Source of the DNA: Lytechinus pictus
Taxonomy: Eukaryota
DNA length: 64,000 bases
Assembly: GCF_037042905.1 (NCBI RefSeq)
Contig: NC_087251.1
Coordinates: forward strand, 48,238,001-48,302,000
Reading direction: 5' to 3'
Below, one piece after another: positions 1 to 64,000 of this stretch (position 1 is the stretch's first letter; each line of letters begins with the position of its first letter). A model generated the notes under the pieces. The model ran no database searches, was not told the origin of the DNA, and saw only the letters and a list, made by a program, of their open reading frames with translations. The translations under genes and the position numbers were made by a program.

Positions 1-59
1 CATTGTCTGTGAACAATGCTTTGCCCCCCCAATGCTTTGTCTCCTCCGAGTCACGGTAC

Positions 60-99
60 GCTACTGCTACTACTACTACTACTACTACTACTGCTGCTG

Positions 100-150
<51 letters not shown>

Positions 151-190
151 TGACTACGACTACTACTACTACTTCTACTACTAATACTAC
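60..190. repeat. (ACT)n trinucleotide microsatellite
   Basis: Direct ACT/CTA tandem run; explains the poly-Thr ORF 3..287. Confidence 0.95.
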
Positions 191-1874
191 GTTTAAAACT
201 TGTCTTAGAGAAAAAAGTAGAACATATAAGAAATTTACGAACAAGGATTATATATTATATGAAATTTTCGGCCCGTTCCTTGCATGATTGAGAATTTGGT
301 TCATTATATCAAATAGAGCAAAATCATCCATTATTTTTTATTTTGTTAAGATCTGCAGGAATGAGCCCGAATCATTTGGATTCTCTGCATAAACATTATG
401 ACTGCCTGATGACCCCCCCCCCCCCCCCGAAAATCTGATTAAACGTGCTCATGAAAATTCGATTTGACAGTTAATGAGTTAGTCTTATAAACGTCAGGAA
501 TACTCATTTGTACGGGGGCATAATTATCTTGTTATTCTGTGTGTGGCTGGATGATTATTTGATTGGTTGAGTTAATTGACTGGTTGATTGACTAATTCAA
601 TCATTGAATATTATTCTGTAATGAAAATTTAAACCCAAATTATTAGCAATAATTATGATACATAAATCTACATTATTGGTCGGAGTGTAAGATGTGGGGA
701 AATCATTAATGTCTTTCGATTTATCTTAGTTTATTACGATTATCATTCTATTCGGAAAGCAACCACTAAAAAGCGTGATTATAATGTTACATTTACTACC
801 AAATAAAGTATTAAAAAACGAAAATTGACAGCAGAGAAGGCGAAGGGCATAATAAGAAAACAAAAAGACAAGGTGAAATCGGGGAAAACCCGAGCACAAA
901 CGATTTTAGGGTCTAGTTTATTTGAAGACTTGTTTTGGCCAGACCCGGGGGGGGGGGTGGGCGGTTCAAGTATATTTTGATAAGAGGAGGGGGTGGCAAG
1001 GCGACTTAAGTTGACCTTTTCTCAATATTGAATATCAGTGGTAAATCATGTAGAGTTGCACAACCCAGATCTTTCTTTTTTTATCCTCATCTTCTTTATT
1101 CACTTTTCTTTCATTCACCTTTTTTCTTACAGTACTTGAAAATTCATAAGGGCAGTCGCCCCTTGCCCCTGTGGTGCCGCCCCTCTACCTCAATAATATT
1201 TAGACCAAATGGTAATATGTCAATTTTTTGTCGGAAAAAAAGGTTTCAACAAAATGCCATGATACACAGAAATCACGGGGATTTGACGAGTTGATTTTGA
1301 AGTAAGCTATATGGCTATTTGACAAATATTCATACAAATATTTCTTTAGATATAATTATTGTAATAACAGACTAATAAGCAAGACAAAACTGTTGGTTAT
1401 ATAATGAACACCTAGTGGGCAGAGCCCGGGTTAAAGGCTGGGGTTAAAGGTGGGGCGATTTCCCTCGATTGGGGGTTTCATCTCTCAAATGTAAATATGA
1501 ATAGGGAAGACAAGATTGATGACTCGTGCGGTAATGAATGCGGAAATACAGGCCTCGTTTGTTTAAAGGGCGTGATTTTTTATTGGACACTGGCAAGGCC
1601 CATTTATTCGATGTATGGTTTATTGTAGGTCCATGGTAAGATTAACCTGAGATCCGGCCTTGGATCAATGATTATTCCTGCGATATATCTCTGAATCGCG
1701 GGAATGGGGGGGGGGGGGGGGGGGGGCGGCGCACGGGTCTACCCTCATTGTTAATTGTCAAGTATTCTTTTTTTTGGTCATGCATCCCGGGACTTTGTCA
1801 TCTTGATTATTCAATCTCGGTGCAGGGGCAGCGGATTCTCTTCATCTATGTTTAGTCTATGTTGCCTTTTTTAA

Positions 1875-2452
1875 AGGTTAAGTCCACCCCCAGAATTTTT
1901 TTTATTTGAATCAATAGAGAAAAATCAAACAAGCAATACGCTGAAAATTACGAAATTGTAAAGTTTCGCTTATTTTTCACAAAACGGTTATAATTATGCA
2001 CAACCCAGTGGCATGTAAATGAGAGAATCAATGATGTCCCACTCACTATTTCTTTTGTTTTTTATTGTTTGAATTATACAATATTTCTTTTTTTTATACT
2101 GATTTGACAATAAGGACCAGCTCGAATGAGCCATAAAACGTTAAAACAATAATAATTCTACATGTTTAGAGAGGAATAAAACTTTTGTTTCATAGGACAA
2201 TGAGGAAAATTAGAATATTTCATACTGTATAATAATAAAATACAAAAGAAATAGTGAGTGAGTGATATCATCAGTCCCCTCATTTGCACACAAACCAGGA
2301 TGAGCATATAACTGTTCTGTGAAATTTAGCGAAACTTAATGTCATACTTTTCGTATTTTACATCCGATTTTTTGATGAAATTGTCAGTGTTAAGCTTGTT
2401 GGATTTCCTCTTTTTATTCAATTTAACTTTTTGTTGGGGTTGGACTTGTCCT
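1875..2452. mobile_element. Kolobok/T2-like MITE family A copy
   Basis: TTAA|AGGTTAAGTCCACC ... TGGACTTGTCCT ends with long imperfect TIRs; similar to 5959-6499 and 45320-45860; right TSD degraded. Confidence 0.75.
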
Positions 2453-3190
2453 TGGAAGATCATAGGGGGGGGGTGGTAGTTATCCCATCCTGTTACATAT
2501 ATACCTCATCTGTATATACTTATACATATTGCTTCTGAACGCAGACTTGATTAAGCCTCCTTTTTTTTTCTTCACATAAACTTCAATAATTGAAATTATA
2601 CACTTTTCTTCTGTAATAAATGATTTAAAAAGATGTTAATTAATGATGTCATTCAAATTGAAAGTAAAATACAATGAAATCTTCTTTGAAAGCTGAGCTT
2701 ACGAGCCTGAACATCCTGACCCTGATCGAGAGTGGACGAAGCTGCTTTGAGCCGCCTATTTGACTGTTATGCATACGGCAGATATATTCACAATTAACCA
2801 TGGAGATCTGACAAGAAAATGCATGTACGTTTCAAGCAAGTGAAATATTGTACATCAATAACCTTTTGGGCGAATGTAATATAATTAATTACCTTTTTAC
2901 AAACGATACCGCTATTCATATTCTGTATCGTGAACGCCAACCCCCCTCCCAACCACCGCGATCAGTCCTCTCAATTCCCAGGGTACTCTTACAAAATGAG
3001 CCACGCCCATTTTAAAAGAAAGTGACACGCCCACTTTTACCTCTGCTGTTATAATAGCTATTGGCAATGTGTTTTCCCACAATAACGTACGATGACGCAA
3101 GTTTTACACAGAGCCTTTTATCGTAGAGACAAAGTATACTCTGTCCCCCTTTTAGATTTATTTTTATACAAGCAATTATATACGACAAAA

Positions 3191-4010
3191 ACTTCCCCTG
3201 AACAGAATAATGAGATGATATTGCCTTTGACAGGACAGGGTATTTCAGGGCAGATCCAGTATTGTCTGGGGGGGGGGGGGCGACACAATTTCGCTGGTCG
3301 TTAAAGTTAAAGCTTTTGGATTTTTTTTTGTTAGGTGGAAATAGTCCTACAAAATGACTGAAGTTTAAGTTATGTTAGTTTGGATTGTTTTTACAAGATT
3401 AGATAATCCAAAAGACCCAAACCGATGAGAGTGTGAAGCGAGAGCTGATCATTTTGATATAATATACTTACCGAAAACTGGATATTCTAAGGGCTGTGTG
3501 AATTTATGAAGTCTAATGAAATAATATGAGCGCGAAGTACGAGCTGAACATTTTTTATATTACTAGAAATCAGGATTTTTTTAATTCTAAAATTCTAAAA
3601 TATATACGAACGACCATTACTTCCCCTGCACAGATAATGAGATGATGTTGCCTTTGACAGGACAGGGTGTCTCAGGAGAAGATCCAGTGTTGTCTGGGGG
3701 GGGGGGGCGAAACAAAATCTACCCTTTCGCTGGTCGGCTGCTCGCAGAGTTATAAGCTTTTGGATTTTTTTTGTTGGGGTGGAAATAGTCTTACAAAAAG
3801 ACTGAGGTTTAAGTTATGTTAGCGTTTATTATTTTTACAAGATTAGATTAGATCCAAAAGACCTAAATAATTGATGAGAGCGCGAAGCGAGAGCTGATCT
3901 TTCTTTAAATACTTCCCTGAAAACCGGCGGATACTTTAAGGACTGTAGGAATAATCAAATAATGTGAGCGCGAAGCACGAGCTGATTTTTTTTTTATATT
4001 ACTATAATCG
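3191..4010. repeat. ~430-bp local tandem duplication
   Basis: ACTTCCCCTG(A/C)ACAGA..TAATGAGATGAT..TGCCTTTGACAGGACAGGG starts at ~3191 and again at ~3620, with colinear downstream similarity. Confidence 0.85.
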
Positions 4011-4073
4011 GTATTTTCAAGCACTTTTTGTAGTCATAAATTATCTGTATTTCACTGAATAAATAGTGCAAGC

Positions 4074-4833
4074 CAGAGGCGTCGATCCTGGGGGGGGGGG
4101 GGGGGGGAGCAGGGGGGGCGATCGCCCCACCAATGAAAATATTGGGGGGGGGCTAACATATAATTTTGCCCCCAATAATTCCGCATGTGTAACTAAAAAT
4201 AAAATAAGATTGTAATGTTACACGGAAATCAGCAAGCGAGATCGAGATACCAACTAGTTCTTTATTTAAAATCGTGCTCAGAATGTCCGCTTTTCAGATT
4301 GGAATATAAAAAATTTCAGATCGCGCTTCGCGCTCGCATCATTTCTCTAGCAAAACCCCATACTTTTCATGATTAAATAGGTGAATAGAATGTCCTGTTT
4401 TCAGTTATATACCTCAAAAGAACTCCCGCTTCAATTTGCAATAATCTTTTGTTGGATATATATGTTCTTTATTAAAAATCGTCCATTAAACTATCATTTT
4501 TTCAGATCGAAATATCAAAATTTTCAGCTCGCGCTTCGCGCTCGCGTCTATTGTTCTTCTAGATACCCATCTTAATCATTGGTTCCAAAAATGCTTAGAA
4601 TATCAAGCTTTCAGGTCAGAATATAAAGAAATTTCAGCTCGCTCTCGGCACTCATTTTATCTGTGTATAGTGAGATACATGTATCTATCCCCCCTAATGA
4701 GTTACTACGAACAGTCCTAAACAGGTACCTTTTTCCTGTTTTCATGTCAGTATACGAAAAAATTTCAGCTCGCGCTTCGCGCTCGCATCAATTTGTTGGT
4801 GAGGGTGAGATATACGTCTCTTTCTCATGAGTC

Positions 4834-4880
<47 letters not shown>

Positions 4881-5003
4881 TATAATATAGGCCTATGTGT
4901 GTAGGGGTGTGTGTGGATGAGTTTATTCGTTTTTGTGTGAGCGCCTTTGGAACGTTGATTCACGATTTTGCCCCCCAATCTGAAAAATGGATCGACGCCC
5001 CTG
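4074..5003. mobile_element. hAT-like MITE with 8-bp TSD
   Basis: TIR CAGAGGCGTCGATCC / GGATCGACGCCCCTG; exact TSD GTGCAAGC at 4066-4073 and 5004-5011; internal CGCGCTTCGCGCTCGC repeats and a (TA)n tract. Confidence 0.85.
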
Positions 5004-5958
5004 GTGCAAGCGCGAAGCGTGAGCTGAAAATTTTCACTAAATACTGACCTGCCCAAAAGGGACATTTTTACGCCTGTTTTATAATCAACTAATTTTTTTT
5101 CATTTTATATGTACTTTTTTTTTTTATAACAGACGTACAGATGGGGGGGGGGCTTGGACCCCCAAATATTTAGGACAATGCAAGGAATATAATGGGGAAA
5201 AGAAAGAAGGGAGGAAGAAAAGGGATGAAATATGATACTTTTCGTAATATAATATCAATAATTCTCACAAAATCAGATTTTTTTAAATAACAGGACAATT
5301 TTTGCTTGCTCGCTTTGCTGCTCACATTAAAAAAAAAAATTTGATCCATATTTGGCCCCTTCATTTTTTTGCCTCATTACACCACACCTTTTTGTATTAT
5401 GAGCAGGATGCAAATCTAAATAATAATAAAAAAAAAAGAAATTAGAGTGAGACCGACCTAAAATGAGACATTAAGGAATGCTTGTAGTATGAAAGAGGAT
5501 ACATACCGTATACACTTATCAAATCATGTGAAGAGCTAGTCAAATAAATCTAATAATCATACTTGAAAACGGTATGTTTTACACACTTTCTGTAATCATA
5601 AACGGAATCCATGTTTTACTAAATGAATAATGGGAGCGCGAAGCGCGAGGTGTAATTTTTTTCTAATGAACTGATTATTCAACCAACTCCCTGGTTCAAC
5701 AAAATGGTTTGAGCACTGTTTTTTACGTAGAATATTTGTGAAAGTACAGAAATAATTCGAGCTTAGAGCGAGCTATTTTAAAAAAAAAATTCATATGTAG
5801 CTTTCTATCCAATCTCTGAATTTGTAAGATACGTGCTGTAAAATGCCCTTTAAACATGGCTGGAAAAATGGACGACCACTCCACTATTGTAAAATTGGAT
5901 TGTTAAATGATACTCGAGTATAATTCACATTATCATAATTATGATTATTGACCCTTAA

Positions 5959-6499
5959 AGGTCAAGTCCACCTCAGAAAAATGTTGATTTGAATCAATAG
6001 AGAAAAATCAGACAAGCATAATGCTGAAAATTTCATCAAAATCGGATGTAAAATAAGGAAGTTATGGCATTTTAAAGTTTCGCTTAATTTCACAAAATAG
6101 TTATATGCGCAAGTTATGCAAATGAGATAATCGATTATGTCCCTCACTCACTATTTCTTTTGTTTTGTATTGTTTGAATTATACAATATTCCATTTTTTA
6201 CAGATTTGACAATAAGGACCAACTTGACTGAACCATAAACTGTTAAACAATGGTTATTCCACATGTTCATGGAGAAATAAAACTTTGTTTCACAGGACAA
6301 TTAGGAGAAAATTAGAATATTTCATATAATAAAATACCACCCGGGATGTGCAGAGAACTGTATGTGAAATTAAGCGAAAATCTAAAATGTCATAACTTTC
6401 TTATTTTGCATCCGATTTTGGTGAAATTGTCACTGTTATGCTTGGAGGATTTTTCTCTTTTTTATTCAAATCAACATTTTGTTGGAGTGGACTTGTCCT
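5959..6499. mobile_element. Kolobok/T2-like MITE family A copy
   Basis: TTAA|AGGTCAAGTCCACC ... GTGGACTTGTCCT|TTAA; long inverted arms; source of pseudo-ORFs 5962..6147 and 6346..6537. Confidence 0.85.
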
Positions 6500-6544
6500 T
6501 TAACCAAAGCTTCAGACTGCCTATTCTGACAATTTGATATTTCC

Positions 6545-6860
6545 TTATGGCATTTGGCAAGCATTAGACATGTTAGACAGAATAACATGATTAATTATTA
6601 ATGCAACTCTTCATCTCAATTGTTTGGTAATCTATGTCTCACTTACAAAGAAGAAGCAAACAAAATGATAATTTTATTCGTCCCAATATTGATAGGGGGC
6701 CTATATTTTGTTCTTATGGCATTTGGCAAGCATTAGACATGGCAGACAAAATAACACGATTAATTATCAATGTTATGCTTCATCTCAATATTGTTTTGTA
6801 ATCTATGTCTTATTTACAATAAAGAAACAAACAAAAGGATGAGTTCGTCCTGATACCTTC
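6545..6860. repeat. ~170-bp tandem duplication
   Basis: TTATGGCATTTGGCAAGCATTAGACATG at ~6545 and ~6714 with colinear similarity afterwards. Confidence 0.8.
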
Positions 6861-7439
6861 GGAGTCCGGGTTCATGGACAATGAATAACCCGATAACATT
6901 GGTTTTGTATATCAAATGTTCTTTCATTTACAGACAGATGGAGAAATCTCCATGACTGGCGTACAGATGGGGGGGGGGGGGGGGGTGGTAGATTATGGTG
7001 GTTCGGACCACCACAAATTTCACTACCTAGATAAACAAAAAACGAGCACATAACAAAGGAAAGGAAAAGTGTTAAAACAATTAATATTTTGTCAAATTCT
7101 ATCACAAAATTAGATTTTTGTTGTAAATAATTCAAAATTTGTTAACTTGCTTCGCTCGATCGCAACTTTTTAAAAATAGAAATTTTGCCCCATATACCAT
7201 GCTGACCCCTCAACTTTTGCATGGCTTATTACGCCACTTGTGAGTTTCCTTGAGGATATTATCCACAATATTAACCCCACAATATAGTTATTTCTCTGTA
7301 ATAAACTGTAAACACGTAGCTTATATTTAGGATATTCTAGATCTCGAGCTACGTGTATTAGCAAGCATGGCAAGTGAGCATAAATATGATTAGTTATTAA
7401 GATGAGGGAGAATAGCTGCCCTATTTTTCCTTTGTTGAC

Positions 7440-7973
7440 ATCCTTTTTCCTGAAACGAAACGTCGCACTCCGCCTGACACACTAAACACACGTTGCACTC
7501 AGAGCGCAGTTGAGGTGAATGTTCGCCTGTCTGCGCTGCCACAGAAAATGATTGCACTAATTTTTCCTCCGACAACGAAAAATTCACGATTTCACGTCAT
7601 TGGTGATACTTGCTTCTCGAGCTTTCGTTTAGTTTGCCCGTCTCTCGTATAAAATACCGGACTTCGTTCCCGACCGAGGAAAGTCGTATTGTATAAAAAT
7701 CTGGATACCGTAACATTTATCTTTGAAGCTCCACATACATCCATCTCGCCGAGTGTCGATCATTGTGGTTTGTTTACACGTGGACAACTAATCGAGCGAA
7801 CACGAATTGTGCACGAAAACCACCTGAGCTTAGATAACATTATTGCGATCAGTTTGTCTTTGCCGCCTTTTCTCGCAGGTTATTTTGAAGTCTTCGTTCA
7901 GTGGATTTCTATCTCACTTCATTAGTTTTGTTGGAACTGCTCAGGGATTTTATTGTCTCGGGAGCCAGAACTC
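7440..7973 (+). promoter_or_regulatory. Probable promoter/5'UTR of the STUM-like gene
   Basis: Non-repetitive, CpG-richer stretch directly upstream of the ATG; TATAAAA-like motifs at ~7648 and ~7692. TSS not determinable. Confidence 0.4.
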
Positions 7974-8388
7974 ATGGCTGAAGAAGAAGGATGCGTTCCC
8001 TTATCCAACGACTACGATCGTTGCGAGGAGGAGCCCGATGCTGGGCCGAGCACCTCTGCCGGTGGTGGTGGTGGTGGGAGCAGCGGTGAGACCACCGAAC
8101 ATGGAGCTGCGGGGACCAGCCGATCGTGCCTGCAGACGGAGCAACGGGCAGGCATGTTGAAAGAGGAGGGAAGCAGCAGCGGGACCAACGGGGAGAAGAA
8201 GGGCCATCGAGTGACAATCAAGGACACAAACCCGACCTACCACAGGTCCGCCAGCGGTGGGACCAAACCTAAGGATGTTATAATAAGCGTGAGGGAGAAA
8301 CATGGATCGTTTCGTGCCGCTGTACCCTGCATGCCCACCCCCGTTGCCCTTATTTGCTGTCTGCTGAACATAGTTGCCCCTGGCACAG
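7974..8388 (+). CDS. STUM: STUM homolog / Spec3-family membrane protein, first coding exon (partial CDS)
   Basis: ATG at 7974; translation ends ISVREKHGSFRAAVPCMPTPVALICCLLNIVAPGT-G, matching the STUM motif as I recall it ([34 protein letters not shown]); canonical donor G|GTGAGT at 8389 (phase 1). Confidence 0.88.
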
Positions 8389-10044
8389 GTGAGTCCAATT
8401 CAGCAATCCTTGATCATATTCATATATAAAATCTGTTCCATATCTATATCTTTAATATTGGAGTGTTTATGGTTGTAGCACTAGCAGTGTCACAAGAAAA
8501 AAAAAGTAGAATTTTTAATTATTCAGATATTTCTATGCCTAGATAAAGTTATTGTTTAAATGTTTGAAAACACAATTACAGAACATTTAGGCCTATTCAT
8601 TTACAGACATACATTTTAGCATTTACAAACCCCCTATATAGCACTTTCCCATATTATGTCCAAAGCACTTTTCAGTATTAGTTCTGCCCACCAGGTACTT
8701 ACAATTATAGGCCTGGCCTAAAGAATATGCCAGTAACAAATCAAGTTTTAACATGTGAAGGCCCACCATCCTTAATAAATGCTCGAGAAAAGAATTTAAT
8801 ATGCACATGTGTCAAAATTTCATGTGTTTACCATAACACCGGGAACTGCCAAGAACGACAAAATAATCTATTGCTAATTGGTAAAAACTAAAAGAAAAAA
8901 TGCACCAAGCAGACAGGCTATACATCCCTGGCTATGAACATTAATTTTCAGGTGGGAAAACCTTGGTGTGCTGAAAAACTACATAGTTTATATGCCAGTA
9001 ACAATTCAATAAATTGATATTTGAGGGCCCATCGTCCATTTATAAATGCTCGTGTAAAGGTGTAGAAATCCATTAGATTCCATGTGTGTACCACTACCAC
9101 CTGGTACTACCCAGTACGAGAAAGCATGAATAGTGTTCATGGATAGCGTAGTGATAACGCCCCAAACAGTGCTTTGTCTACTAAACACATGCCATAAAAA
9201 TAATTGTCCATTATGCATGAAAACGATTTCCAATAGACAAATCGTGCATTCGACAATAAAAGCTCATACACCCACTTTTATTTGCTTTGAGGTCGCGAAC
9301 ACCATTCTCCTTGGCAGGTAGGAATGGGCGTGGTCGACCAACCTATAATACCGCATGACACCGCGCCGATTGGGGATTCCCCCTATTGACCCCACGTGAC
9401 CCCTGGAACTCGTGGAACCTCATTATTTGCGAGTGCTGCAATTGTTTGGCTTTAGGTGAGGGGGAAGGGAGGGGTCTTGTAACCATCCTGACAGTGGCCA
9501 TGGATTATGTGACCTCTATACTTTCATTGTTCTTGTCAGGTATAAAGTGTATATTTGTATTCCAATTGCTTGGAGGTTATTTTAATTTGATTAGTTGCTT
9601 GTTGGAAATATATTTGCCGTCACCATCATCGTCGTCGTCAATATCATCGTTACTATAATCATTATTGAATATTGTTTTATAAATCCTCAAACTTTGCATT
9701 CATCAGTTTATATAAAGGAGAACGATTTTATGACTGTACTACACGACGTAACGTTTGTCTTCAGAAAACATTAACATTTTGTTCTAATGGATCCTACTGC
9801 ATGGACTAAGGTCCATGCAGCCAACAAACTCGTGAATTGAATTGAATTGAATTTATTAGAACGTCACTGGCAATTGCCAATATTTTGTTCAAAACAAGAA
9901 GTACAAAATAATACAAAACAAATATACAATGCAAGGAATATAAGCAGATAAACAAAAACAAAATAGTATTTCGTCAAAAAGAGAAACAACTTATGTTTGC
10001 TTATAAATAGTAAATAATAGAAGGGAGGGATAAGCATGCAGGTG

Positions 10045-10258
10045 ACATATATACACATATACATACACATATACATACATACACATACACATATACATAT
10101 ACATACACATATACATACACATACACACATACACATATACATACACCCATACATACATACACACATATATACCCATATACATATACATACATACACATAT
10201 ACATACATATATACATACATACACACATAACATATATATACATATACAAATATACACA
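10045..10258. repeat. (CATA/CACATA)n microsatellite
   Basis: Direct low-complexity purine-pyrimidine repeat; source of several spurious ORFs. Confidence 0.95.
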
Positions 10259-10822
10259 ATCAACATAGGAATCATTCGGATAGATATTTTGACAATGATA
10301 ATATAAAGACTGATGTCCAAGAAAAGATAAAGAAAACATAAAGTGAGAGAGGAAAGGGAAATAAAGAGGAAAGAAGTTCGAGAATGGAGAGAGTGGGAAA
10401 GAGAGGAAGAATGAGAAGAATGGCATTACATGTAAACACAATGTGTAAATATATTACGATTACTACATAATGCTTGCCGGTTGATATTTTCAGTACTCAG
10501 AAATCACCCCTTATAGCAATTATGTTTTGGATAAAAGAACAAAACAATTTAATCAAGACTATATGTGTATATGCTCGTGTATATTGTCATGCACACTGTA
10601 CCATTTGGTCTAATTTCCATTAAAAAGAGCAAATGTGCACATTTCGAATGGACATTTAAAACAATATTAGTGGATTGTAAAAATAATAATGGTCACAAAC
10701 CCATGTAGATTATACTCTATAAAGACGAACAGTCATTTGCGTTTGTTACGTCATTGGAACATTATTAATGCTGAGTCTATTATTATGGTCACCAACTAGA
10801 CTATAATGGGGCTACAACTTAA

Positions 10823-11418
10823 AGGGGAATCCAGCCTTGGTCATAAATGTTGTGTTTGAAAGGAGAAAAATAAATAAAACAGCATTGTGAAAGTTTGAAA
10901 GCAATCGGACAAGCAATAAGAAAGTTAAGGCTGTTTTAAAATTGAGATCCCTAAGACTATGTAGACTTCAAATTGGCAACTGGGTAAGTAAATTATGACA
11001 AGGGGCAAGGACAACTTTCCCATAGGCCATGTACTTTATTATCAGTGATTTGTGGTGTTCTCCTAATTACCCATTCCCCTGGGGCAGTAATCTAAATATA
11101 GCCCAGGGAGTATATTGTTTTATGACCTCATGAAAGAAAAATTTAATTTGAAGTAAGACTTTTGAAAAAAATGTAATTTTAGTCATTTTATTTATTGGAG
11201 TACATTGAAGAGTATAGTCCTTGCCTTACATCACTATGACATCACATATGCGGCCAATTTGAAGTCTCCATGGTTATAGTGATTACCAATATTCACAGCT
11301 TTTGAAAATTCATAACTTTCTTATTATTTGTCCGATATTGTTCAAACTTTCACCTATCAACTTGTCTGATTTTCCTTTTTCCTCTAAAAACAAGTTTTTG
11401 TTTGGGTTGGATTCCCCT
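10823..11418 (+). mobile_element. Kolobok/T2-like MITE family B, full length
   Basis: TTAA|AGGGGAATCCA ... TGGATTCCCCT|TTAA; highly similar to 56279-56874. Confidence 0.9.
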
Positions 11419-12410
11419 TTAAGATAATAAGAATCATTCCCATTGATTACTTTAGGTCTTGCCATTAACTTCCTTCATGTAACTAAAACAACACGAAGTT
11501 CACATCATGAGTCGTGAAAGAACGATTTTCACAGACTGTTATAAGCTACTATAACCCTTGCATCTCTTTGGCTTGGTAGGAATTTGTCAGTGAAAATGGT
11601 TTCATGAAATACTCCCAAGACAGGCCTTTTTAATCATAATAAAGGTTAGAAACATAACCGCTAACTGCCCATTAAGCGTGCTGTAACCATACATTTATGA
11701 CTATTGTATTAGCACTTGTTAATATTGATTGAGATTGAGATGTTTATAGCGGTACGTATATTGCAAAGTATCGAACAGAATGAAGGGGAGGGGGGGGGGG
11801 GGTGTCGAAAACCCCCATAAAGAATTTATATTAATGCAAAGAGATGCGATGAGAATGATTGACAAATATTATATTGGCCCGTGTTATTGTTACGTGTTGA
11901 ATTAAATTGAAATAAATATATTTTAATTTGCTTAGTGCCTGCATTGAAAGTGATGTTTTATCTGTTTGGAATGTATATCGTTTATCATATTTAGTGCTTT
12001 TTAGTGTAGTTGATTGATAGTCGGAAAAATATGAATGATTAATCTCAGTAAGCCTATGTACAAACCCAATAGCGGATGCTTGAAAAATTATTTTAGACAT
12101 TAAAAGCAGCAGAGTTAAAACATTTTATTCAGCTAGAATATTCAGAGTTAGTTGACAATAATCACAGACGGGTATCAATATGTTTATCTTAATCTATTCA
12201 TGTTTCAGCCATATTAGGCCTATGTGTGAACAAATTACGTAACTATTCCTTTCATCATCAATGTCGCAGATTTTACAAACAACATTTTAGAATTTGTTTG
12301 ATGAATATAATGAAACTCGGTATAGAGAGTATGAATTTAGTTAAACATAAAATATGTTCACAATTCACATTCGAAGTTTAGAGTGAATGTAGTTTCTCAT
12401 AATTTATTAG

Positions 12411-12470
12411 GTCATTTTGCCTCCGACGAAGATTCTGCTAGGATCGAAAGCTTAGGCCCCTATTGACTTT
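12411..12470 (+). ncRNA. Minimal type-I hammerhead-ribozyme-like insertion (Penelope/retrozyme-type)
   Basis: GCCT-CCGACGA-A-GATTCT(GCT)AGGATC-GAAA-GC-TT-AGGC; flanked by 12-bp direct repeat ATAATTTATTAG (12399-12410, 12471-12482). Confidence 0.65.
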
Positions 12471-15400
12471 ATAATTTATTAGTCTCTACTGCAACACTGA
12501 CTACGCATGATCTTCACGTTCATTATGACTGGAAATAGAATAATAGATATAACATGCATGTTTTAAATAGTATCGTATTCTATTTACGTATACATGTATC
12601 TTGAGAACCATATATCATCTTTCCAGCTGGTATAACCATGAAGACTGAACTTCACTGAAGTTTGATCTGATATTAAGCCCTCTCCACACCGACTTTAAAG
12701 GGATTGAGTAACTTTGTTGGAGTTTGCAAAAAGTCTGCGCTCTGGGTTCCTACATGTCCTTCATGCTATCATTGTATACAATAATATTGAAAGAGGAAAT
12801 CCTGGAAATGTTTTGTTTTCATAAACATGGTTTACGTGCTTGCAACATGTATAAAATTCATCATTTTCCTTCCATAGACGGTTGTATTAACGCCCCCGCG
12901 GGACGCTTATCTTTGCGACTGATTGGCATTATAATCCCATGCAGGTGATTCATGTCTGACCTATAAAGTTTGAAAGACATTAGCTGTAAATCAAACAGTC
13001 ATATGAAAGTTTATGTTTAGATTGTGAATGAAATTTAACAATGCCTTAAAAGGGATTTAATACTCGGAAGGTTGCATACAAAATTTTGACATCACGATTT
13101 TACAAAACCATGCAAATCCCCCCATGCCCGTTAATGTTATTTGTCTGTCTATTTACACTTTTCTCGGCATAGTTATTGTTTTCACCGTCTCCACCATCTT
13201 CCACACTCTGTCCCAGGGGTGTATTGTGCCAATAAAAATTGATGGACACAGCTTTGAATGTGTCACAAAATTTCATAAAAGTCTAGAGCGAAATTTAAAA
13301 ACTTTTTGAAATATCAATTTGATTTTGTGATATATTTTGAGTTGACATAATAATATTCAGAAAATAACATCATATCTATTAATCATTTCATTTCATTTTC
13401 CCCTTCTCTTCATTTTTTTATTATCTTGGAACATTGTGGGGGGGGGGGGGGAGGTGATGGCGGCCATGGCCCCAACCTCCCATATTTACGCCAGTGCCCT
13501 TTCTCTTTCACCCGCGCTATCCCTTTCACCATCTCCTTTGCTTCCATTCTCTATTCCTTCCTCCCTACTTCTCTCCGTGTCTCTCAATTAGTATTATCCT
13601 CCATACTATATCTCGTTTCTAGGTCGTGTACATGACTTGTGTTTACCCTGGCGCGTGATCATTCGCGGGAGAAAACGAGATAATGCGATAATAACTGGAT
13701 AATGGCATTAGAATTATAATCACCACCAGGTTATAGTTTGAATGAGAATTTTAAAGAGAATAGTCAGTCTTGAAGTGGGAAAACTTATCAAAGATCTTGG
13801 TCAATGAAGGGTTTTTTTGGGGGAAAGATTTGGTACAATTAAAAATACTTTGCAGGTGCCGCGGAACCGGAGGGGGGTGGGGGGGGGGGGGCGGTGGCCC
13901 ACTTTTATTCAATAAACGTGTTCAAATGACGATCTGATTGTGATCTTATTTTACACGATCAGCTGCCCTTCCCCCTCTTCCGGCTATATAAGCTCGCACC
14001 ATGCCCACATTCTCAAAATCATTCCACAGCCCCTGCTTTACCGAAACTTTTTAGTTTTGTCTCGAAACAAGAGTGCTAATTTACTTTTTTTTTCAATTTA
14101 AGTGATTGAAGAATTGGAAACCGTTCACTGCAATGAAACTTTCAAATTTAAAATAAATTTATTTAGACTAAAAAATAATAACTTTAAGCAGATAAACCAT
14201 CGCTTAATGCTAATTTGAATAGGTTTTTTTTTCTCGAAAAGTGATGGTTTTGGAGATTGTTTTTTTTGAAAGGCTTGAAATGTCTGTCCATAATGCAAAG
14301 AACATTGCAAAATTTTAGGAAGTATAAAAATAATACGACCCTGCGGAAATCCGTACCATATTTTTGTGTCTGAAATTAGCCCCCTCATCTTCTTCAAATA
14401 TCATGTTTTTGTTGTTGTTGTAACGTATAGGCCTATGCGGTGATATGGAAATGTAAAATTCATTTGTTTATTTTTGTTATTACTAAGCATTGCCTCGATA
14501 GTGACTCAGAATTTGATTGTATTTACATGTCTAATATTGATGTTATTTCATTTGTTAAGTTGTGATTATGTTCTCATCCGATCATTTATGAAAAACAGCT
14601 TTTTACTGATCTTTTGTACCTGAATAAATATATTCAAACAAATAAGAACAATGATGTTTTTTTTTGTTTTCTATTTTCAGAGACCGTCTTAAGTTGTAAC
14701 GATTCATGCCATATTACGTAACTCCAGCTGTTTATTGGCCATTGCAATAAAATAGATGTTGGTATAGATTTTGAGATTCTTTGGGCTCCATGAATTAAGT
14801 GTTTATATACCTCCAGTATACCAACAATGTTTTCGTTGGCGGATCCAGGGATTTTTCTTAGGGAGGGGGACCCCAAAGCACCCTTACTTTCTGACCAGCT
14901 CCCAGAGAAGTCAAAAGTAACAACACTTACGATTTTCCGTCAATTTTATTTGCAATAAATCACTAAGTAAAAAAATGTTTTTCTAATGTACTTTTTATTT
15001 TAGAATTTTTTTTTCCCTAGGGGAGGGGGTAGAAATTGAGCCATTTTCTCGTGTACCAAGTTGCAGTTGAGAGTGAGATCGAAAGATCAGCAATGTTGAT
15101 GTAGCACATTGTTAATCATGTCCTAGATAGTTGGGAATAAGTTGCAATACGATTAGGCACGAGGATGATATGACATTGTTATCAGGATATGAATAATGAG
15201 CATTAGTGTATGATACATATATGCAACTGCAATTTTTTCTTCCTCTCCGAATAATGGCTTTGGCTGCATTGCTCGGGTGAATGATTTTCATTTACCAAGT
15301 GCATTGGATCACTGTGAGCTAAAAGATGACTATCCCTACTATACGTGAGTCAATTAACATCATGTCCTCCTTGGGATTTTCCCGTCCTCCTTAATTGTAC

Positions 15401-16299
15401 TCTGGGGTCTGGAGTGTATGTTGTCGATAGAGAGTCAATAGACAGTCGAAAACCGGGTCGAAAACGAGCAAACTTTCACCTTCTTAGGAGTGAAAGGAGG
15501 GGCAACTGAATTTCGAGTCAGAGAGAAGGATGATTGTTTTCTCTTCAGTTTATTCAGCAAAACAAATCGTTTCTTTGTCTTATTACTTTTTTTTGCTATG
15601 GGGTTTTGCAAGCTTGAGTTGCTTTTTAGAGGCCTTGGTTCATTTCATTTATTATTGGTTTGTGAATGATTTTCTGTTTTTGAAAATGTCGAATATATTC
15701 AATTTAATGAAATTCCGTGAAAATGCCATGCTATATCAATGTGATTTTACTTCTCGGTGATCATGATTCTTTAGCTCTATGTAATTTACACGTCAAACAA
15801 CAACGGGGTCTGTAGACAAACCTAGCACAATATATTTTTTTTATCAAGCCTGGCGCATTTTACACCGTTTCCATTTACCCCCTGTGGCTTTGAAATTCAG
15901 TCCATTTTATTTTTCGGAAACTTTCGACAATACGAGGGGGTCGTATGCCTACCTCATACAGTCTCGTGGACGTCTATCTCGCCTGTGTTACGCCAATCGA
16001 GCCGACAGTACAAACTCAGTGGCGTACATCGGAGCGTGTATATTTTATTTGTAGCTTTGCTAGAGCATGGACCTATTCCATGGCTAGAGGCAGCTCGGGT
16101 AATGACAGGTGACACCATACAGTGTCACTGTCACCTTCTATTTGCATTCTTGAAAATGATTCCTCATGGAGGGAAATTAAAGGATGCATGGAGACGAGAT
16201 GGGTACACAGTTAGTACACACCCATTCTATTAGCGTTTTCGTGCATGTTGGCGAGGTATTTATAGCAAAAGGCGTAGAATACCTTTTGTATTGGGTAGA

Positions 16300-16390
16300 A
16301 GCATAAGCATAATTTTAAGCACAAGTATAAGCATAGGTATAAGCATAGGTATAAGTATAGGTATAAGTATAAGCATAGGTATAAGCATTT
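16300..16390. repeat. 6/12-bp minisatellite (AAGCATAGGTAT-like)
   Basis: Direct tandem repeat. Confidence 0.85.
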
Positions 16391-17307
16391 GAGTGGGGTC
16401 ATGTGGTATACAACAAAAGACTACGGGGTTGATTGGTGTATTGAGAAGTCCACACGATTCATTTTAATTTAGTGTTATTTTTGGTGTTATTACAACAATT
16501 TTAGTTGTTCCTTTGTTACTTTGTGGAATTGCGGTGTTATGTTCATTCTCTAGGGTGTATTTTATCACCTTACGGTGTGGTTCACCATCTGATTTCAAAT
16601 TTCAACAACTGAGTTTCGGCTGTGTATTATTAATGGTTGATTTGTGATTGCGATTCTCAGCTGTGTAGCATGAAAACAACAACAATTTCAAAGGTTCTTA
16701 AACTATGCGATGGGGGAATAGATTTTAACCTGTATGCTCAGTGATGGCCGCTGGTTTATCTTCATTTCCTTTTAAATTAAGATGTCATATCATTGTGAAA
16801 GGATCGTCCTCGTTTAGAGATATTTTTGTTAAAATGTGCTTTAGCTAATAATTTGATTACAAGTAATAATTCCACCCTTTCTTGGTCATTCTCTACTTTA
16901 AATCGGATGTAATACCAGCAAATTGGTTATTTTGACAATTAGTGTATAGTTGGCGATATAAACGTTGACGAGATCGAGAATTTCAAAATGAAGATAGGAG
17001 CTTGAGCTCTACTTGATTTTTGTATTTTCGAATTATTGCTCTTGCGTAGGCCGTGCACGTGGATGGGATGAATTTTTGTAATTACGTTTCACACTTGGCG
17101 ATCTGTCGTAAGAGATCAGAAAGGTGAGAATCACACAGTTCTATCCATGACCTCTAAAATTGACTCAGGATGTTAGCATGACTTTCGCCGGGGTTTGAAA
17201 TGATGATGGTACCTATAAAGAAGGTCCACCAACTCCATTGATCACATTAATAGGCCTACTATATGGGAAAACCACGTCTGATTCTTAATATTCATCAATA
17301 AACAAGC

Positions 17308-17575
17308 TATCCCTACTGGAGAGAACACAGTGTTTTAATGTTCCACAGTGTGTGCAACTGAACGTTAGCTTTTCAACAGTGTGAATGACATATTCACATA
17401 GTCGACCATGTGAACACGCCGTGAACAGTCGCACTGTCGAGGTGTTCACAGTGTGAAAATATATTCACACTGTTCAATTTGAGCATTATATATACATTAA
17501 CAGTGTGAATAATATTAGGCCTATCTCATAGGCCACTGTGATCACACTGTGTGACACGTCTATCCAGCAGAGATA
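17308..17575. mobile_element. Small TIR element with internal CACAGTGTGAA repeats
   Basis: TATCCCTACTGGAGAGA / TCTATCCAGCAGAGATA imperfect inverted ends; internal repeated CACAGTGTG/CACACTGT. Confidence 0.5.
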
Positions 17576-17979
17576 GTCAATTGATATACATGTACATGAA
17601 GGCCCTTTTTTCACATGATGAATAATGTTTTCAATTTGCCTGAAGTTTTGGAACTCAGAAATATGTGGGCATCAATATACATAATTATGCAGACCATGTA
17701 ACTTCATGTACATACATGTGACTCTGCGGACACGCGTCTGCGAGTGGTTTTGGAATAATCACTTTTTTCAAGTATATATCGATGAGGTTTGACGTGTTTG
17801 GCATGAAGGGTATATACGAACAGACCAATAATTGATAAAAGTGGTTTATTCATATTGAATTTTCCAAAACCTGATGAAGTAATATTGTTTATTGATTTCA
17901 TTGATGTTTCGTGCATGTTAGATACCCCGCACTCCGCCATTCTTTGCAATAAACAATCAAATAGGCATGTTTTTTAAGC

Positions 17980-18360
17980 GAGTTGCCAATTCGTCTACTG
18001 CCAACTCGTCCACTCACCACATGGTCTACTCGTATTTAGTCTAATGCCATTCATTCCACCAACATTTCGTCTAACAACCATTTGGTCCAATAACCATCTG
18101 GGATTTGGTCCAATCATCACTTCGTCTAATCACCATTTCGTCTCATAACCAGTTGGTCTAATATCCATTTCAATTTCAATCATTTTGCACAATTAACACT
18201 TAGTCCCATTAGACCAAATGGTATATGGACTAAATGGCTATTGGACCAACTGGTTATTAGACGAAATGATGAATGGACGAATTGACAATTAGACCATGTT
18301 GATAGTCGACGAACTGATGGTGGACCAAATGATAGTAGACGAGTTGGCAATTGGACGAAT
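17980..18360. mobile_element. Inverted-repeat MITE built of short TTCGTCTAA/TTGGTCCAA units
   Basis: TTGCCAATTCGTCTACT at left versus AGTAGACGAGTTGGCAA at right; unit orientation flips mid-element. Confidence 0.65.
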
Positions 18361-19189
18361 TTTAATACTAGTAGATGATTTGGGAATAAACCGTTGTTTG
18401 ACATGTTGAGTCGGTTAATGCCATAAGATGCTAATCAAATGATTTTGAGCTGTAATATTTGTAAGCCGGGCACGTATTATTTAAGTAAAGCCTCGTCAAT
18501 AAAGTCAATAATTAAAAGCATTCATGTATCGTAAAGTGTACGTGTCTGATTTTCAAAATTTCTACATGACTTTGTGATTTCGCTACCAAACTTCTTTGGC
18601 TATCAGAAACGCGTCCATCATGAATATTTTTGGAACACAGCAGGGAAACTAAACGTGAGAAATCCTTCAACAAATATTCTTAGTCATCTGGGAGATTTGG
18701 CATCAACACCACTTGATGGAAAACAAAAATCAGGAGAATCGTTGGAAATGAAAAAATGGGCGTTATCTCAACCACGTCATGCAGAGGGAAAAAGAAAGTT
18801 TGCAGTAATCACGCTGACGAAATGTAATGCAGTTTGGCAACGTGAAACTTACAGCAGCTCAGAACCATACACATCTCTGCTGCATCGCATTGAGGAATAT
18901 CATATGGGAGAAATATAATGATATCTTCGTTAGCCGGAGGTTGGGAAGAATATGCAGACTGAGGTGTTTTATCGGACACCGTTTCTTCTCTGCCAAAGTT
19001 TGCATTGGAAAAGTTACGGGTTTGTTTCGATGACACATTCATAATTGGTATAGGAAATTTATGAGGTTCATGCCATCATGCATGTGAAATATTCAGAAGT
19101 GAGCTTACGAGGGAAAGTCTGATCATTGTGAATGGGGTTTGAACAATTTCGGGGTGAATAAATGAGAAGAGGGGGGAGAGAGGGATGTA

Positions 19190-19341
19190 CACTCTAAAAA
19201 TGAAGTGCTAATTTAGCACTTAAAATGTCCTTGTTTGAGTGCTGATTTTCTAGTTCAAATTTGAATGACTAAACGAGCACTTAAAGTGCAGTCACTATAC
19301 AAGGACATTAACGCTGAATTAGCACTTTATTTTTTAGGGTG
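19190..19341. mobile_element. TA-flanked MITE
   Basis: TA|CACTCTAAAAATGAAGTGCTAATT ... AATTAGCACTTTATTTTTTAGGGTG|TA. Confidence 0.75.
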
Positions 19342-21059
19342 TATAATATAGAAAGACAGATCGAGAGAAGGGAGGTGAGAGGGAGGGGTAATAGGGGAAG
19401 GAAGGGACTCGCAAAGGAGGGAGGTAGAAAGAGAGAGAGAGAGAAAGAGAGAGAGAAATGGAAGAATGAGAGAATGATAAAGTTAGTAAATAATAGAGGG
19501 AAGGTAGGGACTCGGATTTATATATTGAAATCAAATGATTAAGGAAAGGGGGAGGGATGAGGGAGGGAGGGTGGATAGGTGGGTGGTGCTGACATCGTTC
19601 ATCTTTTTTTTTGGTCTGAAAACATTTACAAATCGACGCCCTCAATTGCAGTCTGCACCTACAAATATGCTTTCCACCATAATGCGCGCATGCTCAATCA
19701 TATTTTCATGTGTGTGCGTGTGCAAGTGAGTGTGGGTGCGTGTGCCTGTGTATGTGTTAGTGACTCTTTTTAATTCTGTGCTCCTATCGTGGCTTAAACT
19801 GATGTTTCAGAAACACCAATATTAATTAGCAGTAAGCTTAAAGCAAATTTTGCGCTCCACTCAATGTGACTTTGTGGAAAAAAAAGAAAGGGTCTTTTTT
19901 AATTAAATGGATCGATGAAGACGATTGATAAGCAAACAAGCAAACCCTTTAGGATGTATGCAATAGAAATTAAAATGCTATGTAAAAGCTGTTTGATCGT
20001 TTTGATAGCTTTACAGTAGTAAAGTGTCTGCTAAGTGGCAAGGTGGTGGTTAGCTGGGTTGTTACAGGTGAAATTATGCTTATCCTTTAGTTTTAGAATA
20101 AACGAAAAAAAAAATAAAGAGGAAAAAATCCTACGAAAATAGATGGTATATGTTGTGATAAGGCGCTTTTTAGAAAGAGGAGAAAAAGTATTAATTTGTT
20201 TATGTGCGCAATAGTTGAGGATTTGCGTGTGTGGGGTGAGCGTGCATGAGTGTTGGGTGTGTAAAAGATATAATAAAAGTGAAAGGGGGAGAAGAAAGAG
20301 AGATGAATGGAGGGAGAGAGAGACTGAGAGGGAAGGTAAGATCGTGTATATTTTGTAAGTATAAATATTACTATGAATTTTTTCGAATGGAAAGGATTAC
20401 AAACTTTTGAATTTGATATGCTTATTTGCAAATGTACAAAACAAATGGAAGCATAACCAAACAGTAACACCTCCCCGATATAATAAGATAAATGCGACTT
20501 TTACTAAAGTGACTAGCGGGAAAATAGATTACTTACTAGTTTGTGAAATTTACATTGAGTTGATTAGAATGCTCTAGAATGCATTTCCCACGTGACCAAC
20601 ATCCCAATACTTCTGTAAAAAGGTAATATAGATTTTGTATGAAAGAAAATATCGTCGATATACAATAGAGCTGTGTGTGTGTCGTATCTCTTCCCTAGCA
20701 TTTTCTCGTCTGTAAATTTAATTTCTTTAAAAAAAAAACCCAAAAAAGGGAAAATCATGAAAAATGAGTTTTAACGTAGCGTTGAAGAGCTGGCCCCAAG
20801 AGAAATCAATGGTTTACCAATTCGCCTGTATAAACAGAACTATCGATCACATTACGAAATCTAATGAATTGCTCATTTTCGATTTGAATGTTTTCAAATT
20901 TCACCGGTCTATTTCTCCTGTTTTCTCGTCAAAATGTGTTTATAGTTTATTGAAGACTTTTATACTGAGTTGCCCCCCCCCCCGACGTCTTTGATTTCTC
21001 CACATATACCTAGATGTATATGTGTAGAGGTGAAGCAATCTGCAGTAGATTTTACCGTT

Positions 21060-21385
21060 ATTGATGATGATTAATGATGGAGGTGGTGTTGGTGGTGGTG
21101 GTGATGATGATAATTATATTATTGATGGTATTGATGACCGTGATGATGCTCGAGATGAAGGTGATGATAATGGTGATGAGGATATTATTGATGATTATGT
21201 TATTGATGAAAATATTGATGATGATGATGATATGATGATGATGATGATAATGATACTAGTGATGATAATGATGATGGTGGTGGTGGTGATATTGTTGATG
21301 GTAATGATAGTGATGATGTTTATGATGATGGTGATGATAATGGTGTTGATGAAAATATTGATGATGATAGTGATGATATGATAAT
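21060..21385. repeat. (GAT/GGT)n degenerate microsatellite
   Basis: Direct trinucleotide repeat; explains the Asp/Met-rich ORF 21061..21381. Confidence 0.9.
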
Positions 21386-23859
21386 TAATAGGGAGCGGGG
21401 GGGGGGGGGGTCATTATTTTGTATCCATGTAACATGTAATTTTATCGTATGTACAAAAAAATGACGCGTAAAAAGATAATAGAACATATTATTTTCTCTC
21501 AGTTTTGTTGGGGCTGCTACGAAAGTCGAGCTTTGTAAAACACTGACCCGCGTTCCAAACTAATCAATTAGTTATCTCCTGTTCAACCCCCAGGCTTTAT
21601 ATTTTGCAGAGTGATATCCCCAAATGACAGGTGCTTGGAGTATTACAGTTGTCTTTTCAGACACATCTTCAAATTGCCATTTTTGCGTCGTATAGAGGAA
21701 AATGAAGGGGATGCCCGGGGGAGGGGTGGATGGGGGGGGGGCGGGTGGCTTTGGGGGGGTTAAAGGGATAGGGGATATAAAGAAATCGGGAACACACGTC
21801 TGACTTTTCTTGTGTGTTCGAAGTTCCTTGATCAAAGATGCATGAGAGAGGTCCAGTATGGGCTCTGTGAGAGGGAAGCGACCATGTTAAAGAAGCCCAA
21901 CAGGGGAGGGGGTCGGGGTATTAGTTGGCCTACCCCTGCGCCCCCCCTCCCCATCAGCGCCTATTCACTCACAGCGTCAACCCTTGGGATGGAGTTGACA
22001 GGCACTGTCCCCACTTGTATCTAGTTGAAACTTTGATAAAGAAATTGGAAATTTGGCTTCAAAATTAAATATTCCATTGTAAATTCCCCTTACATAAAGC
22101 AATATCCCTGTTTCGAATGATAATATTCCTATTCAATGTTTATTATGCAATGTATTCCATGTTGGCCTCTGCCTCTAGCTCTCTTTTGTGCACGCCTTGT
22201 CCCACTATTGTGTTTTCTCTCGTATCATCTCTACAAATCCTTGCCTAAGCTCGCGATTTTATCTGAATACCTCACCCTCGCATATTCCTATGTAAACTTC
22301 TTGTTCGCCCGTTCTCATCTATTTTTGATCCATTCCGGGCATTTCTTTTCAAAAATAAAATAATTCCGTCGGGGATCACAAGTGCTTGCGAAATTGCATT
22401 TTCTAACTATACTCCACGGTGTCGATAGTCATTGACCTAGCCAGAAGCAGTTAGTCAGTCTTTGGAGGGAGGAGATGGGGAAAAAAAAACCATCACAATT
22501 TGTGTATTCCTTTTGCCTTTGGCAGATGCGTCATTCATTGAATTTCCATTAAAGCTCGTGGATAGTGTTGGTAAAGGATACAAAAATTCCAGTTGAATGG
22601 ATCTTTCCTATTGAATAACGATTGCTGATGATGATTCAATGCGAAATTGACAGAATTTCTTCTTGGAAATATTAAATTTTAAATAAACTCCGAGAAATAA
22701 AATCATTCTCCTCGGCTGAATTTCAAAGACAGTTCGCTGAATTTATGCGCACTTATATAGCGCCCACTTTCGTCCACGACTGATTTTTCCCCCTGTTAGT
22801 TGATCACTAGCCGTTCCACTTTTAGCAAACCGAAATATCCCTGCGAGCGTAGTCTGCTAATTCCGTGTGCGCGCTCGTCGATCATTGTTCCTTAGTTTTA
22901 GCATGGCCTCCGTCGAGTCTCTCCCCCAGCGAGTTCGGCGAGGAGCACAGCTAGGAAACCGATGAATTTTTGTTAGATGGGTTAGATAATTATTAAAAAA
23001 AATGTGGACTAACTTACCCCTTATGCTGTCCCTCCAACCTGTAGTTCACATGTTACAGTAGTTTATTTTGACGTTCATGAAAACGTATTAGAGATGAGTC
23101 TGTCAAAATTTTGGCTACAAATTTCCACGTGCGACAAGATTGGTTCATGGTTCTTGAAACTGCGAGATACATTATACTGCATGCTGCATGCGATGCGATG
23201 CGATGGACATTGGTCACGCTCGCTCAGCTCGGCGCTTCGGCCTGACATTCTCTCACGCTTTATCCAACTCTATGCATTCTGTTCATACACACTTTTGCGT
23301 GTACGATGTGTTCATGTCTTTCACGTCATATTTCAGCGCATGCATTGGGGAAGGGAAATTAATTTGGAAGTGGGAAAAGGGAGAAAAGAAGAAAGGGAAA
23401 GGTAAAAAAAAAAAGAGGATAACAAGTAAAGGAAAAGAAAGAACAAATGAGGCAAGGGAAACAGGAAATAAGAATGGAACGAGCTAACATGATAGCAGAG
23501 GCAGATCAATTTCGCGGCCAATATCACGAATATGGGGGGGGGGGGGGGGGGGGGGTTTCACCCATTATTTTCCACGATCGACCGCTCTGAGTTGATTTTT
23601 GTTTGTTTCTTTCTTTGAAGGTGTATACCTAACAGTCAGCTTTATTCTTATAAAACAACATAAATGCAGGGGCCGCAGAATGGTTTTCAAAGTGAGGGGG
23701 GCTGAGTCAAATGTTTTTTTTTTTTGGGGGGGGGTGACCATGCAAAAAATCACAATCAAATGGTCATTTTTACTTTTTTGAACACGGTTATGGAAAAAAG
23801 CAGGGGCTGGAGTCCCCCCTCGCTTCCGCGACCCCTGAAATGTATAATCCTATACGTAC

Positions 23860-25905
23860 TATTCAATATAGTGCGAGTGATGCGCGAGTTAAAATTTTTC
23901 GTAAATGTCATATTTTGTCCTGAAAATAAAACATCTAACTAATAACTATACTGCAAATACGAAGTACGAGCAGATTTTTTTTTCATATATATTCTGGCCT
24001 GATAAACAAGGGACCTGTTCTGATTGTAGTAGCCATGAAGACGATACATAGGCCTATATAATTATGATGGCCTATTTCAAGAATGGAATAATGCGAGCGC
24101 GAAGTGCGGGCTGAACATTTTTGACATTCCAACAAGAAAAATTGACATTCTAAGCATTAATCCTGAACTGAATAGGTATATAACTAGACAATACGAGCAA
24201 TAAGCGCGATGGGGAAAATTAAGATTTAGAGCTAAAAACGGGACACTAGTTCATGTTTTGTAAGGCGTGAAGATGGGTAATTAGGCATCTTCCTACGTAA
24301 TGCGAGCGGGAAGTGCGAGCAGAATTCTAATCTGAAAACTATTTCAAACACTGAAAATGAAACTGACTGGATGTGGATCGCACTCAATAAATGATTCAAG
24401 CGCGAAGCTCGAGCGGATATTTTTCGGAAATTATTCTGACCTAGGACGGGAACATTCTAAGGACATTTTGTCATATGAAAATAGAAATTATCTACCTATT
24501 AAGTGTCCCCAAGCGCGAGATGAAAATTCTTTCAATTATAAAAAAAGACAATATAGTGATTAGCAATTCATGAAATGTTATTGTTATTATCTTATTTATT
24601 ACTCTAATAAGCCCAATAAGAGCGAGAAATTTGTTAATATCAATTTTTGAAAACTGGATATTCTAAGTATTTTTCTATTTATGAATAGAAGGCATTGGTT
24701 GATATATCTTTAACAATTAATGCGAGCGCAAATCACGAACCGATTTTTTTTAATAAATTGTCATGAAAAGGGATTTTAAATAGTTTGTTATAGAGATAAA
24801 TAACTAACCAATCGAAATGTGAGCGCGCAGCGCTAGCTGATAGGTTTTGACAATCAGAGCTGATATGTTTTGACAATCAGACCTGAATAAGAATATTTTG
24901 AGAATTTATTGTAAATACGAAGACTAGAGATTTGGTACTTGACAAATAATGCGAGCACGTAGCGCGAGCTGCATTGATACTCGATCAGACCATAAACGGA
25001 CTACGGCTGCACATTAAAAAAAATCAATTTGTAAATCAAGCAACGTGATATTTTAAGCTCCATATCAGCCCATTGAGGATTATTTGTATCTCGATATCAA
25101 ACATGCAAGTGCGAGCGAAAAATTCATATAGTGATATGAAAGATTCTTATTTTTTTTGTATTTTCCAAGTCTTCTTCTCACCTTATTTTTTTCATTTGTC
25201 TTCCTCCTCTTTTCCTCCTTTTTTTCTCCTCTCTTTTCCCTTTTTTTATTTTCCCCACTCCTAGAGGGACCCGGGAACTTCGCCCTGGATCCGCGCTCGC
25301 ATTATTCATGTTATTAATCTAGAAAGATCCCAAATTACTCATCCCTTTCATTATTTACAAAACATGAATGATGTGTCCCGTTTTAGTCTAAATCTCTTTT
25401 TTTTTACGCTCGCGCTTCGCCCTCGCATCAATAGTTCAGTGATATACATATCCTGTTTACGTTTACAAAAAAGCTTAGAATTTCCCTTCTTTAGGTAAAA
25501 ATGTACTTCTATTTGATTGTTGAAATATGCAACGCATTCATGGCTAACTGCAAGACGTCCTTGACAGGTGCATGGTTCCTTTTCGATCAGATCAAAACGT
25601 ATATTTAAAATTTCTGTTCACGCTTCGCAGTAATTATTTAGTTGCATATATACATGATTCGTTCAGGCTCACAAACATTGCCCAGAATGTTAAAATTTCA
25701 AATACAAAATTAGCTCGCGCTTCGCGCTCGAACTATTTATATAAGGCTTATGAGATTATTAAATATTTATGTTGATTTATAGGAATACAGCTAATGGACT
25801 ACCCCTTCAAATAAACATACATAAATCAACTTCGAGCGGCCGATTGTGGAAAATGTGACTGAAAAATCCCCCCCCCCATATCAGCGAAGCTGGATCCGCC
25901 CCTGT
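23860..25905. repeat. Degenerate array of GCGAGCGCGAAGCGCGAGC motifs (hAT-like MITE remnants)
   Basis: Motif recurs roughly every 100-130 bp, in one orientation to ~25120 and reversed from ~25290; GGATCCGCCCCTG end at ~25904. Confidence 0.6.
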
Positions 25906-27282
25906 ACCCAACATATCATTTGTAAATATGCCTCTATAAAGGAGCTATATACAGTTCTTTACTTGTGTTTCTGCTCAGACTCATTAGAAAGGTGCAAATT
26001 GGAAACTTGAAACTGATCATGCATCCAGTGCCATTTGGCCAGGGTATACCAATCATGGTACAAGAGCGATTTATATAGTTTATGGCAATATCGAATTGGA
26101 CTGTGTCAGGCAAGGTCGCCAATTATAGTAAAAAGATTCTTATAAAATTTTACGTTGTGAAGAAAGTTCAAAAATGGTCACTCGTTTCGTGTTAGATGTC
26201 AAGTAAGATTTTTTATTTATTGGAACGTGGAACAAAAGAAAATGTATCATTTTGGATTTTGAAATAAAAATTGGTGGAAACAGCAAAACAGACGGGCCCA
26301 TATTTTATAATAGCAATTTTCGTACATTTAGCTCTATTGTGCAAGACTCTCTTACACTGGGGAAATGAAACAGAATATATGATAAATGACCATGCATGAA
26401 TGAATGAATAAATGCATACAATTATTAAAGTAAATAAATAAAAATGTATGTCTATGAGCAATTTTCAAAATATACCTTGGTCGCCCCCAGCCCTGATCCG
26501 CCAATTTACATGTGGAAAGAAAAATTATGGGAAAACTGGCGTATATGCTGTATTCTCGACCGCTGGTCTTTCTCACATTCATAAAATATTTTGGGAATAA
26601 GTTTTGACTTTATAAAATTATGAAGTCAGATATCTTTTCATTACAAGAGATTCGTACTTTGTTTCGTTGACAAACAAAAATTACACGTTTTATACAGCCG
26701 AAGGCCAAATACTTGCTCGTGCAGTATTATTTTGTCCACCCTATGCGATTGGTGAGGTGGGGGGGGGGGGGGGGGTAGGCCTATTGGGGAAGGGATAGGC
26801 CATGCAGTTGAACAAATAGGCATTTTCACAAGAAAGTGTGTGTGAAGAAATAATATTACTTCAATACACTATGAATTATGATGCAATTAATTTAGGCCGA
26901 TATCGCAACATGTTTGTTTTGGGTTTTTTTGCTTTTCTCTCACTCATAACAGTCCGAGTGACAATATATATCCGGTTATTCATGAGGGACGTGTATCGTT
27001 TGGTTGTCAAGTTAGAAACAAAGAATTGCAATAATAAAGTTTGTCAGACTAGACAAATTCCCAACGACTCGTTCCCATGCAGCTCGATCCCCACCCAACC
27101 CCCCTCCCCTACGTTCTTTCTTTCTCTATATATAATTTCTTTCTTTCATTGCATTTTTTCCCCTTCCCGTTCTTTCACCTCCTTTTTCTGATAATGACTT
27201 GAAAATCGATCAGTGCTTGGCTTGTAAATCATTGTCCCTGCCATTTTTTTTGCATCTCTCCCACAGTTCAATGTTTAATTAA

Positions 27283-27495
27283 AGGTCAAGTCCACCCCAG
27301 AAAAAAGAAATGTTGATTTGAATCAATAGAAAAAATCCAACAAGCATAATTTTGAAAAATTCATCAAAATTGGATGTAAAAATGAGTAAATCAGTATGGC
27401 ATTTCCAAATTTCACATAGCCTATATTTTTCACAAAATAGTTATATGCACAACTCAGTATTATGCAAATGAGAGTTGATGATGTCCCTCGATCAC
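27283..27495. mobile_element. MITE family A, left part (interrupted; resumes ~29874-29975)
   Basis: TTAA|AGGTCAAGTCCACCCC start; family-A sequence TTGTTTGAATTATA..AATAAGGACCAACTTGACTGAACCATA reappears at ~29874-29935. Confidence 0.7.
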
Positions 27496-28735
27496 TACCA
27501 ACCGCGTAGCCAGGATTTCATTTTGGAGGGGGCGGTAAATGCACGCGAAGCGTGCCAACACTTACAGAGCGCGCGAAGCGCGCTCCCTAGGGGGTGGGTG
27601 CAGGGAGGGGGAGTTTCCCCCTCCCTTGCGAAGCTTTTGGTGTTTCATAAATTAAAATGAAAAGGAGCCGTCTCTCTTGTCTTTAGTACCTATATATCAG
27701 CTCCAATTCAGTTGACTATATTGTGATTTTGAACATTGTTTTCAAAAAAGATTGTGAACGCACAAAAAAGGAAAACAATGGAGGAAATTAAAATGATAAT
27801 AACCACGCGCGAAGCGCGGAAACTAAAGCGTTTTATCAATTTTTTGCCATGAAAAGGGTCCCGAGAAAACGGTATTTTCAAACACATCATTATTGGAAAC
27901 TTCCCTTGGAAAGATCAGATTTGATTACAAACAATTTAGCGACAGTGCATATCTTTAACTCGCAAAACAGAGGACGGAGAAGAAGTGTATATGCCGGGAG
28001 GAAGATATTCCTCCCCGCGCAGAACAACGAAACTCTGAAATTTCAAAGGGCAGACGTTTCATCAAATGCAGATATCTCCAATACCCGATCGGCTCTAATT
28101 CAATTAATTTTCTAAGATTATTGAACTTCATTACAAGGAAAATAGTGCGCAAAAAGTTGAAACTTCTGTGATTTATTGAAATTATATAAAAAGGATACCT
28201 AATTTCTTTGACTTATCCTGAAGCGCTTCATTTTGAATTATAAAGAAACTTTGGTGTCATTCAAAATTTCAAACTGAGGGCGCAAAACAGGACAGGAGAT
28301 GAATGTGCAGGGAAATGACATGAAGTTTAATAGAATTTGATAAAAAATATTGTACTTTTTTATTTAATAAGATACGAATTTTATACCTTCCTCTTTTTAA
28401 ATTAGGAACCTGTTTGCCCCCAAAATTATGGTTGTTTAGTAATGAGCTGAAAAGCGGGAGAAGTTGACTTTATGGAGGTGACGGCAGAAATTGATATAAA
28501 GATTTCACCCAACCGGAGCCGACCCGACCAGAAGTTGCGCGATCAATTAAAAAAAAAGATAACTTCATATACTTCGGCCTAACCATGCCCTAATGTATAC
28601 ATTTGAACTTTACCCGGCAAGAAACACATATATAGCTGAGGTGGAAAAACAGGGTTAGAGAAAGGGTGGGGGGAACAATGGAGATCTTCAATATTGTCAT
28701 TTAACCGCGCGCAGCGCGGAAGCAAAATTCATATA

Positions 28736-29668
28736 CACTGTTGGTCATAATGGTGGAATAATTATTTTTACCCCAGTTTAGGGAAGGATTTAAAAAAATT
28801 ATTTATTTCTAATAGATCTAGATAATGGCATACATTCTCAGATTTTATTGAATATTGATTTGCGAGTGTTTCTTTTGCGTGACTGCTAAATCATATGTGT
28901 GCTACTATGCTAATCAGCTAGGGAACCTACGTCCTTAAATCATAATTGACAGTAATGAGGATTAATGCCTCACAAAAGGGCACTTATATAGCTAATCGAC
29001 ACGATTTTTATCCTGGGGCCTCACAGTAACGAGGCCATTACTTAGCCCCTGAATCATGACTGTACGCAGTGTTTGCTAGGGTACGCGGCCGCCCCCACAA
29101 ATCCCCCAAAACGAAGAAAATGCAATAAATTGTCAAAAATTCATTGCAATTTCCCCCCGCCCCCAACAGGAAAAAATTCTCTGTGTGGCCATGCCTTGAA
29201 CCATAATGCATGGCCCTACAGAGGAATTTTTCCTGTTGGGGGCCGGGGGAAAATGCAATAAATTTTTGACAATTTATTGCATTTTCTTCGTTTTGGGGGA
29301 TTTGTGGAAGGGGCCGCGTACCCTAGCAAACACTGCGTACAGTCATGATTCAGGGGCTAAGCAATGGCCTCGTTACTGTGAGGCCCCAGGATAAAAATCG
29401 TGTCGATCAGCTATATATCAGTGCCCTTTTGTGAGGCATTAATCCTCATTACTGTCAATCATGACTTAAGGACGTAGGTCCCTTAGCTGATTAGCATAGT
29501 AACACACATATGATGAAGCAGTCACGCAAAACAAATACTCGCAAATTAGTATTCAATAAAATCTAAGAATGTATGCCATTATCTAGATCTATTAGAAATA
29601 AATAATTTTTAAAAATCCTTCCCTAAACTGGGGTAAAAATAAATATTCCACCTTTATGACCAACAGTG
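28736..29668. mobile_element. Foldback/palindromic TA-flanked element (~460-bp arms)
   Basis: TA|CACTGTTGGTCATAA ... TTATGACCAACAGTG|TA; arms complementary up to a ~13-nt spacer at 29195-29207. Confidence 0.9.
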
Positions 29669-30787
29669 TATAAATCTAGAGCAATTAGAGTGAAGGAGTT
29701 TCTCTTTTGAGAAAAAAAAAAGAATAAAAAGAAAAAAAAAACTCAAAGCTACCTTTCTTCCCTTTCCTCCCTTCCCTTTTCCTTTTCTCCTCTCTTTTTT
29801 CTCTTTTTTTCTTTTTGGGGACGTTTTTTTTTTTTGGGGGGGGGGGGGGCGACCGCCCCCACCGCCCCCTGGCTTGTTTGAATTATATTTCAATTAGAGA
29901 TTTGAAAATAAGGACCAACTTGACTGAACCATAGATATAATCCTCAGCGGTTATTCCACATATTCAGGAAAAAAATAAAATTATGGGGAAATATATAAAA
30001 TGATATCGAGGCCCTATATCGACGTTACACCCGACCCACATTATTATTTTTATTGTTCTTTTGGTAGGCCTATTTAGTTAGTGAGATAGTGGTTATTACC
30101 ATGTGAAATGGCCATATTATGGAAAGATATACGATCAAACTGAATAACATTATTTACAGAACTTTATCCAATAAATTACTTATTCCATAGGAGAGCCAGT
30201 TTTCTGAAACTCGGCATGCTGAGCTGTATACTAGGCCCATGGTTTCGATTGAATCAAATTATCTCGGGACACGCAGGATCTCTCCATGTACATGACCAGT
30301 GAACTGAACTCTTCATGACCTTTAGGAGGCCCGGTATACAAGATCATTGCATGCAATGTATCTGTTGACCTTATTACGTAACGTCTCCACACGCACTATT
30401 CAACACAAACACACACACTCATACCGTACACGTGTACACCCACGCACAAGTGAATGAAATTCCCGGGCCAGTCCTACTGCATACACAGAACATACATCAA
30501 ACGTGCACACTGTACTAGTCTACGAATTCAGACACAATTAACCCAAAGACTGTTTATATATCATTTTAGTGAGAATTAAATCAATGCATTTCCAAAACAT
30601 AAACAGGATGCACAATCTTGGAATTTTCTTTGAATGTAAGGGTTCTTTCTGTTGGTTTCATTTTCCTTTCTTTTCTTTTGAATCATTAGAATCGTAAAAT
30701 AAAACTTTTTGTCAATCTGAAACAACATGAGCTGAGGCTAATACGCGGGAAGTCGGAGAAGAACCAAAAAAAGAAGTTTTTCCAATT

Positions 30788-31869
30788 CAGTCAGTCCGCA
30801 AGCCCTGAAAAAGTAGCTTCCTTTATCCAAGTGATATTCATGACAAGAGGGTTTTTGCATAGTTAATGAGCTTGGTGCGAACCAAAACACATCTTTTTAT
30901 TCGGCCATTGCTGCTCTAAATATTGATCAAATTTCATGTTTTTGGTATCTTTGTAAAGAAGAAGAATCATTCTTTCAGGTCATGTGTTTGGATTTTTAAA
31001 AGAATGTTGTAATATAGGAAAAACTTTTGATCTAAAACATGAAACAAAATATTTTTTTTCATGCAACAAAAGTTGTTGTTTTCACACTTAATTTCTGTTT
31101 AGGCACAAATGATTTTTAACTCATGATAAAGCTGAAGATCTAAGCTTTAATATGATATAATTTTTATAAGAAGACGTATTTTAGATGGGTCAGCAGCCAG
31201 CTTTTCATAGGCCAAGTACATTTTGCAGCTCAAAAACAAGAATACTGCGCTCTGATTGGTCATAGACCACACACCCACGCAAATTCCAATGTTCCCCACA
31301 CTGGGCCTCTGCAAGGTCACACTCACCATGTGGTAATCTCTTCAAATTACCCGCGCCTGTTTGTTTTGAAAACAGTATTCAGCCAATCAGAACTCTGGAT
31401 TTTATGTTACTCAGAAATTTCAGAAATCTCGTCTTGCATCTTGATGGAAATAACTGGCTGCTGACCCATCTAAAAGATGGCACATATCAAGAGTGACATT
31501 GTAAGAAAGTATAGAGTTTGAGCTTTCTGATGATATAAATAATGTTGGTGCCTAAAACACAAAATGTTGCACAATTTGCAAGTGAAAACAGAGGAAGAAA
31601 ATTCTGTTTGATGCATCTTTTCAGGTAAAAAATTCACTTATTTATCAAAATATTTCATTCAAAAGAAATGACCAATATAAAAGGGTAACATTTACTCTTG
31701 CCCATGGTACAAAAATAATCAATATTACTCAAGGAGAAAGTGGTTAAATTCTTTGAGAAAGAAAGTCTCACAATTCACGAGATTTTGCAGGGACATGAAT
31801 TCAGCCACGAGAGGACTTGGATAAATCTTGCTCATTTGCTCATTAACACAGGGGCTTGCGGACTGACTG
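30788..31869. mobile_element. Non-autonomous TIR element flanked by AATT (Sola-like, tentative)
   Basis: AATT|CAGTCAGTCCGCAAGCCC ... GGGCTTGCGGACTGACTG|AATT; 18-bp perfect TIR. Confidence 0.8.
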
Positions 31870-32209
31870 AATTCTAATTCTGTGCTGTACGTTATATTCA
31901 TTCTGATTTATAAATTGTTCCAGTGTTATATTAGCAATCAGAGAGCAGATACTTATTTGCAACAGCTAATATCGTGGTTGCATTTTTTTAATGGGGAAGA
32001 TGGGACGGTCGAGGTTTGTTATATGCAAGCGGCCCCCAGCCAAGGGCAAGTTCAAACTTCAAGGAAGGTAGGAATGAGGTACGTACTCCTAATATCGATC
32101 AAGGCTGTTTAGATCTAAAGTCTGCTCTGCCGTTCGTTGTAATGTGATGCAATCATGCAAGGAAAGTCTGGAAACGGCAATGTATCTACGACTATGAGCT
32201 TCGTAAAAC

Positions 32210-32232
32210 CATAGAGCTGTAATAGCTCTATG
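32210..32232. mobile_element. 23-bp palindromic micro-element / excision footprint with 7-bp TSD
   Basis: GTAAAAC|CATAGAGCTGTAATAGCTCTATG|GTAAAAC. Confidence 0.7.
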
Positions 32233-32665
32233 GTAAAACTGATTGACAACGCAATTGTGTAGCGAGGACTACATTATCGTTCTCGCGTAACACACGCACG
32301 GCAGAGGCGGTGGTGCGCACTTTGAGTGTCTGCATGCAGCTACGTTTCAAAAAGCTGGGTATCCCGACAAAGTAAAATCCACACATGTAAGAGCATAATT
32401 TATCATGAAAAACACCTTTTCATTTCATATCATCCACATCATGACTGTTTTAGGACATACACATTCATATAATATACAAATTAATTAGAATGGTGACATG
32501 CCGATTTTGAGGAATTACCAAAACTATCCACCCTCTTTAACGTTATGAGAATACAAAACACACTCTCATGAATTTCACAATCTAAAGGATTGAAGAATTC
32601 TAAAAGGGTGCGTGCCCTAACTTTTCTTGAATCATCAATGTAATAGTGATTGAAATTCGTCTCTC

Positions 32666-33052
32666 GGACCTTTCACACGCTCACTCGAAAACTGATTTGA
32701 ATTCGAATTCCCGAGCGAAGGCGGTATTGTGTCCTTGGTGACTTGTCAATCAAAGCACTGCATCGCAAATACTAACTACGAATGTGCATGACAATTCTAC
32801 GGAAGTGCTTGAAAGGTCACGTAAGCTCCGCCCCAAAAAGATGTTTTGAGATCAAGCCGTTCACACGCAAAATTCGTACCGTAACTGGAATTCATCTCCG
32901 GAGTATAATTTGAATTCGTGATTGTGATTAGCGTTCGTGATTCTAATCATGTTCTTATTTGGTTTCACATGTGCTAAAAATGCGTCATTAGCCTTATTTT
33001 TCACTGAAATCATCATTCAAATTACGAATTTTTTTTACCGTGTGAAAGGGCG
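32666..33052. mobile_element. MITE with CCTTTCACACG / CGTGTGAAAGG ends
   Basis: Short inverted termini; TSD not clear. Confidence 0.5.
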
Positions 33053-34345
33053 GTATGTGAGGTTTATAATAGTAGTATAGTGCATAATAATATGATCAAG
33101 TGCAAGAAATATAGGTAGTAATAGTGATAGTAAAATCTGAATACATGTCAGCAATGTAACATGTTTTGTCTGAATAGACCTACTTGTACCGATGTGCTGA
33201 TTTAGAGTATGGGGGTGTAAGGGTGGATGGGAAGTTGGTGATGGCTTAGATGTGAGTCTGTTTGTGTTCTAAATGAGGAAAATGTTCAAAAGCTTTTGCT
33301 ATTTGACTCGTATCCTTAAAGTGTAATCATTACTTACCCACCGTCCGTCCTTTCCTGAAATGCATGGCTCCCTGTCTTTGAATACGTGGAAAATATCCGG
33401 AGAGGGGGGGGGGGGCTTGAATAGTTTACACATGTCATCTCCCGTCAGGGGGGTTTTCATACAATGTAGCTTACGGAAACTTCAAAATCTTTATTATTTG
33501 AAGATTCCAATGATAATCACAAGTACGGAAATTAGAAATGTTTGTTATCGATCTACGTTAGATGATAAACGATCGAGTTTATCATCATTCTTGCGGGTAT
33601 AATTCGAATTTTATTTTTTTTAATATTTACTTTTGCTAGAATCAAATTTGCTTGACACTTGTTTGCGTGCATTTGACGGATGTTACCTGTCAATGTCTGA
33701 AGAAATATTACCATAACTTGTCAAAACACAAATCCAGCAACACGCATCAATTCATGCACTTTTTTTTATCGATGCAATATGAATGAAATCTTAATCTTTT
33801 TTATTAGGATATTGTATCGATTTACGAATCAGAAATATAGAAAATATTTGTGCTGATCTTTAGGAAATTGCCAATTAGACATTGGGTAAATTGGTGCTAT
33901 TCTTGCATTTATTTTAATTACATTTTCATTTTCAAATCAAGGTCGGATTATTACTTGTCAAAATAGGTGACAATTTAACACCGATGAACATAATGCCAAT
34001 TTAAAAGTTTACATATATATTTTTAATATTGGAAACGTTGGTCCATGAAAATATTCAGTTCTTCCGTAGCTAACGGAAATGATTATTACAGATGGGAAAA
34101 TACCTTTTCTTTTGTGATCTACAGTAGATATTGAGTAACTATAAGGTTAAATAAATCTGGGCTTATTTGTTAATTTTCTTGATTACAAAAAAAATTAATA
34201 ATTATTTTTGTGAGTTGTGCTGTTTTATTTGGAATCAAAATATTGTGATACATTAGTCTGATTTGCTGATTTTTTTACAGTAATTTGTATACATTTAAAC
34301 TATGAATCTACATGCATGACAGTATACGAATAAACAGAAAGTATA

Positions 34346-34547
34346 CATTCTTAAAAATAATGTTGGGCAATCGTACTGTCCACACAACAATTTGTTAAAA
34401 AATATCAAAATCTGGGTAATTTCAACCAATACTGTGTAGTTCTCACCCAAAAGAACACAATATTGGTTTAAAACTACCCAGAATTGGATAAAGTTAAATA
34501 ACCAATCGTTGTGTGGACAGTATGTTGCCCAACATTTTTTAAGAGTG
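34346..34547. mobile_element. TA-flanked MITE
   Basis: TA|CATTCTTAAAAATAATGTTGGGCAA..ACTGTCCACACAAC ... GTTGTGTGGACAGT..TTGCCCAACATTTTTTAAGAGTG|TA. Confidence 0.8.
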
Positions 34548-35374
34548 TAGCATAATACTTTCGCTTTTCAGTGAGAGTGTCGGTTGACTATATAAATCTT
34601 CAACTTTCTTTTATATAAGATTGATTTGTTGGCGAACTGCATTATATCTTGATATCTTCTGTTGGTTTATTGTTGGGAAATTCAAACATCGTTTCTTTTT
34701 TTTTTAATATCGGCGGGTGGCGAATTAGAGTAATGTTGATAGATTCGTTAGTTTTTCTTTTTGTTTAGTAAGTTACTTTTTATGCTCTCTTGTATCTTCT
34801 AAGGCTTGTGAAAAGATCTACGAATGTAAACATAGCTTTTTACTGTTTCTACACCACTTTGTTCAGAAAATTACAAGTCAAATCAACCTTGATGAAATAT
34901 TTTGTATAGAAATCTATAGTAGATGTTAAACTAGTCATTGCTGTACTTGAATAATAGTAATAAAAAACAGCTTTGTTCTTTTTATCAAATATAATTTTTG
35001 CTTGGATATAAACTATACCAACACATTTTGTTCAAAAATATATTGAGAGAGAGATAGAAAGAGAGATATCAAAAGGCCTATTATATAATCATTCTATTCT
35101 AACTTTGCATTTAAAGACAGAGAGAGAGAGAGATCAGAGAACAATATATTTTACGAGAAAATAATAAAAAGCCATTGTATAAATTTTAACGAGTGGTTTG
35201 CACAGAAAAAAATGATTGAATTACTGTATTGATAAGGTCTGGCGTCTTTGCTGAAAATAGTTTTGATTAAATTGTAGAAAAGTTATCCAAACAAGATATA
35301 ATTCGTTTTATTTACTCATTTCATCCTTGTCTTTTGTGGCATTCGCCTCGTGCCTTATTCAAACTTCGACATTT

Positions 35375-35547
35375 ATAACTCAGTCGCATTTGTACTACGA
35401 CAGCCGTACGGCGAGTCGAAAACAACCGTTTTATTCATTTTTACTCAAACCATCTATAATAGTAGCTGGTATGTACTACTAATCATGATAAAACGTTTGT
35501 TTTTTACTCGCCTTCCGGACGCGGTAGAGCAAATGTGACTGAGGTAT
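35375..35547. mobile_element. Small palindromic MITE
   Basis: CTCAGTCGCATTTG..GGCGAGT..AAAACAA versus TTGTTTT..ACTCGCC..CAAATGTGACTGAG inverted arms. Confidence 0.65.
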
Positions 35548-37099
35548 TAAACGGCAGTTGCATTGTCGCTGTATAGCATGTTTTGTATACAGCTACGTAT
35601 ACCTTAGGAAACCTCGTCAGCAGTAGCGTTATGAACCAACAATTTTGAGGTGGCCAGACATGGCCTATGGGGCTGAACGAAGTTCCGAAATTTTGACCTT
35701 TTTAGTACAAAAATGGAATGCAGGGATATATTTGACTTATCATTCAGGGAAAGATATCAAATTTCACCCCCTTTTCCTTTCCAGTTTCTCTCTTTTTTCT
35801 TGATCGAGAACTTTTTTGAGGGGGGGGGGGGGTGGGTGGCCCAGAAGCCCCCCCCCCCCCAGCATCTGTGCGTCATGACTCGTCAGGAAGGGCTGATATA
35901 CTTTTGACAGACACAGCAAAGAGGAAAAAGAAAGTTTTCCACCTCTTGTGGAACCACTCTCCCGTTCATTTTTTTCTGATGCACAAAATATATCTCGATC
36001 ACATTCGAACTGTCATTAGATTAGTATAAATTCATTCTAATCGTCCAATTGCGAATATGTTTCAATCGAACTTTACAATTCTGCTAACAATTGAATGGAA
36101 TCTAAGAAATATAATGTGAAGCGTATTTCAAATTTGAATGAAAACTATAAAGTTTAAAATTACTTTAGGTACAAATTAAAGTTTTTTTAGTTTGTTTTCA
36201 TACAATATGTCATCATTATCATCATTCTCATCATTTGTTTGTTTGTATCCAATGCTCATTGAAATAGATCCCATCATACTTTCTCTCGTGAAACTTTAAT
36301 ATTTCCCTTCTTGAACATCGACAAGAAAAAAACATCAAGAGCATGCGGCAACACCATTTCTGGACCGAGGATGTAAGCAGTCTCTGTTCATTTCTAACAT
36401 ACAACTTGCATAAGTTAAATTAAATCGTCGATATAGAAAAAAAACATAGCGGGTCCAAGATGTAATCCTGGGCACCCCCATTTTGTTGCTGCTTAGTACA
36501 TGTGATGTTTGAAAGACATGGCTGTAAACTCTTAATTTTTTTGTACTTCGGTAATGCATATTTTTGTTAACAGAATAATTTACTTTTAAAGTACAGTAAT
36601 ATCAGGTCTGCCACAATCTTTCCGCCAAAAGTACACTAACCTGCTAATGCATTGTTAATACCTAAGGATCGAGAGACTGCTATTTAAACTATTTCTTTAG
36701 CAAGGGCCTCTAATCATGGTAATATGAAGCTCTACAATGATATTTTCAAATGATTGTAACTTTTTTACCCACTGTTGACATGGACTTGCAGTTGGGTTTT
36801 GATTACAGAGTTGCGAAGTTATAGATCTTGATTGGAAAAGTCAACTGCCAGTGATGACGGAGATAGAGTGATCTCGCTTTACTTCTGTCACTGGTAAACG
36901 GTATTATCACAGTAAACATTTCAGACACGTACTCGTGAAAATGAACTTAATCGCATAAGATTAGGAAATTGAATTTTTTTTTCTTTTCGAGAAATCGAAT
37001 CCAGCATGAAAGTATGATGGCAGTAAAAGTATTTACATTTTTGTAGCGTGTTATAGTACTTTACATATATTTCATTACCACATCATTCACGCCAGGCAT

Positions 37100-37283
37100 A
37101 ATTTCACAATGACACGCCTCTGATTTCAGAGATTTCGTATCATTCGAGGTACCCATTTAACATGGTACGATGGAGAAGGCAAACGTAGATCGGTGCAGTG
37201 CCGAACGATATTATTGCCATGTATGACTCGAACCCCAAACTCTAAAAAAAGGAGCCAACAGAAGAAGCCGCAGACCACGACAC
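37100..37283 (-). mobile_element. Degenerate tRNA-derived SINE
   Basis: Minus strand begins GGTGTCGTGGT (same head as 59928), has B-box-like GGTTCGAGTC and a downstream AAATGGGTACC core-like motif. Confidence 0.5.
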
Positions 37284-38840
37284 CTGACGACATTCAGTTT
37301 ACATTGTTAACTGTAGAAGATATCAATCTGATTTAAATGGCACAGTCTCTGGAGATTTTCCTTTTTGGGAAATAAGATCGCGACTAAAAACACACAAAAA
37401 AGCAAATTGGAGTAATGGCGCGTGAGACACTTCGTATTTGGTGTCGTTGGGGACAGTGTCGACTGAATCAGGCAAGCTGAAAAAATAAAAATTCATCACC
37501 CATGTGACGGTTTATGTATCTCACGGCTTATGCCAATTACATTATTCTACAAAATGACAAGCGGCGTCAATGCTGCTGTTTGTTCTGTAGAAAAAAAAAA
37601 GAACTAATTGTTTTGGAATTCTAAAACAAATGCTGCAGGTGATGGGTTATGACTTGATATATTGGAGACTGCCCCAATATTATAGGGCCTATTCGTGTAT
37701 GTTTTAGGAAAAGAAATATCACCAGTGAAACCATATAATTTTTATTTTCGGACATTCTTAATTTCCCCAGTTCACAGGTAAAATAAAAGCGTTATTATGA
37801 TTATAGTTTTAGCAGTGATTAAAACACCTCGGGTAAAGGCCTATATAAATAAACATTCATTATTTGTAAAATCTTTCTTCGTCCTTCCCATATGAGCATC
37901 CACGCTATTTTGCCCTACCTCCTCAAAATACTGTGTAAACGAATTGTGCTTGGTCGAAAGAAATCAAGATTTACCGTATGTTATGACGTTGCTCTACCAT
38001 AAATCTTCATTCCCTTTTGTAAAAGCGCAGTGCAGCCATACAGCAGTGACGTCATTGGCAGAAATTGAACAGATGTAAGAAATACGCTATATATACGCAT
38101 CTTGATTTAGAAACATGACATTTAAGTGATGATTGCAAACAATGGCAAACTATTGTCGGTATGGAATCAGAATACACAAATATGGGGTAAATAGAGAAAA
38201 AATAGAAGAAAAAAGGAGATGGATTGCCCGATTATTACGACAGTTCCCTGTATCAACATGTCGATATCAAGAGGAATATATTATGGATGACATTCCGGCC
38301 ATTACACATACATTTGCAAGCCTTATATTTTGTTTTTATGAATCATTTACCCTTTTTACTGAAAAAAATATGAAATTTGCTTGGAACATATTGGTTTGAA
38401 TTTGAGATCTTTTTTTTTTTGCAATCTCGAAAGTTGATTGGAAGATTTTGTTTTTATTCAAATATTATTATCAGAAATGAGTGTGAATCAGGGAGTAGCC
38501 TTGATAGGCCAATGACTTTTTGCTACTTTCCTTACACTCCATTCAGTACTGATGTTTCTTGTTATTTTGTCTAAATTTTACACTTGTCATTGATTTATTT
38601 TATTGCATTTATTTGGTTCTCAATGCATTGTATCCTGTTTTAAGAGATGTCGAAAATAAATGAATTTGAAATTGAATTTGAGTGTCGTGAAGTGGATTTT
38701 CACATTTGGATATATAGAAGTACGTCGATTTCAATAATAGAACATTCTTTCACCTCAAGTAAAACTAGAAGAGGAATGAAACTAAGGACGAGGATTAGAA
38801 TGATTGAAGATGTCATTATGATCATCATAAAGTTATTATA

Positions 38841-39123
38841 CACTGTTAAAAACCTGAATTTACAGAAAAAAAAGAAAGAAGATTTTGCAAAAAGCAATAA
38901 CAGAATCATTCTGTAAATTCATAAAACATGAATTTTTCTGCAATTTAACAGAACAGGTCTGTTTAAAAAGGGGAAAAGGGTGTTTTATTAAAGGAAATTT
39001 GTAAGGTTCCGTACACCAAATACCAATTTCCTGTAAGATTACGCAATCTTGTAAGATTACAGGTGTTCTCAAGACGCTGCTGCAGGAACTTCTTTTATTT
39101 TAAGGATAAATTTTCTAACAGTG
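38841..39123. mobile_element. TA-flanked MITE (CACTGTT ends)
   Basis: TA|CACTGTTAAAAA ... TTTTCTAACAGTG|TA; same terminal heptamer as the 28736-29668 foldback. Confidence 0.75.
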
Positions 39124-39598
39124 TATAGATGCATTTTTTTGTGGAGAAAAGGCAATCGACAGAAGTGGATCTACCTGTAGTGTTATATTTGATGCCAAGC
39201 ATGCCCCTGCAAACAACGAACTAGCCAAACAAAGCAAAGCAAAACAAACCGAAGCAAAGGCAAACAAACAATCCAAAAAATAATCATACAGTCCCGCAAT
39301 TGAAGAAAAATGATAAGTCATTAACACCTGGGCCATGATCCCTCCGGCCCATACTTTTTTTCAAATTTCATTTCCCTATACTAGGTCTCTACTGTTCTGA
39401 AAAATATGGTATTAGCTTCATCCTAGAATAGTTTCCCTTTTATTGTGATATTTAGGTCTGAATACATTCAAGTACCAACAATTCACCGCATGTTCTTCAT
39501 TCTCAGCATCTTGGAACACATGTTCTGCGCATGCGTACTTCCGATCGGTGGTCCTCAATTCGATAGAAAGTGACACTTTAATGGGGTGTTGCAAGAAA

Positions 39599-39825
39599 CT
39601 TGCGATTGAACGCAAATCGAACGCAACTCCCAAAATTGAGCGTAAGTCCTCCGATTAAACGCAAATCTGCAATTGAACGCAAGTTACGTTCAATCCTGTT
39701 GCAAGAAGAAGTTGCGTTTGATCAATTGAACGTAGATCAAGCGCAAGCTTTGCGATTGATTGCAAATCGAACGTAACTTATGTGAGATTTTGGAGGACGC
39801 GCAAAATTTGCAATTGAACGCAACT
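39599..39825. repeat. Left subterminal repeat array of the Harbinger element
   Basis: Multiple TTGC(G/A)ATTGAACGCAA-like motifs in both orientations. Confidence 0.85.
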
Positions 39826-39844
39826 CCTCCTCACAATCATCAAA

Positions 39845-42800
39845 ATGGCTGAGGGTGAGGCAATCCATCGCCATGTCCCAGAGTCGAGAGTGGATCCCTT
39901 GGTTGATTTTACGGATAAACAGTTTAAAAAAAAGTACAGATTTAGGAAGAATGAAGTGTTAAGGATCATGGACATGCTAAATAATCAGGAGATGGACAGG
40001 GCAACTCAACGTAGTAATTCATTGTCGAAATCTCTTCAACTCTGCATCGCACTGAACTTCTTTGCCAAGGGATCCATTCTCGACGAGATCGCCACCAATC
40101 ACATTGTTGATCCCGGAACTGTAAGCCGGTGCATTCATACTGTTGCCCAAGCATTGTGTGATATCAAGGGCCAAGTGAGTACATCTATTTTTATTCCGAA
40201 CTTATTAAATTTTAATTTAAGGCCTGGCTAGCGTGCGGGTTTATCGCCCGGTTCTTAGCGATCCGCAGCGCGTAGTCGCCGCTCATGTCCTGGCATGGCC
40301 ATGGCGCTGGCCGCCCCCTGTGCCTCTACGGGCAGATGGACGTGGTGCTCCGTGTAATTTAGCACAGTGCTTGCCGGTTTGAAAACTCATCGATTATTAA
40401 AGAAAATTAAAGGTCTAATAGTATATTGAATGGATATTATCCGAGACTAATGAAATGAGGATAGCCTACCCTACAACCTCATCGATCAGATGTTGTATTA
40501 CCACAAACAAAACCCCTAAAACTTTGCAACTTACCTCCGGCATTTTTTTAGAGATATCAACGATAAGTTCAGCAAGTAGCTACACATACCGGTACGTACC
40601 GCTAGCACTGGCCGCGCGGGCGGTGGCATTTGGTATGTCGGCCTTTGCCGGTTTGCCCAGGCCTCCAGGCAATAATTGACCCCAAATTATCACTTTTTGA
40701 AGATAATTCCCCTCGTTATATCTAAATTATATTTAAATTTAAAATGATTGTTTAAACAGAAAATACATTTAGGGATCAGGTGGGATGATTTAATTCATCA
40801 TTATGAGCTGCCAAAGGGATTACTACAACAAGTCCGGGTGGCATCAAGTATCGGGGGGGGGGGGGGGGGGGGGGGTATCCATAAAAATGTGAGAATACAA
40901 AGCAAGCAAGTAAAAAATTCAAATTATTAGGCCTATGTAAAAATTTTCACATTTTCGTCGATCAGGACATTCTGGAGGAAGGCTACTTAATTGATAAAAA
41001 GTTAAAATTAAAAATAAATCACATCTTGAATGTGCAAAAAACTCATCGAGCGGGGATATGATAGCCAATTTTTATAGGCCTATATGGTTGAATGTCAAAA
41101 TAAGATCAATAGAATTAAAGGGGAATGACAGAAAATTTAAGAAAGGACCAGATAAGTCACACTCATGGCCGCACACATACATTTTTCGCTGGGGGGGGGG
41201 GGGGGGGGGGGCAGCACGCATAAAAAATTTTCGAAAGAAAAACCCAAAAGCGAGCAAGCAAAGTGAGTGAGCTTGTTATTGGGGCGTTCCTGCATTTTGT
41301 CATGTGAAATTGAAAGATTTGGTGCATGATTTGGTGAATTTTCATTTTTTTTAAATGTAAGTTTTAAAAATTTCTGGGGGAGGCACAACTGCCCCCCCCC
41401 CCCTCCAATGCGTATGGCCATGATGCTCTCAGTGAGAGATGGCAATGCTGTCCTGCTAAAATAAAGCAGAGGACCTGCGAAATCCTCTGGTAGACAAGGG
41501 CAGCCGGATAATTTGCAAAAGAAAAAAAAGATACTGGGAGAGGGAAGGAAATCATGTGCCCAATATAGATAATTTTTTCGAACTTGAAGGTGACACTTTT
41601 TCCTTGCATGAAAAAAACTAGGCCGGCTACATTAAAATATATACCATGTAGATTTGCTCCAATCACTCTTTTTATCATCATCATATCTTCTTTCTCCATT
41701 ATGTCTTTATATAATATAATATAATAAAAAAAGGGCCATTATGAAAAAAATAGAAGCTAATTAAACATAGTTGAATTTGTTCATTATTCTTTTTATAAAG
41801 GTTGGGATAATGTACCTTTATAAAAAAATACTTTATATTTAAATATTAAAACAATTAAAATATTTACCTTCTAAAATAAGTGGGAATCAGATATTTCTGT
41901 TTAAATTCAAAGTTCAAGGACAAGTCCACTCCAACAAACAGTTGAGTTGAATAAAAAGAGAAAAATCCAACAAGCATATAACACTGAAAATTTCATCAAA
42001 ATCGGATGCAAAATAAGAAAGTTATGACATTTTAAAGTTTCACTTAATTTTACAAAACAGTTATATGCACATCCTGGTTGGTATGCAAATGAGGAGACTC
42101 ACTATTCACTATTTCTTTTGTATTTAAGTATATAAAATAGGGAATATCCTATTTTTCTCCTCATTTTCAATTAAGTGAAACAACGATTCAAATCCTCCCT
42201 GAACATGTGGAATGAGCACTGTTTAATACTATATGATTAATTCAGTCAAGTTGGTTCTTATTGTCAAATCTAAAAAAAAAATGAAATATTGTATAATTCA
42301 AACAATAAAAAACAAACTAAATGATGAGTGATGGACATCATCGACTGACTCACCTAGTTGTGCATATCACTGTTTCGTAAAAAATAAGCGAAACTTTAAA
42401 GTGTTACTTCGTTATATTGATAAATCTTCAAAGTTCATTTGCTTACAACTGTTCAGTGTTACTTAAGATGAGCTTTTGATGAAATGTCCAGCATTAGGAT
42501 TGTTTGTACTTCTCCAAACCAACTTTACTGGACATTGAGTTCTATCATTTTTTATTTTTTTATTTTTTTATTTTTTTTTATTTATTTTTTTTGGAATACA
42601 TCCCTATTAAATCAAGAAAGAAAGTATGATGAAACAAAAGGTAGAGTTAATCTACATTTATTTTTATTTCTTATCAACACACAAAATTCAAACATGTAAC
42701 TTCAACAACTTTCAATTGTATAATCATAACTTTTTTTTTACATAGGTAATCAAGAAGGGGAATTAGGCAAGCATTAATAAAGTATTTTAAAAATCTTGTT

Positions 42801-45178
42801 ATTGAATTATCAGCACTTTCAGTATTCAATCAAATACAAGTAAACAGTCATGTTAACTGAATATTGAAGACAACAAATCCATGTTCAATATCTGCATTAC
42901 TTTCTTACTATTTTTTTTAGGTAATCAAGTTTCCAACTGAGGAGGAGGAAGTAGCTCGAAACATGGCCGATTTCCATCGCATTGCGAATTTCCCGAGAAT
43001 TAATGGCATCATTGATTGCACACATGTAGGAATGCATGGTACTAAACTAGGGCCACATGAATATGTTTATAGAAACCGTCATCAACAGTACTCTATCAAC
43101 GTGCAACTTGTGTGCGATCCTAGCTATAAAATCACAAATGTTGTCGCCCGTTGGCCGGGCTCAACCCATGACAGCAGGATCTTGCAGGTACTGTCTTTTG
43201 TATTTGGGTTTTAAAATGTTTTTGTAAACATTACTTAAATATTGAATATTTCATACTTTCTATAACTGTCTCTTTTGAACACTACTAAAATTTGTATAAA
43301 TAACATGTTAATATAAATTAATATATATTGCAACACATTTTCACATCATTTAATACTAATAAATAAATGAATAGAATACGATATGATATTGACATATATT
43401 ACACTATAAATATAAACAAACACTGATATTTATTGACTTCATTCATGTAGTTTATATGTATTTTTTAATAAATAAATTACAATTACAAAACATAGAACAG
43501 ATGTGTAATTACATCTAATATTTGATATTTTCATCTCTATCAGGCAGTATTAAATAACATAAATAAATTCCATGTCCATGTAGAGTGATTAAATGAGTTG
43601 AAATGCATGTATTCTTTAACCAAATCTATTACCATTTCATTAATAATATTGAATACAAATACAAAAAGAATTATATCACATTGACATATTAATTTGATAT
43701 ATATTTCATAAATTAGTCAATGTATCAAAACCATTTTTACCATCTCTTACTCATTCTAATATTTCACTACAGAATAGCAGATTGGCCACAAAGTATAGAG
43801 CAGGGAGACTCCAAGGACTCATTTTGGGTGATTCGGGGTACCCTCTCCTACCTTGGTTAATGACCCCCATCTTAAATCCGACAACCCCTGCAGAGTTTGC
43901 CTATAACACGTAAGATTGATTCAAATTTTGTAATATTTCTTAAATAATGTAACATGTATTTTGCCACTGACTCAACTACCATTTGGTTTAACCATGTATT
44001 AAGTTCTTTAAATAATCCTACTTTCACAAGTACAGAAATATGAAAATGCTAAGGATCACTGATTTTAATCTAAAAAAAGATTCTTATTGAAATTCAAAGA
44101 CACTTCAAATTGTGAATTTTGAATTAAATGAATAAAATGAATATATAAGTAGTTTAAATGAAAACCTATTTCTAGTGTAGTAGGTTTCACAGTACACCAT
44201 GTACCTACTACACTATTCTTCTTCACCATGAAAACCTTCAGAAGTTACATCATTGCAAGTATTATAATTTTAATTGAGAGAGTGAAAAGGGGATTATTTT
44301 TGGTATTCAATGAGAAAACAAGTGGAACATATCAAAAATTCATTGACCCTAAATGACGTTTGACCTTGGTCACGTGAACTGAAACTCGGAAAGGATATTC
44401 AGTAATAGTTGATCACCCTTGTATCTAAGTTACTTGAACTAGGTCCATATACTGTCTAATTTATGATGACATTTTATAAACTTAATCTTGGGTTAGGATT
44501 TCAATGTTGACGCCACCATTGCTGTTGCGGTCAGAAAATGGTGCCTATTGTCTCACTCTGCTATGCAAGGCAAGACAAAAACTAACTCTTTACAATAAAT
44601 GGGTGCAGATATTTTACATTGTACAATTTAGATCACCTCTATATTTCAGTTGATGTACAAGTTATCCTGAAATTATAAGATTATAATTGAAGGGGGTGAT
44701 AGATGGATTATTGAACAAATAATAGACACTTCCACCACATAGGTTGTGGATGAGTCCATTTATTCACTTATTCATCCATATACTGTTCAAACACCATGAA
44801 TACGATTTAAATATTCATTTTTTTTCTATTTTCATTTAAACCATCTGTAGGGCACACAGAAGAACCCGTGTCATGATTGAAGATGTCAATGGTCAGCTTA
44901 AAAATAAATTTCGGTGCTTATTAGGCCATGGCATGCAGATTCAACCAGAACGTGTATGCCCAATAATTACAGCTTGCTGTGTGTTATTTAACATAAGCAA
45001 GGATCTACAAAGGGAACGGAATGATGCTGACGACTCAGATGAGGATAGTGATGATGAGGATCAGAGGCAGGCTGTGGAAGATGGCTGTGTTGGTGCCAAT
45101 GGGGCTGACATTAACAGAGAAGTGGACCCTACAGGCACAGCTGTGCGTACAGATATTGTAAGGACATTTGAGACATGA
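39845..45178 (+). CDS. Harbinger (HARBI1-like, DDE_Tnp_4-type) transposase, 353 aa, 4 exons
   Basis: Exons 39845-40174, 42921-43187, 43773-43909, 44851-45178, all GT-AG and phase-compatible (0,0,2), 1062 nt. Motifs GIIDCTH, NR...SINVQLVCD, WPGSTHDSRIL, LGDSGYPLLPWLMTP, YN.AH..TR..IE..G.LK.KFRCL, ACCVLFN; N-terminal HTH-like region. Confidence 0.92.
41916..42420. mobile_element. MITE family A copy, right-truncated, in transposase intron 1
   Basis: AAGGACAAGTCCACTCC start and colinear similarity to 45320-45860. Confidence 0.75.
44318..44582 (+). mobile_element. Helentron/HINE-like repeat, short copy
   Basis: ACAAGTGGAA start, TGACCTTGGTCACGTGA core, 3' hairpin GTCTCACTCTGCTATGCAAGGCAAGAC; similar to 49486-50145. 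Confidence 0.55.
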
Positions 45179-45319
45179 ATTACAGTTCATTATATATGTT
45201 GAACAGACAATTACAAAGCATTGGACTGAAGGAAGCAATAAGTTTAGACATAACTTTACACATTGTGATGAGAAAGCAATATATTAAAATCAGCATGAAG
45301 TGAAACAGGACATTCTTAA

Positions 45320-45860
45320 AGGACAAGTCCACCCAAACAAAATGTTGATTTGAGTAAAAAGAAAAAAATCCAACCAAACATAAGATGTAAAATAAGTTAT
45401 GACATTTTAAATTTTCGCTTAATTTCACAAAATAGTTTAGGCACATCTCGGTTGGTATGCGAATGAGGGAACTGATGACATCACTCACTCACTATTTCTT
45501 TTGTATTTTATCATATGAAAAATGAAATATTTTGATTTTCTCCTCATTGTCAAGTGAAACAGAGTTTTATTTCTCCCTGGAATTACCACTGCTTAATATT
45601 TTATAGTTCAGTCAAGTTTGTCCTCATTGTCAGATCTGCCAAAATTAAAATACTGTATAATTCGAACAATAATAAACAAAAGAAATAGTGAGTGAGGGAC
45701 ATCATCGATTCTCTCGTTTGCATGTGACTAAATAAGCAAAACTTTAAAATGTCGTAACTTTCTTATTTTACATCCGATTTTGATGAATTTTTTAGCAATA
45801 TGCTTGTCTGATATTTCTCTATTGATTCAAATTAACATTTTTCTGAGGTGAACTTGACCT
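45320..45860. mobile_element. MITE family A copy between the two Harbinger genes
   Basis: TTAA|AGGACAAGTCCACC ... GGTGAACTTGACCT|TTAA. Confidence 0.85.
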
Positions 45861-46129
45861 TTAACTTTTCAATTATACAGGTTATCATCTATCAAAATGT
45901 GATAAAATGATGGTAAATAATCAATAATTGTATGGGCTGTTTATTCTGTGATGTACGGGTTTTACCTTTCATTCAAGTTTTGAAAAACCTGAATGCTATT
46001 CTGAATCATTTTTCTCTTGCATGAACGAAGTTCAGTATAGACCAGGGGTGGTATTCTGAGATCCATTTCATCTCATATAAAATAAGATATCTTATCTCTG
46101 TTAAAACCAGTGAGATAAAATACCCTTAA

Positions 46130-46356
46130 AGGGGAATCCAGCCTTGGCCATAAAATGTTGTGTTGGGAAGGAGAAAAATAAATTAAACAGAATGGTGAAA
46201 GTTTGAAAGAAATCGGACAAGCAATAAGAAAGTTATAGCTGCTTTAAAATTGAGATCACTAATACTATGTAGATTCAAATTGGCAACTAGGTAAGTAAAT
46301 TATGACAAGTGGCAAGGACAACTTTCCCATAGTTTTTATTTGGGTTGGATTCCCCT
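46130..46356 (+). mobile_element. MITE family B, internally deleted copy
   Basis: TTAA|AGGGGAATCCAGCC ... TGGATTCCCCT|TTAA; lacks ~370 bp relative to 10823-11418. Confidence 0.88.
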
Positions 46357-46843
46357 TTAACCCCTAAAAGGACTGATGGCCCCCTCAACGCTTTGCGCAA
46401 TATTTCCGAAACGCAAAAAATATAGTGCCGCAAAATGTTATGACTTTTTACTTTTAAGTCTCGTGCAACTTTTGAGACCAATTTTGCCATATACGGGTAT
46501 AGCATCGCGACGCCATGTGACTTTATACGAGACAATGTCAAGCCGAAAATGGCTCATTTTTATACTTTGTGTACAAAGTCTATCGAAGATGAAATTCATA
46601 AAAGCGTTTTTTGTTCTGATTGGTCTGTTTAATTAATTTAGGGTTTAATTTAGTTGTTAAATGGTCTGTTATAATTTCCAATGAAAAAAAAGAGAAACAA
46701 AAGATGAAAAAATCAAAAGAAATTCTTAAAACAATTTTTCTTTGTGGAAACCTTTAAATTAAAAAAGAAAGAATTGATTTGAAAAAAAAAACTAGTTTTG
46801 CAAGAGAAATCAGGCAAGATCTGTGGGTCACAAACCACTCTGA

Positions 46844-49800
46844 TTAACACTCCTTTTCAACGAATTGCCTGATCATATCTCTTATTTCTTCAAGGGCAAC
46901 GACACATCTCTCTTGCAACACTAGTTTTCTTTTTTCCAACTCAATTCTTTGTTTTTTTAGCTTTAAGGACTCTTCCTCATATGAGTTGTGCTGAACTTTT
47001 CTCTTCTTAGTGGCCTGAGTGGTTCTTGAAGTTGAAGGATAGGTGGCAATTGTGCGAACAGGAATACCGGTAACTGGGATACTGGGTAGAGATGGCACAG
47101 ATGGTTGCACACTAGTTGCCATTGTAGTAAAAATCTGGGCAGCTGCTGTCTCAGAATCTGTGTCCTGTTTTTAAAAGTGAGAAAAAGGAATATCAATAGT
47201 AACCTTCATTTTGTTATTAAAATATCTCATTTACACTTCCTTTCAAATTCTTAAGGTAGCTGCTGTCTCAGAAGCTGTGTCCCAATTTCAAATAACTATG
47301 GATATCTTTTTTTAAACAAGTTACTTTCCTTCATAAGGTATCTTCATATGTCAATCTCTTTTTCAACAGATTTTCAGTATTGATTATCAAGGAAGAACGG
47401 GTACTCACATGCAGAGTTGATGTAAAGTTTGCTGCATCATAATACGATAGGTCAAATCATCTCCCATTCAAAATATATTTATAATTACATCAAACTTTTA
47501 AGCAACAAAATGCATATTTAATAAAAATTTAGTTAACCTGTGATGATGGGAGTCCAGCCTCTATCTCGTTTCCGAATATCCCACTTATAGCCTGCTGGCA
47601 TTGTGCATCTAATACGGCCTCAAACACAGAATTAAGATTGAATGGTCCTCCTCCTGTTGAGTTCAGTAAAAAATATAAACTCTATTGATGAAGCTATATG
47701 AATATCAATAATTTTAAATGGATACAATTTATTCGATACAGGTATTTCATCATTTATTATAGCTAAAATTATCAAATGGAAAAAGTTCCCTAATTACTTA
47801 AAGCTGTATGATATGTAACTTATGTATATTTGTAGCATGTTAAATATGCTCCAGATGGTTCTTTTCTTGCATAATTCTCACGAATGCCACTTCTGAAGCA
47901 TGAATGTTTTTCTGTGATAAAATTGAGAAATAGTGAGATGAATATTTTTCTTTTTGCACAAATCTAATGGGTAAGAGACAGTGCATTTTTTAAAAACATG
48001 CATTGTACACATTTGTTCTTAGATACATATACTTAATAAAGAAATATAGATTGCTGTTAGCCATGTTGGTTTCTAATTCAAACACACAAAAAATGTATGT
48101 GACATGTCTGTTTGAAGGAATGCTGCTATGAATGTGCTGTGTATTCACAAGTGGCTCCCCACATTAGCAATTCTTCCATCTATAGCACATTGTGGTGGGT
48201 TATGGCATCAAAATAAGTTTCCAAGCATGACAAATCTTAAAGATAAATGCCAGTTGCAGTAACAATCTCAACATGACTTCAAACAGAATCCAATGAATTA
48301 CCACAAGCGTTTGTATGTATTAACAAAAAAATACGAGCCAAATACCTCTAGAAGAAACTGTATAATTGCTGAAAAATGAGTACGGAATTCCTTCAGATGT
48401 TTGGTATTTTTCGAAGCAATGTTAATTCGGTGTCCCATATACATTTTTATGTGTTAGTAATCATCAGAATAATCCATTTTGAGCTAGGATTTCAAGATTT
48501 ACAAAGATAAGTTTACATTAATGTACCAGAGCTAGATGTATGATAATACTTTGACAACCTTGATTTAATAGACTTTCTCATAAAATAGTGATTCAATTAC
48601 TGCCTTTTACCTTTAACTAGTCATTTGCAAAATAATTCTAGATTCATAGAAAAAAAAACCTTGAATGCTTATGAAATATAATTACCTGTCTTATTCTTCT
48701 CAACTACATATTTATTAGCTCTAATCTTCAAATCACTCCATTTCCGCTTAATGTCCTTCCAACATCTTGATGTTCCATGATTCAGAAGTAGCAATTGTTC
48801 ACATTCTTCCCAGGTTTTTTTCTTCCTTTCCTCTACCTGTATTTATTTACAATGAGCATTTCAATATGAAAGAAATGTATGATTTATCTTCAAAGGTGTA
48901 AAATTAACTTGTTTATTCATTATGTACAATAGTAGTGTATAAAAAGACATTACCAGATATGAAAATAAATAAATCCTGATGTACAGTATATTGTCTTTAT
49001 AGTTTTGTACTGTTGTTATAAAATGACTTGAATGATCAAAAAGTTTGAAGGTGATGATGCATCAAATTATTATTTTTTACAATCACAACAAAAACACAAC
49101 ACACATTCTTCTAAAGTGCGGTAGCGTACAGGATAATACATGGGGTCCAACGATGTAAAAAAATTAGATTGAAAATTGATTTATATAATCACTGTTGCAA
49201 TTTTTTATGCTAGAAAGAAAAGGCGATAAAATTTAAAAATATTTCCTGAATATTATTTTGTAAAATAGCCTTAAAAATGGACATACGGAAGCTTTTCGAC
49301 TTCAGTATGTCTGCTTTTAAGGCTATTTTACGATTTTGTGGTACCAAACAATGATTTTATTACTCTATTTATTTTCAGCAAGGAATAACCCTTTATAAAT
49401 ATTAATGTTGACAACAATGAAGCCTAGTCTCGCTATGTGATTTGAGTGGGACAAAATTGAAAATATATGTTGTGAATATGTCCAGACAAGTGGAATGCCT
49501 CTGGCAGTCTCACCTGCATTACGCTATTCGATATAGCAGCAGTGCTGACTTTGAAAACAGCTATTTAATAATAATTCACAAAAGAAAACACTCATGTGAT
49601 AATAAAATACTATGTCAATTGACCCAACATGACCTTTGACCAAGATCGTGTGACCTAAGACATGTGCAAAACAATCATTCATACTTGATTAACCGTATAT
49701 CTATGTTTCATGAACGACATGTGTAGATCCATAAACTTTCTAAGTTATGCCAATTCAAAAAATACCCCCATCACGGCCAAAGTTCATTGTCCCTAAATGA

Positions 49801-51141
49801 GTTTGATTTTGGTCACGTGACTTGAAACAAGCAAAGGATATTCAGGGATACATAGTTATTCTTATGTCCCAAGTTTCATGAACTAGATCTATAAACTTTA
49901 AAGGTTATGACAATTCCACAAATACGCCCAACATTATCATAAATTCATTGACCCTAAATGACCTTTGACCTTGGTCATGTGACCTGAAACTAAGGCAGGA
50001 AATTACTTGATTACCCTTATGTCCAGGTTTCATGAACTAGGTCCATTCAAAAACTTAACCTTGGTAAGATTTCAATGTTGACAATGGCGCTGCAGTCGAA
50101 AAAGCGGCGCCTTTAGTCTTGCTCTGCTATGCAGGCAAGACAAAAATTATTGCCTCTTTCAAATTCCTTTCTTTTCTTTTCCTAAATGAAACCTTGCAAG
50201 ATAATTTACATAATTACCGTCTGTGTACAGTGCCCAGAGTTTCCAAAGAGAAGCTGGTGCTTCTCTGTCACGAATGAGCAAACTGTGAAGATTTCTTGGT
50301 CTGACCAGTTTCTGTTTCTCTTCTTGATCTATACGATAAAAAAATAAATGTTTCAAAGCACATGTAATTCACAATGTTGTTTATTACTAAGTTCACACAA
50401 ACATCCGAATTACAATCTATATGTCAAGGTACCCCTATTACTGGGTTCAAGGCAAACCCAAGACCAACAATTTGTCATGGCCTTTGTTGTCCCTCTATAA
50501 TTGGTCTTGGATATTTCTGTAGCATTTTATGTACATTTGTACTATACCCAACGGCGTACCCAGGATTTTCCAAAAGGGGGGCATATGTTTTGGAGGTTAT
50601 TTCGTCCGCAAAAATATTTGACAAGCGAAAAAAAAAGGGTCTTCAATCTCAAATAAAGGAGATTTCATACCCAAAAAAAAGGCATTCAAGTTCAAAAGAG
50701 GAGGCATACGTCTGTTTTTATTGCATTTTTACATTACAAATTATTAATTTTGCTTCTCAAAGGGGGGGGGGCATCTCCTAGATCAGTTGTGACTTGTCAG
50801 GGGGGGCAGTACGCTAGGGACTATACCTGATCGAAAAATGGCATTGCCCCCCCCCAAAAAAAAAATGCTCCATTTTCGTGTGTATTTTTGTACAATAGAG
50901 AAGTAACTGAAATTAAAATGGTGTGTAATCATTGTAATATGCTTTAGAGTTTTTGGATTTCCATACAGATTCTAACATGATCATAATTGCAATACAATAT
51001 TTATATATTTTCCAAGTGAGAATATTCAAACTACATAAGCAATCATTTTCATAAATTACCGGTGTAGCAAATTGCAATGTAACTCCTTGCAACACCCCAT
51101 TAGTCAAAAGAGGTACTTACTTCTGAATTTGCTGAATCCAT
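46844..51141 (-). CDS. Harbinger Myb/SANT-like DNA-binding protein, 239 aa, 5 coding exons
   Basis: Minus-strand coding exons 51141-51121 (MDSANSE), 50328-50218 (IKKRNRNWSDQEIFTVCSFVTEKHQLLFG..), 48836-48686 (..KKKTWEECEQLL..RCWKDIKRKWSDLK..KT), 47653-47538 (GGGP..), 47164-46844 (low-complexity region plus C-terminal coiled coil). All GT-AG, 720 nt in frame. Likely non-coding first exon ending at 53437. Confidence 0.85.
48241..48612. mobile_element. TTAA-flanked Kolobok-like MITE (family C) in a Myb-gene intron
   Basis: TTAA|AGATAAATGCCAGT ... ACTGCCTTTTACCT|TTAA, imperfect TIR. Confidence 0.65.
49486..50145 (+). mobile_element. Helentron/HINE-like repeat with internal ~165-bp tandem units
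   Basis: 5' GTCTCACCTGCAT is inverted to 3' ATGCAGGCAAGAC; 3' hairpin followed by an A-run; repeated GACCTTTGACC..GTGACCT units. Confidence 0.6.
50549..50819. mobile_element. hAT-like MITE with 8-bp TSD
   Basis: TSD ACTATACC at 50541-50548 and 50820-50827; ends CAACGGCGTAC / GTACGCTAGGG. Confidence 0.7.
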
Positions 51142-52358
51142 GATGCCTGGAAGAGAAAGAGAGAACATATTTATGATTTAATTCTTGTATCAACTTAAAA
51201 AAAAATACTTCCTAATTGCATACCTAGGCAATTGGTCTCAAAAGTTGCTCGAGACTTGAAAAATAAAGTCAGCAGGTGCTGTCAACAATTCAAGTGGCAG
51301 ATATTTAATTCTGAAAGGATGTTTGTAACATAAACATGATTATACATTTAATATGTTATGAGTCTTTTATTATTCTTTTAAGTGAAAATATATGGAAAAT
51401 ACACAAAGTGAATGGGAAATACATAAAACTGTTCAACGGATAATTTTTATATCTATTCTATGAAGGTCCAAATGCACTGATTTTTTTTCTCTAGAAACTT
51501 TTTTTCAAATATCGCAGTCAATTCAATTTACTTTAAAAAATCTGGTATCAAAATAAATTCCTTTCAATTCATGTTTTTTTTTAATATTTTTTCTTAACTT
51601 CTTTGATTTTTTTTTATTGTTATTTTCAAGACAAAGTTCATCAGTGACATTAAATTACTATTGTCACTTAAAAAAAATTACCAAGTTATGAATATTGACT
51701 TTTTACATGTAATCATGTTTTTGTCTGACATGTACTTAAACAAACATAATGTTGCAAAATTTCCTGACCCTGTACCTGGGAATGGCAAATTTAGTATCAA
51801 AAGTTGTGTGAGACTTGAAAGTAAAACGTCAGTCAGTGGAGCGGGAATAAAATTTTGAGTGGCAGATTTATTCTGAAAAATGTCAAGGGGGACCATATGC
51901 CAAATGCCCCCCCCCCCCCCCGAGTATTGTGCTTGATGTAAAAGGATGTAAAAATAAAATCATGATTATGCATTCAATATTAATAATGATGCACCATATG
52001 AGACACCCTTTAACTGAAAGCACCTGGAAAAGCATTGTAATCATCCATTTAACAATTTAAAGTGAAAAAAATCTGTCATCTATATAGCACCTCATGTGCT
52101 TGCATAAAAATCGAGAGTCAGCTACATAGTAGCCCAGGGAGGGGGGGGGGGGTACTCACGAGATAAGGCATATGGGGATATGCCGCAGGAATGGGTTGCC
52201 TTTTTTGAAGAAACCCCTAAACATTGCGTATGGTTTTATGCTGGAAAATCCCTAAGCATGGCCCCATTTTTTAGAAAATGTCCTTAAATATGGGTCCATA
52301 TTCTACTCCAATGTCTTAGGTGCTAATACAAAATGACCTTACATTTTACACCTTACAT

Positions 52359-52891
52359 ACTACCGCTACACTACACTCCACCTACCCGAACTTTGAGACC
52401 GTAAACTCTATCTGCTATTCCGAGTGACAAAGGTGGGATTTTATGGGGGAAAATATAAAATTCATGCAACATCACGACCTTTAAAAATAATTGAATTTAA
52501 TATTCTTACTTTACACCAAGTTTCACTTCTTTTCCATGCTTCTATCAGTCACAAAATTTGTGATTTAGAGCCAACACACAGTTCCTCACACGTATAAATA
52601 ATTCGCTGCCGATTTCAAAATATTGCATGCATGCGCGATACGGCAGCAAATTATTTATTTTTGTGAGGAACTGTGTGTTGGCTCTAAATCACAAATTTTG
52701 TGACTGATAGAAGCATGGAAAAGTGAAACTTGGGTGTAAGTAAAAATATTAGTTAGGCCTAATTGTTTTTAAAGATCGTGATGTTGCATGAATTTTATAT
52801 TTTCCCCCCATAAAATCCCACCTTTGTCACTCGGAATATCAGAGAGTTCAGTCACGAATTTCGGGTGGGTGGAGCATAGTGTAGCGGTAGT
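52359..52891. repeat. Long imperfect palindrome (foldback), ~250-bp arms
   Basis: ACTACCGCTACACTA..TATTCCGAGTGACAAAGGTGGGATTTTATGGGGG..GAGCCAACACACAGTTCCTCACA mirrored at 52660-52891; centre ~52625. Confidence 0.88.
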
Positions 52892-53454
52892 GAAGTGGAG
52901 TAGGGCCTGCACGAACTTCGCTCGAGGTAACGTTAGACAGACTCTTAAAAAAAAGAGAGACAAATGGAGAGGAATCTTTTTTTGTGGAAATGTCTAGGCC
53001 CCTAACGTTAGACTGTAATGCCAAAAAAGTCTTTATTTACTGGATGGCTATTCGCCGTTGAAACCGATATAACTTAAAAAATCATTTCAAATAAGAACAA
53101 AAATAATCTTTAAAGGTCATTTTCGATGTTTCATACATAATTAGAGCTATACATTTACTTGCTTATGGGTGATTTTTAACAGCACTGCACCGGCAATGAC
53201 CTGCCGTGTTGTTGATACAACCGTGCATAACCGACACAAAAAGTCAAGTGTGGGACTGGTATTGAAATTGTACTGTAGAAAATTTGTTGAAGGTGAAATT
53301 TCGATCGGCGATAAAGATTTATTTTCACTTTTTCAAAAATTATTTTTTCCCTGGCATAGGTCTAAAATATATAAATTCTCTAAAAACATACATTATGGAG
53401 AAAGAATCGTCTGAAAAATGAATATTTTCTACTTACTCTCTTCCACAAACAGGA

Positions 53455-53659
53455 TTGTTGCAAGCCAATATTTTGCTTTTTCAGCTAGTCTTGTGCTGCA
53501 GACCCTGTTTACAGCTGCAAATCGTCTGCCGATCAGCTGCAACTTGCGTTCAATTGCAAGCCTCTTTCTTGCAACGCAAATTTGCGATTGATTGCTAGTT
53601 GCAGTCGATCGGAATCGGCTGCAAAGTTGCAGTCGATTAGCAATCAATTGCAACGTAAC
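53455..53659. repeat. Right subterminal repeat array of the Harbinger element
   Basis: AACTTGCGTTCAATTGCA (53541) is the reverse complement of the left motif TGCAATTGAACGCAAGTT; TTTGCGATTGATTGC is shared with the left end. Confidence 0.8.
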
Positions 53660-54274
53660 TTTCTTGCAACACCCCATAAGTGTGTTTTCCTGAACTTCTG
53701 TCCTGGCTGTCTGTACTATTTGCAAAAGGGTGACACTGTCCTGCATTTGAAAAAGTGAAAGTCCACAAAGGAGTTAGAAGTTCAGAAATCCCGTACATGG
53801 CATTATTCCATCTAAATCTTAGAAAAGATATTGCTGGTGGCACTGATTTAGTGTCCATATTGAAAAAGGTCGTGGTTGAATAGGGTTGCAAATCAACTGG
53901 GAAAAAAAGTTGATGAAAATGGCAAAAGTAGCACCATGGTTAGCTGCTCAGGCCAGGGCCGAAAGAAATACGAGGCTCAATATTTATTACTTTGTATTTT
54001 ACTCGGAGTTTATTCGGTGTGTAAACATAGAGGTCAAGTATGAGAGTTGGACAAACATTCTTTCTTTATCTTACCGATCTTGTTTACTGTCGCTCTAGTC
54101 TGGAGACACGTGTCTCACAAACTTTCTTTCAAGAAAGCGACCGCCTGTCACCACCCCATCCCTTTACATCTCCCCCATTATGTAGAAAGTCGTGCTTGCG
54201 ATTGAATATAATAATCGCGAATAATAGTGATATAATGCATCAGTTATTCAATAACTTGTCATTGTTCGTTTATC

Positions 54275-54296
54275 CATAGAGCTATATAGCTCCATG
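54275..54296. mobile_element. 22-bp palindromic micro-element / excision footprint with 7-bp TSD
   Basis: GTTTATC|CATAGAGCTATATAGCTCCATG|GTTTATC. Confidence 0.7.
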
Positions 54297-54570
54297 GTTT
54301 ATCGTGTATCCCTGAGGAAGACGTTAGGATATAGACGTCGACAAGTTGGAATTCATTGGAATAAATTTTGTTGGAACTTAATGCATTATCTCGTCAAGAT
54401 ATTACATTTATCTGCTTAATGAACGTCGCCTATCTCTTGAGACATTGACATTTTCTCACCATGTTCCTACTGTTCTTATTAACCACCTTTTAATTAAAAA
54501 ACGCCTATTTCGACGCATCAAATATTGTCGTTCAGCTCTCACCCCCAAAATAGGTAACCGTGCACACGGT

Positions 54571-54798
54571 GGTGACACGACATTCGCTCCAGCTACATTT
54601 GCTCCAGCGACATTTGCTCTGGTTCTTAATATATCAGAGGCCTACGGTTAGAGGAAGGATTGTAATAGTGCTTTTAGGTCAGGTTAAGGTAAAGAAAAGT
54701 ATTAGGGTTTATTTAGTTTGGAAGTCAGATTTTATAATTGGCTCAACGTACAAATTTTTGATGGGAGCAATCGTCGCCGGAGCAAATGTCATGGAACC
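54571..54798. mobile_element. MITE with repeated ACATTTGCTCC termini and TTAGG-like interior
   Basis: GACATTCGCTCCAG..GACATTTGCTC at left versus GGAGCAATCGTCGCCGGAGCAAATGTC at right. Confidence 0.6.
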
Positions 54799-54854
54799 AA
54801 AAGTGGTACCATGTCTACTCAATTAAAAAAAAAAATCGTTACAATGTGTAAAAA

Positions 54855-55540
54855 TTTGCAATCGGATCACGATGAATCAGCACCAGACCAGATATGAAAA
54901 CTTTTCAGCTTTCTTGTCAGGGTCAAAGCGACAGTGATGACGTTCACCACTCCATTCAATTTATCATTTATCTATCATTCCCGTGCCACCCCCCCCCCCC
55001 CCCCAACATGTATAAATTCACCTCCACCATGACCACTCAAAATTAATAAATATCCCAGTGGGCTAAAAAAAAATCACAATCGGATCACGATGCACATCAT
55101 TCATTCATTATTACCACTTCTCAGCTTTCTTTGTCAGGGTCAAAGTGACCGTGACGTCTTACACTAATAACTTCGTTCATCACTCACCCCCATAATGATT
55201 TTATTTAAGTCGGCATTTCCAAAATTTTCTCTCAAGATTTAAAAAGATATATTAAAGAGGGTTACAATTTTTCAAGCGGATCACATGATCAAGGTTCTCA
55301 TCAACATTGCAACTTCTCTCCTTTCCAAGCGACCATGGTGTATTTCGACACTCCATTATGTAATGCCGTTTGCCACTCAACCCATGCCGGTGTTAAACAA
55401 TCGTGACGTTTTATACAAAAACGCTATTCATCCCAAACCCGATCGTGTAAAAGGTCTATACCATGTCGACTCAAGATTAAAAGAATATATCAAAATGGGT
55501 AACTAAAAATAATTTAGCAATCGGATCACGGTGCGCTTCA
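54855..55540. repeat. Degenerate ~200-240-bp tandem repeat
   Basis: CAATCGGATCACG at ~54859, 55077, 55518 and a variant at ~55275; first two units share CAGCTTTCTT..GTCAGGGTCAAAG. Confidence 0.6.
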
Positions 55541-56278
55541 ACTTTGCAATGTCTCATGTTTCTTGTCATGCATTGGGTTTTTTCCTCGTTCCCTCTTTCT
55601 CCTGACGAACCTTGCGATTCTCATCCTATTTCTGTCTGGGTATTCCAGGTAATGATACAGTCTCACCAACGAAACCGTCTCCAGACCGATCAAAGCTATT
55701 ACGCTATTTCGAATGACATACTATCGGTCGGTTTGGAGTCGGTTTTGCTGATGTGACTGTAACCATGGTAATGAAAGTATTACCTTGAACATGAGACCAA
55801 TGACTAGATTCGTGCGGGTTAAAAGCCGAAACCCAATACAAGAATGGTAGAGAATTGACGCCTGAATTCTGACATGTCAGAACAAGCGATCATGTGACTT
55901 GTGTTGTACATGTCATGGTTTGACGAGCATGATGCCAGTACCGTTGCTTAGCCGTATCACAAATCACACTTACGTTTCTACTTAAATTAGGAGAGGACTA
56001 ATTATGATTATCATATTCACTGAAATTAATATTCTTTAATCTATTTCATTTGAATAACATTTTATTTGCTCAAATAGGGTTCAAATGCGAATGATTTCAA
56101 TGCTTATGGAAGCCTTATTAATTGCACGGTTTGTTATACATGTAAGAAATTGTATACATAATAGTTTTACAGTTTTCCCAATAACGGTCTACGTGCCTAA
56201 TGCCCTAATCCATCACGATGAATGCACTTTTCATCCAGGATGCCCCGTATAATAGATAATTAATTCGTTCGATCTTAA

Positions 56279-56874
56279 AGGGGAATCCAGCCTTGGCCAT
56301 AAAATGTTGTGTTGTGAAGGAGAAAAAAAAAATTAAACAGAATGGTGAAAGTTTGAAAGAAATCAGACAGGCAATAAGAAAGTTATGGCTGCTTTAAAAT
56401 TGAGATCACTAATAGTATGTACATTTCAAATTGGCAACTGGGTAAGTAAATTATGACAAGGGGCAAGGACGACTTTCCCGTAGGCCATGTACTTTATTAT
56501 CATGGATTTGTGGTTTTCTCCTAAGTACCCATTCCCCTGGGGCAGTAATCTAAATATAACCCAGGTAGTATATTGTTTAATGTCCTCATGCAAGAAAAAT
56601 ATAATTTGAAATCAAACTTTTGGGAAAAATGACATTTTAGCCATAATATGTATTGGAGTACATGGAAGAGTAGTCCTTGCCTTACATCACTATGACATCC
56701 CATATGCGGCCAATTTGAAGTTTCCATGGGTATAGTGATTACGAATATTTACAACTTTTAAAAATTCATAACTTTCTTGTTGTTTGTCCAATATTGTTCA
56801 AACTTTCACCTATCAAATTGTCTGATTTTTCTTTTTCTTATAAAAGCAAGTTTTTATTTGGGTTGGATTCCCCT
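56279..56874 (+). mobile_element. Kolobok/T2-like MITE family B, full length
   Basis: TTAA|AGGGGAATCCAGCC ... TGGATTCCCCT|TTAA. Confidence 0.9.
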
Positions 56875-57663
56875 TTAATATCTGATTATCTGACTAGCAA
56901 TGAGAAGTGTGACAAGTAATACAGTTATTAGAACTGCTGTTATGACTGTTAAATTTGTACTCTTTCAGTTCTTTATACTGTATTGTAAGTAATTGTCATT
57001 ACAATGGGGGAAAGGGAGTGGCAGTTGTATACTGGCCGCTTTCTAGCTGTTCACTTTTATATCTTTTATAAACATAATAGTCCTTTTAGTCGGTGGTTGC
57101 CGATGTTGAATTATTGCATACATTTTTAAAAGAGAAAAGACCGTTTATGACTAATGCTGTAGCGTTTACCCAATTTGACAAGACATCGTTATTAACGAGT
57201 ATCTCGAGTCATAACATGACCTGACTGTGAATGAGCATTCGTAATAGGTCCATGGAATGAGTGTGCGGGAGAGTGATTGATATATGATTATGGAAATTAT
57301 CCGAGTTTACTTAACTCATTAAACGCATCGATAATGATTATTACTTGTAGGACAATGTCCGGTCCACGACAGGTTCGACTTTGCATACTCACAGTCAATA
57401 TTAATCATGCCGTATCGATAGACGGATGGCCACAACGAAATGTTCTATTGAAAGTCATTTTGACCGAAAATGGGGAACACTTTTCCATTACCGTCCAAAG
57501 CCTCGTCGATTGTTATCCATTTCAACCACAGACATGTACTTATTCGTTAAAATGGTGTTGAAGATTACAATCATATATATTCAGTCATTATTATTTAAAT
57601 AATGCTACGTTTCATAACCCGCTATGTATATTTCTCACTACTTCGTCCGTCCCTCTCACGTCC

Positions 57664-57836
57664 GGGTGCCGTTTCATAAAGCTGTTCGTAAGTTAAGAGC
57701 GACTTAAAGAACGACTGGTGATCATTTCTTACACGCTAAACCATCGCCAATGAATATACCATTTACCACAAGAAAGGATCACCAGTCGTTCTTAAAGTCG
57801 CTCTTAACTTACGAACAGCTTTATGAAACACCCACC
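57664..57836. mobile_element. Palindromic MITE (Harbinger/Tourist-like, tentative)
   Basis: GTTTCATAAAGCTGTTCGTAAGTTAAGAGCGACTT..GAACGACTGGTGATC mirrored almost perfectly at 57770-57830. Confidence 0.8.
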
Positions 57837-59927
57837 TGGTCAGGTACTGCGAAATTTCGAAAGCAGTGGGAGGGCTGAACCAAAGGCTTGTGCAATGCCA
57901 CCGGTTTTTTTTAAAGTAGCCTACCACTGTTGAAAGCATCAATGGATAAAAAAAAATTTACCGACCTTAAAGTTTGGGAAAGCTATGATGTATTGTGAAT
58001 TACATACAGCCGATCAAAGAAACACTCGATAAGGCCTCCGCTTTCTTAAAGCGTTAATGGTGAAAGTGATTGGATTTTGATGGGAGGGGGGGGGGGGACC
58101 CAGAAATTGGATGAAACGAAATTCCTCCTTTCTTGAAAAATTCAAAAGATAATTTCTCTCACAAAGAGGTGTGCGGAGCTGACTTCTGTATGAACAACAA
58201 TTAAAAATCACATCGCCTAATGTATGCGTTCAAAGCAATGGCACTTAAGGTTTGCTGATAATTGCGGCAAACTATTAGATTTGAATTGAGTTAATAGCCT
58301 GGGATGGCTGTTGTCATAATCGTATTCAGTGTAAAAATCAATTAGCTCTCTAATAGCGAAATCGATGTTTCTCTTACTCTAAGGTCCATTAATATTCTAG
58401 CGACAATTTATTTGCTTTGCTTGAATACAGTTTAGCACTTAGCTTAGGGAACATTCCCCGTAGAAAAGATAACGAGTCCTTCAGAATCGTTAAAGCCACG
58501 ATCGACTTCTGGTGGAAAATGGTTTACAAATTACAATCCCTTTTTTGAGTTGTTGTGTATGCCATTTCTTGAGGAGTTTACTTCTTTTGAAATTACTGCT
58601 CCAAATCCCTGTTTACTCTTCAAAATACAATAAATGTTCATGAAAATAACCAAATGATGGCTCGTTGATAAGGCTAGCCACTACTCTACCGCAGTCAAGT
58701 AGTATATGGGGGAACCATGCTTATTTTGAGAATTATCCATTACATGACTAGAACATACTTTGCGCAAAATTCGATTTTACTATTCCATGTAATGCTAAAT
58801 GTTCATTCTCAAATGTTGAGGTTTTTTCTCGCCTGCATATCGGGCTATATGACATAAATAATAAAGGTGTATCTTTTCCGACGTCGATGGCGCCGGGTGG
58901 CTTCAGTCGTGGCGGCGATTGTGACGGCACTCACTTCAGTGCCGATGTCAGTATGAAAATTTAAAGCTCCACTTGTTTATGAGAGGAGGTCGAGTCCAAA
59001 CTTGGTAAATGTTCCATGCTACTTATGTTCGGCTGCAAACTATTCCTATATGAAGAGCTCCCAAACGTTATGAAAATGATGTGATACATTATCCCCCCCC
59101 AAATAAAAAACCACACACACCAAAGCTACCGGATGCAATTACGCATTCTCATGTTTTGATGAATAATTAATTCTAAGCGACATAATTTTCCTTATTGGGC
59201 ATGTTGGAATAGGAATTGTACTGGTAGTTTGGCAAGTTTTTGAGATGTTGATATGAATGTGAATTGCACATCGCTGTCAAGTAAAAATTTACATTACATT
59301 TTTGTTAATCTGTATAAAGATAAAAACGAGTCGTCTGTATTGGAATTAAGGAAATGATCTAAATTGATAATAGTACTAACAGGCGCTAGCTGAAGGGAAG
59401 GGAATTAATGGAATATATTCAAAATCGCCGGCAGACATGTTTAGCAGAGCTCAACTTCGTCTGTAAGGGCTGATAACAAGCAAGTCTCTGGCCGATATAT
59501 CAAGTCTACAGCTAACTAAGCATGATGAGAGCCCAAAATGTAAATGAAGAGGGAGGCCACTCACGGGACCGCAGAAAACAAACAGGAAAATTTAATCAAA
59601 CATGGTATCCATTGTTGATGGCTTGAAGATATTACTCAACCGTACTAATGGCGTAACGAGCACTTGGCCGGGCTTGAAAGAAAATGGCAATGCACTCGTG
59701 GCGTCGTCGGCGCGCATAATGGTCGTGATAATGATGATGAGATCATGGGGGGGGGGGGGGGGGCTACCTCTATGATGAGAATACAGTTTTCGATGTATTC
59801 TTGTGTGTATTTTCGGGGGGGGGGGGGAGGATGCCGAAGGACATAGAATTTTGCAGCTGGAGTCGGGGAGGTGTCTATGTGAGGTTTAGTAGAAATTCAG
59901 TAATGTGAATATTGAATATATTGCTTA

Positions 59928-60000
59928 GGTGTCGTGGTCGAGTGGTCTAAGACACCCGACTATATATTGGAAAGTCCGGGGTTCGATTCCCGGCACAACC
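59928..60000 (+). pseudogene. tRNA-like SINE head / tRNA pseudogene
   Basis: A box TGGTCGAGTGG, B box GGTTCGATTCC and T-arm CCGGG/CCCGG; acceptor stem does not pair properly. Confidence 0.6.
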
Positions 60001-63000
60001 CTTTAATTAAAGCCTAATTTTCATTGCTTTTTCATCTTGCATGAAATAAATAAAAATGCATTTTTGATGTAAGTATCATTGGACTTTTATAATAAGTTTT
60101 GTGACATTCTCATATGACGAGTGTATGGTAATTGAAATTATTTTTGTTTTGTTTTAAAGTATATTTTGATTTTTGTTTTGTTTTAAAGTAAATTTTGATG
60201 GGTGTTTACGCGCACAATACCCTACGTACACCCCGAAGTTCAATTCCATTTGTTTAGTTACCCCCTCTCTTCCCCATCTTGTCCCATTTTTTTCCATAAA
60301 GATACTTAATTCATCCTATCAGAGACACCAGTAATAGAATGTGATTCTATTTAATTTATTAGTAATGTTATATAATTTTCTTCGGTTTTTTGTGTTGTTA
60401 CAAAGACAGCATAAATGGAATATCGGAAAATATGAGAATACTGACATGGGGAGCTGAGCTATGTTTAGTTTGTTTTGCCGTCGAAGCTTGGTGCTCCCCT
60501 TGAAACATGTCACTATGTTTTTTGTAAAGTATATAAATGTTTTCTTTTACAGGTGAACTGTTTGTACTTACTTGTACTCAGGATAGTGAGGCGTGACTGA
60601 AAATAATTTATTCACGATTGAGAGTCGAAATAGGGAATAATTTTGACTCTCTCCGCCGCCTCTGGCGCCGCTACCCATGATTGTGAGAAACTCGATTAAA
60701 ACATTGAGAGTTATTGTATGGATTGGATGTGAAATCACAACTATCCTGAAGGGCTTCTTCTTCCTGCCAAGCATCTGATTAAGTTTTGTCTATTACCATT
60801 CCAATTTAAAAGAATAATGAGTCGATAATTGGAATAATGAGCGATAATGATGAAGGCAACCCTCCTACCTTCAACTAACTGGTTTGGTTGTGTTGACCAG
60901 GGGGCTCTTTTCACGGGAACGTCATTTGCGTCATGTCTGCATTTACTGCTTACGAGGACGACCTGCCTTCCTATGTATTTCTACGGGATATGAAGAAATA
61001 GTTATTAACACGGTGTAACAACCCTGGGTGTGTGTGCGTGTGTGTAAGCGGGGTAAGGGTGAGGATAAATTAACTTTATTGTTTGAGAATCGGTTTGTGC
61101 TTTGCGTGAGAACAAAGAGAGAATGATTTAGCTTTCAAAATAATGTTATACACGAGCATTTTATATTGGATGTCGTTACATTTACGCTGTCGCTTTATTT
61201 CAATTTATTTTATATCACGCGAATCTCTCCAGCATATTGGAAACATAATTCATCATCAATCTCGAACCAGTCAATTCCAAAGATTCCTATAAGAAATGCA
61301 CAAGGACATCCACCTTTTTTTCTCGAATCCCCTATCGGATCGGATTGCAATAAGATAGATCCTTGCGAGTCACGAAATTGAACAACGCATTAGAGAAACT
61401 CGTTCCAGAATTCATCACGGAATGATTTTTATTTATGGATACCGTCTTCTTCGAAGCATGCACAGCTCTGTTTTCTTTTTACTCTCTTCTTTCCATCCTT
61501 CCACATTCCGTTCCTGCTTTTTTACCCACTGCCTCTTTTCATTGCACGTTATTCCACATACGTCCTTATTTTCTTTATCTGACATTATTTCCTTCTACTG
61601 TCTCTTTATCATTATTTTATATCCATAAACAATTTCAGAAGTATGTATGTTCTGCACAGATTCAGAATTGCGCAAAATAATAGTGCTTAACATGTTTTTA
61701 GTATGTCCACTCTTTCCTTCCCTTCCATCTCTTTGTCTTTCAATCATATTTTTCTGTTATCAATGTTTTATTAAAATATAGCAATATCTAAAAAATTATG
61801 TTGTTTTTTCGGGGGGGGGGGGGGCTTGATTCTGCTTTTAAAAAATTAATGCCCGTTCCCCGGGGTAAACAGAATAGAATAAAACAATAAGTTGAGACAA
61901 GTTTTGTAAATCATTTCGTAATAAACAAAGAAAGTAGACATTGAGCATGTTGAGATCAACGATTGCCATTCAGCTATTCAATCCACTCAATTTGCCATAT
62001 TTTAAGGTATTAAAGTAAAATAAACTATAATTGTGTAATCATGATTATTAAGTAGAAAATATCTAGTTATTGTGGATCCAGGATTTTCGATGTGTGGGAA
62101 GGGGGGGGGGGTGAGTGGGGTAAAAGTAGAGCACAAGGAGAGGGTGGGGTTATAAAAATCCCATTTAAACCGCTTTTAAAATGTGAACTGAGCGATAACA
62201 CAAAGCGCATGGACATAACCCTTGGCCGTGGCGATTATCGCAGTGTGAATGGGTCACTTGTGAAGGGGAGGGGGGGGGGGGTAGGGTATCGTGAAATGCA
62301 ACTCGTGGATAAGATACGATTTAAGGGTACTATGTGTTGGGCCCATGGTTACAGGGGCATTTATTTTTTTTCTCGATTTCGCCATCTCCCTTTCGTCTCC
62401 CTTTAGTGTCTCCCTCGGCACGGGGGGGGGGGGGGGGGGGGGGGGGAGTGGAGAGGGGTACATTGTTCCTGGCTGGTCAAGCCTCATGAATTTATTCTGG
62501 ATTGCCTCCAGTCATGATCGATACCCTTCTCGCTAATGAGAGTCTGTTCATTATCAAGTGGCTTCTGTAACGAAGAGGTTGGATTGAGTTATCTCGCGGT
62601 TGGTGATAGCGCGCCAATTTTGGTGATGACCTGAATCATATAGTCCGGTCTGTTAGCGTCAAAAATGCCCTACTTGTGGACACGGTGGACAAAAGCATGA
62701 TTTTTTCTCCAGACCTTTGTTTATGTATAAGAATTAAAAATGGGGTATGCTCCAAAAAATCTGGCTGCAGGAACATAGAAAAAATGGGTGAAAATGTCAG
62801 AATTTATGAGTTTAGATTGGTCTGATATATAGACTAGCGGTAGTGCAAAACTCAATAGCAGTGCATTATTTTGCATTGGATTAGTTCTTAAATTCAGACC
62901 CTTTTTGAACAGATCTTCTGTTTGTCCTCGCATCTCAATGCACCAAATATCTGAATGCAGATGCTAACCAAGCCCAAGGGTGGCGGTGGAGGGGGTTGAA

Positions 63001-63029
63001 TGTTGGTGTGTATGTACATATTTTGGTCT

Positions 63030-63640
63030 TGGGGTAAAGATGTGCAATACATATTTTGTGCATGTGTTGGAAATTGTGTTACCATGGTAACAGTGTATTA
63101 TGGCAAAAATAAGGTGAAAATCTTGCAGTTAGAACTACTTCTTCTGTTTTCATCCGATTCTCATGAAATTTGGCGCACACATTGGTCTTGAGGTGAAGAT
63201 GTCTAAGACACATATTTGTGTGTCTTTCAGAAATCTTGTTGCCATGGTAACAACATATCATTTGGTGAAAATTGGGAAAAAATTTTACAAATCAAACTGC
63301 TTCATCAGTTTTCTATCAATTCTCATGAAATTTGACACACACATTGGTATTGAAGTAAAGATGTACAAGGCACTTTTTGTGTGTGTTTCAGAAATTGTGT
63401 TGCCATGGGAACAACATATCATATGGCAAAATTTAGGTAAAAACCTTGCATTTGAACTACTTTATCAATTTTGTTTTTGTTTTGGACCAATTCTCATGAA
63501 ATAATTATGGCTCACACATTGGCCTTGAGGTAAAGATGTGCAAGAACCTTTTTTTTTTTTTTGCATTTGTCAGAGAGTGCATTGCCTTGGTAACCACATA
63601 TAGCCAGAAATATGGGAAAAACTCATTATGGATCAATTTA
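63030..63640. repeat. ~160-bp tandem repeat, about 4 degenerate units
   Basis: Recurring CCATGGTAAC..TTCTCATGAAATTTG..CACACATTGG..TGAGGT.AAGATG. Confidence 0.75.
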
Positions 63641-63716
63641 CTTCTCAGTTTTCAGCCTGTGCTCATAAAAGTTGACACAAATATTCATTTTGTGTAAAGA
63701 TTCATATTCAGTGGTA

Positions 63717-64000
63717 AAAGGGAATCCAGCCTTGGTCATAATGTTGTGTGCATGGAAAAGGAGAAAAATAAGAATGGTTAAAGTTTGAAAGAAATCGGAC
63801 AAGCAAAATAAAGTATACAAATACTAGTATGTAGAATTCAAATTGGTAACTGGGTAAGTAAATTATGTCAAGGGGTGAGGCCGCAAGGACAACTTTTCCA
63901 ATGTTTACAACTTTTATATATTCACAACTTTCTTATGGTTTGTCCGATATTGTTCAAACTTTTACCTATAAACTTGTCTGATTTTTCATTTTCCTCTAAA
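63717..64000 (+). mobile_element. MITE family B, deleted/diverged copy running off the window
   Basis: AAAGGGAATCCAGCCTTGGTCATAA start, colinear with 10823-11418 apart from internal deletions. Confidence 0.8.

Follow-up and report, generated by a model that had tools for sequence, protein, structure and literature searches.

A two-gene PIF/Harbinger element with introns in Lytechinus pictus and its many non-coding relatives

A transposase gene and a gene for a predicted DNA-binding partner lie convergently in the genome of the sea urchin Lytechinus pictus, enclosed by short terminal inverted repeats (TIRs). The locus raises the question of whether such a pair is a transposon that can still supply its family, the silent remains of one, or a pair of host genes. 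The window examined here is the whole 64,000-nucleotide stretch of contig NC_087251.1, within which the element spans positions 39582-53676, about 14 kb. The first-pass annotation had proposed a complete two-gene Harbinger transposon hidden by introns. Its core stands, as TIRs, TWA target-site duplication (TSD), DDE_Tnp_4 transposase and Myb/SANT-like partner are all intact. Both genes are indeed split, but they are hardly hidden, being already present in public annotation, one of them under the name HARBI1. With a probability of roughly 70%, we read the locus as a structurally intact, autonomous-type PIF/Harbinger element, the sole two-gene copy in the assembly and the likely supplier of transposase for the recent spread of about 200 non-coding relatives.

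Ends of the element and its target site

The left 17-bp TIR, TGGGGTGTTGCAAGAAA (39582-39598, plus strand), is the exact reverse complement of the right TIR (53660-53676, minus strand), and a TAA adjoins each end (39579-39581 and 53677-53679), in agreement with the perfect TIRs and TAA TSD first described. This match is not due to chance, since the 812-Mb L. pictus assembly contains 335 forward and 350 reverse exact copies of the 17-mer (685 together), and the reversed control occurs in neither orientation (0 and 0). Within the window, four TIR matches with up to three mismatches are seen where 0.29 are expected. A third TIR-like sequence inside the element (51083-51099, minus strand; two mismatches), preceded by GAC TAA and retaining about 31 bp of right-end homology, is interpreted as what is left of a family member that entered intron 0 of the Myb-like gene.

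Among 32 distinct flanks of the family, the TSD is TAA in 19, TTA in 11 and ATA in two, so that TAA or TTA accounts for 30, and position -4 is C in 29. Their consensus is a 9-bp palindromic target, SWC|TWA|GWS. The length of the duplication is exact: in one copy that lies in a satellite array (L025), the flanks overlap by 3 bp in all eight uninterrupted satellite monomers. Both this 3-bp TWA-type duplication and the short TIRs common to coding and non-coding members are marks of PIF/Harbinger elements. At the window copy, GTG on the right agrees with the target consensus, and CTT on the left (-6 to -4) deviates from SWC at -4. This left flank has no second copy in the assembly, so that no alternative haplotig exists there, and no empty allele was found.

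These flanks bear on a composite origin, in which the two ends would derive from separate family insertions bracketing the gene pair and the 14-kb unit would never have been one mobile element. Matching TAA triplets are poor evidence for one insertion event, because TAA is the commonest TSD of the family and such a match is often to be expected by chance; the off-consensus left flank, the third TIR-like end inside and the sharply different identities of the two arms to sister copies could be taken in the same sense. The sisters, however, have this left stretch of 233 bp linked with blocks of this right arm in like order and orientation, and the cassette that they miss (39812-51523) fits the gene limits, with the transposase start (39845) and the first Myb-like exon (51141) just inside it. 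Moreover, the two ends are correctly inverted, and the partner ends expected of two separate elements are absent from the window. A composite locus is, on this evidence, highly improbable.

The two genes and their transcripts

The transposase gene has four plus-strand exons, all with GT-AG boundaries, which splice into a 353-aa protein without an internal stop. Exon 1 (39845-40174, donor GTGAGT) encodes 110 aa of the N-terminal region, whereas Pfam DDE_Tnp_4 is covered collinearly by the other three: exon 2 (42921-43187), with DCTH and HDS, matches positions 1-60 (E 7.6e-13); exon 3 (43773-43909), with GDSGY and splice sites AG/GTAAGA, ends in phase 2 and matches positions 45-109; and exon 4 (44851-45178), with IE, an acidic tail and the stop TGA, matches positions 111-158 (E 5e-9). 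All four motifs by which the transposase was first recognised are thus present. The public L. pictus model P0001, 'putative nuclease HARBI1', is a 312-aa exact suffix of this protein and aligns with the full length of DDE_Tnp_4 (1-158/158, E 7e-36); the first 41 aa, absent from P0001, align with the start of the Diadema protein P0002. The protein keeps all 20 columns that are invariant in a 39-protein alignment, including D101, D153, D178 and E214, three of which we take to form the catalytic triad. Such an IS5-related DDE_Tnp_4 transposase with conserved acidic residues is typical of PIF/Harbinger. The closest protein found, of 352 aa from Diadema setosum, is 68.8% identical and shows no gaps at the exon junctions, which are supported by this gap-free alignment and by the identical public gene model.

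The convergent partner, likewise recovered as first proposed, is a five-exon gene of 239 aa on the minus strand, which matches the public model P0121 ('uncharacterized protein LOC135154813', L. pictus, 239 aa). Its first coding exon (51121-51141, donor GTAAGT) comprises the seven codons MDSANSE and is predicted by P0121. An alternative first exon at 50478-50458 was rejected, P0121 using 51141-51121 with the better donor; the protein has 239 aa either way. The next two exons (50218-50328 and 48686-48836) encode the first and second halves of the Myb/SANT domain. For the former, a loose-end consensus in the RNA equals the reverse complement of the exon's 3' end, and for the latter, which carries the Myb_DNA-bind_4/5 hits, a loose end lies at 48837. 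The third of the four downstream exons (47538-47653) contains a GGGP motif and has both junctions confirmed by RNA (X2 and X3 contigs, raw reads). The last (46844-47164), unique in the genome at the DNA level, encodes a KKRK basic stretch and a charged, helical-looking tail before the stop TAA. P0121 scores above the Pfam cut-offs for both Myb_DNA-bind_5 (30.8 bits, cut-off 21.7) and Myb_DNA-bind_4 (29.8 bits, cut-off 27). Of its 169 relatives at E<=1e-3, all 38 that were aligned match Myb_DNA-bind_5. A second gene for a Myb/SANT/trihelix-like DNA-binding protein is a further property of PIF/Harbinger elements.

The Myb-like gene is transcribed and spliced. In RNA, its junctions are crossed at 47164/47538 by two contigs and 12 raw reads (4+8), at 47653/48686 by two contigs and two raw reads, and at 48836/50218 by two contigs and 13 raw reads (3+10). 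The intron ends read CT..AC in the RNA, which is GT..AG on the minus strand. Over the bins with transposase exons 1, 2 and 4, three raw RNA runs of unspecified tissues, each sampled at about 6%, contain no sense-strand reads (First_mate_on- depth 0), nor do they contain a spliced transposase read. Reads over exon 4 are antisense, in the orientation of the Myb-like gene, and X2 contigs continue unspliced from exon into intron at exons 2 to 4. The earlier expectation that both genes splice in frame without stops accordingly holds for the two open frames, with three junctions of the Myb-like gene seen in RNA and those of the transposase resting on gene model and homology.

Copy number, relatives and age

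Each of the two genes is single-copy: transposase exon 2 and the last Myb-like exon (fourth of the downstream four) each give one DNA match from one candidate genome-wide. The ends are far more numerous. The left end has 249 genome candidates, of which 40 were scored, at 98-100% identity, with matches beginning at the TSD/TIR border; the right end has 213, its 39 scored non-self matches being 94-97% identical; and a family-specific interior has 178, with 16 matches, the query included, differing by no more than about four mismatches over 601 bp. The non-coding relatives of 4-6 kb number about 180-250. Ten sister copies retrieved whole measure 4.2-6.2 kb, with both TIRs in every case and identical TSDs in eight. 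Within subfamilies they are 99.4-99.7% alike, and every one examined is a non-coding derivative. Since they share with the window copy only 39579-39811 and parts of 51524-53680, the two-gene cassette is exactly what they miss. MITEs of about 220 bp carry the same TIR, with subterminal parts only about 72-84% alike. As far as its ends are concerned, the locus therefore has hundreds of sisters, some of them nearly identical, which runs against the refuting case of a locus devoid of sister copies and supports the proposal of a recently active family; the family may still be active.

The public name suggests instead a domesticated host gene pair. Vertebrate HARBI1 and NAIF1 are domesticated Harbinger genes, host genes that do not move and have neither TIRs nor TSDs, and they belong to the same two protein families as the Lytechinus pair. 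That both Lytechinus genes are single-copy and contain introns, and that the Myb-like gene is expressed, would be in keeping with such a fate. The same automatic name, however, is carried by dozens of transposon-like proteins of sea urchins, fish and insects, and the Lytechinus pair, unlike HARBI1/NAIF1, lies between perfect TIRs with a TSD, in a unit whose TIRs are common to hundreds of young mobile copies. It does not show the loss of TIRs and TSD that marks immobile, single orthologous genes of the HARBI1/NAIF1 type, and domestication has very little probability.

The two arms of the window copy differ in their relation to the sisters. The left subterminal region (39582-39811, plus strand) is common to all ten, with 97.9-100% identity, and its 230 bp form the best-conserved segment among copies (mean 99.0%). 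It presumably holds the transposase promoter and 5' UTR, and it contains repeated AACGCAA and GTTGCAAGAA motifs; AACGCAA occurs seven times in 0.5 kb of the ends against 0.04 per kb elsewhere in the window. The right arm (51524-53676) is 87.8-94.9% identical to the sisters. Its blocks 51524-52347 and 53035-53676 occur in all ten, and 52359-52927 occurs in one subfamily. This part includes a nested fold-back, or palindromic, insert (52359-52891; inverted-repeat pairs I1 and I6-I8), also found in L025, L026 and L030. Compared with the youngest subfamily (L023, L024 and L029), the left 233 bp are 99.6-100% identical and the right arm only 87.8-90.6%, and because of this right arm the window copy is, judged by alignment, not the direct parent of that subfamily.

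Further repeats lie between the exons. Transposase intron 1 contains a high-copy repeat, tested at 41880-42300 in a block of very high read and contig depth (about 41820-42787); it has 7355 first-look genome candidates, and 39 full-length non-self matches among 41 are 87-89% identical. The spacer between the convergent genes (45208-46659) also consists of high-copy repeats, where raw reads of either strand reach depths in the tens and contigs depths of about 20,000-47,000, with many variant letters. The 14 kb that had seemed large for the superfamily is explained by seven introns, such nested high-copy repeats and the 2.2-kb right arm. As the intron-nested repeats are old, to judge by their 87-89% identity to their relatives, the window copy may have resided long at this locus.

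These repeats also belong to the case for a silent, immobile relic, whose young relatives would owe their spread to a coding copy that the assembly or the individual lacks, or to a related, cross-mobilising Harbinger. The same case can draw on the lack of sense transposase reads and the antisense reads over exon 4, on the 6-12% divergence of the right arm from the sisters, and on about 130 other Harbinger-type exon matches in the genome. Yet the next-best genomic transposase is only 63% identical in the exon 2 protein, and no exact TIR lies near this paralogue at C2:50.7 Mb, contigs C1 and C2 being fully covered. Neither frame is interrupted and no invariant residue has been lost, which would be an unlikely outcome of prolonged neutral decay; the left 233 bp are 99-100% identical to the youngest copies; and the silence refers to about 6% of three runs from unspecified tissues. 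We consider the relic unlikely, and the window copy is probably the family's only transposase source, even if the assembly may lack a further coding copy.

Known systems, proposed mechanism and significance

Families in which a few coding elements supply non-coding derivatives in trans are represented by Ping/Pong with mPing in rice and by PIF with Tourist-like MITEs in maize. These elements code for a transposase together with a Myb-like ORF1 protein, share their ends with the derivatives and produce a TWA (TTA/TAA) TSD. The Lytechinus family resembles them in having one coding element and many non-coding dependants with shared ends. It differs in its animal host and in its dependants, most of which measure 4.2-6.2 kb and contain an interior of their own of about 2.2 kb, in contrast to the 430-bp deletion derivatives of the plant systems. 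In zebrafish, Harbinger3_DR has a palindromic extended target around its 3-bp TSD. Transposition of this reconstructed element is summarised as needing a Myb/SANT/trihelix protein besides the DDE transposase; the former reportedly attaches to the ends and mediates import of the latter (PMC9392472, on Sinzelle et al. 2008). On that summary, the two elements share the two-gene architecture and short TIRs. The Lytechinus copy differs in protein sequences, in its introns (three and four in the two genes) and in its 14 kb, and it is natural and apparently uncorrupted, whereas Harbinger3_DR is a reconstruction.

Among sea urchins, Harbingers are already on record for S. purpuratus and H. pulcherrimus (PMC8437027). 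The same source describes Harbinger-Snek of the sea krait Laticauda laticaudata as a single, fully intact copy accompanied by numerous non-autonomous variants; RNA reads from the coding regions were taken there as possible ongoing activity (PMC8437027). The likeness to the Lytechinus family lies in this combination, compared by description rather than sequence, and no horizontal transfer is claimed. In the L. pictus and sea-urchin Harbinger literature, surveyed by titles and abstract openings, no published account of the Lytechinus element was found.

The mechanism would follow that of Harbinger3_DR, by analogy with the summary in PMC9392472. Repeated subterminal motifs, with AACGCAA and the internal GTTGCAAGAA copies as candidates, would be the binding sites of the Myb-like protein. 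The same protein would attach to the N-terminus of the transposase and serve as its carrier to the nucleus, after which cleavage at the 17-bp ends and insertion at SWC|TWA|GWS, with duplication of TWA, would fall to the DDE enzyme. The 14-kb copy would act in trans and itself probably move rarely or never, because no second coding copy exists. Speculatively, minus-strand RNA over the last transposase exon, from the strand of the Myb-like gene, may dampen transposase expression. A more far-reaching and only tentative proposal makes the locus a 'mother' element that is live but stays in place. In this laboratory sea urchin, no other natural source would then exist of a functional pair of Harbinger transposase and Myb helper; driven by that pair, several hundred 4-6-kb dependants would now be spreading into a 9-bp palindromic target, and convergent antisense transcription from the partner gene would throttle the element's own output.

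The biology itself is not new, as the need for two genes and master-plus-dependants families are well known for Harbinger elements, which are known also from sea urchins (PMC8437027). What the locus adds is an identity for two public gene models of a model sea urchin: 'HARBI1' is the transposase of a TIR-bounded element, and its 'uncharacterized' neighbour is the Myb partner. Since one coding copy stands against about 200 dependants, some of them nearly identical, the locus is a specific candidate on which natural Harbinger activity in an animal can be tested. The analysis also defines its ends, candidate motifs for binding and a palindromic 9-bp target, the information required to assay transposition or to build a vector for transgenesis. 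If the 'mother' element proposal were true, L. pictus would harbour a naturally active animal Harbinger that could serve as a transgenesis tool without reconstruction and with a defined target preference.

Termini and gene content of the element

The two-gene element (39582-53676 of the window) lies within C7:48,238,001-48,302,000 of the Lytechinus pictus genome, a eukaryotic assembly of 812 Mb in 368 contigs. Its left terminal inverted repeat (TIR), TGGGGTGTTGCAAGAAA (39582-39598), matches the reverse complement of 53660-53676 exactly, and TAA stands directly before the left TIR and directly after the right one, in agreement with the perfect 17-bp TIRs and the TAA target-site duplication (TSD) described in the first-pass annotation. 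The TAA flanks are a weak signature, since TAA is the commonest target of the family, and the TIR pair ranks only 13th of 317 in a generic inverted-repeat scan, so local statistics alone would not pick it out. Genome-wide, the 17-mer occurs 335 times in forward and 350 times in reverse orientation, with 0 and 0 for its reversed control. A search of the assembly for an empty-site haplotig recovered the left flank once only and no empty allele.

A third TIR-like sequence (51083-51099, minus strand) carries two mismatches, is preceded by the consensus GAC TAA target and lies 22 bp from the first exon of the Myb/SANT-like gene. It was rejected as the true right end because the Myb start exon would then fall outside the element and because its homology to the ends extends over no more than about 31 bp; it is probably the stump of a family member inserted in the first intron of that gene.

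Further copies of the TIR core lie within the ends of the element, which are also enriched in AACGCAA (7 in 0.5 kb versus 0.04 per kb elsewhere). These AACGCAA and GTTGCAAGAA repeats are candidate binding motifs for the Myb-like protein. The left 230 bp form the best-conserved segment among copies, with a mean identity of 99.0% versus 88-97.5% elsewhere, a pattern that would fit a cis requirement.

The transposase gene consists of four stop-free plus-strand blocks that join through canonical splice sites into 1062 nt encoding 353 aa: exon 1 (39845-40174, donor GTGAGT), exon 2 (42921-43187, acceptor AG, donor GTACTG), exon 3 (43773-43909, acceptor AG, donor GTAAGA, phase 2) and exon 4 (44851-45178, acceptor AG). 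The proposed 353-aa transposase and its acidic catalytic motifs (DCTH, HDS, GDSGY, IE) are borne out. Exons 2, 3 and 4 cover the Pfam profile DDE_Tnp_4 collinearly (positions 1-60, 45-109 and 111-158, respectively), and exon 1 alone gave nothing meaningful in Pfam. The public model P0001, named "putative nuclease HARBI1 [Lytechinus pictus]" at source, is an exact 312-aa suffix of the 353-aa model and therefore uses the same three splice junctions; in the suggested profile comparison it matches DDE_Tnp_4 over 1-158 of 158 positions (E 7e-36). The closest relative, a Diadema setosum protein of 352 aa (P0002), is 68.8% identical over its full length, is gap-free across the junctions and aligns well at its start to the first 41 residues, which are absent from P0001. 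Among proteins named for Lytechinus species, the best matches reach 46-55% identity. All 20 invariant columns of a 39-protein alignment are kept in the transposase, including D101, D153, D178 and E214 (positions in P0001; the 353-aa model is offset by +41).

The Myb/SANT-like gene occupies the minus strand and converges on the transposase gene; all its exon borders are AG/GT. Its coding exons lie at 51141-51121, 50328-50218, 48836-48686, 47653-47538 and 47164-46847, with the stop codon at 46846-46844. The first of these follows the public protein model P0121 (MDSANSE, donor GTAAGT) and replaced a candidate at 50478-50458 with the donor GTTTGC. P0121, deposited as "uncharacterized protein LOC135154813 [Lytechinus pictus]", differs from our initial gene model in the first seven residues only and has the 239 aa originally predicted. 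It scores above the curated cut-offs of Myb_DNA-bind_5, the profile proposed for this check, and of Myb_DNA-bind_4; single short Myb exons gave nothing meaningful in Pfam. Word-based protein searches with a Myb exon and with P0121 returned no relative besides P0121 itself, and an exhaustive HMMER search returned 169 at E<=1e-3, the best at 45% identity. Myb_DNA-bind_5 is matched by all 38 aligned relatives. P0121 contains a run of KKRK, which may be a nuclear-localisation signal, and its charged C-terminal tail may form a coiled coil.

Transcription of the gene pair

Splicing of the Myb gene was examined in two contig runs presumed to represent RNA (X2 and X3), in which a spliced Myb contig was found, and in two raw stranded RNA runs (X21 and X22) mapped to 46650-48900. 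Junction 47164/47538 is covered by one contig in each contig run and by 4 reads in X21 and 8 in X22, and the same two contigs cover junction 47653/48686, with 2 reads in X21 and 0 in X22. The junction between 48836 and the upstream exon was seen as a loose end at 48837, whose consensus, once reverse-complemented, gives the end of exon 50328-50218; this junction has one contig in each of X2 and X3 and 3 (X21) and 10 (X22) reads. The intron ends read CT..AC, which is GT..AG on the minus strand, and depth is 2-8 in exon bins and about 0 in intron bins. The Myb partner gene is expressed. Its first exon is unconfirmed by reads because about 55 extra 5' letters of the contigs were not placed. In all reads from the gene the first mate maps to the plus strand, which calibrates the libraries: a plus-strand first mate denotes minus-strand RNA.

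RNA support for the junctions, as proposed in the first-pass annotation, was obtained for three Myb introns; for the transposase, sense depth was 0 over the bins of exons 1, 2 and 4 in three raw runs, each sampled at about 6%, and its mRNA was not observed. The exon 3 bin is swamped by a repeat in the RNA reads. Exon 4 shows 1.9-4.8-fold depth in antisense orientation in the three runs, and X2 contigs run unspliced over transposase exon-intron borders (42750-43367, 43579-44049 and 44443-45342). The minus-strand RNA over the last transposase exon would represent read-through from the Myb gene, and such antisense transcription may feed silencing. The stretches concerned, where the RNA has the orientation of the Myb gene, are 44443-45342 and 46650-47164.

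Non-coding sister copies and target-site preference

The proposed genome-wide search with the ends revealed an extensive family. The left 201 bp returned 249 candidates, of which 40 were scored and are 98-100% identical, the matches beginning at the TSD/TIR border; the right 221 bp returned 213, with 39 scored non-self matches at 94-97%. In the assembly, the DNA of exon 2 and that of Myb exon 4 have no match other than themselves, and the best other exon-2-like protein match in the genome is 63%.

Ten sister copies fetched whole measure 4.2-6.2 kb; TIRs are present at both ends in all ten and identical 3-bp flanks in eight. The two scanned for long reading frames (L029 and L023) contain none. 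With the window copy the ten share only 39579-39811 (97.9-100% identity), 51524-52347 (87.8-94.9%) and 53035-53680 (90.2-94%), and one subfamily additionally shares 52359-52927. The stretch absent from them, 39812-51523, corresponds precisely to the two-gene cassette, which is replaced by a family-specific interior of about 2.2 kb (178 candidates) with no similarity to the cassette at blastn E 1e-10. Identity is 93-97% between subfamilies and 99.4-99.7% within them; 16 sequences of the interior search, the query included, are nearly identical over 601 bp. The left 233 bp are 97.9-100% identical to the sister copies, and the right arms of the same copies 88-95%. This discordance could reflect constraint on the left end, gene conversion or recombination.

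At C17:11.80-12.76 Mb, the non-autonomous interior is present at least 11 times on the same strand, in copies about 95% identical to the query and tens of kb apart; this cluster resembles a segmental or tandem duplication of a region with one copy rather than the result of transposition. Seven MITEs of about 206-220 bp (L032-L038, on G000 contigs C2 and C3) have the same perfect 17-bp TIR. The proposal that these ~220-bp MITEs are direct deletion derivatives was rejected, as their subterminal parts are only 72-84% similar and as six of the seven share identical flanks and therefore sit inside a larger repeat.

One family copy (L025) is inserted in a satellite with monomers of about 445 bp. Comparison with 8 uninterrupted monomers shows, in every one, an overlap of exactly 3 bp between the flanks of this copy, which makes a clean paralogous empty site. 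Monomers of this satellite fill small contigs (the L025 flanks and L039-L041; C55, C159, C103 and C113 of G000). Among 32 distinct flanks, the TSD is TAA in 19, TTA in 11 and ATA in 2. Outside the TSD, C occupies position -4 in 29 flanks, A or T position -5 in 30, and G or C position -6 in 28, which defines a palindromic target, SWC|TWA|GWS (S = G/C, W = A/T).

Size and probable role of the 14-kb copy

Coding sequence accounts for only 1.8 kb of the 14-kb element. Its seven introns make up the remaining length together with a 1.7-kb spacer full of repeats, the 2.2-kb right arm, which contains a fold-back insert, and nested high-copy repeats. The repeat block of intron 1 has 7355 candidates, with matches 87-89% identical. 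The fold-back insert (52359-52891) consists of nested inverted repeats with arms of up to 83 nt, 95% complementary, and is common to one sister subfamily.

Outside the element, a 167-aa open frame at 7926-8429 (plus strand) ends in a match to Pfam Spec3, an ectodermal ciliogenesis protein (25.8 bits, slightly below the cut-off of 27), and probably belongs, as first exon, to a host gene that lies upstream of the element. At 9864-10453, the abundance of V, Y, C and M in low-complexity open frames suggests a TG/CA-type microsatellite, and 18001-22000 combines strong GC skew (0.19-0.31) with low-complexity frames.

All tests of PIF/Harbinger membership that could be run in silico agreed with the assignment, and the initial reading of a two-gene Harbinger transposon was correct. 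As summarised in PMC9392472 from Sinzelle et al. 2008, both Harbinger proteins are needed; the Myb-like protein imports the transposase, to whose N-terminus it binds, and also binds the ends. Given these tests and this published two-protein model, the 14-kb copy is read as the autonomous member of the family, and it is likely the trans-acting source for the family. Its own mobility is doubtful, because there is no second coding copy, the nested repeats are old and the element is large. A complex prediction for P0001 (312 aa, without the first 41 aa) with P0121 scored 0.37, compared with 0.41 for one unrelated control, and is taken as an argument neither for nor against binding of the two proteins.

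Harbingers in sea urchins have already been published, and the same source (PMC8437027) reports the pattern of one intact copy with many non-autonomous ones and RNA over coding regions. A literature search found nothing on this L. pictus element. The added interest of the family lies in its master/dependant structure, of 1 to about 200, and in the near-identity of its youngest copies.
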